Assembly (NCBI GenBank): GCA_023213395.1
Contig: CM041465.1
Span: 149,489,741-149,553,740 of the forward strand
Direction: 5' to 3'
DNA from: Cycas panzhihuaensis
Lineage: Eukaryota; Plantae; Cycadophyta
Length of the DNA stretch: 64,000 bases
The translations under genes and the position numbers were made by a program. The notes under the pieces were generated by a model, which ran no database searches, had not been told where the DNA came from, and saw only the letters and a program-made list of their open reading frames with translations. Of the stretch, positions 1-64,000 are shown in pieces; the first letter of the stretch is position 1; every line of letters begins with the position of its first letter.

Positions 1-599
1 CATTAGTTCTTATATATCTAGAAGAATAAGAGCCATCTTAGTATGACATCAACACCTTTGTGTTTTGTTAAGATAAGACTTGTTTGTGATATGAATATAT
101 ATTATTATTAAATTCATGTTCTTTAACAAAATAAAAACAATAGTTAGTCTCTCAATTTCACTTTGATTATGCCTATATACTTGTGTATTTTTTATTCTTG
201 TTAGTTAAATAATATTTACTTTTCATATAAAGTAAGTCAGCACACCTAATCTTGTTTAAGAAAGATCAAATCTCCCCTTATATTCTTATAGCTCTTCTTT
301 TTGTGCCTACAAGCATTTAGAACTTAGAAGAAATATGCAACAAAACCATAACATCTTAAATTAATTTTACCAACCCTTTTTAAGTTAGTAGGAAATTAGG
401 TTGGTTATACTTTCTATCTTTTCCCCTTATCCTATCATTTATTGATTGTATGTTTTAAACCCTTTGAATCTTTATTTCATGTGTTTCATTTTTTATTAAG
501 CCTAGCCATATCTATTAGACTAAAAACACCATGAATACAAATAATATCTTATAAATATGTATTATACTAAAGCATGTAATAATGATTATTTAAAAAAAT

Positions 600-1560
600 A
601 TAAATCTAGAGATATACCATGTGCTACTTACATTTAGCCCCCACTTTTCTTAGATGATCTTCATATTGGTGTGTCTTAATTGCATAGCTTTTATCTAATA
701 CTACCATAGTCCACCTTCACCTTTCTATTATATAGTTGTAGAAGCTCCCTTTATTCATTAGGGAATATAATTCATTGGTAAACTCTACTTGCCTTCTAAT
801 GCCTAATATAAATGAATATTCACTATTATTGACTATTTTACTAAATAGGATGAGGTAATACTAGCATATTTTGTATATGGATGCATCTCTACTATGTTTA
901 TCTCTAACCATAATATTCACTGCTTTGGAGTGCCACCCATGATTATACCTAACTAGGTGACTTATTTCCTTAAATAAATAATGAAAGCACTCCTAAAAGC
1001 ATTAAGCATTGCAAACCATATTCTCACTACCCCAAAACCAATGGACAAGCTACATCCTTTACTAAAACCTTAACAACTATCATGTAAAAGATAGTTGAAG
1101 ATAATAAGGGTTAACATAGCAGAATATAACTTGTCTTTTGGGCCTATTACATAATAACTAATGTAGCAATTAGTTTTATAAATTATTTTGTTCACTCATT
1201 TATGCATAATAAATTGGACTCCTAATAAAGTTATAAATACATTCCTTTAAATAGCCATATAACATTGGTTATCTAATAAGGACCAACTATAACTACATTA
1301 TGCTAATGTTAAGGATATTCAAAAAAGTATATAATAATCACTTGATAGGATATAACTCCTTCAAACGCATGTTAAAACTACTTTTGACCAAAAAAGTTTG
1401 ATATTAACAAGTAGGTAATTTGGTTCTCTTTTTCAATGAAACCATTAAAAAATTTGGTCCCAATAAATTCGAAGCCCAATAGTTAGGACTATTCTTCATT
1501 AAAGAAGTGTTTTCTAATGGTTCCTATTAACTTGTTTCCTTTTATGATCAATTGTTTTAG
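600..1560 (+). mobile_element. Degraded Ty3/Gypsy (non-chromovirus, Tat/Athila-like) integrase remnant
   Basis: Stop-riddled motifs: (W)GI(D)FIGKL at ~758-786, IDYFTK*xEVI at ~828-860, HYPKTNGQA at ~1025-1052, KFEAQ*LGLFFIKEVFSNGSY (GPY/F-like) at ~1465-1527. A purine tract AAAGGGAGGAA at ~1650 may precede an LTR. Confidence 0.65.
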
Positions 1561-2547
1561 CTAACTCAAGTGTTTTTGCACTTGATTTAGAGGCACAAGG
1601 TTTGTCACACTCCCAACTTCTCTTATATACATAACCATTACTACATTTTAAAGGGAGGAATATTAAATATTTGATTTATACATTTAATTTATGTGTTCCT
1701 TATATAAGTATAGAATACCTCCTTCTCCTATTAATACTACTAACTAGCCATGCATATTACTACTTCTCCTTGGTTTGGAGACACTAATGGGGCATATAAG
1801 GGAAAGCATAAATGGTATATAGTTGTTTGGGTGCTTCATGATTAATCTAACCAACATATTACCGAATGTGGAATATATTTTACTACCACTTATCCCAATA
1901 ATATGGCCATATATTTAGTAGCATGTTACTTACTATAAATAAATGTTTCCATGGGAGTGCGATAATTGATATCTATTTTTCCATTCTTAAATTAATATTA
2001 TGCATTTTAATCACCTTTAGAAAATCATAAGTTATATATTAAGATAGATGTACCCTAAGACTAGAGCACTAATGACATATTTCCAAAGTATCATAAGAAC
2101 TAAACAAGAAAGGAATTGCTTTTACTAAGTCAATTCTTAATTGGTCCATATATAAATGGAAGGCACTACATTCATCATTGGGGAGTGGGTTTATGTTAAA
2201 CAAGGCCCTTTGTATATTCCTCTCATCTCTTCTTCTCTTTATACACCTATAATTGTAACTAATCTTTAGGATCCTCCATGTCCTTTACATAGAACCTAAG
2301 TCATTATATATACATATAGGATCCTTATGTTGCCCTCTAATAACATAATTAGATCCTTATCTCCTAAACTATATATAATTATCTCTAATTGATTTATATC
2401 CCTAAGTGTTGTCAAAGTGTATACATCTATGATAATATCACTCTTATTAAAGCTCAATACATATGTTCCTAGCTATTATAAGTTACTATTGATATTCTAA
2501 ATCTTTGTTTAATCTATAATTATAATGTAAGTAGCAATAGGGTTGGA

Positions 2548-2966
2548 TGTTAAGATGTGATTATATTGATGTTCTTCCATACAATAGATTATTCTTAAGC
2601 TCAAAGGCACAATATTGACATTGGAGTAGTAAATATAACACTTTTATTAGTAGAATAGAATCTAATTATAGTAAAAGAGGATCACAAATAGGCACAAAAA
2701 ATCACTAAAGAGAACTAAAAATATACTAAAGTATAATCTCTTAAGAAACGAAAATACATCATACCCTCACTTTACAAATGGTTAGCCTTAAATAGACAAG
2801 AGAGACCTCTTACATAGAATATCATTAGCAAGATAAATAACCTCTAATTCTATTAGTAGACATAAATTACCTACACATAAAGGTTAATGCCTAATATTAA
2901 CCACCAAGGTCTCATGTCACATGTGCTAGCTAACAGTCCTACTTAATAATAAATGGTCATATAACA
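2548..2966 (-). repeat. 3' LTR of chromovirus Gypsy
   Basis: TG...CA termini; colinear with 8838-9244 (e.g. shared aagctcaaaggcacaata and cacatgtgctagctaac). Confidence 0.9.
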
Positions 2967-5900
2967 AGTCCCCTCCCTTCAGATGTTGAGTTCTTAAAGC
3001 CAAGAATATGAAGGTGCTTCTTAACAAATTCATCTAACTCCCATGTTATTTCTTCAAGTTCACAGTTAACCTATTGCACCAAGTACTAAAAAATGGTTTT
3101 GTTCTAAAGATGTCATTATTGACTAACTAAAATATGATAAGGCAAAATGGTAAGATATTACTCTTCATCGAGAATTAATAGGACAAACTAAGGGAAAGTA
3201 TCTTTGTTAAGGTGCTTCTTAAGGTAAGAAACATATAATGTTTTATGAATTTTTGTGTTGGGGAAAGTCTAAGTGCATAAGCAACTTCACCAATCTATTG
3301 AAGTATTATATATAGGCCATAATAATGTAGACTAAATTTTTGGCTTTTATGGTGTTTGAGGGATTACTACTTATATGGTTGAAAGTCAAGAAAAACTAAG
3401 TGACTCGTAGAAAAAGATTGATTAGAATGGTAATAGACAATGAGTTATTTCATGTGATTTTGAGTTACTACAAGGTTTTGTTTAAGTGTATTAAGAATTT
3501 GATCTATATCTTGAAGCTTATATTGAACTACAATAGTTTGAAGATTAGTTGCAAGAGTATGATGAGATGAGGGATGATATCTACAAAGGGCCATAAATAG
3601 GAACATGTCAAAAGCATCGTAAGTATGTCTCCAACATCTTATTTAGAACTTTAACTTAGTCATTGGTTTATAGATGGTAAGTTAAACTCATGTTGAATAA
3701 AGTCCCTGAAATATAGAAGAGTTCTTACCAAAATATCCTAGTAAATTTAGGATCTTAATCAAAGACTATTACTGATAGAAATCTATAAAGGTAAAAGATA
3801 GAATAAATATAGAAATCGGTAAGGTAGAATGCTTTATAATAAGTATGGACAAGTAAATAATGTACATGCTTAGTGAGTTTGTTAATAACTACTAAAATCA
3901 AATCAAAACCAATACGTAATGGTAAACCCATGATGAAATCCATAACAATGTCTTATCATTTTCCTTGAGGGATATATAGGAGTTAGAGAAGGCTTGGTTG
4001 AGATTTTATATTAATTTTATTTCTTTGGTAGGTATTACATTTTAAAATAAATATCAGGGTAGAGGATTTCATATGGGACCAATAGAAATCAAATAAAACG
4101 TGGTGATATATTTTATCAAACCCTAAGTAACCATCGACGGGAGTAGAGTGATATTTAAATAAAATATGTGGGATGAAAGATGATGTGGGATGAATAAAAA
4201 TATAATTTTGGTACAAGAGATGAGTATTGTGTAAGGACTAATCTTTATGAATATAAATTTTAGAGGTCCATTAGTTAAAATCTAATTGATATTATTTTTA
4301 AGTTACTAGATCTATTAACCATAACAGTTGCAACTTAGAGATTGCATGAGTAATAAATTCATTAGTAGAAGGCTCAATGAGGAGGTGGGAGAGCATCAAT
4401 GACTATATTTTCCTTTCCTTTTTTATATGTAATAGAGAAATCAAGCACTTATAGCTAGTTGATTCACTTAGCTTGTTTTTATATAAGACTAACTAATCAA
4501 GAAGGTAGTAGAGGCTATAGTGGTATATTAAAATAATGAGCTTAGAACCTAAAAGATATTAGCACCACTTATCTATAGTATGCAAAATAACTTTCATCTC
4601 CTTTTGATATGTTGATAATTGATATTTATGGTCTTTAAGTTTACGACTCTCAAATGATATTGGATGAAAGTTCTACATAAGGATAGCACCTATACTAAAT
4701 CCAATAGCATCATATTCTAACTAGAAAGGTTAGGAGAAGTTACGGGTGATAAGGATTAGGGTGGACATCATAATAAACTTGAGATTATTGAAAACATACT
4801 CTACCTCTTGAGACCATTAAAATGTGTCCTTTTAGAATAAATTTGTTAAAGAGGTCACAAGAGAGGTATAATTTCAAATAACTGACTTTACAATCATGTG
4901 AGTCTTAAAATATCCCTTTAACTATATGAGGTTTCTAAGTGTGTGCCATGTAGTAATGATTGAGATTTTATTTGGATTAACCCAAACACCTTTTAATGAG
5001 ATAATATAGCCTAGATATTATAGTTTTAACTTACTAAATTCATATTTAAATAGCTTAGCATAAAGTTGGTGTTGAAGGAGGATTTGAAGTATAGCTTCTA
5101 AATATTGGAGGTGATTAACTAAGTTTGAACTATAAATAAGAATGTCATAAAAAAAAGACAATAATAAATTTATGGAGATATGGGGCAAAAACTTTTTTAT
5201 TAAAGCTTGCAATGTAGCAAGAGAATTATAGAGACCCAAAGGCATGACCTAAAATTTAAAATGTCTGTGATTTATTTAAAAAGAAGTCTTATAATAATTC
5301 TGTAAGGTAATCAAAATCTAATAATAACTAAATTAAGGGTCTAATTTAGAAAAAACGGTAGCCCCATGAATTTCATCAAGTATGTCATCAATCTAAGGTA
5401 TTGGAATTTTCTTTAAATCATAATTTTGTTGAGTTCATGATAGTCAACACAATGTTAGAAAAGACCTATCCTTTTTTTTACATTAGGATAATTATTGTAG
5501 CATATAGGCTTTTGTTGGGTTGAATGGTGCTTGTGATAATTAATTCATTAGTGATTTTTCCTTTTTTTAATAAGAATTTTGGTAAGGTCAAAGGCTAATT
5601 CAGTCATGGGATATTTTAGGTTTAATTAAATGGTGGAAAATATAGTCTAAGGGAGAAGTGTTCAAAAGGAGGCAAATATAAATTAGATTAGTATTTGTCA
5701 AGAAGATTTTAAATATGATGATAGCTAGTAGTAGAGGCTTGGATATTATTAATATGAATAACATAGCCAACATTGTTATTTAAATGCTTACACATTTGGT
5801 TTAGAGAGACAAGTTTATTGGGGGGGTAATTAACGCCATACCATCTATGCATTTGACCCATATGATCCTTAAATAATATGAACAAATTATTAGGTAAGTT

Positions 5901-8837
5901 GTTCATACTATATATGCTAAGAGTTTGGAGCCATTAGACCCTTAAGATAACATCGAATCCTCCTATAGATGATGCATAGAAATTAGAGGTTAAACAATAG
6001 GTACCAATTTAAATGTGTAGATTTTTTATAGCTCCAACACAATGTAAAGTCTAATGACTTTGCAGGGAGTAAATAAATCCAATTTTTTGTATGATTTAAT
6101 AATTTAGTTAGCAAGCCAAAGATATATCAATGAAATTCAATGATGCACCTCCATTAATTAATATTAAAATAGATGTTTTATAAAGGACACCTTTCACATG
6201 AAGTAGCTCTAGACAAGATGAGAAGAAATGGTTGACAAAGACATTTTTGTTTGGAGGTCAAGAGAGGTAGATTATTAGGGGTACTCATTATAGGGTTCGA
6301 CTTTCACTTTTAGTATTAGAATCTTTTTCAATTGTAAGGTCGATCGTAAAAACCATGTGTTTTACCTTACACACCCTTGTGTGACCAAGAACTTATTTTT
6401 TTAAGCACTTAATATAAAGGATATCCTTTAGTTATCTATTGACTTCTATTGATAGAACATGTACCAATCTAGTAGGAGTGTCTTCTATTAAATATTATAC
6501 CTGTTTGAATGAGGATGTTGATGCTATTGATCTAAGGGTTGAGAATATTGGTACCAAGTGGCATCTTATCTAAAGGTAGGTAAGCATTCTATGGCAAACT
6601 CAGCCTTGATTGCTTTTACTATCAAAATAACATCTCTTAATTTATATAGGGTGGTAACCTTTAGGTGCATCTAAATGCACTCTTTAAGTCTTGAGATATA
6701 GACATCAATAAGATCTTGACGATCAAGTGGTTGGGAAACTCAATTTTGTAAAGCTTGGAATTCATCTATGCATGCCTCTACTAATTTCATATGTTTTAAT
6801 CAAGTAAGTTTACTAAAGAAAGAGTAGTTCAATGCATGATCATATTGCTCAAAAAAAATTTATAGAATATATCTCATATTTGATTTAATGGGTTATTCCA
6901 CTACCACTAATGGAACTAATGATGCACTTTTCCATCTATATGGATTAATATAAAAGTTAATTATTCTCCTACTAACATAAAATTTAAAGAAACATAAGAT
7001 TCTAACTTACTTATCTAACTCCAAGAAAAGTCCCTATTATGGTTGGGATCAAAGTTTGGTATAATAATTTTACAATGGAATTGCTACTATCATGGTGAAA
7101 GGGAAGGATTTATTGGTGGGGGTGTGTGATTATGAGGTGGAGGTTGGGGACCTAATGTATTGGAGGTGGATGGGATTTATAAATTAGATGCCATATATAG
7201 GAGTATCTTATTTATTTTTTTATTAGAAGCATCATATTTCTAGCTAGAGTCTTTGATATGTCGATCCAATCCTACTAGGTTCTTCACCAGTTCTACTTTG
7301 TTCTAAGTTATTTTTGTATACTAAATTTGAAGTGCCTAGATATAATCTACCTATACAGGGGCCATAGATATGAAGTCCACTATTTTGGACAAAAGAAGGG
7401 GAATTTAGAGAAGAGGGATAGATAAAAAAAAGGGTATTTATGGAGAGGGAAAAGTAGACAGATAGAACAAGACTAAAGAATCGGGGAGTGGCGTAGATGA
7501 GAAGGGGTAGGGGGGATGTCTATAACTCATTAGCCCCCTAAAAATTCATAATAAATTCACCCAGTATTGTATGATGAGTGTGAAAGCTCATTGAAATGAT
7601 GCAGGTGAGTTTTAAGTAAAAACTTTAGGTTGTGGGGCCCACTTAGTGCCTATATATCATTATACCTAAAAAAAAATAAAAAAAAATAACCCTAATGAAT
7701 AATGATCAATATAGTGTACTAATTAAAATAAGATGTGTAAATGGTTAAGGGTAATTTTGAGTTATAGGCTTCTTTTCTCTTTTTTCATAGAGTCTACTGG
7801 TATAGGTTTCATCTAAATTAGATGAGTATTTACTAAAATAACCTTGTAGACTAAGTGATGGCTCTTATATTTTTATTCTTCTTCTTCTTTTTTAAAGAGT
7901 AAATGCTAGACTCAAGGACTAGACTCTAGACTCAATGACTGGATTTTGAACTAAAGGTTTAGATAAGAAGGAAGAAGCACTTGCATTAGAATTTTATCAG
8001 TATTATTGTCATTGTTACCTGTCTTTATTACAGTTTTGTGCCTTTAGTTATCTTAAAGATATAATTGTATTTTATTTTATAATTATATATCTTTATAGTT
8101 CTATATCTTTAATTATCTTAAAGATAGAATTGTTCTTTATTTTTACTTATAGTATCTTTGGGCAATTTAGGATAGTATTGAGGTGACACAAATTCTACCT
8201 AATTATTGAAATAGAAGTGCCTAGTTTGTAGGCCCTTCAATAAACTTCCTAGTTGTTACTACTGCTCCATCCAATATCCCATGGTACTTACTATGAAGGG
8301 TTATTCATACCTATATTCTCGATAGTCATTCTAAGGTATTTATGAGGGATAACTTCGTAGCACTAACCATTAACCACTACACTATAGATTTTTGGTGGTC
8401 AACAGTTTATCTAATCTAGGTATACAAAGGAGCCCAAAGGGGTCCTTCTATATTCCTTAAGATATACAAAGACTCATTTATGTAGCCAAGTACTATGTGA
8501 GACTTGTGTAAGCAGTGTGTGATCTACTTTGCTTTATAAACTAGCATATACCTAAGTATACTTGAGTGAGAATGACAATTCCTTGTAATATTTATAGACT
8601 TTTGGTATAGGGTCTCTACTTAACCATTAAGGAAAAATAGATGGGAGGGTTAGTGACCATTTGTAGTATAATATAAAACTTCCAAAACTATAATAATAAA
8701 AAATAAATTGAAATATGAGAGAAGATTATAAAGTTTTTTACCATAGGAAAAAATATTTCCCAAAATTTCTAGCTTCTTCCTTGTAGTTATGTTTTCTTAA
8801 TTCCTCGAATTTGATCACAAGTATAACTTCGATAACA

Positions 8838-9244
8838 CTTGGGATGTAATTATCTTGATGTTCTGTTATAGTAGATTATTCTCAAGCTCAAAGGCACAAT
8901 ACTGACATTGGAGCAATAAATACAATACATTAATTAGCAAAATAGAATCTGATTACACAAAAAGAGGATCACACATATGCACCAAAGAGAACTATAAATG
9001 TACTAAAGTACAAGATCTCAAGAAAAGATAATGTATCATTCCCTCATATTACAAATGTTCAACCTTAAATAGATAAGAGAGGGCTCTTATATAGAATATC
9101 ATTGGCAGGATAAATGACCTCTAATTCTATTAACAAACATAAATGGCCCACACACAAAAGTTAATGGATAGCACTAACTACCAAGGTCTCTTTTCACATG
9201 TGCTAGCTAACTAATTATACTTAATAATTAACAGTCATGTAACA
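8838..9244 (-). repeat. 5' LTR of chromovirus Gypsy
   Basis: Direct repeat of 2548-2966; adjacent degenerate PBS (cttcgataaca, related to ctctgatacca). Confidence 0.88.
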
Positions 9245-9348
9245 AATACAAAAAATTTAAAAAGTAGAAATTATAATTTCAATTATTAAATAAGTTTAGC
9301 ACAATAATTTTCTAATATCAATAAGGGATTATGCATAGAACTATATAT

Positions 9349-9693
9349 TATTAAGAAACATGAATGAACTTGTATATATTTACATCCACAGAATCTTTTA
9401 CCATACACAATAAGCAAACAAGATAAACATGAAAAATAATTATACGGTACATAAGATTTACATAGGAAACCCTTCCAAAATAAAACCTACCATAAAGATC
9501 TATAGATCACATTGATTACCACTTGATTGATATGAATCTACAAGGTCTATAGGATTTTTATATCCTTCCAAGAGGTGTCAACTAACAAGGGTTGTAACCC
9601 TCTACATAACTCACACTACTTTATTAATCATATTTACTTAAACCATTACATTAATATTAACAAGTGGCTTAATAAACAATTGCTACATTAACA
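9349..9693 (-). repeat. 3' LTR of Copia
   Basis: Direct repeat of 18956-19301; ends ...ttaaca next to the PPT. Confidence 0.9.
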
Positions 9694-10770
9694 TCCTCCC
9701 TTAATGTACATGTAGGAAACCTATAACCTATAGTAGTTGTATTATCATAAAGCCTAGGACTATCCTACTTCTTTATCCTTGTTAATATATTCTCCTTTAA
9801 GGATAACATATGTGAGTCCTCATTTGGTACACATCTTTGTGATTTGATCTTCAATAAGCATTTTAGTGAAGACATCTACAAGATGGTATCCACTTAGATA
9901 ATAGTCAATCTACAACTTCCCTAACTTGATCTATTCATGAATATAATGGTGTTATATCTTGATGTGCTTCATACAAGCATGAAACTTTAGATTCTTTAAT
10001 AAGAAAATGGTACTTTAATTATTAATAAAAATAATCAAATGGCTATTTAAAACTCTAAGAAATTCCAAGAGACCTTACAACTATACAACTTCCTTAGCAC
10101 CATCATTGAGTTCTTGATATTCTACCTCTGTAGAAGATAATGCTACTATTTGTTATTTCTTTGACTACCACAAAATAAATCTATTATTGATGCCAAAGAT
10201 ATATCTAGCAATGGACTTTTGATAATTAAAGTCTCCTCCATAATTAGTATCAATGTAGTCATATAACTTTATCTCCTCACCACAATGATGTTCAAGACCA
10301 AGATTAAGTGTCCCCTTCAAGTACTTTAGAATCTACTTCGCTATAACCTAATGTGGTTCCTTAGGACTTTACATATATTGAGAAAACAATCTAATATCAT
10401 AGGCAATATTTGATATGGTATAAGTCAAATAGATCAAACTGCCTACCAACCTATAGTATATTGTTCCATCTACAGAGGGTTTAGCCATATCTTCTACAAT
10501 CTTATGTCCCTTAACACATGGTGTTACAACTAGTTTATAATCCTACATCTTAAACTGTTTTAGTAGGTTCTTCACATACCGTGTCTACAACAACATGATC
10601 TAATATTCCATCTTCCTAACCTGAATGCCTAAGAAGAAGTGAAGTCACTTGAGGTTTGTCATATCAAAGGTAGCTCCTAAATTGGACTTGACTCCTATAA
10701 TAGTCTTATTATAGTTGCCTCTAATGATTAAATCATCCACATATAATATAATAGCTACTATTGAGATCCC

Positions 10771-11103
10771 TATAATGAACCTATACCACATATAATAGGT
10801 TAGAAGGTTAAGGGTTAAGGAGGATAAGGTAGGAGTATTTAATAATAGCATAAATATGGGAATAAGTAGCTTAACGATAGAATAATATAATAATGGGGTG
10901 ATCCTCTTATAAATATGAAACCCCCATCTCATATAAGGATATTGATATATTTATGAATATAATCTCATTGGGTTCCATTTGGTACCCTTTTGGTTCTCAT
11001 TTGGTGCTCTCCATTTCTACCCTCTATTCTATTCACCTCAATCTCTTGGCACTCTTTCCCTTTGCTCTCATATTATTATGGTTATAGGGGTTAGCTTGTA
11101 ACA
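10771..11103 (+). repeat. 5' LTR of non-autonomous element
   Basis: Direct repeat of 14367-14698, followed by the PBS. Confidence 0.88.
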
Positions 11104-12361
11104 AGTGGTATTAGAGATAAGGTAAGGGCAATTTTTTTTCCTCCTCCTTGTTTATTATAGGTGTTGAAGACTCAATATTATTGGAAGATTACCAAGTTTA
11201 ATCGAAGAGTTTACACAACCATGGTTCCATTACCATGTTGATCACCCATTTTATTGGGTGAAAAATACACATAACAAGTTGTAAGTATTAGAGGATTGGC
11301 AATCTTATTGAAGTACCAGTTAACAAAGATTATGTGTAAACCCTTATGATGGGTTATTTTGTTGTTTGTTGCTTCAATTTTCTATAATTTTGGGATAGGG
11401 TTTATTTACCCACGCATCTCCCTCCCAATTATTAGGCTAAGCAACACCATTTAGCAGCCTACTTTCAATCCATTTACTCACATGAGTATACACCTACATT
11501 TGTGTTTCATCTTACTAAACTCTATTCAACCTATTTATACATCATTTCTACCTTACTTGCAAAGTTATGTAAAGATGTTTATCCATAAACTTTCTTGGCA
11601 TTTTATTTGAGGCACATATGACTATTTTATGGCCTTAGATTAGTCAATTGCATTAATAATAAACTAGATTCACTCCCTTACCTTAATAACACTTGGAGGC
11701 CTGGTGTTATTTTTGATATCTATATTAGAGGAAGTCGATGTTTTTGCTTGCTTGTGTAGTACATTGGAATTCCAAAGTTAAGAAGCAACTTGTCGATCCT
11801 AAACATTGTTGTACCAGTGACATTCGACCTTGGAGTATGAATGAATGAACCTTTATATTGGAGTGATTAATGACAAGACTCATGGAATAGTGGCATCATG
11901 AATTTAGAGATATGGGCTATTAGTTTTTATACACAAATGTTGGCGAGCACTAAAATGAGTGTCATTCAAAATGAAATTTAAGGTAATACTAGGAAGAATA
12001 TTTACATCTCATAGCAATAGAGAATACACATAATATCATTTGATCTCTTGGTATTGAAGAAGGATTCTAAGAATGGTTACAATGTGATGTTAAATGTAGT
12101 GCATTTGGTGCCCTTAGTGAGTTTATTAAAGTTCTTTTTCCTTGACGTTATTTATACAAAAAGTAGATATGGAGACCTCCCAACATTAAGTGTTTTGTAT
12201 CCCCATTGGACAAAGAATTCCCTTTTAGTATCCCCAAAGCCAATTCTAAATAGAATGGAGATGCCTCTACATTGCCTTATGTCTCACATAAGATGATACT
12301 TGGATATTGAAAGAGGTCTACATACTCATCTAACAGTATGAGCCCTTCTTAGTTATCTGTC

Positions 12362-12492
12362 CATCCATCACTTGATAAGTCAATTTGACCTCCATGAAGA
12401 TCTTTGTGGAGAGATCCTCTCCTATTGCATCCATCACCTGATAAGTCAATTAACCTCCATGAAGAGCTTTGTGGAGATATCCTCTCCTACTG
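12362..12492. repeat. Two-copy ~66 bp tandem duplication
   Basis: catccatcacYtgataagtcaatt..acctccatgaaga.ctttgtggaga.atcctctccta.tg occurs twice. Confidence 0.9.
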
Positions 12493-13142
12493 CAATTTAT
12501 TCTTACCGTAGACGCCCATGCGTTAATCACAAAATAGGTGTGAAGAAGAGAACCCAATGCTATAAATATGGATAAAATATTCAAATGCAATTCATAGAGA
12601 TGGGATATGCCAATGATAAGTAAGAACATTTGTATAATGGTTTATATTATGGTTACATGTCGAATCATATAGGTATTAACAATGACAAAGTTTTTAATTT
12701 TTTATGTTTAATTAATTATTAAAGTTGAATTAGGTTATATTTGTATGTGAAGTCTACCCTCAATATTCTTAGCTAGTGGTCATATGGAGAGTATAAGGTG
12801 AAGTCTGCCCCCAATATTCTTATTTTTGTAAAGGGACTTAAGATCAATTTAAAGGGGTCCTTATAAAATATTAATACTTATATCCACACTTTTAGCCATC
12901 TCTTCTTCATATAGACTCAAAATTCAGTTTTGTTGGATCTATTAGATTTTTTGTTTTGAGGGATTCAATGTGGACTATCATTTAGCATATTTTGGGATTT
13001 TTTTATGGTAGATATTAATATTTGAAGCCGAGTCTTATGATTACATATCATTTTAGAATGTCATTTTTATAGTTTTCTTGGTCATTTAGACTTTGGATTG
13101 CATGCCATCGCTTTTGAGGCCATAAGTATTCTATTGTACTCA

Positions 13143-13149
<7 letters not shown>

Positions 13150-13174
<25 letters not shown>
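13150..13174. repeat. (GA)n microsatellite
   Basis: Direct reading. Confidence 0.95.
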
Positions 13175-14366
13175 TGGACCCAAGGGCTTATAGGAAGGTG
13201 CTCACACTCTATGAAAAAAAAGGTCTTAGTTATTGTTACTTTGATTTTGAACAATTCTTTTTCGATTACAATAATGACCTTGACCTCACTTACTTAGGGA
13301 TGGATGGACATATTTAGCTTTATGATTTGGTTGCCACTCTCAAATAATTCTTTGAAGATTATTCTAAAGTTTATTACTTCAAGCATAATTTTGCCAAGAT
13401 TATGTTTGCCATGCTATTCTTACAAAAGGATCTCCACAAAAAGGCTTGGGTATGGTGTAACTCACACTCAAATCTAGATTAGTAATCCTTTAAGATGGAA
13501 CTTCAAAGGTAAATAAGAGCTTGCCTAGTTATTGAAACTTTCATAAAAGAAGACATACAAGACCAAGAACCCATCCAATTAGGAGAAAATGATGTGTTGT
13601 AAAATAAAATAGTTTTACAAGATCAGGATTACTCAAATGATAAAGAGAGTAGGGAAATAAAGATTGGGCTACTTTATTTTAATCTTGATGGTTCTATCAT
13701 TTTTTATAACTGGTTTGCATCCATGCTTGCATACTTTGAAGAGCTTGATTTAACAGAATATCATAAGCTTTATTTAGGTATTCAACAATTGGAAGGTCCC
13801 TTTCAAATATGATCATAAGAGTGGTGCCAAAATATGTACATGCCAAATTAGGACCTCTTTATTTTTGTTCTTAATTAGAAAATTGAAGTACTTATCCTTA
13901 ACCAAAGCACCCTTTTAGAAGGAGAGGCCAAACAAGAAGAATAAGAAAAAGAAGATGATGATATAAGGAGAACCATATCTTTTCAATCCCTTACATTTGA
14001 GGTAAAATTTTATTTAGATTAATAGGTTGAAATCTCTTTATTTGAAGGTGTAAACATTAAGTTAGCTCCATCAATATTCAGGTTGCAAGAGAATTTGGGT
14101 TCTCATTTTTGTGGATTCCCATATTACTACACCATGGAACCACATTTTCTTGGTTCTGATATTAGATGGAGGAGTCACTCTTTCTTAGACCATATCACCA
14201 TGGACTTATACATCTTTTCTTAGTAATAAGATTTATAACAATAGTATCTCCTCATCATTACCTTGATCAAACCACTACCTATAATATACTAGCAATAGTA
14301 GGTGGTAGCCAAATATTTTTTTATATTAGGATGCTTTGAGGGTAAAGCATTTAAGGGGAGAGGTCA

Positions 14367-14698
14367 TGTAATAAATCTACACTACATGTAATAGGTTAAA
14401 ATGTTAAGAGTTAAGAGAATAAGGTGAGAGTATTTAATAATAGTAGAAATATGGGATTGAGCAACTCAGTGATAGAATAATATAATAATGGGTTGATCCT
14501 CTTATAAATATAACACCTCCATCTTATGCAAGGCTATTAATATATTTATGAATACAATCTCATTAGGTTACCTTTGGCCCCTTTTTATTTCTCATTTGGT
14601 TCTCTCCATTTCCACCCTCTACTCCATTTACCTCTATCTCTTGGTACTCTTTTATTTTTCTTTCATATTACTATGGTTATAGGGGTTGGCTTGTAATA
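14367..14698 (+). repeat. 3' LTR of non-autonomous element
   Basis: Starts TGTAAT after the PPT; colinear with 10771-11103. Confidence 0.88.
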
Positions 14699-17600
14699 GT
14701 CTTGCTCCTTTTCATATATAGATTTGGGTCCAAATCTGAAACAACAAATTCTTCATGCTTCAACTTGGCACCAATCTTCTCATACCAAGCACGAGGTACT
14801 TGTTTTAAACCATAGAGTGATTTCTTTAATTAGCACACAAGATTCTTATGGCCTTTCTTAATGAATCTCAGAGGTTGTGATATGTAAATCTTCTCCTTTA
14901 GATCTCCATTAAGAAATGTGGACTTAATGTCCAACTGATGTAACTCCCCACCATATGTAATTACTAAGGAAATGATCAAATAAACCATGGTTTATCTTGG
15001 AGACTAGTACAAATGTCTCATTATAATTAATTCATTCCTTTTGTTTAAACCCTTAAGTGTTAAGCCTAGTCTTATACTTGTCCACCTCTCCATTGGAGTG
15101 GAACTTAGCCTTGTAGACCCACTTACATCTAATAAGGTTTTTCTTTGGAGGGAGTAGAACCAAATCCCATGTGTCATTCTTCATGAGTGAATCATACTTC
15201 TCTTCCATTGTAGCTTTCCATCATGGATTGTCCTTTGCTTCATCATATGAAATAAGATCAATGGAGTTGTTGGTATCTACCAGTAAAGCTCGACTAACAT
15301 GCTAACTTCTTGTTCTCTTATCATTAGTAAGGGTTTGAATCACCACTTCAAAATTATCAATCATCTCCCTTTCCCATAATAGTATAGAAGGACTTGGTGC
15401 TATAGGTACTTCTTCACATGATGGCCCCTCACTATTACTTGCTCCACTCGATTTACCTTCCTTTCGAATTCTAGTGACTAGCTCATCATCCTCTTTAGTT
15501 GATGAATCCAAAAATAGTAATATGGGGTAAAAAGGTTATTCTGATGACTTATTAGCATGATACATCAATGACTCATTAAATTTAACATCTTCACTGATCA
15601 CGTTCATTTCCTCTATAGATCTCGTAGTTTATAAGCTTTGTTTTGATTTGAATATCCTCAAAAATACACTTCAAACTCTTACAATCTAGCTTCTTATGAC
15701 TTTTGTCAAGGATGTGTGTATATCCAATGCACCCAAATAATTTTTTAATGACTAATGATAGGTTTATAATCGGTCCATTTCTCATCAAGGGTCATGCTAT
15801 GAACTACTTGAGTTGGTACTTCGTTAAGAATGTAAATAACAGTCACTACAACCTCTACCTAAAACATCAATAGTAAGTTTTTTTAACGTACCATATACCT
15901 TGCCATCTCCATCATGGTATAATTTTTTTTTTCTGTAATACCATTTTGTTGTAGAGTATATGGGATAGTAAACTCTCATTTTATACTATGATCTTAGTAT
16001 AACTAATTAAATGCATGATTATGATATTCCTTGCTATTATCACTTCTTAATGTTTTAATTTTCTTATCACTTTTATTTTCAACACTCATTTTCTAATCGC
16101 TGAAGTGATTAAATACATTTGACTTATTTTTCAGGAAATACACCCACATCTTCCCGGTGTAGTCATTTATAAACACTAAATTATACTTAGCTCTTAATAT
16201 TGAAGGTTTTACGAGTGGTCCCATCATGTCTATATGTATAAGCTCAATCTTCTCCTTACCTCTCTAGGTATATAATGTTGAACAAAAGGATAGTGATAAT
16301 GCTTCTCACACATACACCCTTCACAAACACCATCTAAACATGAAATAGATGTTAATCCTTTTACCATTTTCAACCCTTTTAGTAGTGTGATGCTTCTATA
16401 ATTAAGGTGACCTAGGGAATCATTCCACAAAGTACTAACACCATTTGTAATGGCAACAAAAGTAAAGGACTTCTTTTGGGATTGAAACTTTTTAAACACC
16501 CAAAAATTATCTCTAACTTTCCTAGTAGTAATGATAGAGAAATTTTGCTTAGGATTCTTAATAAGACATCTATCATTATAAAGCTCTATCTTCATTCCTT
16601 GTTTATAGATTTCTTAGGCTAAAAGTAAATTCAACTGCATCTTGGATATATAATAGACTTCTATAAACTTACCACTTACCAAGGAAACATTGCCAACACC
16701 TTCCATTGGTAACACACGAGCATCTCCAAGGATAATATTAGCACCACTATGATCTGCACTCCATGCATTAAAGTTACGTTCTTGGAAAGAGATGTACTTC
16801 TGCACTCTAGAGTCCAATATCTAATAGTCTCTCCAATTAGATTTGATTGGCAAAGCTGACACTCTAACATAATGTGTTGCTACACTCTTCTCTTTATCAT
16901 CTTGGCTAACTTTGCATTTGTCCTATCTCTTAAACTAATAATTCTTTTCTTTATGGCTTTCCTTCTTGTAGTAGTTATATTTATTAGTTAATTTCTGCTT
17001 CTCTTGAGACTCTTCCCTAGACCTTTGTGTGAAGTTTTCCTCCTAAATGGCCTCTCTCCTTTGTGTCTTCATGACTAAGGCCTGACTTGACTTGGAACCT
17101 CCAAGCATCCCATGATGTTTTAACTTGGCATCCTCTATTAGAATAAGATTCTCTATGCCATCAAATTACTCAGTCTCTATCATCTCATCTCTACTATATA
17201 TGGTCTGGCTTATTTTTCAAGTCAGTGACTTTATTTAGGTAGGCACTAATGTTAGTCTCATCTTCTACTATAGAGTTGAGAAGCTCTAACATTAAAACTA
17301 AACGTTTATTCATCTTCTTCTTCTTAAAAGTTTCACACAACTTTACTCAAATTTTGTCTAGTTAATCAAGGTTATGAATTAAAGCTTTCTGGTCCAATGC
17401 TAGTGATAATTTTAACAATCTGATAATCATAAACTGCTTCTCTTAAAATCATATACATTCTTTATGGTTAAGAAAGATTGCATCTACTTTTTCCTTAGTA
17501 ATCAACCAAAGTTGATTCACCATCAGTATTAACTCTATTCTAGCTTTCTACTCATCAAAATTGTTGCCATTAAAGATAAGTTTGGGTATCACATAATTGA

Positions 17601-18955
17601 TTTAGAGAAATGGGCTTCAAATAACAAGGTAATATCACTAGACTACTAAATTTATAGTATTTCAAATAATACCTATGTCACTGTGATAACTTCCTTCTCA
17701 GACACACTCACTAGGGAACATCGAATAATGATTATGCATGCCGAGGCACCCTACCAATTATCTGCCTCTCACCAACAGGCTTTAAAAAAGTCCTTAAAAA
17801 GCTCAAAAAAATGGTTTAAAATGACTCAAGATGGCTTAGAATATGCTCCAAATAGAAGAAATTACTTCACAATGATGGGTATATGGACCTCCAAGTTAGA
17901 TCCACTTAATAAATGGGTAAAAAATGATCACATAAGACTTCACAAAGCTTCACAATACTTCACAAATGAATAATATGAAATGTCAATGGTATAAAGGCTT
18001 TTCATAATGTCACTTTATGTGAGGAATATGCCAAAAGATATATTCTTGAGAGTTACGACTTTTTACTTTAGTTGCATGCCTTATGACTTATCCCGTGTGT
18101 TAAAAACCAAATGGCACATGTTTATTTTGATTGACTAAGGTTAACATATATAAAATATATCAAACAAAAGGTTGTTTAATATGACATCTATCTTTGAAGT
18201 CTATTTATGTAGTGTGGCTGCTACATGACCTATGTTGATCAATCGACTGAGTGTCAAACACAGTTCAAAATATCTTACAACTAGTAAAAATTATCTTGCA
18301 CAAACCAACAAACACACAAGAATGTATTTGACTTATTCAAACCACTATTTTCATGTCTGGTTGTAAATAAGAGGCTACACACTTACACAAAGACATCTAC
18401 CATTCAATACTTGACCAAGCACATCAACAAATCATAGCTATAACCATCAATGTTACCTAACACTTATATTAAGAGCATAAAACCACCTTTACAAATCCTA
18501 ATCTTGCCCTCATATGAGATATATGGTTTTTTTTAATGTTAATAGTTATATTTATATTAAATTTAGTGGTGCTTTGTTAAGAACAAGGTTGACTTACTTG
18601 TATGATGCTTTGGCTTCCCTCACCATCATTGAGTCTCCATCAAAACATGCCCCCCTGGCCTTAAACAGTGTCACAGTTCACCAAGCAACTTTACATGACC
18701 CCCAATGAGCTGACTCACTCTATGAATATAGATTACACATATGAATTTTGACCCCAATACTGCCTTAACCTTGTTGATAGGTGAATTTCACCTCCTTAAC
18801 TACCCTTGACCACTATGCCTACTCCTATAAGTTATTGGAGAATATAAGTACTCAAAACACTCTTGGGTTTTGACTACATCACCTAGCAACCAACAATCTC
18901 ATCACTCCATTCAACTCGAGCCTGAGTTGTGTAGGACACTACAATTCTGATACCA

Positions 18956-19301
18956 TATTAAGAAACATGAATGAACTAATATATATTTACATCTATAGAA
19001 TCTTTTACCATATATAACAAGCAAACAAGATAAATACAGAAAATAATTGCACATTACATGGAATTTACATGGGAAACCCTTTCGAGAAAAAACCCACCAC
19101 AAAGATCTATTGATCACATTGATTGCTACTTGATTGGTATGAACATGTAAGGGCTCTAAGATTTTCTAAATCCATCCAGGAGGTGTCAACCAACAAGGGT
19201 TGTGACCCTTCATATAACTCGCACCATTTGATTGATCACATTTAGTTAAACCATCATATTAACATTAACTAATGGTTTAACAAACAACTACCATATTAAC
19301 A
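18956..19301 (-). repeat. 5' LTR of Copia
   Basis: Direct repeat of 9349-9693, adjacent to the PBS. Confidence 0.9.
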
Positions 19302-21977
19302 CATACATTGAATCCCTTAATACATCTCTAAAGCTACCCACATACATACATCTACTAAAAAAGTCTTTTCTCAAAACCCAATAGATTCTTTAACACAATT
19401 TTTTTTTTTTTTTTTTTAACTCCTTATCATCATATTTATTAACCAACATATAACAATGAATTGTCGTAATGAGAAAATGAAAGGAAAGATGGGTTTGTAT
19501 ATATTTACTTTCAAAAGGAAACCACTAATAACACGTCTCTAACACTAAATAAGTTAGAATTTCTTTATTATTACATATGTCAAGGTGACTCCAACATTAT
19601 CATAACTATTACACTAAACCCAACCACTTCACATAATACACTATGATAGAGGAAATGAAATATGGCACGCTTATATATTTAAAGCCATATCCATTACCTC
19701 TATCTTAACTAGTACCACAACCTTCGTATCCCCTTGGGTGACTTAATTATGTAACTCCTTTCTATTATACACATATAGAGGTTGTAATGTATGTCTACAA
19801 TGCACAAGAGAAAAACAACATGATGAAAATGAAAAATAGGAATTAAATCCAACTCATTTCATCAAATCGAGGAAAGCACAATATATAAGAGAGAATGTTG
19901 TGTCCCTAATCCTACCCTCAACTAATGATCGACCTACCCTCCCTAATGATTAATCATTAACTTAATCATGTTCTCATTAATGTATTTGAATGAATGGTTA
20001 GTTTATGATTGCTATATAGAAATATGTCCTTCATATAATCACTTTTTCAAAGATTACCTTCATGATCTGAATTCTGAAGTTATCCATCCCTTAAAGGAAC
20101 AAGTAATTACAAATTATTTTCTCATCATTCAATCTCTATGAACGAGTCTTTAAATAAATTATAGGCATTGCTAAGTAAGTAACTCACCAAATATGAATGT
20201 AGAAAACTCTCCTAAATTATCGTAAAATATACACACAACTCATTCTATTTTATATTCGCTCATTATCAAATCTTCATGCATATATTATAAATGTTATATT
20301 ATCTTTTATTCATCTCCTACTAATGTTTAGGTTGCAAACTATCTTTTCTAAGAATGTTGTTTTGAATTCATTACTCACCATGTCCTTTGTCCTCTTCCCA
20401 CCAATTATAAGAGTTCTCTAATTATCCTAAGTCTCCCTTAGGGAGAATCTTGGAGAGCCTCCTCATCATGTGCCATACCTTTGTTAGTTAGCCTATTTGA
20501 TAACATTAATAATTGAGATAATTTTTCTCAAGGATGGAATTAACTCATTTCTCAATGGTTACATTTGAGAATGCAAGAGATCCACTACTAATATGTTGTA
20601 CCTTATCATAAGAATATGTAAAATAAAAAAGCAACATGGCATCTATGAAGTTTGATAGTTTAAGGTTAAAGATTGTCCATCTTTGAGAGTTGTCGGTGCA
20701 AGCCAACTTATCAATATTATAAGAGAACTAAAAACATGTTGAAACAACTCTCTATTATTTAGAAAATGATACTATAATTATATCACACTGTAGAAAAATA
20801 TTTATACAAATACAATACTACCATAATGATTGCAATTCAAGTAGTCGGTAGCACCTACCCAATTCGTGGCCTTTGCTTGTCCCTATAACTTTAAGCGAAA
20901 GAGTCCTATATTAAACAACAATACCATAATAGTGACCTCTTTCCCATCACCCAATCCTGATTCTACATTGTACCACAATTTCAAATAGATCCCTCCTTTT
21001 TTTTAATTTTTTAAATAGTAAAGGATTTTTACGCCGACAATATTTTATTTATTTTCCGACCATAACACAATCCTCAAGAGTAAGAATAATGGGAGACCTT
21101 TTTTTTTAGGTGGGCGACTGTCCAGCAGATTCCACGAGTACCGGTTGCAGAGTTGGAGTCGTCCAATCCCCGCAATCTGATGGAGGCTGCCGTCCTAACA
21201 AAATCAGTTTTGGATTGTTCAATAATTGCATTTGTTAGAGAGGAGACATCCCCGCTCGTTATCTGCTTGACGTCATCTATGCGGTGCGGGGTTCCCTTCA
21301 GTGTGAAGGGCTCTTTGGAATGTAGATCTCACCGTTATTTGTATGATTGATTGAAACGAATGATGCTTCGTTGCTGAGTTTACAGACGGTACCATTTTTT
21401 ACAGCAGGCCCTTAAGATTCTTTGGGCGGCAAACAGTTTGTAGTGCTTGAATGCGGGTAAAATGGCGTGCGAAGCAACACCTTTCCTTCAGAGAATGTGG
21501 AAGAGCCACCGACTAATTGTAGGTGAATGGCCAATTTTCCAATCCACTAATGGCATTAGTGAGGGCCTGCAGCCAGCTGCGTAGGGGGTCCATAAACCCT
21601 ACTTGCAGATAGCGGGCTCCAGGAATTTTCTGTACTCTGCATTAATTGCAGTGCCCATCGACAGGCAATCACCAACTGCAAAGAAGATGATCCGGAACAA
21701 TCAAAATTAAAATGCCAAGTCCTGCCAACATGGCCATGATTTGTAGGATGCAGAGCTCCACGTAAGCCTTCCTGCAGGGGTACGATCATGGGTTAGATGG
21801 CGTTCAAGTGAGATAGGGAGCATTTAAGAAACGGGACCCGCAGATTCTGATCTCTGATCAGAGTCCCTGCCGAAACCGCAAAATGATTGAATGTTCTCGT
21901 ACCGGGGTCCACGTATTCTGCGGCCAAACAAGTGATTCATTTCAATTATTTTTCCCCGGTTCTTGCTGGCGCCTGCC

Positions 21978-21983
21978 TATAAA
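21978..21983 (+). promoter_or_regulatory. Probable TATA box of the EXORDIUM-like gene
   Basis: cctTATAAAggg-type site (TATAAA) in GC-rich context ~235 bp upstream of the ATG; upstream ACGT-core motifs at ~21268 (tgacgtca), ~21758 and ~21909 (ccacgta). Confidence 0.6.
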
Positions 21984-22083
21984 GGGTTCCCAGAATCCTT
22001 CCCATGAGCACAGGCTTGAGCATTTCAGGTTCCTATGTTCTAATTGAGCCGATCGGCGGTTGCTGAGACTCGTTCTACGCTAG

Positions 22084-22175
22084 GTGACAGCTGCTGCCGC
22101 TGCTTTCCTGCACTCTTTTGGAAGTGGTTCCTTGCTGTTGGTCTTTGTGTATATTGTTTTCCCCATCCATTTTAG
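22084..22175 (+). other. Possible 92-nt 5'UTR intron of the EXORDIUM-like gene
   Basis: AG|GTGACA donor, T-rich interior, ccatccattttAG|G acceptor 41 nt upstream of the ATG. Confidence 0.45.
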
Positions 22176-22216
22176 GCAGAAGATAACACCTTCTGACCCC
22201 AATTAAGCGGCCCAAC

Positions 22217-23215
22217 ATGGGGAATCAAATTGGGGTAGGGAATTGTCTACTGGGTTTTCTTCTAATCTGCTGTCTTGCACGAGTCTCGGTGGCTAGTTTA
22301 GAAGCACATGTGTTCCACCATGGCAGGAGGCTGTCTGCACTGGTCCAAGCCACGCCTTTGGTCCTGCAATATCACAAAGGACCCCTTCTTACCGGGCCCA
22401 GTAGCATCGATGTCTACATTCTCTGGTATGGGAAATTTAGCCTTGCTCAGAAGGCGCCCATCTCTGATTTCTTTGCATCTCTTCAAGCGGCCAATTTGGG
22501 CCGGCAAAGCTCCCCTTCTGTGAGCAGTTGGTGGGCAACGCTGCAAGGCTATAAAGATGTATCCAAAGCCAGTATTGCTGGTTCAGTGAGGATTGCAAAG
22601 CAGGCCTCGGATGCATCCTACTCGCTGGGAAAGACACTGAAAAGGAGCCACATACCAATTCTGGTGGGAAGCGCAGTGGCAAAGAGGCTTCTTCCTATAG
22701 ACTCCAAGGGAATTTACCTGGTTTTGACTGCAGATGATGTCTCTGTGGAAAGATTCTGCATGAACTCTTGCGGGTTCCATGATTCTGTGAGCCTTTCTAA
22801 CAGGACAAAGGTGCTGTTAGGTTGGGTGGGTAACTCTGGTATTCAATGCCCTGGCCAATGCGCATGGCCTTTTGCGGCACCTCTGTATGGGCCTCCCACC
22901 CCGCCTCTGCTTCCGCCCAATGGAGATATTGGGATTGACGGAATGATCATCAATATTGCAACAATCTTGGCAGGCACTGTTTCCAATCCTTTCAATACTG
23001 GATATTACCAAGGCGATGCTCTAGCACCACTTGAAGCTGTGACGGCTTGTACTGGCATCTTTGGCAAGGGTGCTTATTCCGGCTACCCTGGAGACCTCCT
23101 GACTGATAAAGGGACTAAGGCAAGCTACAATGCCTATGGTGTTAACGGAAGGACTTTCCTTCTGCCTGCTATATGGAATCCATCTACCCTCTCCTGCAAG
23201 ACCACTCTTTCTTGA
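22217..23215 (+). CDS. EXL: EXORDIUM / EXORDIUM-like (PHOSPHATE-INDUCED-1, Phi_1 domain) secreted apoplastic protein, 332 aa, intronless CDS
   Basis: Intact ORF with a hydrophobic signal peptide and family motifs LQYHKGPLL, ILWYGKF, PSVSSWW, FCMNSCGFH, WVGNS..QCPGQCAWPF, PPNGDIGIDGM, NPF..GYYQG..APLEA..AC.G.FG.GAY.GYPG, FLLPAIWNP. The exact paralogue cannot be assigned by eye. Confidence 0.97.
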   Translation: MGNQIGVGNCLLGFLLICCLARVSVASLEAHVFHHGRRLSALVQATPLVLQYHKGPLLTGPSSIDVYILWYGKFSLAQKAPISDFFASLQAANLGRQSSPSVSSWWATLQGYKDVSKASIAGSVRIAKQASDASYSLGKTLKRSHIPILVGSAVAKRLLPIDSKGIYLVLTADDVSVERFCMNSCGFHDSVSLSNRTKVLLGWVGNSGIQCPGQCAWPFAAPLYGPPTPPLLPPNGDIGIDGMIINIATILAGTVSNPFNTGYYQGDALAPLEAVTACTGIFGKGAYSGYPGDLLTDKGTKASYNAYGVNGRTFLLPAIWNPSTLSCKTTLS

Positions 23216-25439
23216 TTCCACTGTGAATTGGAGCTTCCGTCACACGCAATGCATAACTGAAGACGAAGATAGCCTTATTATTAGGACTGAAAGAACTCTG
23301 TAATGTACTAAAATGATGTGATTAACTTGTATTTCTCGTCTGAATAGACATGTAAGCTAGATAGCCCATCCAATATAGAAGTTGTTTTGCTGTAAGTACC
23401 GTGTTGTTCTTCCATGCTTGCATAGTTCGCTTACTCCATCTGAACGGAATATTTTGGATTGCCTCACGGTCTGTGTTACAAGACAATAAAACAACCTCAA
23501 TAAATTAATTTGTTGGAATTAACTGCGACATGCTATGAAACCAAGAAATTCACATTATAATTTTGAATGTGGTAGCAAGATATTTTATCCATCAAAAAGA
23601 ACTAATCCTTGTGATTTAAAGGAATTTGGACTTCCACAGAATTTACGACCAGCCTCTAGGGATTCCTATTCTGCTATTATGCCACAACGAGATTTCGCAT
23701 ACCACTAGAGAATATGCACTGCTCGATTGAAGGAAGAACAAAGCATGCGGAAATCTAGAGGCTGTATTATAACGAGAACAGCCATATCACTTGAATTGAA
23801 CCTTCGCTGTATACATATCATGGAGTACATAACATGCACTTCAGAGGACATATGCTGTCAAGTTTCCACCCCCCACAGAAATCAAAGACTTACCAAGAGC
23901 CAAAGCCCAAGCAAGGTGGATAATAAATTAAAAAGGCAAATATCTCTTATAAGCAGAACGATTAAGAAATTCCCGGAATTCTTCATATTATCGCACCACT
24001 TCAGTAATTGTTCCTGCTCTTGTCCAATGAGATTATATTTGTAATAGGGGCTCGTTGAAGCAGAATTATTTTCTATTGTATTAAGAATTCTCTGAACGAG
24101 AACCAATTTTTGGGCATAGTTGGGAGATCCTTAAAAGTTTAAACATTCGATATGGGGAGGTAAACATCTTCTTTTTTTCTCCATGCAATTACACAATGGT
24201 TCCTCTGATAATATCTACATTCGAGGGAATTAACACAACCAAGTGATCTCGCACATTGAGAATTGCCTGAGTACAGTGAGCTTGAATTTGTTTACAATGC
24301 ATATTGATGAAATCCATATTCCAACTAATTTTAACTACACAGTCCTCAAATTTAGCCCCAAACATTCCATGGACTTGTTTATGAAAGGACTAGGGTTTAT
24401 GCCGTATAAACGCAGATGCACCCTACAAAACCGCGGCTTAAATGCATCTGGCAGCGCACAAAGCTTGGTCTGGAGTTAAACCAGTTTTCATTTAATTTAT
24501 TAATTAGACTTTACAACATTCAACACGGAGATCAATGTCACCCTTTCAATTCGCTCGTATATCCATTTTCTTTTTCCCCTACTTTTTTATCCTTTTTTGG
24601 GAAATCGATGTAAATCATATCGTATGACATAAACACAATAATCACATGGTACGAATTTGTAGCCTGTATCTATTCTTACATTCATTTATCTTTTACACAT
24701 ATGGGTCTTGTTGTGGTTGGAAAGTTTCACATTTATGACTCTACAAGGGCCATTCATTTTGGTGGTATTTCGGTAACCAAGGAAAAGGGGCACTGTTTGG
24801 ACTAAAAGGACACATAAAAATGGCTCGTACTAAGAGTCGAGATCGTTCTTTGTGGGGTCGAAAGTAAGCAATATTAAAACAATGCTCCTAATAGACGCCA
24901 AAAGGGATAATAAAAGATCCAACCCTTATGGGCTGAAAAGGGTTAGCTTGGATGACCTATTATAGAGCCAAAAGAGGTAATAAAATTGCATAATGGGCCC
25001 CCACAAATTAATTAATGATAAAGTTATGTGTGTATCATTGTGTTGATGGCAAGTGTTGTAGTATTCTAGGATTTAACCATGTTGGTGGGTTATTGCAAAA
25101 TGACCTAATGCGCATTTGGTTTATGGTAGGTCCATTCACAAAGTAAACACAAAATTTTAATCAAAAATCAAATATTAATTAAAATAATGCTACTAATTTG
25201 GATAAACTTTACACCATAAATTTAGTTGAAATCATGATCCAAGATTATAAATTTATATAAAAGGCATATTCGCAAGCCTTTCTTCAATTAACTTTTGGTG
25301 TTGGCTATAGCTAAGGGTGCTACCCTTTGAAACCCATCAATGTGTTTTTCCATAACCCACAAGTGGTGTTGTCCCTAAGACCCCACTAGGGGTGTTATCC
25401 CTTACAACCTTATTGGGTCATTATTCTAACTCTATAACA

Positions 25440-26740
25440 TTCATAAGGGACATGATATATATAATAATGAATGGGTAACCCCCATTTATAGATCTATGGG
25501 GGCCAAGCAAGTTGATTTCAAATTAATACATCAATGAATCAAAGGCATGCTAATGTCTAAAAAGTGATACAAGTTCATCATAAAAGTGGGAAAAACCATA
25601 ATAACACATCCTCCCCTAATTCGTCTTTTTTCCATGGAATCATTATCTCCCTTCCATTATTCTTGGACACCCATCAACATATTTCACCACCTCAACCCCA
25701 AATCCATGCAATGATCCTTAAGTCATTGCCAAAGACCCCCCATGATCAGTGAAGGTGTCATAGGAGTATTTTTTATTAGCATCTAGTTCTAAATTATCAT
25801 CTAAGCACTAATTTAAACTGCTTCTACCTTACACTAATCATCTTTTTGTTGTTCTACTTTTCATTCATTCATAACATTGGGCATGCCCACTTATCTGTGG
25901 GTATTATGGAGGGGGATTTCTTAAATTGCATCAACAGCCACAACTTAAAATTTTTAGGAGCTTTGGAAATAACAAGGGAAGGCAATCCCATGAAGCTCTT
26001 GAGTTTTCTCAACATTTTTTTTTTAGAACCTTACAATTCTCCTCTAAATTTGCCTTAATATTTTTAATAATCAAAATATTTATAAACTAAATTGATGAGA
26101 ACATAAAATTTAAAGTTTTGGCTATCGCATGTCCTCATTATCCCCTAAGTAGTCGCCATTTATACCCCGTCTCCTCCTTTGGAAGTTGTTGGAAAGGCCA
26201 TAGTTAAGTAGTGTCACTCCCAATATTTCCAAAGAAGACTCAATTACATTTTACCAACATTCTTATTTCCTCTACATGAGATTAGATTTTCTAAGAAAAT
26301 ATAAGTGCAAACCTCTCCATAAGTTTGTGTAGTTATTAAGTCTAAAATATTATATATTTTTCAAATTAGTGGGGCTTGCTTCTATCCTCATGTTTGTGTC
26401 ATGTAGGTTTGCATTTGTTTTTAGCTCCTTTCTATCTATACTCAAGTAGTAGTGGTAGTGGTATTGACAAATCTAGATGCTCTAATTATTATAATTGGTA
26501 GAGCATTTTAGCTCACTCCACTTTGTTTTGAACCTTCATCCTCTAAGAGATAATCTATTATAATTTTAATTTATATGCTTCATAAGGGGCATGATATACA
26601 ATATAATCGATGGGTAATCCTACTTAAGAGACTCAAAGGGGTTAAGCAAGTTACTTATAAGTTAATACATCTATTAGTTAAGGGCATATTGATATCAAAG
26701 TATCATTATGTATTCATTATAAAATTGTAAAAGTACACAA
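25440..26740. repeat. Two diverged ~160 bp direct repeats (25440-25600 and 26579-26740) in an unidentified ancient TE remnant
   Basis: Both read ttcataaggg.catgatata.a...ataat..atgggtaa.cc.....agcaagtt.....aa.ttaatacatc. Confidence 0.7.
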
Positions 26741-27393
26741 CTACCCTATATTTTCATAGAGGGACACGTGGTAATATCTCTTAAAGTGATTATGCAATCC
26801 TTAAAGCATTTATTTATGGTTATTAGTTATATTTTCTTATAAGTGCCCCTGCCAAAAGAGGCCATTAGTTAATGATCTTCTTAACTAGCTTATGACTAAG
26901 CTAAGAAGTATTTTTATAAGAGTTCCAAGAATTTCATCACGTTTTAAAGTTTTCACGAGAAGCTCCCAACATCTCCATTATCTCCATACTGGACTGATCC
27001 TAATTTGAATGGAAAAGTAAAAACTTAGTCTAATCGAAACAAATTCAGAACAATATACAATAATGTTACATTAAATTTAAAAATATTTATATTTTCCCTT
27101 ACAAAATTCCATATTTATGTGCTCTATTGAGTATGAATAGGACTGTTACATTAATTTAAGAGAGGAGAAATGTGTGCTGAATGCATTTTGGATTGCTACA
27201 TGCTCTTTGATACCAATACCAATGATCTATGTATGAAGTTTTGGTTGTCGTTCAACCAAAAACCCTTTCTTGGAGAAGATTTCCACCTGACATCTTCTTT
27301 GGACTGCTACGACCGGTTTTCTTCTTCCTTTGGTTGTAACTAAGCCTTCTTGGGCTTCTTCAATGCCCCCACGAACAAATCTCAACACTTTTC

Positions 27394-27507
27394 CCTTACT
27401 TCTTCTATCTGTTCTTCTTGCACCTCTTTTTCCTTACTTCTTCTATCTGTTCTTCTTGCACCTCTTTTTCCTTACTTCTTCTATCTGTTCTTCTTGCACC
27501 TCTTTTT
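27394..27507. repeat. Three perfect copies of a 38 bp unit
   Basis: ccttacttcttctatctgttcttcttgcacctcttttt at 27394, 27432 and 27470. Confidence 0.97.
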
Positions 27508-27877
27508 CCTCCATTTCTCCTATGCAATCTTTAGTCTTGGAGCCGTTTTTCTTCTTTGGAGAGCTATTTTGAATTATCTCCCCATGATTCTTTCTCCTCT
27601 TGCTATGTTTACAGTTGCTGGGTATCCTTCCTCCCCCTTCTTAAAGAAATCTAGGGCATTTGAAACCCTGCCATGTATGTTTCTTTTCTAAACAATTTTC
27701 CCGTTTTAGTTTTTCAACTAACTTTTGATTGGTTGAAAAACTAACTTGAAACCATTTAATCTAGAGTTCTCTCTTTTTTATTATGTAGAGGACATGTATA
27801 AAATTGTCCTCCTAAAATTTCATATAAAACAGACTCATTTTTCCTTATCAAAATCGCGTTCATTTTTCCATTTTTCG

Positions 27878-28055
27878 GGTTGCACTTGTGGTCGCTTTAG
27901 GTTGTACTAGGTTGTACCAAGTTGCACTTGCAAACTGCTTGGTTGCACTTGCAGTCCACTTGGTTGCACTTGTAGTCTACTTGGTTGCACTTATCGACCA
28001 CTTGGTTACACTTGTAGTCCACTTGGTTACACTTGTAGCCCACTTGGTTACACTT
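27878..28055. repeat. 21 bp minisatellite (ttggttRcacttgtagtccac), ~6-7 copies with 10/11 bp sub-period
   Basis: Direct reading; explains the spurious repetitive ORF 27888-28097. Confidence 0.92.
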
Positions 28056-28186
28056 ACTTTGCATTTTTTAAGCATCTCAATGGTATTTTTCTACTAAATA
28101 AAGGTTACAAACATGAAAAATAAATATAACAAGGCATTTTATACTCATTTTAAAGAGTATTATGAAATTAAAGATCTAAAAATAGA

Positions 28187-28384
28187 TCATGGAGAGATGG
28201 TATCATTACAAATTCATAAGCATAATCACCAATATTAGACATGAATCCAACCTCATATTTATACAGAGATTTGGTAGGTGGAAAACCCCTTTGGGGGATA
28301 AAAAATTGCTTTAGAAATATTAGATTTTATAATAATAATAATAATAGATTGACACAATGGATATGTGTGAGAATCTCAAGATCT

Positions 28385-28423
<39 letters not shown>

Positions 28424-28634
28424 ATTTTTCAGCCAGCCTAACCTCCTTCTAACATACCTAGCCCAAGTCAACAATGTTTGAAAAAATTTGGGAGAAAGAT
28501 AGGTAGGAGTTCATTAAAATGAATGGTTGCCTATTTCACCGAACTTTTAGTAATACATTATTTGACTTTTATAATAATTACATTTATCAAAGGTTAAAAG
28601 ATAATATTAGATTAAATAAATAATATTTCTAATA
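28187..28634 (-). repeat. 3' LTR of outer Copia, with expanded (CT)n at 28389-28420
   Basis: Colinear with 57169-57591. Confidence 0.92.
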
Positions 28635-31000
28635 TATCCCTTTAGTGTTATCTTTTATACGATAGATGATGAAGAAGATAAGAAGTAGATGATGAAGACT
28701 TCAGAATGTCGATTCCTCTTTGATAAAGACTTCATCAATCTTTAATAGTTCTCGTAACTTAACAAACTTAGCTTTAGTCAATGGCTTTGTTAGGATATTA
28801 ATAATTTACAACTCTAAAGGATGATAAGACAGATTAATAGTATTATCATTTACAAGATTACGAATAAAATGATGATGTGACTTTAAGTGTTTAATTCTAG
28901 AATGTGCTACATGATTAATGACTATAGAAATTACACCTTGATTATCAATATTTATTTGAATAGAGGAGTCAAAAAATAAACTAAGTTCATTTAATAAAGC
29001 TTTAATCCAAAGAGATTCTTTGTCGGCTTCTATCAAGGCTCGATATTTGACTTTTATCATAGATAATGCTAATGATTGCATCTTCTTGTTGGACTAAGTG
29101 ATTGGTGAAGAGTTGAGAAAGAAAACATAATTAACTATAGATTTTCAATTATTGGAGTCACTTGCCTAGTCTGAATTTGTATATCTTATTAACTTAAGGT
29201 CAATATTACAGAAGTTATAGTTGAAACCATGATACCTTGAAGGTAACATAAGATTCATTTAGCTATTTTCCAATATGAATCATGGAATTTGTATATGTAC
29301 CTAGAACACAACATAACAATATAGGAGATATATGGGTGAGTGTGGGTTAGGTAAATGAGACTACCTATTAACTAATGATATATCATATAATCACAAGGTA
29401 GAGATTGACAATCAGTTGATAACTTTATACCTAACTATAGAGGAGTTAGGGCTGGCTTTGCATTTTCCATATTAAATCTTTTTATTAGATTAATAATGTA
29501 CTTAAGAAATTAATATTTTTTATTCTAATTAATAGATTTATAGGCCAAGAAAATAATGTAGGAGACCTAAGTCTGCCATTTTAAATTTACTCATTAGAAT
29601 GAATTTTAATTGATGAATATGAGAAAGTAGAGATCTAGTTATTATAATATCATCGACACAAAGAATTAAAATGGTAATTCTATTATTTTGACATTTGAAA
29701 TAAAGATTAGGATTACTAATATATTTAGTGTATCTATTTTAAAAAAGGTAATCATCGATCTTAATATACCAAGCCCTAAAGGCTTATTTAAGACCATATA
29801 GAGATTTTTTAAGTTTACAAACGAGATTAGGATTAGACACAAAACTAGGTGATTAAGATATATATATATATTTTCATTAAGATCACCATTTTAAAAAGTG
29901 GTATTTACATCAATTTAATATATTCGCCAACTAAATTTGGTTACGAGAGAAATAATTATTTTAATTGTATTTATTTTTATGATAAGAGAAAATGTTTTAG
30001 TATAATCAATACTATCAATCTAAGAAAAACCTTTGGCAACCAAATGAGCCTTATATTTTTTTATTATTTCTTCTAAGTTATATTTAGTATGGTAAACCCA
30101 TTTATAGTCTACCAAATTTTTATCTGGAGGTAGTAGAACTAAATCCCAAGTTGAGTTTTTCTAAAGAGAATCATATTAAACTTGCATAACTTATTGCCAT
30201 ATAGGATTATGACAAGCTTCTTTATAAGTTTTATGATCATTATTAGCTATTACTTTATCCATTAACGCAAAGTTAGCTTATAGTTTCTATGACTTGGTTC
30301 TCCTAGTATCTAATAGATCACCAATATCAAAACTAACAGTTAAAAGGGTTTTGTGAGCCTAAACTAGTTATTTATTTCATGAAGAAGAATCATATGTGGA
30401 AGGTTGATTAGAAGGATTAGTTATATCATAATTTATTAAGGTCTAATTCTAAACTTGAGTGAATAAGTTTTTAATTACTTTATTGTTAGCTTATTTGTCT
30501 GAAAGGTTTGTTAAGTAAGTATTAGTTAATAGACTTTCGATAGAAATTTCCATTTGATTTGTGTTTGATGAAGATCCCTCTTCATAAAAAATAACAGCAC
30601 ATAAAATTATGATTTTATGTGTAATGGGATCTAGTAACTTATAAGCTTTGCTTTCTTCATTGTATCTTACGAATATCAATTTAGAACTTTTAAGGTCTAG
30701 TTTATTATATTTTTCTTTAAGAATATGTCCCTAAGAAAGACTTCAAAAAACTTTCAGATGTTTTATGGAAGGTTTATGACTATACAATTTTTGTTCTAGT
30801 GTAATATTTTATAAGGACTTACTTAGTAATCGATTTAACAAATAATTGGAATAGGTAATTACTTCAGCCCATAACTTTAAGTTAAGACCTTTTGCATATA
30901 ACATATATCAGGAAGTATAAGCAATGGAATGTTGAAATTATATTCTTTGGTATTATCAGATCTAAATAATTTAATTTTTTAATTAGATTAGTTTTCAACC

Positions 31001-31740
31001 TGTTAATGTGGCAATTGATTGTTAAGCCACTATATTAATATTAATGTAGTTTAATTAAGGTGATTAAGCGAAAATATGTGACTTATTCGGAAGGTCACAA
31101 CCCTAATTAGGTGACACCATTTGAAAGAGAATAAAAGCTTTGAGGCCTTGTGTATTCAATGTATCACACAATTATACAATAATACATGTGATCTAGGAGG
31201 ATATTTTATGGTGGGTTTTTTCCTGAAAGGGTTTTCCTACGTAAATCTTGTATATTGTGCATCTATTTCCTATGTGTGTTCTTGTTTGCTTGTTATGTAT
31301 AATTAAAGATCCTATAGATGGGAACATACCTATTTGATTTCATGTTCCCAAACATGGTATCAGAGCTATAGGATCCTACATAGTTCAAGCCTGACGTTGA
31401 GCAGAGTGATGAGATTACCAATTGCCGGGTGAAGCTGTCAAACACAGGACTTGTCTTGAGGGTCCATCATTTCTAACAATGTGTAGAAGCAAGCATAATA
31501 AGTCAATGGTGGTTGAAGTGAAAATCATTATTCAATGGAGCATAAGGGTTTATTAGAGTCAATATTCAGGCGCGAAGGCCACTGTTATAGTTTTAGTTGG
31601 CTCGTTGGGGGCCATTCGAAGTAGGTTAATGATTTGTAAGATTGATTTAAGCTAGTGGAGCATGTACTAATGGTGATTCAACAACTATGAGAACGTCCAA
31701 GCTTGTGTACATGTAAGTCCATTATACTTCTCATCAAAAT
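31001..31740 (+). mobile_element. Copia A: 5' LTR (31001-31354), PBS and start of 5'UTR; same family as 9349-19301
   Basis: TGTTAATG...AAACA followed by a perfect PBS tggtatcagagc at 31355-31366; LTR and UTR resemble the reverse complement of 18560-19301; inserted in the outer Copia integrase. Confidence 0.85.
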
Positions 31741-32188
31741 TGTGAGGAATGCTAATGTTAGTTTTATATTTATATTAGTTTTATCTTTATGTTATCTTTT
31801 ATATCACATGTGTAAATGTAAATTTAAGTGATGTAAAGGTTTAATCTTATGAAGTTTATATTAATATTTAATTATTATGTGAAGGTCATTGAAATGCACA
31901 ACTGCCCATTTCAACAAACCTCTTTTTCTACAAATAGCCTGTCTTAGATTCTAGGAATTGGTTCTAAAAATCGAGGAGGCTGTCAAAAGGCTGGTTTATG
32001 TATGTATGGTTTCAGGTTTCTTGTAAATTTTCTAAGTTAATAAAACATTAGATTAGTAAGGTGGTTTTTCTTCCCCAGAAGGGGTTTTCCACCCGTTAAA
32101 ACATTGTGTACATGTGCAATGTCTCATTTCACCTATGTATGTTAATTTCTTTGATCATGTGATATTGTATATGTTACCTATTCTCACA
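31741..32188 (+). repeat. 5' LTR of Copia B
   Basis: Direct repeat of 38693-39124. Confidence 0.95.
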
Positions 32189-32222
32189 TGGTATCAGAGC
32201 AGTGCTTTGACTCGTTAGGTTC

Positions 32223-32591
32223 CTAAACCCGATCCACTAAAGCCTCCATTCTTGTAGGTCTTGATGTACAGTTTGAAGTCACAGTGTTTCCCTTAGTTGC
32301 AATATTAGCAGAAGCTGAAGCTGATGATGCACGAACTAAATGAACTGTATGATCATTTTGCAAACCATAGCTTTCCAGTGAATTATCGTCTTTCAATATT
32401 CATCCCTTGTAAATCAATCTCAGCTGGTCTGCTGAAACATCATATTTTGAGGCCAAAAACACCTTAAAAGCCCCAATGCTTGACCCAAGATCTACCTTAA
32501 CGGTAAATTTGGATCCATTAGAGTATCTTATGTGAATGATGCTCTTTCCCACCCCACTTGTCTCAACTCCATTATTCTCCTCACTTTTTAT
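32223..32591 (-). pseudogene. DSK2: Captured N-terminal ubiquitin-like (UBL) domain fragment of a DSK2/ubiquilin gene, antisense within Copia B
   Basis: One frame reads [68 protein letters not shown], matching plant DSK2 UBL (IRCSNG.KF...QQRLIYKGRILKDD.TL.SYGLQ.DHT.H.VR). TGA at 32400-32402 replaces the conserved Arg; no STI1 or UBA domains follow. Confidence 0.92.
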
Positions 32592-33249
32592 CCCTCCCCT
32601 ACATGGGAGGACTATCAGATAATATGGACATGAATTAAATTTAAAATTAAGATTAAATCCTACCACTAAATTCCCTCAAGCTTCTTTAGGATCATAGATT
32701 TGATGAAGAAAGAAACATAGGTCGCTGGTTCAAAGCCTCTGAGCGGTAGAAACCCTACGAGCATAGATATTGCTCTAGAATCCACAGCCTAAAAAACAGA
32801 GAAAAATAGGGTGTAAAGGAAGAGAACTGCGGGGGTCAAAGCTAATCACTGAAAACAGATCTTCGGAGTTATTGCGGGCCACAGACGTACCGACCAACAT
32901 TTGAAACCTGATCGAAGAGAAAGCCTGATGAGGGAAGGATTATAAGTTTGCAACGCCTTCGTTCAAAAATCCTACTTGCTCTCAAGAAACCCCAGCCAGC
33001 CATAAATTTGGGTTGTGCATGAGGATGGATCACAAGATCCTCTAAATTGAATCGCCTCACTCTTTAGAACCAAATGAAGACACAATCGGTGTACCATTAC
33101 CATACATCTGCAACCAACAATCGTCAAAGAGGTGCCACCATGAACAGGTTTACCAGATAGGGTTTCCTCCCTTACCCCCCTCAGATCCCAAATGTTCTTT
33201 AAACTTAACTTTCTTTTATAAATAAAATAATTTGGTCAAGTTCGTGTCG

Positions 33250-33900
33250 CCCTAACCCCCTTCATATATATATATATATTCATTTCAACCTTAGAGTAAT
33301 TAACATAAACCCTCTCTTATTACATTTTAAAATTCTATCAATCCCCCCCTACACTTTATTATTGATCTATAAATTAATATTAACCTGCCCCTCCTATTAC
33401 ATTTTAATAATTTAAGTAAAACCCCTTTATTATATTAACCCTTCTCCTTTACTATACATTAATGTTAAAATAAGTACCCCCCTTCTACACTTTAATGTTA
33501 ATTTAATTCCTCCCCTTACTATAATGTAATATAATTATTACATTTACCCCCCCTTTTCTTTAGTACCCCCCCCGCCCACACTTTATTATTAAAATTATTC
33601 TCCCTTTATTATATTTGATTCATAAATCAAAGTAATTACTTTAATGTATTCATATATATATATATATTTTATTCAATTAAAATTTCTTAATTACCCCACT
33701 TCATTACATTTTATTAGTACATAAGCCCCCCCCCACTATATTTTATTAACCCTCCTCTATTACATTTTAAGATTAAAAATAGTTCCCCCTATTATATTTC
33801 ATTTATAAATCAACACTATTACCCCCCATTAAATATTTAGATATTAAACCTCTTTCCACACTAAATTTATAGATTTTAATTATGCCATTTAAAACTCTAA
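33250..33900. repeat. Degenerate ~35-40 bp tandem array (C-tract plus tattacatttta) in the Copia B 5'UTR
   Basis: Recurring cccc(c)..(t)attacattt / tacactttatt units separated by AT-rich spacers. Confidence 0.7.
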
Positions 33901-34443
33901 TTTAAAATAAATAAAATCAATAAAACTCTCTTTTCTAATCAAATTAATATATCTTTAAAACTATATATCTTTTCCTTTTTTGCATTATTATTTTTTCTAA
34001 AATTGTGGAAGACTTATAATAAACTTTACAAACTATTGCCTGCTAATTGTTAACAGTTAATCAAAAGTCTTTTAACTTATTCATATCTATTTATCAAAAT
34101 AATAAAATGCGAATCTAAATACTTTAATTCATAAAGTATGTTTTATAAGTCTTAAAATAAACACTTATTTTGTTTAATAATTGAACAAGTAAATTATTTT
34201 TTAAATATATTTTTTTAATTAATAAGGGGACTATTAACTTTTTTTAGGAAATGGGAACATTTAATTTTTTTTAGGGGAAGGGTATCCAAACAAATAACAA
34301 TGATTTTTAGTTTCTTAAAAATGTTTGTGAAATACTAAAAGGATTACTTTAATGCTTAGTAAATTTTTTTATGTGACTTTTTTTTTACGTACATCTAGAT
34401 TTTCCAAATCTTTTAACTTCTAATCATTCCTATAATTCCCAAT

Positions 34444-37400
34444 ATGGCACTAATGCCAGGGACAACCACCTGCATTCTGATTCTAATTTTAACCAGCTTA
34501 AACTATGCCGACTAGAGGAATCACATATCCCATCAGCTTAAACAACAAAAGATATGGTGATATGTAACAAGTGAATTTAAAAAACCAAAAGAAACAACTT
34601 CAAAAAGCTATATGGTATATCCGATGAACTCTGATTTAGCTCTAGGCACCATCCTGAACTCACTTTCACCAGAAATTAGTCGATAGTTCTCTGAAACAGA
34701 CGATCTAACCACTGTCTGGAATATTCTTAAGGAGAAATATGATAAGGTTGACACACATCAATTGGCTATCCTATAACAGCAATTGTATGACCTTAATTAT
34801 GATGATTTTTCTAAAGTAAAAAACTTTTTATCTAAAATTTAACTAATCAATAAAAACCTAGGTAACTACATTAAAACCAAAACTAAAGTAGGTGATGATA
34901 AACAAATAGTTACACATGCTAAAGACGATGATATGCTTGTTCGTCTTGCAATAAAAAAACTACTAAAACATTTTAATTTTTTCAAGACCACTAGACAACA
35001 AGCTGGTAATCCTCCTATAACTTTTAATCAGTTGACAAACCAACTGATAGAATATCAAATGATGTTAATTCAACTAGGAATATTGGAAGATCCTTCTTAA
35101 GCTTTATTTTCCAAAACTAAGCCTCAAAATAAAACCAAATATCAGAATAACTTCAATAGTAATCCAAAATTCCAGAAACCTCGTAGAGGTTCACCTCTTA
35201 ACTCTCAAAATAATATTAAGTATTCTGGCCCACCTAAATATTAGAATACTTCCAATTAGTCTTTTCCAAATCGAAACACTATTAATCTTTGTTAGAGCAT
35301 TACTTGTGCCTACTGCCATAAAAAATGCCACACTATTGACATTTACAAATGTAGAATAGCTTCATAAGCATAGAAAGCTTCCAAGGGATTGCAAACTTGA
35401 CTATAATCCCAACCATCAAATCGAACACAATTTTATAATCGTTCTTTAACAATAATAACTTCTGCATTTGTTGCTCCAACTAATCAATCACCTCAATGGA
35501 TCATTAACTCTAGTGCTTCCCATCACATGACAGGACACTAGAAAAATTTATCCACTTATCAATCTGATACTAATTTTGAAGAAGAGATTCCTTTTGGAAT
35601 TGGAACTCAACTCAAAGTAAAAGGATCAGGTGATGTTACTTTAAAATACGGTTCAATCAAGGACATCTTTTACGTTCTTGGTTTGTTACCAAACCTTCTC
35701 TCTATTTATCAAATCTTACAAAAAGACCTTGTTGTTGAATTATGGAAAGATAAATTTATTATTAAAGAACTGTTCAATAAATTCAAACCTATTTCCTCTA
35801 GACATGTTGATCATAATACAGGTCTCTATAGTTTAACTAGTTTACAAAATAATAAAACAATGTCCTTTAGTGCCTGTATAGCCAAGTCTGACCTAGTCAG
35901 TAAATTATGGCATGCACGGTTTGGCTATACTACTTGTGACAAACTTCAGTATCTGAAAAGACATGATATGGTTCATGGTCTTCTTACCCTAAATATTGTT
36001 TATGGTGTCTACAAAGCCTACGTGACAGATAAGCAACAAATGGATCCCTTTCCACATCAATCTCAATTTAGAGTGAAAGTTCCACTTGAACTTGTTCACT
36101 TTGATATATGTGGACCGTTCCATGTATCATCATATTCTGGTTGTCGTTATTTCATCATTTTTATTGATGATTTTTCGAGAAAATGTTGGGTGTACACACT
36201 CAAGACTCGTAATTAAGTATTTGACATCTTCACTGAATTCAAAACACTTGTAGAAAATCAATCAAACTTTAAAATTAAAAATTTTAGATATGATAATGCC
36301 AAAAAATACTTAAGTGAAAAATTCACTTCATTTTGTAAGAAGCATGGAATTTAATTTTAGCATTCTGTTACCTATACTCCTCAGCAAAATGGTATTACTG
36401 AATGCAAGAACCATACTCTTGTTGAGATGACTCGATGTATACTACATACAAAGAGTCTTGGCCTAAAGTTATAGGTAGAAGTAATTGCCTGCTCCAACTA
36501 TCTTTTAAACCGTTTATTTAGTAAATGTTTACAAAATGTTACCCTAAAACAAAAATGATCTAGAAGAAAACCCTCAGTTATTCATCTGAGAATTTTTGGA
36601 AGTATTACGTGGGGACACATTCCTAAAGAAAAATACAAGAAACTATATTCTAAAAGTTAAAATTTATCTTTGTTGGATACAATAAAGAAAGTAAAGCCTA
36701 CAGACTTTTGGATATAGTCACACATCAAATTTTAATTTTGCGTGATGTAATATTTAACGAAGAAGGATATTCTTCAACGTTTACTTATGTAGAACTTCCG
36801 ATTAAGAATCTATTAACCAACACTTATTTGGTTAACCCCTATGAAAAATAAGTTGACATTGAGATTATAAAATCTTTATCTACTCAAGTCCAGAATTGGA
36901 CTCTATCTGAACTAACCAGAATAGATTCTTCTTCTCAAACTAGCTCCTCAGCTCAACCTGTGACTATAGAAACAATCACAAATAAATAACCCGTATCCGA
37001 TACTGGATATGATGTAGGTAATCCTTCAGATATTAGGTGAATACGTGCTCAAAAATTACATGCTAACTATGTATTAATGGCTAAAATAATGGCCAACGAT
37101 AATCTGAAAACCTTTAAAAAAGCTAACAACAATTCTATATAGCAGGAAGCCATACGAGTTGAATTTGATGCTTTAAATAAGAATTCAACTTGGGATCTTG
37201 TTCCTTTTCCACTAGGCAAAAATGTAGTTGATTGTAAATGGGTTTATCGAACCAAATATAATTCAACAGGTGTAGTTGAAAAGTATAAAGCTCGCCTAGT
37301 TGCAAAAGGATTTTCTCAAATCGATGGTATAGATTATAATGAAACCTTTGCACCTGTTGTAAAGATGAATACCATTAAAACTATTATTGCTCTAGTAGCT

Positions 37401-38600
37401 AAATTTAATTGAGAAATACATCAAATGGATGTCAAGAGCACTTTTTTAAATGGTGATCTCAAAGAAAATATCTACATGACTCAACCACCTAGTTTTATTG
37501 ACAATTTTAATTTAGTTTGTAAACTAAAGAAATCAATATATGGATTAAAATAAGCTCATCAAGCTTGGTACACAAAAGTTGATGATTATCTAATTCAAAT
37601 TGGATACACTAGATGTATTAGTGATCCAAACCTCTATTTCAAATGTGAAAACGAGAATCTTACCATTTTAATCTTATATGTCGATGATATTATCATTACA
37701 GGATCTTCAAACCACAACATTTATCACTTAAAAACTACTTTAATGAATAAATTTAAATGACCGATCTAGGTCTTCTACACTATTTTCTTGGATTACAAAT
37801 TTACCAATATAATTCAAAAATAACTATATCCCAACTAAAATATATTTTAGCCCTAATCAAACGGTTTAACATGGAAAATGCTAAACTAGTTTCTGATCCT
37901 TTACAATCAAGAATAAAATTATCTACTGATTGTTCCACACCCTTATGTGATCCAACTTTATATAGGTAGCTTATTGACAACCTTATTTATTTAACTTATA
38001 CTCGACTTGATATATCTTATGCTGTTGCTTTATGTTCACGTTATATGCAAAAACCATATAAATCACACCGGAAAGCTGCTAAACGTATTCTTTAATATGT
38101 TTAAATACTATTTTTTATAGACTAACTTATAATTCTTGCAGTAAACCTCTAACCTTAATAGGGTATACTGATTTAGATTGAGCAGGCGACACAAATAATC
38201 ATAAGTTGATAGTAGGTTATGTATTTTTTCTAGATTCCTCACCGATCACATGGTCTAACAAAAAAATTGTAGGTTTTAGCTCTATTGACAACTGAAGCTG
38301 AATATCATGCACTCGTTGAAGTAGGCAAAGAAGCACTTTGGCTCAAATCTCTCCTAAATGAAATTAGTCTATTTTCTAACTCTTCTATAGAACTTAAAGT
38401 TGATAATCAAGGTACTATTGCTATTGCTACAAATCTAGTTACTCATTCTAGAACTAAACATATAGAATTACATCAGTATTTTATTCGTAATCTTGTTACT
38501 GATAATATTGTTCATTTATCTTATTATCCTACAGATCTACAGGTTGTTGATATTCTTACCAAGTCTTTGACTGACATCAAGTTTCTAAACCTGTAGATTT
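34444..38600 (+). pseudogene. Copia B gag-pol polyprotein, disrupted by stops and frameshifts
   Basis: ATG 34444; zinc knuckle CAYCHKKCH ~35305; protease WIINSSASHHMTG ~35497; GAG-pre-integrase LWHARFG; integrase LVHFDICGP..FIDDFSR; RT YVDDIIITG ~37677; RNase H TTEAEY..HSRTKHI. Confidence 0.95.
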
Positions 38601-38692
38601 GTTAAAGATAAAGGAAGTCTCCATCAAAGGAGGATCAACATGATGAAGACCTTCTTTTTCTATATTGTATAAAAGCTAAAGTTAAAGGGGGA

Positions 38693-39124
38693 TGTGAGGA
38701 ATGTTAATGTTAGTTTTATCTTTATGTCATATGTGCAAATGTAAATTTAAATGATGTAAAGGTTTAATCTTATGAAGTTTATGTTAATATTTAATTATTA
38801 TATGAAGACCGTTGAAATACGCAACAACCTATTTCAGTGAACCTCTCTTTCTACAAATAGCCTCTCATAGATTCTAGGAATTGGTTCCAAAAATTGAGGA
38901 GGCTATCAAAATCCTAGTTTCAAAGGCTAGTTTATGTATGTATGGTTTCAGGTTTCTTGTAAATTTTCTAAGTCAATAAAACATTAGATTAGTGAGCTGG
39001 TTTTTCTTCCCTAGAAGGGGTTCTCCACCTGTTAAAACACTGTGTACATGTGTAATGTCTCATTTCACCTGTGTATGCTAATATCTTTGATCTTGTGACA
39101 TTGTGCATGTTACCTATTCTCACA
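38693..39124 (+). repeat. 3' LTR of Copia B
   Basis: Direct repeat of 31741-32188, preceded by the PPT and followed by the TSD. Confidence 0.95.
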
Positions 39125-39141
39125 AAAATATTATAAAAAAT

Positions 39142-39334
39142 TGATAAAAAAAAGGAAAGAAACTAGAAAGGATAAAAGAAAACAAAACAACTATGCGAGG
39201 AAGCAAAGTGAAAAGGAGAAAGGTGAAGACTTAACTAGATCGAAATACCTTTACCTTTTCATGAACGTTGCGATGAAACCTGCAAACACAAAGGTTTTCT
39301 TTCCCTTCCTTCAAGGGGCTACTAGAATACCAAG

Positions 39335-39375
<41 letters not shown>

Positions 39376-41191
39376 GTATATATATGTATATATATATATA
39401 TAGAAAATAAAGTGCCAAAAGTTACAAGTAAAATGCTGGAAACAACACAAAATATTTAACAACACAAGTCACAACAAGTAATGAGTGCTAGTAGTTAGCC
39501 TTGGAATGGCTAATTCTCTTATGCAAGTACCTCTACACAGCCTTTGAGTACATGGATAGCAGGTTTAGGCAACCTATATGACATCCGATAGTGAAAGGAA
39601 CAAATGCTATAGAAGCTGGAAATGTTGTAAGTGTTACCAAAGTTACGATATGTAGCACACACAACACCTAGTGAGGGAGTGGCCAAAAGAGGGATATAAC
39701 ACCACTAGGGGGCTGAAATACCCTACCAATATGGGGCTCTCAAAGCTAGAAATAGTGCAGTAAGGGGTTGCATACGCTGATTCTAACAATAGCCTCCTTT
39801 TCGGGGTCGTTTAGTGGCCCAAGGAGGATATAAGGAGGAGAGCAAAGGAGGAGAAGGGGGATTGCCCCTTGGGAAGATGGCCTTGTAGGGTACAGAACCC
39901 GTTGAGTGCTTCCTTCACTCACACCTTAAGTAGCTCACCTCATAGCCCTCTTAAAGAGACTAGAGTGACAGTGAAAAGAAAATATAAATATAAAAGGAAA
40001 AAACTACAGGGAAATACCTCCTGCATAAACTAGAAAGTACTGAAAATAAAAGATATATGGAAGAGATTTTAGCTTTCAAAGGAGTTTTAAGGAAACGACA
40101 TGGAGAAAAACATAAAGAGCTACCTGCTGGACTGAGTTTGTAGTAGGCTTGCCTGAGAGCAGCGTAGGATGAGGCTGATCTGGGTGCTTGTAGGAGAATC
40201 CCTACAAAATCTGAAGGAGAAACCTACTATACGCCTGTGAATACAATCTTTAAATGGTGTCTTCGCTTGATGAGGCTCCTTGATGAGATAAGTTCCATGA
40301 ACTGGAGCTGTGGAAGGTAGAGTCCATGAGATCTCAGTAGATGTAGGGCATTTCCTACAGGAGAAAGCTTGCAGATTAGTAGAAGATCAGGAGAAAGAGA
40401 GTTGTAGGAGATTGTTAGTGAGTGTAAGAAGAGGAAATGAGGAAAATTTTAGGCTTTATACACAACACTAGCCCTAATCGAGCAACTAGGGTTAGGCTGG
40501 GACTCAGGCATTGACTAATCCACATGGCAATTTAGTAAAAAATGTGAAAATTGCCACGACGGATTTAAAAAAATAGAGGTAGACAGTCGCACCATGATAA
40601 ACTTCACGGTATTGCAGCAAACTTCACGATACCATAGAATTTGCTAAGGTGTAGGACTCGAATGTAACAAAAAGGGAAATAAAGGTCTTGAGGGCCCTAA
40701 AAGAGGGTATCTTAGGACTATGAGGGGTTGGCCCTCTTGTCCAGGTAGCTGGGGATAGTCTAAGTAGGCAAATGGGCTAGACCAAATAGGGCATTGAGAG
40801 GTGGGGCTCCCAAGAAACCTATGGCTGGATACAAAACGTCGACCACTCGTAGCAAGATGTTAAGAGTTATAGTAAAGTGACAAAAGTGTAAGTAGGTCAC
40901 ACAAATTAGTTGATGCTCGAGGTGATGTGGAGGTGCAATAGAGGGTTGTAAGGCACTATGGGGGCGCATGCCTCTCGGAGAAGCATGTCTCGCAAGTCGT
41001 CATAGGCTAGGGAGGTGCAACATGATTAAGCAGCAAGATGTATGGCAATCACAAAGATGAGGCACTCAATCATGCAATAAATTAAGTAACGTTTCAATCT
41101 ACCTTTTGAAATGAATGAGAAGGGAGATTGAAATATACTTGTGCTTACATGAGTCGACCTATCCATACCCATTCTCGGTAGCCGCGAAACA
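39142..41191 (-). repeat. 3' LTR of Tat element (probably truncated at its left end); contains expanded (TA)n at 39335-39402
   Basis: ~2 kb colinear with 53850-55842; ends gccgcgaaaCA next to the PPT. Confidence 0.92.
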
Positions 41192-41266
41192 CTACCCCCT
41201 TGGTGGCAGAGCCTCGTTGTTCAGAAGCACAACGTGATGGTGAATGCTGGCAATAAAACTGTTAGT

Positions 41267-41269
<3 letters not shown>

Positions 41270-41314
<45 letters not shown>
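41270..41314. repeat. (TA)n microsatellite
   Basis: Direct reading. Confidence 0.95.
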
Positions 41315-41315
<1 letters not shown>

Positions 41316-41577
41316 CAACATAATCATGATAAGAGCCAAGGGTGCCAGTGAGTGACATGGTAGAACGCAGATATAGGGACAAGAGCAGATGAGGGGAATG
41401 TCCCCATCGTAGGAATACAAGAAGAGAGATGGTGGTAACAAGCAATAGGATGAATGAACAAAAACTTGGTGGTTTCCATAATTTAGCCTCATTAACGGCT
41501 GGCTTTTGGAGGTGCGAATAGATCGCAATGCAAAGAATGACTCAGGACTTGGGTGCAAGCAAGACCGGACAAGTCCC

Positions 41578-42000
41578 TCAAGGTGGGTTGCCAAGGAGAG
41601 GCAGGTGATGCTTAAGGATGAGATGAACGAGGCCGTCTGCCTTACAGTTGAGGGCCCATGGGATATGTTGAAAGTTGATAGACAAAAAATAAGCTAATAG
41701 GGACCTAATGACCAAAACGAGGGCTCTCAAGCATGGGCATTGCACCTGGTAGACTTGGGTGAGATGGGACACTATAACTTGGGAGTCGCAAAAGAGGATG
41801 ATGGGTCTATGGTGGAAACAGAGTGCATCAGTGAGGGCTTCGATAACGACTTTGTACTTAGCTTCATTATTGGTGGCCTTGGGGATGAAGATCCCAGAAT
41901 GTAGGAAATCAAGTCCAGAAGGATCATGAAGAATCCACGCGGTGGTGAAAGGACCAGGGTTGCCGCAACTTCCGCCATCAGTAAAGACGAGAAGTGCCAT
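41578..42000 (-). CDS. Stand-alone archaeal-type RNase H (aRH, RVT_3-like) of the Tat retroelement, 140 aa
   Basis: Open ORF with its own ATG and motifs FTDGGSCGNPG, ATNNEAKY (catalytic E of TNNxAEY read as K), CDSQ, HIPW.LNCKAD. Confidence 0.88.
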   Translation of the reverse strand: MALLVFTDGGSCGNPGPFTTAWILHDPSGLDFLHSGIFIPKATNNEAKYKVVIEALTDALCFHHRPIILFCDSQVIVSHLTQVYQVQCPCLRALVLVIRSLLAYFLSINFQHIPWALNCKADGLVHLILKHHLPLLGNPP

Positions 42001-43128
42001 GGACGAAAAGAAAAGTGTCTCAGTAGATGAAATATGACAAAGTTGGTGGTATCAAGGGGACATGATGATATAGAGTAACTGTGAGAGACTTAAATAGTTG
42101 GCGATGAAGGCCGTGAAGGGCGGGAGAACTCAATAATAAGGCTACCTGAGGGTGGAGTGGACTATCCATCTGACGAGAAAGAACAGATGGCAAAAAGGCT
42201 GTTTTGGGCGGCAAAGGTTACTTAAGGAAGCAAAAAGTAGTCCCAAATGGAGGGGACGCTCCTTTTGGGGGCCCTAGAAGTGTGAATGGGTGGTGAAAAT
42301 GGATCCAGGATGGCAAAATGAGCCAAATGAGTATAAACTTGGGTATACATGGAGGTGGCATGCAAAATGAGGTAAAAGAGGCCTCATGAAGGTAGGCAAA
42401 TAAGTTCCATAAATACACCTATAAAGATAAGCAAAATGGAGGCTGCGGGGGTGAAATAGGAGCTAGAGTTAGAAGGCAATGGTGATCAGGGACGAGGGAT
42501 GGCCCTAAGGGCTGTCACGGTGGTAGAAACAGAGGAAGTACCCGTCGGGACCCCCACCTATATAAGGAAAACTCAATGAAAATGGAATTCATTTTCACGG
42601 GCTCACGAATGATTCAGAGCCCTTTCCCTTACGCAGCAGAGCACTACCCGATTTCAGAGACAGGTAGGAGGAGATCAGATTGTTGGATCGAGGCGAGAGG
42701 ACAGCTAGTGGGATCAGGATGATGAGATGATAGTCGCAAAACTAAATCCAGTGAGTGGATTACTCATTCCCTAGCCCATCTCACACCTTTAAATTTTGTT
42801 ACTTTTTATCAAATTTTAAGGTAGTTTTTGGCCCCTTAAGGGCAAATAGTGATTTCCTGAAGTCTGAATTAGACCCAGTGAGAGGGGGGACTAGGGCATT
42901 AGGTAGCCCTAGTCTTGGTGGGCCAGAGTAAGGCCCGCTAGGGGATTCTTTTTTTATTTTTTTAGATGGGAAATCCCCCCCTTCGGGGGTTGACGTTCCC
43001 ACCGCGACGAAGATTATGGTGCCACAATCTTTGCCACGTGGCCCTGATCGCAGTGGGACCCAAGCTAAACTCCATGTTACTGCGGAATTTAGCGTGGTAC
43101 GAAGTCTAAATAGCTGAAAAAATAAAAG

Positions 43129-45230
43129 ATGACCCAAAGGAGAGCCAAATCTCGATTCAAGAAGAAGGAGAGGCAATCCTAAGGGCTAGTAGGTGGATTT
43201 AGACAAGTTCTAACTGGTTTCTAGGGGATATTGCAGGCAGTTATTGCGGTAGAGAACTACAAAAATATTGGGATGGCGATGTTGACCTTTATGGAGATGA
43301 TATCATGCAGGGACAAATAGGTCTTAGCGTGATGTGGCTTATTAAAGGTCATACAGACACCACAGTACACATTGGATCAATGACTGCTAGTAGATATAGT
43401 CTCACATTGGGACAAGCGGAGGCACATATTCCACCTCCCCCAAGTGGAGGATATCACAGTCACAACGGGAGATATTAGGAGGATACTCGAGGTACTGGCA
43501 ACGAGACGACCAACATTGCTAGGGGCACTGCCTAGCAATGAGGTAACATACATGGAGGTGGCGACATTCTTTATAGGATAGGATAGATAGAAGAGTAGAG
43601 GGATACCTCTATAAACTATGGTCATGTCCTGAGTTCCTCAAGTGAGGAAACTGATTACCCTATGCATTCTGTTCTAGATATCCTAGAAATAGAACTATAA
43701 AGATATATTCGGTGGGTGGATGGATGTGGTCAGGAGATGCGATGTAAGAGAGAGGCTGGATTGGGCCACCTCAATAGCGACAAACTTAGTTGCTCAGTTA
43801 GACGCTATTAGGGTGGTAGGGAGATGTGGACTATCTTACAATATGTTGCTACAATGTTGGTTCTTTAATCACTATAGAGTGGTGGCACCCATAGGAGGAC
43901 CACACCCCATCTTAGAGTGGGCACCCATGGTCCACAGGTGGTAGACTTAGTTTAGGGGGACTGAGGATCAGGCACATGTATGTTACTCAGTGGAGGTTGC
44001 GTTACTAGACCTCCTTACCATGGCTCGATTATATATCCAATCCATATCGAGGGGTGATATGAAGAAGTGATGATGAGGTAGGCATAGCAGGAGTCATCCC
44101 TGGTGATGATGATGACAATGATGGGGATGACAGAGGTGATGGGGCAGGCCCATCTGGAGCAGTAGGCAGAGAGGTAGGACCTTCAGGAGCCGCAGGAGGT
44201 GAGGCAAGTCTATCAAGAGCTGCAAAGAGAGAGGCAGGTCCATCGGGAGCCATAGGAGGAGAGGCAGGTCCATCCAGGGCTATAGAGGGAGTTAGAGGCC
44301 CACAGACACGAGCCTAGAGACTGAGGATAGTGGGGAGATCCAGGGTGGTAACAACACCAGCAGAGAGTAGTGGAGATGTCCCAATAGCCTAGGCAGTCAC
44401 TGAGGTGGTACCAGAGGAGGAGGAGGTACCAATAGTTGGTGGAGCACCTGAGGAGGAGGGCATCATCAGAGTCGAGGAGCCGGCAACCCCAGAAGGTGAG
44501 ACGCTACCTTTTCCTATAATCTTTTGATCGCCTGATATTTAGTTATATTGATTTTGTTTGATATATATGGATATATGTATTGGCACATGGCTTATTGGAC
44601 TTCGCAGGAGTAGTAGAGATACAGAGACTGGTAGAGGTGGTAGTCTGGGAGATTTTCCCTTAGGCCTACATGGAGGGGCAACCTCCCATCTAGGTGGGAG
44701 AGGAACCACGATCGATAGGGGCTCATACAATAGCATTCGCCCAGTTAGTTAGGGCAAGGGATGTATGGATAACAGAGTTCCAGGAGCATGAGGCACGCGT
44801 GGGACAACTTTAGGGGGCGATGGATGAGACTCAGGTTGAGAGGGATGCTCTATGAGGTCAGGTGCAGGTTTTGGAGGCTTAGGGAGGAGTAGGTGGAGAC
44901 GTCGAGAGCTGCATCAGGATGGCAGTACTAGAGGAGCATCTCAGAGGGATGGAGAAGAGGTTCTAGAGTATGGATGAGAGACTCTGGGGGGTGGAGAGTG
45001 AGAGGGATCATATCCAGGTGCGATACGATCAACTAGTAGATCAGGTGGCCTTGAGATTGTCACAAAGTAGGACACATACTCACATAGTGACGATGACCCC
45101 GAGGTGGCCTCAAGACAACGGGAGTGAGGTAGGGAGCTCCTAGAGGCACAAGAGGAGCATGTGAGGCATGTGGTCCCTAGGAGAGGGATCACATTGCCCA
45201 GGAGATGATACCCCAAGGGCAGGGTAGTAG
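43129..45230 (+). pseudogene. Antisense plant mobile domain (PMD, aminotransferase-like) ORF with acidic, repetitive C-terminal tail; disrupted
   Basis: WDKRRHIFHLPQVEDITVTTGDIRRIL from 43408 (cf. PMD ERW..ETHTFHLP.GEMTITLEDV..IL) and DWATSIATNLVAQL...LLQCWFFNH...P.VHRW at 43720-43944 (cf. SWGSAVLA.LYR.L...LLQ.W.WE..RW); followed by D/E/G-rich sequence. Ends are approximate. Confidence 0.78.
44141..44290 (+). repeat. Five 30 bp units encoding EAGPSGAxGG-type repeats
   Basis: GAGPSGAVGR/EVGPSGAAGG/EASLSRAAKR/EAGPSGAIGG/EAGPSRAIEG in one frame. Confidence 0.88.
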
Positions 45231-46009
45231 TAGAGTAGAGTGGAGTAGGTTTGATTTAATAGGGGAAAGTGTTGGACCTCCAGGGAGTCATCATATATTG
45301 CCACATGATTATACTCCTCCCTGTAAGGATTTTGGCTTCCCCTAGATGATGTACCATACCACTTGTATGATATAACACATGCTGCTTATTTTATGTATAT
45401 AGATGAGGGCATTGGCATCCCATTTGATATATGTTTATGTGTATGATGACACATAATAGATGACGTATATTTATGTTTTCATGTTCATGTATACATATGT
45501 ATGAGGGTACACGGGTGCACGAAGGGGAATATGCTATGGTGTTTTTTAATTGATTATTGTATGGCTTGTGATAGAAGATTGTTTGAGTTACACATATTTC
45601 CTTTTATGTAGAGCCATATCCCTAGTAGGCATATACACAATCACCATGAGCAGTAGTGATAGACATATGCATAGCTAGGAGATAGGGTGGCACACATGTC
45701 CACATGGGAGCATAGCAGGATATGCAAAGGAAATGCCAATGGGAAGGGAGCAATGACACTCTAACGCATCGTCCTAGTTGGGGAATGTACTCAAACCTGC
45801 GAGCACTAGGGACAATGCACTCAAATAGGAGGATAGGGCCCCAAGAGGAAGGGGGACAAGGGGTTTTGCCGGAGGAACCCAAAAGGAGCAAGAAGGCCAC
45901 CCTAAGCCCCCATCCCACCTGTGACTAGGGGGAATGGAGATGCGCCTAGGATGGTAGTTTAAGCTCATTTTAGAGCATAAAAAGAAAAAAGGAATAGTCA
46001 TGCATATAA

Positions 46010-49000
46010 TTTCTTAAGGAATTTCCCATTCACAGCCTTATCAAATTCTAGGCCCTATAGGATGGCGATCTTGTAAGCACCATTCCCAAGACTCTTGAGG
46101 ATGACAAAAGGGCCAACCCATTTGGGTCTGAATTTGGTAGGCAATCGTGGAGATATTCCAGCTTGAGGACATGGTCCCTGGGATGTAAAGGATAGGAACA
46201 AAGGTTTTTATCGTAAGTCCTTCATGCCCTAGCCTTAGAGGTGAGGTTGGCTTGGTAGGTGGCCAAGTGTTTCTCATCCAAGGCCTCAAGGTCTAAGAGG
46301 CGAGCTTGACAGATAGACTCCTCATCGACCAGACCTCTGAGAGAGACCCGTATGGAAAGAATCTCCACTTCTAGTGGGAGAACCGCCTCTGTTCCATAGA
46401 CTAGAGAGAAATGAGTCATTCCTGTAGCTGTACGGATAGACATACGATATGCCTATAGGGCGAAAGGGAGTTAGAGGTGCCAATCTATTTGAGATTGGGC
46501 AACGATTTTCTTTAGGATGTTTATGAGAGTTTTATTAATCGATTCAACCTGGTCGTTGGCCTGGGGGTAGTAAGGAGAAAAAGTTTTATGAGAAATGTGG
46601 AATTTCTTACAAAGCTCATCCATATCCTTGTTACAAAAAAGAGTTCCATTGTCCATGATCAGGACATCGGGAACCCTGAAGCAGCAGATGATATGCTGGT
46701 AGACAAAAGTGGCTATTATCTTACCATGAGTCATGGTCAAAGGAATGGCCTCTGCCCATTTGGTAAAGTACTCTGTAGCAATCAAGATAAACTTATGCTG
46801 CAACGAAGATGACGGGGTTATGGCTCCAATGTGGTCCAACCCCCATTGGGAGAAGGGCCATAGAGATATAATAGGATGGAGAGCCTCGCAAGGCAAGTGA
46901 GTGATGTTGCTATGCTCTTGGCATTGCCAACATCTCAAGGCATAAGCATGGGCGTCCTTAAAGAGGGATGACCAATAATATCCCATACGAAGGATCCTTT
47001 GGGCCATGGATTGGCCCTTGGAAATGCTATGGTGGCATTCATGGAGTATCTAGTCCGCTTCGTCAAGGGAGATGTAGTGGAGAAGGATCCCATCAAATGA
47101 TCTCTTGTATAATACCTCACCCATAAGAAAGTACTGTCTGGAAGTTGCCCAGATATGAGACCTAACTTTATTGCTAGCATTAGGGCGATACTGTTGTTGA
47201 GTGAGATATTGCACGATGTCTCCATACCACTCACTATCAGCAAGCAGATAAGGAAGGAGGTCTTGAATGACCAAGATAGGCTCATTAGGAAGAAATTCAT
47301 CAACAGGAAGGTCCAAAGGGTTCAGAATATGAGTGTCAGTGAATTGCTTGACCACTACCATTCCCTTCTTTGATTTCCTGTTAACAATGTGAAGATCAAA
47401 TTCCTGAAGGAGGACAACCCACTTGCCACCCCACCACAAAGTTAGGTCTGTAAGAAAATAGCCTTAGGGATTAGATTGAATAATCACCCGAGTAGTATTC
47501 CCAAGTAAGTAATGCCTGAACTTCTTCATTGCATGTACCAAGGAGAGGCATTCTTTCTCCGTAGGGGAGTAGTTAAGCTCGGTAGCCATGAGGGTATGAT
47601 TGATGAAGTAAATAGCCTTCTCGGCTCTCGAATCATCCTCTTGGGCCAACATGGCACCCAGAGATTCATTAATTACTGAGGTATTCAGGATGAAAGGCAT
47701 ATCAAAGAGAGGCAGCGTCAATGTTAGGGCAGAAGCGAGAGCTTCCTTAAGTTCTTCGAAGGCTTGTTGGGCCTTTGAAGACCAAACAAATAGTACCCCC
47801 TTCTTTAATAGGTTAGTGAGCGGTTTGGCATTTATGGCAAAGTTCACTAAAAATACCTGAGGAAACCAAGCCTACCTAAAAATGACTTAATCTGTCATTG
47901 GGTTTTAGGAGGTGGCATGTTAAGGATGGCATTGAATTTATCAAGGTTGATTTGGATTCCTTGCTTTGATACAAGGAAACGAAGGAGTTTGTCAGTGGTC
48001 ATGACAAATACATATTTGAGAGGGATAAGGCTTACATGGTATTTATGACATCGTGTAAAGATGGCCTGCAAATCAGGAGGGTCATTGGCTCTAACATATG
48101 AGAGACCCATCATATCATCCATGAAGACCTCCAAGGATTTGTTGATGAGATCATAAAAAATGAATTACATCACCCTTTGATAAGTGGCGCCTACATTCTT
48201 GAGTCTGAAAGGCATCACCTTATAGGTGGAAGTACTCCATGGAGTGGTGAAGGCAGTCTTGTGATGGTCTTTAGGAGAGATTTGAATTTGGTTATAGCCA
48301 AAGAAGCTGTCAATTAAGGACATAACTTCGAAACTGATGGTTTGATCAATGATCTGGTCAATAAAAGGAAGTGGGAAATTGTCCTTAGGACATGTGTTGT
48401 TGATGTCATGGAAGTCAATGCATATCCAGATTGTCCCATTCCTTTTAGCAACAGGGACAATATTAGATACCCATTTAGGATAGTCAATGGAAGTGATCAA
48501 TCCTGCGTTAAGGAGTTTCTCAACTTTTATTTTAACAGCATCTGAGAGCTTAAGATGAATGGGACGTTGCTTCTGACGTATAGGGTGAGTGCCAAGAATG
48601 GTAATAAGGTTGTGGGTCATGATTAAAGGATCAATTCCCTTCATATCAGAGTAATCCCACACAAAAACATCCTAAATCTCCTAGAACAGAAGGGTATACT
48701 CCTTCATTTCATCATGATAGTATTTCACCCCTACCTTAATGACTTTGTTAGGGGGTAAGGACTATGTCCTAGGTTGCCCCCATGCACATGGTATTCCCCT
48801 CCTCAAAGTGGAGGGGGGCTCGTTTAATAGGAAGGGATGGAATAAGGGATGGAGTTAGGTTAGCAAGAGAATATCTAATAGCCAAGACCTTCTGATAACC
48901 AATCAGAAGGAAGATTGGGTGTGGAGCCCATTAAGTGCTTAAGTAGGGCTTCGTCGTTCTCAAAGTAGTCCACCCCATGGATGACCACACTTTGAGAAGA

Positions 49001-52000
49001 CGAAGGGTGAAGGGAAGTAGAGACGGCGGGATCATGGTGGTTGCCACACCACTCGGTGTTCCCGATGGACTCCCTGGAAGAGTTAGAAAGAGGTCCCTCA
49101 TAAGGGATAGTAGGAGGTTCCCCAACCTCGTTACCTAGGTGTGGTAATGAAGGGGAAGACTCAAGGAGCACCTAATCAATAGGGGCAATGGCATGAGATA
49201 TAAGAGGAGAACTAGTTTCTCCAACTGTAGGAGTTCCAAAGCAGGATCTAGAATGAAGGAGGTATCCCCTACTTATGCCTAAAAGGGAAATGGGGTGAGG
49301 AAAGTCCTCATCCTCGCTATTAGACTCAACGTCACTAAGGATGGTAAGGTACTTGTAACTTCTGACACCAATAGGAATGAACCATGTGAGGTTGGAAGAA
49401 GAGGATGAAGGATCTTCTTCCAAATGAGATGAGTCAGGGATGTCAATAGAATAAGCAAAGGCATGAGTAGAAAGGCCTTTATCACCTTTCATTTAGCCAT
49501 GAGATGCTTGACGGGGTTGACGTGGTTGTTTAATAGGAGGGAGCTCCTGAGATATGACTCTCATTCGCCCTTCGTGGATGAATTTAAGTTGCCCCCAGTA
49601 GGACGAGCATACGACTCCCATATGATCAAGCCATGGGGATCCCAACAATAGATTGTAGTCGACGTCAATGTCAAGGACTATAATATCAGCAAAGACAATC
49701 TTGTCCTGGAGAGTAAGCAGGATAGACACCGATCCTAAGGGAGTCTTTTTGCTACCATCATAGCCTTGGCACTGCCATGGAACTGGTTCTAAAGCTGATA
49801 TACAAAGCTCTTGCATAACATACAAGGGTATGGCATTAATGGAAGAACCATTATCAACAATGATTCTTCGTAAAGTGTAATCCAGAGTATCTATGGTAAT
49901 AGTGAAAGGGAAGTTCCATTGGTGCTCCCTTTCATTAGTAGAGGGAAGATCCTTAGGATCAAAGGAAATGACTGGTTCACAACTCGAGGTGACTCCCAAG
50001 GCATGAACGAGCATGTCACCTAATCCTAAGGCCTCTAAGAGTAATGTGCGTTGTTCAGGGTAACTCCTCAGGACGTCTATTATGGACATTCCAGTAGCCA
50101 TGGTATGGAGCTCATCAACGACTGAGAAAGGTTTCCCCTTCACAGTGGGTTGGGGAAGGGCCCTTCGAAAGTCGTAATGACCGGGGTACACAAGAATGGT
50201 CTTAGGGAGTGTGGGGGCTTCCAAAAGAGAAGTTTCCAGAAGAGGATTAGGATGAGATGCAAATGAAGAGGCACCATTCACCTCTTTGATTGCTTGAGAC
50301 CAGGTTAAGGCATATAGTGGGGTGGTCTCAAGTAATTGAATAACCTTCTTTCCCTTATTCTGGGATCGTGAAGGTGATGGGGTGTGTTGGTTAGGAGAAC
50401 CTAAGGAAAAAGATGAATTCCTTGCACTCTTCCCTTTGACTAGAGAAGAGCAAGGGTTAGGAGACCTCTCTCGATTTCAGTTATTCTTCTATTAGGGGTT
50501 GCGATCACGTTCCCCATGTTTAGGGAAGGGATCTTTATGAACAGGTTGATCTAGGTTGGGTCTACATGCCCATTTTAGGGAAGAGTCATGTTGTGGGGTA
50601 GGCTTAGGATGCTGTGCCCAACACCACGAATCGTCATGGAAGCACTCCCCATGGATGGAGCACCACTTCTTCTCAAGGGAGGAGTCAGGTTTCCTCGCTT
50701 AAGAGGACTGGGTATTACCAACCTTAGTAGGAGTAGCTTGTGAAGCCTGATGAATTAGCTTGTTAGACATAGGAGATGAAGGAGCTTGAAGCTTGAGTTC
50801 CTTCATAATACGTTTAAATAAACGTATAGCTGAAGTAAGAGGGTCTAGAGTCTTCTCGATAGAATGGGAAGAAGACCTAAAGGGTTGTTAAGATTTACTA
50901 TCTTTTGATGGTGGTGGCACCTCACGTCACTGTGAGGACTTTAGAGGCTTCTTGAGTCTAGCCTAGATCTCAATGGCCTCGAGTGCCAAACAATTCACTA
51001 TAGTGGAGTTGCACATAGTCGCCTCCATCTTGAGGACTTTTATGTGAACTTCTAGATAAAGGGCATTGACGAAAAGGTCCCTCTTCAACTCCTCGAGTAA
51101 AGTAGGCTTAGTGGAGTGTAGAAGGTCATGGAAACGCTGCATAAAGTCACGATTCATTTCATCGTGGCCTTGTTTAAGTGACAAGAGGGATTTTATTATA
51201 CTCTCAAATGGGTGAGCCATGTCAAAATAGTTGACGAACTCATCCATGAGCTGCTGGAATGAGAAGATAGAATGCACAAGTAGGCGATAAAACCATTTAA
51301 AGGCATTGCCTTGAAAAGACCATGGAAATAGTTTCATCAGGATGTGGTCGCAAGACCAGTAATCAATGCATGCCATAAAGAAGCTATGAGCATGCTCCAT
51401 CGGGTCTTGCGATGAAGTCCCATCAAATTTGGGGACCTCAGGGGGTGGGACAGTAAGTTAGTCCTTAGTGCCTCAATAGATAATAAGGTTGACCGATAGT
51501 CCATAAAGAGTCATACCCTTGACTAGACCAGAGGGTCAATAGATACTGGAAATGATGGTGGGTAGGTTTGTCCAAACCCCCCTTAGAGGGTTTGGTTTGA
51601 AAGAGGATGTTGTCCTCTTACTGCTTGGTGAGGAGGCACGAATCCCACATTCGAGGAAACCTGCATGGAAGTGGATAGGTATGACGTACCCATCCCTCCT
51701 AGAGAGAGTGCTCCTTGTTGGTAAGGAGCATGAGGGAAAGTTCCATGGGAAGGAGTTGGGTCTCCTTGCAAAGGCATGATGTATGGTTCCACACAAGATG
51801 GCGGACAAGAGGGGTGAGGAACTAGATTCTACCCATTATGGGCCACCTATGGGTGGCACGACACCATAGGGATGCAGAGGGTCCACCCCATAAGCAGGTA
51901 AGGAATTCCCTTTACCACGCCCCCACGGTTGAGTAGTGTAACCAGAAAATAGGTAAAGAGAAGGGTCCTTAGGTTGGTGTTGGGACTATGTAGTGACGGA

Positions 52001-52450
52001 CCCCACGTGACTAGAAGCAAGGGGGCATGTAATTCCCCTAGGTCTAGTAAGTGGATAAACAATGGTAGGAGGAGGACTAGTGATTTGACTAGCTAGGGGC
52101 ATGATCAACCCAAATTGGGAAGATGATATGCCCTGAGTGGTCCCCAAGGTGTATATGCCATGGGGAGAAGAAGAAGATGTAAAAGGTAAGCTCATCGTGG
52201 GTAAAGTAGTTGAACGAGATGAGCGAGGTAAAGGGGATGTAGAAGAGGATGGCACAACGCTTCGTAAGACCTCCTCAAACCACCTTAGGCATGGTTGGAG
52301 GCATGCATCTTGGAAGCATTGGCTCAAAGCTTCTACTACATCAGTGGGAGAGGTATCTGCTTGATCGTATGAGGTGGAAGGGGCCTCATACGAAGTGGGT
52401 CCCACAGGGCGATCCTCATAAGAATCGTCATGGGAATGGTGAAACTCCAA
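46010..52450 (-). pseudogene. Tat element gag-pol, disrupted
   Basis: gag (50963-51400, LFPWSFQGNAFKWF), protease IIVDNGSSINAI (49493-50281), RT (48165-48662 CIDFHDIN..FPLP; 47895-48134 VFMDD), RNase H (47464-47847), integrase (46471-47007 WGLDHIG..EYFTKW; 46222-46443), GPF motif ~46110. Confidence 0.95.
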
Positions 52451-52884
52451 AGGAGATGTAGGTTCTACTTCATGAGTAGAAGATTGATGAGATTAGGGGT
52501 GCATTTGGTCAACTGAATAATAAATGGGGTCTTCGCTTCCTTAGGCAGACCCTTGGAAGGAAGTAGATGGCTCTAAGGAATCAGACACGTAGGCATGGTA
52601 TGCCCAGTCCAAAAGAGATCCTTCCATGATCAGATCAGGATCTGATGCAGGAAGGGAATGATATGAAGGCTCTTCTGACAATGGGGGTAAGCCTCATAAG
52701 CAACATGAGAATCATTGCATGCAAGTCCTACCTATGTATTGGAAGAAGAGGGAAACAAGGTTATGTACGTGTTGGGGGCTACCCAACAAAATCAAGAAGG
52801 AAAGTTACCAAGAGGTAGCAGAACCAATAAGAAAGAGAGGAAGACTACTTCCTTTACTGGTGGGTCCCTAGTATGGTCGCTAGT

Positions 52885-55842
52885 AGAATCGCATCTATGG
52901 GGATGGTAATTGCACTTGGTGAAGATTGGGGCAATCAACGATAAATATCGAAATAAAAGAATGCAATCCTACAAGTGGAAGAAAACAACCATACATGGTG
53001 TCCGTACATCAGAACGCAAGTTCGGGACCCACGAATGGCACATAGCTTCCTCAAGGTAGCTTAGGCTTTTGGCTTGAAGGGTAAGATACACGTGGGGTAT
53101 CTTGGATGACCCCAAATGATGGAATCCTCCCACCCTTGGATGGCCGGAAGGGAAGAGGGAGGCCCAATGAAGAAAGAACTACTACGAGGATGCGATATGA
53201 TATGGGTGGAATAACAAGAACTCCTTAGGTCGACTCACCTAAGGCAGGTCTACGAGTAAAAGAAGTGATGGCGAAAGACCACTTGCTGCTACGTGAGTGA
53301 AGGGATCTAAATCCCGGCAAAGGCAACGTGGGTAGAGTGTGTGAATAGGAATGTGAAGAAGGTATATGAAAGGATAATTTAAGTGTTCTCGTTTATTTTC
53401 ATAAAAGAGGAACTTTAAACACTCTCTCACTCTCTTTTTATTTTAAAACAAGAAAAGGACAGAAGAAGTATTCCAAATACACTCAAGCATGTATGTTAGG
53501 AAATGCAAAGCTAAGGGACGTTTTGCATTTGGGTAGGAGAGGAGGGAGGTATAATTCCTATGATATGCTCCTTCCTATAAAGGCAACATGCAACATGCAT
53601 ATGCAAGATGAATGTATGCAAGTTAGTTGATTACTCTTTTCCTTTTATTTTGTTTATTATGCACGATGATGGATCTAATAATAACAAAGGGAAAGAGCTA
53701 TCAAAGGAGGGAAAATATGTACCCAGAAAGTTACGTGGTTGAAGAAGATGTCTTGCTCGTATGTTGTGCTTCGCTCCCTTGTGCTTGTCTGATGCACTAA
53801 TGTTGTCGAAAGGTGGTATTGGAGGGGGCTTCCTTACCTTCCTCGTGTAAAAGAAAAGAAAGGAAAGAAACTAGAAAGGACAAAAGAAAACAAAACAACT
53901 ATACGAGGAAGCGAAGTGAAAAGGAGAAAGGTGAAGACTTACCCAGATCGAAGTACCTTTCCCTTTTCACGAACATTATGATGAAACCTACAAACATAAA
54001 GTTTTTCTTCCCCTTCCTTCAAGGGGCTACTAGAATACCAAGTATATATATATATGAAATAAAGTGCCAAAATTTACAAGAAAAATGTTGGAAACAACAT
54101 AAAATATTTAACAACATAAGTCGCAACAAGCAATGAGTGTTAGTAGTTAGCCTCGGAATGGCTAACTGTCTTATGAAAGTACCTCCACATAGCCTTTGAG
54201 TACCTAGATAGCAGGTTTAGGTAGCCTATATGACATTCGATAGTGAAAGGAACAAATACTATAGAAGCTGGAAATGTTGTAAGTGTTACCAAAGTTATAG
54301 TATGTATCACACACAACACCTAGTGAGGGAGTAGCCAAAATAGGGATATAACGCCACTAGGAGGCTAAAATACCCTACTGATATAGGGCTCTCAAGGTTG
54401 GAAATAGTGCAGTAAAGGGTTTCATACATTGATTCTAGTAATAGCCTCCTTTCCGGGGTCGTCCGGTGGCCTAAGGAGGACACAAGGAGGAGAGCAAAGG
54501 AGGAGAAGGGGGATTGCCCCTTGGGAAGCTGGCCTTGTAGGGTATAGAACTCACCAAGGGCTTCCTTCACTCACACCTTGAGTAGCTCACCTCACAACCC
54601 TCTTGGAGAGACCAGAGTGATAACAAGAAGAAAATACAAATATGAAAGGAAAAAACTGCAGGGAAATACCTCCTGCATAAACTAAAAAGTACTGAAAATA
54701 AAAGAGGTATGGAAGAGATTTTAGCTTTCAAAGGAGTTTTAAGGAAATGACATGGAGAAAAACACAAAGAGCTACCTGCTGGCCTGAGTTTGTAGCAGCC
54801 TTGCCTAAGAGCAGCGTAGGATTGGGCTGATCTAGGTGCTTGCAGGAGAATCCCTACAAAATCTGAAGGAGAAACCTGCTATATGCCTGTGAATGCAAGC
54901 TTTGAATAGTGTCTTCACTTGATGAGGCTCCTTGATGAGATAAATTCCATGAACTGAAGCTGTGGAAGGTAGAGTCCAGGAGATCTCAGTAGATGCAGGG
55001 TATTTCCTGTAGGAGGAAGCTTGCAGAGGTGGCAGAAGACCAAGAGAAAGAGAGTTATAGGAGATCGTTAGAGAGTGTAAGAAGGGGAAATGAGGAAATT
55101 TTTAGGCTTTATATACAACCCTATCCCTAATCGAGTAATTAGGGTTATGTTGGGACTTGGTAGCGACTAATCCACGTGGCAATTTCATGAAAATTATGAA
55201 AATTGCCATGGTGGATTTTAAAAAATAGAGGTAGACAGTCGCACCATGGTAAGCTTCATAGTATCGCAACAAACTTCATGGTGCTGCAAAATTTTCCGCA
55301 GTGTGGGACTAAAATGCATCAAAAAGGGAAATAAAGGTCTTGAGGTCCCTAGAAGAGGTATCTTAGGCCTAGGAGGGGTTGGCCCTACTGTCCAGGTGGC
55401 TAGGGACAGTCCAAGTAGGTAAATGGGCTAGACCAAGTAGGGCATTGAGAGGTGGAGCTCCTAAGAAACCTATGGCCAAACACAAAATGTCGACCACTTA
55501 TAGCGAGATGCTAAGAGTTGCGGTAAAGTGATAAAAGTGTGAGAGGATCACACAAATAGATCAATGCTCGAGGCAATGTGGAGGTGCAACAGAGGGTTGT
55601 AAGGCACCATAGGGGCACATGCCTCTCGGAGAAGCATGTCCCGTAGGTTGTCATAGGCTAGGGATGTGTAGCATGATTAAGCAGCAAGATGCATGGCAAT
55701 CACAAAGATGAGGCACTCAATCATGCAATAAATCAAGCAACGTTTCAATCTACCTCCTGAAATGACTAAGAAGGGAGATGGAAATATACCTGTGCTTACC
55801 TGAGTTGACCTGCCCATACCCATTCCCAGTAGCTGGGAAATA
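52885..55842 (-). repeat. 5' LTR of Tat element (~3 kb if it extends to the PBS; homology to the other LTR covers ~53850-55842)
   Basis: Match to 39142-41191; no PBS at 53846, but a PBS-like site at ~52864-52882. Confidence 0.75.
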
Positions 55843-56925
55843 AAGCATTACATTACTGAAGAGGTTGAAGATGGTGGAAGGATTACCATTGGTTTCCTGC
55901 TCAAATGGTGTGTGTAAAGGGTGTGTGCATAGCAAGCATCATCACTACCCTTTTACTTGGGAGAATGCCTAGAGAGCCAAGGAGAAGTTGGAGCTTGTAT
56001 ATTTAGACATAATGGGTCCTCTTCCTAACCCTTCTATATTAGGAGCTCAGTATACCCCTGTGTTTGTAGATGACTATACCAAGAAAGCCTAGGTTTACTT
56101 TTTCAAAAATAAGTCAGACCTTCTGTGACTAAAAAGCGATGGTAGAAAATGAAAGTAATAAGAAGATTAAATCTTTAAGAAGTGATAATGGCAAAGAATA
56201 CAACAACCACATGTTTAATTAGTTTTTCTGTAATCATGGTATAAAGCAAAAATTTACAGTCTCGTATATCCCATAACATAATGGAGTTGTTGAATGAAAG
56301 AACTATACCATGATGGAAATGGCGAGGTGTATGGTGCATATAAAAAACCTGCCATTGATGTTTTAGGCAGAGGCTGTGGCAACTACTGTGTATATCTTGA
56401 ACTAGGTACCTACTCAGGCAGTTCACAACATGACCCTTAAAGAGAAATAGACTAGTCAGAAGCCTATCATTAGCCATTTAAAAACCTTTAGGTGTATTGC
56501 ATATGCCTACATCCCAGAAGATATTTGTAATAAGCTGGATTGAAAGAGTCTGAAGTGTATATTTATGGGGTATTACAATGAGAATAAAGCTTATAGACTA
56601 TGGGATCCATAGGGGAAGAAGATTGTGATTAATCAGGATGTAAAATTTAATGAGTCATCAACATATCACGCTTAAAGAGCATTAGAGGAGCCTTTTTACC
56701 CCATGCTTCTCCCATTCCCAGATTCATCAAGCAAAAAGGATGATGAGCTAGTTGCTAAAGCACCTAAGGAAGTATGACCAAGTGGGACATGTAATAGTAA
56801 GGAGTTGCTATGAGAAGAAGTACCTCCAACAACAGGTCCTTCTATACCTTTATTGGCAAAGAAGACTATTGAAGATTCTGGTATGGCGATGTAAACCCTG
56901 ACTGATGATAAAAGAACACAAAGTC
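55843..56925 (+). mobile_element. Copia A continuation: GAG-pre-integrase and integrase, truncated before RT
   Basis: SITLLKRLKMVEGLP..CKGCV, LELVYLDIMGP, FVDDYTK, LRSDNGKEY; colinear with the reverse complement of 15300-16400. Confidence 0.88.
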
Positions 56926-57168
56926 TATAGCTTAACTCATCATTCATATAATCATCTACCAATATATGTTAGAATGGTTGCATCATTCACATGATCATCT
57001 ACATAGCATGGCATATACTTGCCTTAAATAGAACATGTACTTCTAATAGTCTGCGACTAGGGTTAGAAGTTATGACTCTAATTCAAATCCATTGCTTTAG
57101 TATGAACCTGGTTATAAACTTGCCAAACCTGCTCTAAATATGTGCTTCAAAACCCTACTCTGATGCCA

Positions 57169-57591
57169 TGTTGGAGAGAGGGTATCATTATAAATTCATA
57201 AGTATAATCACCAATATTAGACATGAATCCAACCCCAAATTTACACAAATATTTAGAAGGTGGAAAACCCCTTTAGGGGAGAAAAGTCCACTTTAGAAAT
57301 AATAGATTTTATAATAATAATAATAGATTGATACAATGGATATGTATGAGAATCTCATGATCTCATCCTCTATCTCTTATATTTTTTAGCTAGCCTAGCC
57401 TCCTTCCTACATACCTAACCCAAGCCAACAATGTTTGAAAGATTTTAGAATAAAAATAGGTAGGAATTCGTTGAAATAGACAATTGTCCATTTCACTGAA
57501 CTTTTAGTAATACATTATTTGACTTTTATAATAATTACATTTATCAAAGGTTAAAACATAACATTAGATTAAATAAATAATATTTCTAACA
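57169..57591 (-). repeat. 5' LTR of outer Copia
   Basis: TG..CA termini, adjacent PBS, colinear with 28187-28634. Confidence 0.92.
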
Positions 57592-58911
57592 CTTCATAGA
57601 GCTTGTATAGAACTATCATCCTCCTTACTATTGTTTCCATGTTTAAGTCTAGGTTAAAGAAGCCCCAATCTCCACCCTTATAACCTTGTATTTATTGAAA
57701 CACAAACTTTTAGGTAAATAACAAGAATAATCTTATCACTTGTTTGATACCTGTGTATTAGATCATCCATAATGATAAGAATACCACTCATAGTGGCCAA
57801 TAATATAAACAACATGCTCAATGCAATATGTATTCTCATTATAATAAGTTCTCTAAAATGAGCTTACATCAAGCATGATCTCCATAGGATACCTCCATGT
57901 TAGAACAAGGCTTCAACATAACTAATCTACACATGATTTTGCCATAAATGTTTAATAGCATTAGAGTATTCACAATGTGGCTTTTTGCAATAAAAACAAC
58001 CTCCAAGTGAGTAAACGATAAGATACAAATTGGCTTTACATGGCTTTCAATACACATGGAATCATCTCCACTCCTTGATGCTCTAGATCCATGCTTCCAA
58101 CCAATGAATAAAACACTCATCAATCAAGAATTTTTTTACTTCAACATACAATGGCTTCTTCCAAAGAGATGTGGGCACGACATTTAAGGTATACATGATT
58201 TAAAAAATATGTGAAATTGAAATATTAATAATTACAATCATAACCCAAGATTCATAAGCTTGGAGAAGAATATAATCTTGATTATAAATTATTACATCTT
58301 TAGCAAATCACAATGCACCAAGCTAGCATTTCTACTAGTATAAACAGGCCAACAACCTTTCAATAAGAGAATTGACTCTAAAATAAGTATATAAACATCC
58401 ATATACAATATAATGCATCACCACACCATAAACATGAGCTAGAAAGCTCCTCAAAGTGATCTAATCACCCGTAGAAGGTGCTAATAATGTTTGTCATTCA
58501 AGTATAAGATTTAATTCCCAACATGTCTAAATGACCTTTAAATGGATCCCAATGCTCTCGAAATAAGACCAACATAGCCTAACACTATTATATCACCTTC
58601 AAATGTAGCCCAATAGGTATATGGAGTGCTCAACATGTCTAACTAGCTCCAAAATACTTCAACATTAGCCTAATATAGTCTAAATAGTGCCCAACACTAA
58701 TCTATGACCATAAATACTAATAAAATATTAGTAACAAGCCAATTTCACCTCTTTGATTATTATTACAAATTTATGTCACTTTTTTAGTTGTTAAAAATGG
58801 TTAAAATCACCACACATAAGGTTGTCACCAATGTTACTAAGTAACCTTCAATCTTATTACCTGCACCCAATCATAGCCTCAACTATGAACATCCATTCAA
58901 ATTTGATACCA

Positions 58912-59256
58912 TATGAAGAAATATGAAACTATAAAATCATGCAGTTATAAACAATAAGTTTCTTGATCATACATATGTAAGCATGCATAAAAGAGCACAA
59001 TACATAGTGCACATGTTTTATATGGGAAAACTCTTTTAAGAAAAAGCCCACATAAGAAAAATAGTCAACTATATTTCTTCTAATCTTGATTGATACATCC
59101 TCCTTAATATAGTTGACCCATATTATAAATGCCACCTAAGGGTTTATATAACACCCCAAATGGTGCATTAATCAATGGTTGCAACTCTTGGTATTCATGT
59201 CCTTAGGCTTATAATTAATTAACCATTAGAAATTAACCTTAACTGCCACTCTAACA
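58912..59256 (-). repeat. Copia-type 5' LTR with PBS remnant; partner not seen
   Basis: ttgatacca at 58903-58911, ...ctctaaCA end, and the LTR hairpin motif shared with other Copia LTRs at 59022-59051. Confidence 0.6.
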
Positions 59257-60383
59257 AAATGATAGATCTATTGAGCTTATAGCATTATCCATTTACATAA
59301 AATATTTAACTCTGTTATTTATATTCATTTAAACAAGTACCAATAAATTTAGCCATGCTTTATCATCTCTTTCAAGTTAATTCATTTATATTTTAGTTAT
59401 ATAATTTATGAGAGTATTACCTTTATTCATAATAGTTCTTGCTTATATATGTATAATAGGTCTATTATTAAGCCACAATGAATGAGAAATTCCAAGTCTT
59501 CATTATAATCTAAGAGAATCTTTATAAGTAGGTCCTTCTTCCCCACTTAGCATAATTCTTAGTTTATTTAGTTGCTATTATATATACTTACTTGGGAGTT
59601 AGTTACTTATGTTCTTGACCTTATTCCTCTTCTTTCTATTTCTTAAATCTCTTTTTCTCTTCATTCACACTCATCATTTCTACTTTCTTTCTCCTTTCTT
59701 TTCCTAATTTACTTCTTCCTCACATGTCCATCATCCATCCATTAATTAAAGACTACTATAAGAGAGTTTTCTATTTATAATAACCATTGCCTTATGCTCC
59801 TCTTAGTGGTGCTCCCCTTAGAACCCTATTAGGATTGTCATCATTGACCTTGCTAGGGGTGTCCCCTAGGACCCCTCTTAGATGTGTTAGTCAATGGATC
59901 CTATTATTACGTGGGTAATTTAGGAATCATTACGTAAAGCCCCTAAATTAGGCTATGATCCTAAATTAGGAAGCATGGGTATATTTTCATAATCATGGTA
60001 AATCCAAATCTGGAACTCATGGGCTATGAATTCTTACTAAATAAACAAATGACTATGATCCTAAATAAATACATAAACATTTTATTTATAAACATTTAGA
60101 AATAAAGGACTTCCTTTGAATCCTGGTCATGAACTACAAAACTTATTATAATGATATAAAAAAGATGATTAGTACCATTAATACATAGTTTATCCCACTT
60201 TTCATTGGGTTGCATACATTAATTTCATTACATCTAATGGGTGCACTTAATCAATTTGGCATCCTTAGAAATCATCATTTATTTATCTTATAATTATATA
60301 TAAATTTATACATTTATATATTTTGCATTTCATTGCACAATTTTGTATAGTTAACTAGGTCATACTTAAAGTCTTACTTAATT

Positions 60384-62490
60384 TGTTGTAAAAAAAGATG
60401 ATTCATTAAATATGAAGAATTACATATATAAAATAATAAACCCACTATGGGAGAGAACATAATCCCCACCATCCCATGTATTAAAATACAAAAACAATCC
60501 CCTTTAGGGAAATGTATACAACAAAGACTATATAGTTGACACTAAGAACTAAAGACAATATATCATTTGACCACCCATCCTCATTTTCTTATAAAGAGAG
60601 CAAAACTATTACCATAACTATCATCCCGTTTGTCATAGGGGTCTTATCTTAGCTTTCACATTTTGTAGGTCACTGGTTCAATATTAATTAGGATAAACAC
60701 CTAGGTGGTGAACTATTAATTAACTCTTGAACTAGTCAAATGAAAGATTATGTGCTAAGGTGACCTAACTAATCACGCTTGTATGCAAGAGATAATTATT
60801 AGTCAAAAATCTAGTATCCATATATATATTGAGAAATATTATTTAATGATGATGAATGCATACAAGTTAGGTATATTTATATTATTAAATATAAAGTGTT
60901 CTGACTTTAACAAATAATAGTTACCTCCTTTCATAATATTAGATACTACTTAATTATTAGTTAATTGGCCTTACTATAAGCTTTCCCTTTTGAAAAATGC
61001 TTTCCCCTCAACTATAAGAATACTGATCTTATAAATGAGGATATTTTCCTAGGATTATAGAAGATTCCCATGAAGCATCTTCCTTCGAAAGGTGTTATCA
61101 TTTAATAATATATTCTAAATTATTTTGGAGCATAAATGTCATTCTTATACCTCCAGGATAGATTTAGGAGTTAAGAATAGTGTACCTTCCTCATCTAATA
61201 CTGGAAGCTCAATTTGCACTGGCACTTCTTCTCCCAACTTACACCTTAAGCAAGGAACATGGAAAACGCCATGCATATGTGTAGTAGATGATATATTAAG
61301 GGCATATGAGACTTCATCCACTTTTTTCCTTATGTGATATGGACCATAAAAATCATGGGTTGAGTTTTTCCTTCATGGTTTTCTTTAAGGTGGCTTATTT
61401 GTATGATTGCAAATATAGGTAGAGCTAATTACCTTTTAAAAATTGCCATTCAGTTTGATGCAAGTCAATCTATTATTTTATTTTATTTTAGGTATTAGAA
61501 AGATGTTCATATAGAAAAGTAATTATATTTTTGGATTCTTACAAATAATTTTATTATTGGAATTCATGAGTTTATATTTCCTAATCCTTCATTAAAGTAG
61601 GATCATACTCATGTAGTACTTTGAAGGGAGTAATTTTAATGGATATGTGATATGTAGTATTGTACCATCCTTCGATCAAATATAACCACTTAACATAGTT
61701 GTCTAGTTTATATACTACAAAACTTTGAAAATAATTTTCTAAGTATTTATTAATAATTTTGATTTGTTTGTCCATTTAAAGGTGGTAATTAGTACTAATA
61801 TTTAAAGTCGTACCTAATTATTTAAATAATTCTTTCCAAATTTTACTTTGAAATTTTGGATCCTTATCACTAATAATAACTCTTAGAAACCCATTATGTT
61901 TGTGAATCTCCTTCATAAATACTAATGCAACCTAATGAGCCTTATAGTCACTTTATATGGCCCTGAAATAAGTATATTTAATTAATCTATTGACCACAAC
62001 ATATATGTAATTTTTATTATCTATACTCAGTAATTTTCTGATGAAATATATACTTATGCTTTCCCATTATGTGTGATGAAATAAAAGTGGTCATAACAAT
62101 CCTTATAGAAGAATATTTTCATATTTTATATTTTGATATACTTTACATTCATCGACATAATTTTTAGTATCACTCTCCATTCATTTCTAAAACAATAATT
62201 ACCTTATTTGGCAATAGGTCTTATAGAGTGTAGTATGTCCTATGGTAGGTATTATATATCCTCCTTTCAAAATTTGTTTTTACAATTTAGATTCATGTCC
62301 TAGATAGATATGAGCTTTATACCATAAAATATCATTATTTCATTCAAATTTTTCTTAAAATTCTTTTTTGATATTAATAATTAGCTAATTAATTTTAGGA
62401 TCCTTATCATATTTAGCTCGTATGTCACTTAGCTAATGAAGATTGATAATTATAATTACCTAAAGTAAAAACTCCTTATCTCATTAAAAT
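60384..62490 (-). mobile_element. Degraded chromovirus Gypsy 3' part (probable LTR ~60384-60978, chromodomain, integrase)
   Basis: PPT-like rc ctttcccttttg at ~60981; DASWE chromodomain motif ~61065-61080; FYGPY ~61340; integrase ORF 61581-61775 (WYNTTYH.SI..TPF); SDKDPKF ~61860. Confidence 0.8.
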
Positions 62491-62494
62491 AGGA

Positions 62495-64000
62495 TGTAAA
62501 TAACTACATTTATCTTATTGGCTTCGAGGTACAGAGCGAAAGGATTTCAAGTACATAAACATCATCTTGAAGTGAAAATATTAAATTGTGAATGTAAATG
62601 GTAGTGTTAAAAAACACCAGGGAGGTATTCTCCACCTATAAATAAATAAATTTAGGGAGGCGGCAAGTGCCTCAACCTAACTAATGTTAAAATTCAAAAA
62701 ATGAATAAAATATTAATCTAATAATTGAATATCTTACCTAAGGTGGTTGTGGTAGCTCCTTGTTAGCTACTAATGGTTGTTTGGTGATACTAAGTGGCTT
62801 GAGGTGACCTTGGGAGGCTCAAGGTGGTATTGAGGGGCCTAAAGTGCTCACATGCACTTGCAAATTGGGTATTATCCCAACATTCTTCCCCATAATGACC
62901 AATATATATAACTCCCAACTTGTCTCTGAATTTCTGAAATTTGATCTTACCCAAAACTTTAGTAAAGATGTCCACTACTTAATCTTCAGTGCTACAGTAT
63001 GCCAATTCAATCTCTCTTACTTGTACTAGATCTCGAATAAAATGGTATTGCATCTTAATATGTTTCATTCTTTCATGAAATATCAAATTCTTTGTCATTT
63101 ATATTATACTATAATTAATATACCAAATTCTTGTAGGCCCTTTTTGTCTTAGTTGAAAGTCTTGCAATAGTATTCTCAAATAAACAGTTTCATATGCATG
63201 GGTGACTGCTACTTTATATCCTACTTTAGTTGTAGATAGAGAGACTGTATTTTGTTTCACAGTGGTCCAAGCTATAGTGACTAAACCTATACTAAATATG
63301 TAACCTGAAGTTGATTTTCTATCGTCGATGTCACTTGCCTAATCTGAATCTATATAGCCTGTCAACTGAAAATTTGACAAAGCTTTATAATATAGACCAT
63401 ATTTTGAATTGCCTTTAAGATAATGTAGAATTTTTTTGGCTGCTTGCCAATGAATAGTCTTTGGGTCTTACATGAATCTAGATACAACACTTACTGAATG
63501 CATTATGTCTAGTTGAGGGGATGTCAAGTAAATCAAACTGCTAATTAACTGTCTATAGAGTGTAGGATCAATAGGTATAGAGTCATCTAGTTTGGAAAGC
63601 TTGATTCCTATTTCAGCTGGAATTACTAATGATTTGCAATCGATCATTCTAAACTTTTGTAGTAGATCTAGGGTATATTTCCTTTGGGATACCATTTTTA
63701 TCCTACCATACATCTAAACCTAAGAAGTAATGCATTAATTCTAAATTTGTAATTTCAAATTCCTTACACATGGCATCTTTAAAGTTTTACAAAATATGGG
63801 AGTCATTTCTAGTGTAGACAAGTTCATCTACATAGAGTCCCATAATTAGAATAGAATCTCCCTTAATTTTGATATAGAGATTTGGATCTAATTGAGACCT
63901 TTCAAAGCCTTGATCTCTAAAATATTTGTTAACTTAGGAATACCAAGCCTTGGGTTCTTATTTCAAACCATAAAGTGCCTTTTTGAGTTTGTACACTTTG
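62495..64000 (-). mobile_element. Ty1/Copia 3' part (LTR ~62495-62882, RNase H, RT), continuing beyond the window
   Basis: PPT rc ttcttcccc at 62883; DIFTKVL (62790-62975), YRQLISSLIYL (63468-63713), LYVDEL ~63820, LKKALYGLK at the window end. Confidence 0.88.

What the first reader, a model, noticed from the sequence alone, without database searches (positions are those of the whole stretch)
41578..45230. Head-to-head accessory cassette in a Tat retroelement: free-standing archaeal-type RNase H plus antisense PMD gene around a central promoter-like spacer
Seen: ~4 kb downstream of integrase, an aRH ORF (42000->41578, element sense, own ATG, no stops) and a PMD-containing ORF (~43129->45230, antisense) point away from each other across a ~1.1 kb CpG-retaining spacer. 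The spacer has cTATATAAgg at ~42558, readable on both strands, and a cAG|GTAGG donor at ~42664. No aRH lies between RH and INT or between PROT and RT. Known: aRH placed after INT defines the gymnosperm TatIII lineage in the REXdb scheme. PMD domains occur in some Gypsy and MULE elements and in host MAIN/MAIL1 proteins involved in TE silencing. Inference: aRH cannot be part of the polyprotein here, so it would need a subgenomic or spliced RNA. Together with the PMD it may form a separately expressed two-gene module (RNA:DNA hybrid processing plus a chromatin or anti-silencing factor) driven by an internal bidirectional promoter. This particular copy is probably dead (aRH catalytic E>K; PMD stops).
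Basis: partly seen in the sequence, partly recalled or inferred. Interest (0 to 1): 0.8.

Follow-up and report, generated by a model that had tools for sequence, protein, structure and literature searches.

The report
Reshuffled accessory genes in Tat retrotransposon
A decayed copy of an abundant plant retrotransposon carries two already known extra genes, a stand-alone RNase H and an antisense plant-mobile-domain gene, back to back instead of end to end as in related elements; the promoter-like signals between them likely drive only the second gene.

Summary
The anatomy is real: a 16.7 kb Tat LTR element (- strand) with order gag-PROT-RT-RH-INT, antisense PMD gene, 1.2 kb spacer, free-standing archaeal-type RNase H (aRH), PPT, 3' LTR. 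Both genes are published TatIII / structure #3 traits. The order is the new part. Two related families fetched here (L001/L002, L003/L004) read INT-aRH then antisense PMD, tail to tail. Diverged sister copies of the window's family tile the aRH-spacer-PMD junctions. The TATA and donor recur, with a matching acceptor, upstream of PMD in L001, where no aRH lies opposite; they are therefore likely the PMD promoter and 5'UTR intron. PMD is far more decayed than pol (24 of 63 versus 9 of 80 stop-prone codons), which argues against a co-selected pair. In both related families a splice acceptor directly precedes the aRH ATG, so aRH is likely made from a spliced RNA. A bidirectional promoter remains possible (about 30%) but untested. 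New variant of a known kind.

The parts
39146..41191 (-). 3' LTR (begins TG at 41191; its far end is truncated at about 39146)
   Evidence: blastn 87.6% over 1800 nt plus 92% over 202 nt to the other LTR; ends read; K2P 0.138 over 1786 sites
41192..41201 (-). Polypurine tract next to the 3' LTR
   Evidence: sequence
41578..42000 (-). Free-standing archaeal-type RNase H ORF, 140 aa; Lys at the catalytic Glu position, Trp at the conserved Arg position
42001..42556 (.). Spacer on the aRH side; four AAAATG repeats, TATA-like hexamers on the - strand at 42415 and 42096, 17 acceptor-like AG sites in 42000-42600, none directly before the ATG
   Evidence: role not shown
42557..42567 (+). TATA box, predicted core promoter of the PMD gene
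   Evidence: counterpart in L001; many sister contigs begin to match at 42527 (table 7)
42664..43236 (+).
   Evidence: same TATA-donor-acceptor-ATG layout in L001 (131/465/18 nt against 105/573/36 nt); the L001 acceptor 10-mer occurs once in the window, here
43237..44495 (+). Predicted exon 2: PMD domain from ATG 43273, frameshift near 43950-43990, then Gly/Ala/Glu-rich low-complexity region; 16 stops in the two blocks counted
44496..44607 (+). Predicted intron 2 (112 nt, GC 0.34 against 0.53-0.54 in flanks, phase-compatible)
44608..45227 (+). Predicted exon 3, coiled-coil-like heptads, 8 stops
   Evidence: simple heptad count only, no dedicated predictor
45998..47865 (-). Native RH (first catalytic Asp position degenerate) and integrase; stop at 46000-45998
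47850..48761 (-). Reverse transcriptase
49547..50233 (-). Protease region
   Evidence: tblastn to L002 pol E 6e-16
51107..51334 (-). Gag capsid domain
   Evidence: Pfam Retrotrans_gag E 1.6e-6
53854..55842 (-). 5' LTR, aligned part; inner end not fixed (candidates near 53800 or near 52880)

Best explanation
This is a dead copy of an abundant TatIII-type (post-integrase aRH) LTR retrotransposon whose two accessory genes sit back to back but are likely expressed independently: PMD likely from its own TATA promoter with a 5'UTR intron, and aRH likely from a spliced element-sense RNA. Shown: domain order, single aRH, degenerate native RH, family-level junctions, the different order in two related families, and acceptors before their aRH ATGs. 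Inferred: the separately made aRH supplies the RNase H activity that the degenerate native RH lacks, in trans inside the particle. Inferred: the PMD-coiled-coil protein is a nuclear, trans-acting accessory factor (anti-silencing is a hypothesis from the literature). Inferred: the head-to-head order arose by moving the aRH unit from one side of the PMD gene to the other; the direction is unknown.
For: Tail-to-tail order INT-aRH-PMD in 2 of 2 independent related families. There the INT stop is followed by a 93 or 120 nt T-rich gap ending in CAG directly before the aRH ATG. TATA-donor-acceptor-ATG layout is shared with L001, where no aRH lies opposite; the acceptor 10-mer has 1 match in 64 kb, 0.05 expected, 33 nt before the in-frame ATG. 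AAAATG repeats also lie upstream of the L001 TATA. Native RH is degenerate in the window and in L002, as published for all aRH-bearing Tat. aRH is 43% identical to L001 aRH, against RT 49% and RH-INT 38%, while the spacers share no blastn match better than E 0.17. 3 of the 3 closest homologues (51-62%) have Met at the same place. PMD stops 24 of 63 stop-prone codons against pol 9 of 80, Fisher p 2.5e-4. Grande gene23 is a precedent for an antisense ORF on its own internal promoter.
Against: No acceptor directly precedes the aRH ATG in the window, and acceptor-like sites are common on this pyrimidine-rich strand (17 in 600 nt), so the splice route is carried over from relatives. The branch-like motif before the 42443 candidate differs in most family contigs at 42469. 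No transcript was shown. Only 2 related families were seen, of unknown host, and only L001 extends to the PMD promoter. The PMD stop excess could partly reflect heavier methylation of a GC-rich gene, and aRH has too few stop-prone codons (0 of 7) to say it outlived PMD.
Confidence: 0.55

Rival explanations
1. Bidirectional internal promoter: when aRH moved behind the PMD promoter it came under that promoter's reverse activity (or a second core at 42415 or 42096), giving a divergent two-gene unit independent of the LTR.
For: Head-to-head junctions are tiled by diverged sister copies (table 8). The family lacks the adjacent acceptor seen in relatives. The spacer and aRH hold the highest CpG o/e windows of the element. 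TATA-like hexamers and donor-like sites exist on the - strand. Contigs of run X24 (RNA is a guess) cover aRH, the TATA core and the PMD gene end.
Against: The promoter features are explained by PMD alone. Related families do without the arrangement. Six upstream ATGs lie between the reverse-read TATA and the aRH ATG. PMD decayed well ahead of pol.
Confidence: 0.3
2. aRH is a weakly expressed passenger in this family; RNase H activity comes in trans from other Tat elements or the host.
For: Two active-site positions are altered here; the three closest homologues are short fragments; rare copies lack the whole cassette (joint 41494-45955, 1 contig in each of 2 of 4 runs).
Against: aRH protein is conserved like pol across families; a 530-member cluster of stand-alone aRH exists, 13 of the 15 listed members 145 aa long; P0006 is a complete stand-alone relative with the acidic and Arg residues in place.
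Confidence: 0.12
3. The PMD segment is a separate nested insertion that split INT from aRH in this copy only.
For: In relatives aRH follows INT directly, and a pyrimidine tract with TAG follows the INT stop here too. No listed contig bridges the PMD 3' end to INT.
Against: No terminal repeats flank the segment (best 12 nt, E 0.14). Copies about 80-85% alike tile aRH-spacer-PMD. No INT-to-aRH joint is among the best-supported joints shown (15 of 765, 15 of 251). The same antisense PMD gene is part of related elements.
Confidence: 0.03

Closest known systems
TatIII (REXdb, Neumann 2019, PMC6317226) = lineage III (Ustyantsev 2015, PMC4408406)
   Same: aRH after INT; antisense PMD ORF in the 3' region; size 16.7 kb within 12.7-17.3 kb
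   Different: The 2015 text puts aRH at the C-terminus of Pol and the PMD ORF at the 3' end; here PMD lies between INT and aRH, and it has a coiled-coil-like tail that the text assigns to lineages IV and V
Tat structure #3, clusters H (Pinaceae) and I (Cycas, Ginkgo) (Biryukov and Ustyantsev 2023, PMC10508981; PMC13468544)
   Same: [quoted passage not shown]
   Different: Those texts do not mention PMD, promoters or splicing in the passages and tables seen; they leave open how the separate ORF works
Related elements L001/L002 and L003/L004 (fetched here)
   Same: Same two accessory genes and orientations; same PMD promoter and 5'UTR intron layout in L001
   Different: aRH lies 93-120 nt after the INT stop behind an adjacent acceptor, tail to tail with PMD
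Maize Grande gene23 and Ogre/Retand antisense ORFs (PMC7264820, PMC11963269)
   Same: Antisense accessory ORF between pol and 3' LTR, transcribed from its own internal promoter (Grande)
   Different: No free-standing aRH behind the promoter; Retand ORFs carry TRP28, not PMD
Arabidopsis MAIN/MAIL1/MAIL2 PMD-C proteins (PMC5418596; bioRxiv 10.1101/2024.09.27.615353)
   Same: PMD domain
   Different: Host genes of clade PMD-C; gypsy-encoded PMDs form clades A1/A2; clade of this PMD not tested; anti-silencing by TE PMDs is only proposed

Membership tests
Ty3/gypsy Tat clade | LTRs, order GAG-PROT-RT-RH-INT, PPT | tested here: met
Ty3/gypsy Tat clade | Additional archaeal-type RNase H plus degenerate native RH | tested here: met
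   the canonical native-RH motif is recalled, the degeneracy matches L002
TatIII / structure #3 | aRH downstream of INT and nowhere else | tested here: met
   (1 hit)
TatIII / structure #3 | Length 12.7-17.3 kb | tested here: met
   at least 16.7 kb (39146-55842); range
TatIII / structure #3 | Antisense PMD ORF in the 3' region | tested here: met
   feature (Pfam score below cut-off, as for the intact L001 PMD)
TatIII / structure #3 | 5 bp target-site duplication | tested here: inconclusive
   the 3' LTR end is truncated; no flanking match could be assigned
TatIII / structure #3 | PBS for tRNA-Arg or tRNA-His | tested here: inconclusive
   a decayed site near 52880 resembles an Arg-type PBS from recall only; no tRNA in the window to test against
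TatIII / structure #3 | RT/INT phylogeny in Tat H or Tat I; gymnosperm host | not testable with these tools
   reference sequences could not be read; RT 49% to L002; host not named
Bidirectional two-gene module | Divergent transcripts from one spacer | not testable with these tools
   only contigs available, no stranded RNA
Bidirectional two-gene module | Arrangement kept across related families | tested here: not met
   0 of 2 related families are head to head

The most novel reading that the evidence does not exclude
In this lineage the essential RNase H gene left the pol splice route and was captured by the reverse side of the PMD promoter, making an LTR-independent divergent cassette that supplies RNase H and a chromatin factor in trans to the whole family.
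Probability: 0.25. Interest if true: 0.7.

Novelty: new variant of a known kind. Interest (0 to 1): 0.4.

Why it matters
The 2023 survey of Tat elements says that aRH outside pol raises the question of how it can work from a separate ORF, and a 2026 paper calls its status controversial. The comparison here gives testable answers: a splice acceptor directly before the aRH ATG in two related families, a mapped candidate promoter and intron structure for the PMD gene, and a lineage in which aRH has moved 4 kb away, which rules out any Pol fusion without splicing. It also shows that 'structure #3' covers at least two gene orders. It does not reveal a new kind of system.

Tried and rejected
No whole genome is held for the window, so full-length sister copies could not be read. 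Homologue searches: aRH near-length gave 2 distant RNases H of 22 candidates; PMD against longer proteins gave 0 of 968 (weak); the exon-3 search and one RT scan were run in a wrong frame and mean nothing. Four scans of viral contigs found no relative. No RNA holder was listed. Run X24 (RNA is a guess) has little or no cover at the INT end where DNA runs are deep, and a 2138-nt contig whose end matches 45076-45235; this fits a PMD-sized transcript but strand, start and splicing cannot be told, two low-depth X24 contigs contain predicted intron 1 sequence, and the tool warns against ranking parts by depth, so none of it is counted. Depth differences along the spacer in DNA runs (TATA bin deep, predicted introns shallow) are likewise only a hint. 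AAAATG enrichment is not significant once all 6-mers are allowed (P 0.14 and 0.36). No solved structure resembles the L001 PMD (best E 0.29); the DUF1985 hit in the Atlas (0.89) is a lead only. No structure was predicted (no deep alignment). Three look-ups of earlier findings returned nothing. The window's own PMD has no Atlas result.

Full report
Observation. The finding lies in an LTR retrotransposon on the - strand. Its LTRs (39146-41191 and 53854-55842) are 87.6% alike over 1800 nt (K2P 0.138); the 3' LTR is truncated at its far end. Pfam and tblastn place gag, protease, RT, RH and integrase between 51334 and 45998. The aRH ORF (42000->41578, 140 aa, no stop) matches RVT_3 at E 1.2e-11 and archaeal-type RNases HI in the PDB at E about 1e-15, against 7e-4 for the E. 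coli type. A profile built without the window sequence finds it once in the element. It starts 3997 nt and 75 ATGs after the INT stop. Two active-site positions are altered (Lys at residue 48, Trp at 115). PMD lies on the + strand (Pfam E 5.9e-5, below the cut-off, as for the intact L001 PMD; pairwise E 5e-12). The lack of stops in aRH is unremarkable (P about 0.32), and the spacer's CpG excess is modest (0.53 against 0.38).

Family status. Laying public contigs on the element gave about 190,000-230,000 contigs per DNA run, with all 30 of 30 bins covered in 4 of 4 runs. Differences are mostly transitions that leave this copy with A or T, as expected from methylation decay. In the finer lay, listed pieces about 80-85% alike, hence other copies, tile 41913-43372 without a gap: aRH start, spacer, TATA, donor, acceptor and PMD start. 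Some overlaps are only 20-30 nt, pieces come from different copies, none spans the whole, and no listed piece bridges the PMD 3' end to INT. No INT-to-aRH joint is among the best-supported joints shown (15 of 765 and 15 of 251). One rare joint removes the whole cassette (1 contig in each of 2 of 4 runs). No terminal repeats flank the PMD segment. The head-to-head order is thus very likely a family trait.

Relatives. A search of 1.84 billion representatives gave three close fragments (51-62%) with Met at the same position and a 530-member cluster of stand-alone aRH. Scanning metagenome contigs with that cluster's representative gave 4 loci of 109 candidate stretches, which reduce to 2 independent families. 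Their host is not shown; I assume Pinaceae from the published distribution. Both families read INT stop, a 93 or 120 nt T-rich gap ending in CAG directly before the aRH ATG, aRH, then an antisense PMD gene. They are tail to tail, unlike the window. aRH is 43% identical between window and L001, similar to RT (49%) and RH-INT (38%), PMD 26-29%, and the non-coding spacers do not align.

The spacer. Upstream of the L001 PMD lie a TATA box, a donor 131 nt on, a 465 nt intron and an acceptor 18 nt before the ATG. The window shows the same layout: TATA 42559, donor 42664 (105 nt on), 573 nt intron, acceptor at 43236, in-frame ATG at 43273. The ten bases across the L001 acceptor occur once in the 64 kb window, at this place (0.05 expected, 5 of 100 shuffles reach 1; chosen after seeing the match). 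A second, phase-compatible GT-AG intron (44496-44607, GC 0.34) precedes a coiled-coil-like exon. These are predictions from sequence; no transcript was seen. On the aRH side nothing decisive appears: 17 acceptor-like sites in 600 nt, TATA-like hexamers at 42415 and 42096, six upstream ATGs below the reverse-read TATA, and no acceptor directly before the ATG.

Mechanism. The native RH is degenerate in the window and in L002, as reported for all aRH-bearing Tat, so reverse transcription likely needs aRH supplied in trans. The acceptors in relatives suggest a spliced element-sense RNA (0.55). Reverse firing of the PMD promoter or a second core remains possible (0.30). Against a co-selected pair, the PMD gene carries 24 stops among 63 stop-prone codons against 9 of 80 in pol (p 2.5e-4; gag and aRH blocks left out of the test). 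This suggests that PMD was lost in this sub-lineage before the copy inserted, though heavier methylation could contribute. PMD function is open: host PMD-C proteins oppose Polycomb silencing and resemble the VANC DUF1985 domain, and an anti-silencing role for TE PMDs is proposed, not shown.

What is in print. PMC4408406 (main text parts 1-4 of 6, supplement legends and a term search; Fig. 2B not visible): gymnosperm lineage III has an antisense 3' PMD ORF and aRH at the Pol C-terminus. PMC6317226 (passages, Additional file 5): TatIII has aRH after INT. PMC10508981 (whole main text, supplement parts 1 and 3 of 3; Fig. 2 not visible): aRH in a separate ORF in conifers, Cycas and Ginkgo; its text says 'upstream of pol' but its table gives INT.aRH. 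PMC13468544 (passages; supplement unreadable): 'solo aRH', controversial status, 0 occurrences of PMD, antisense or promoter. PMC7264820 (parts 1-2 of 3), PMC11963269, PMC5418596 and bioRxiv 10.1101/2024.09.27.615353 (passages; its supplements are closed) cover antisense ORFs and PMD. Steinbauerova 2011 and Gomez-Orte 2013 were not seen. Ten literature searches turned up no description of the head-to-head order, of the acceptor before the aRH ATG, or of the PMD promoter in these elements; unseen figures, REXdb Additional files 1 and 3 and subscription papers may hold it.

Verdict. Real feature, known parts, apparently undescribed order. The module-with-bidirectional-promoter idea is weakened but not excluded. 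New variant of a known kind; interest 0.4.

Noticed in passing
L001 1228-1320, L002 5889-5981, L003 3539-3658: In both related families a T-rich gap after the INT stop ends in CAG directly before the aRH ATG, an intron-like acceptor that suggests how the 'separate ORF' is expressed; the donor is unknown.
   Followed up: partly
L002 3-5888, L001 1321-3438: A young family with an unbroken pol frame of at least 1961 aa, intact aRH and intact two-exon PMD gene; useful as a natural reference.
   Followed up: partly
window 45940-45997: A pyrimidine tract ending in TAG follows the INT stop on the - strand, where relatives have the aRH acceptor; no aRH remnant was detected behind it.
   Followed up: partly
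window 41494-45955: Rare family copies join these two places, lacking both accessory genes (1 contig each in runs X1 and X3).
   Followed up: no
window 22187-23215: Intact host gene of the Phi_1/EXORDIUM family (Pfam E 4.7e-113).
   Followed up: no
window 28699-30909 and 36434-38648: Two 2.2 kb repeats in inverted orientation, 68% alike; a copia-type fragment (gag_pre-integrase, rve) lies at 35542-36216.
   Followed up: no
window 672-1177 and 4496-5404: Other gypsy-type integrase and RT-RH remnants.
   Followed up: no
window 27900-28067 and 27383-27510: Tandem arrays with 21 nt and 38 nt periods.
   Followed up: no
window 52850-53854: About 1 kb inside the aligned 5' LTR end has no counterpart at the 3' LTR; two candidate LTR ends and PBS-like sites (near 53800 and 52880) remain unresolved.
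   Followed up: partly
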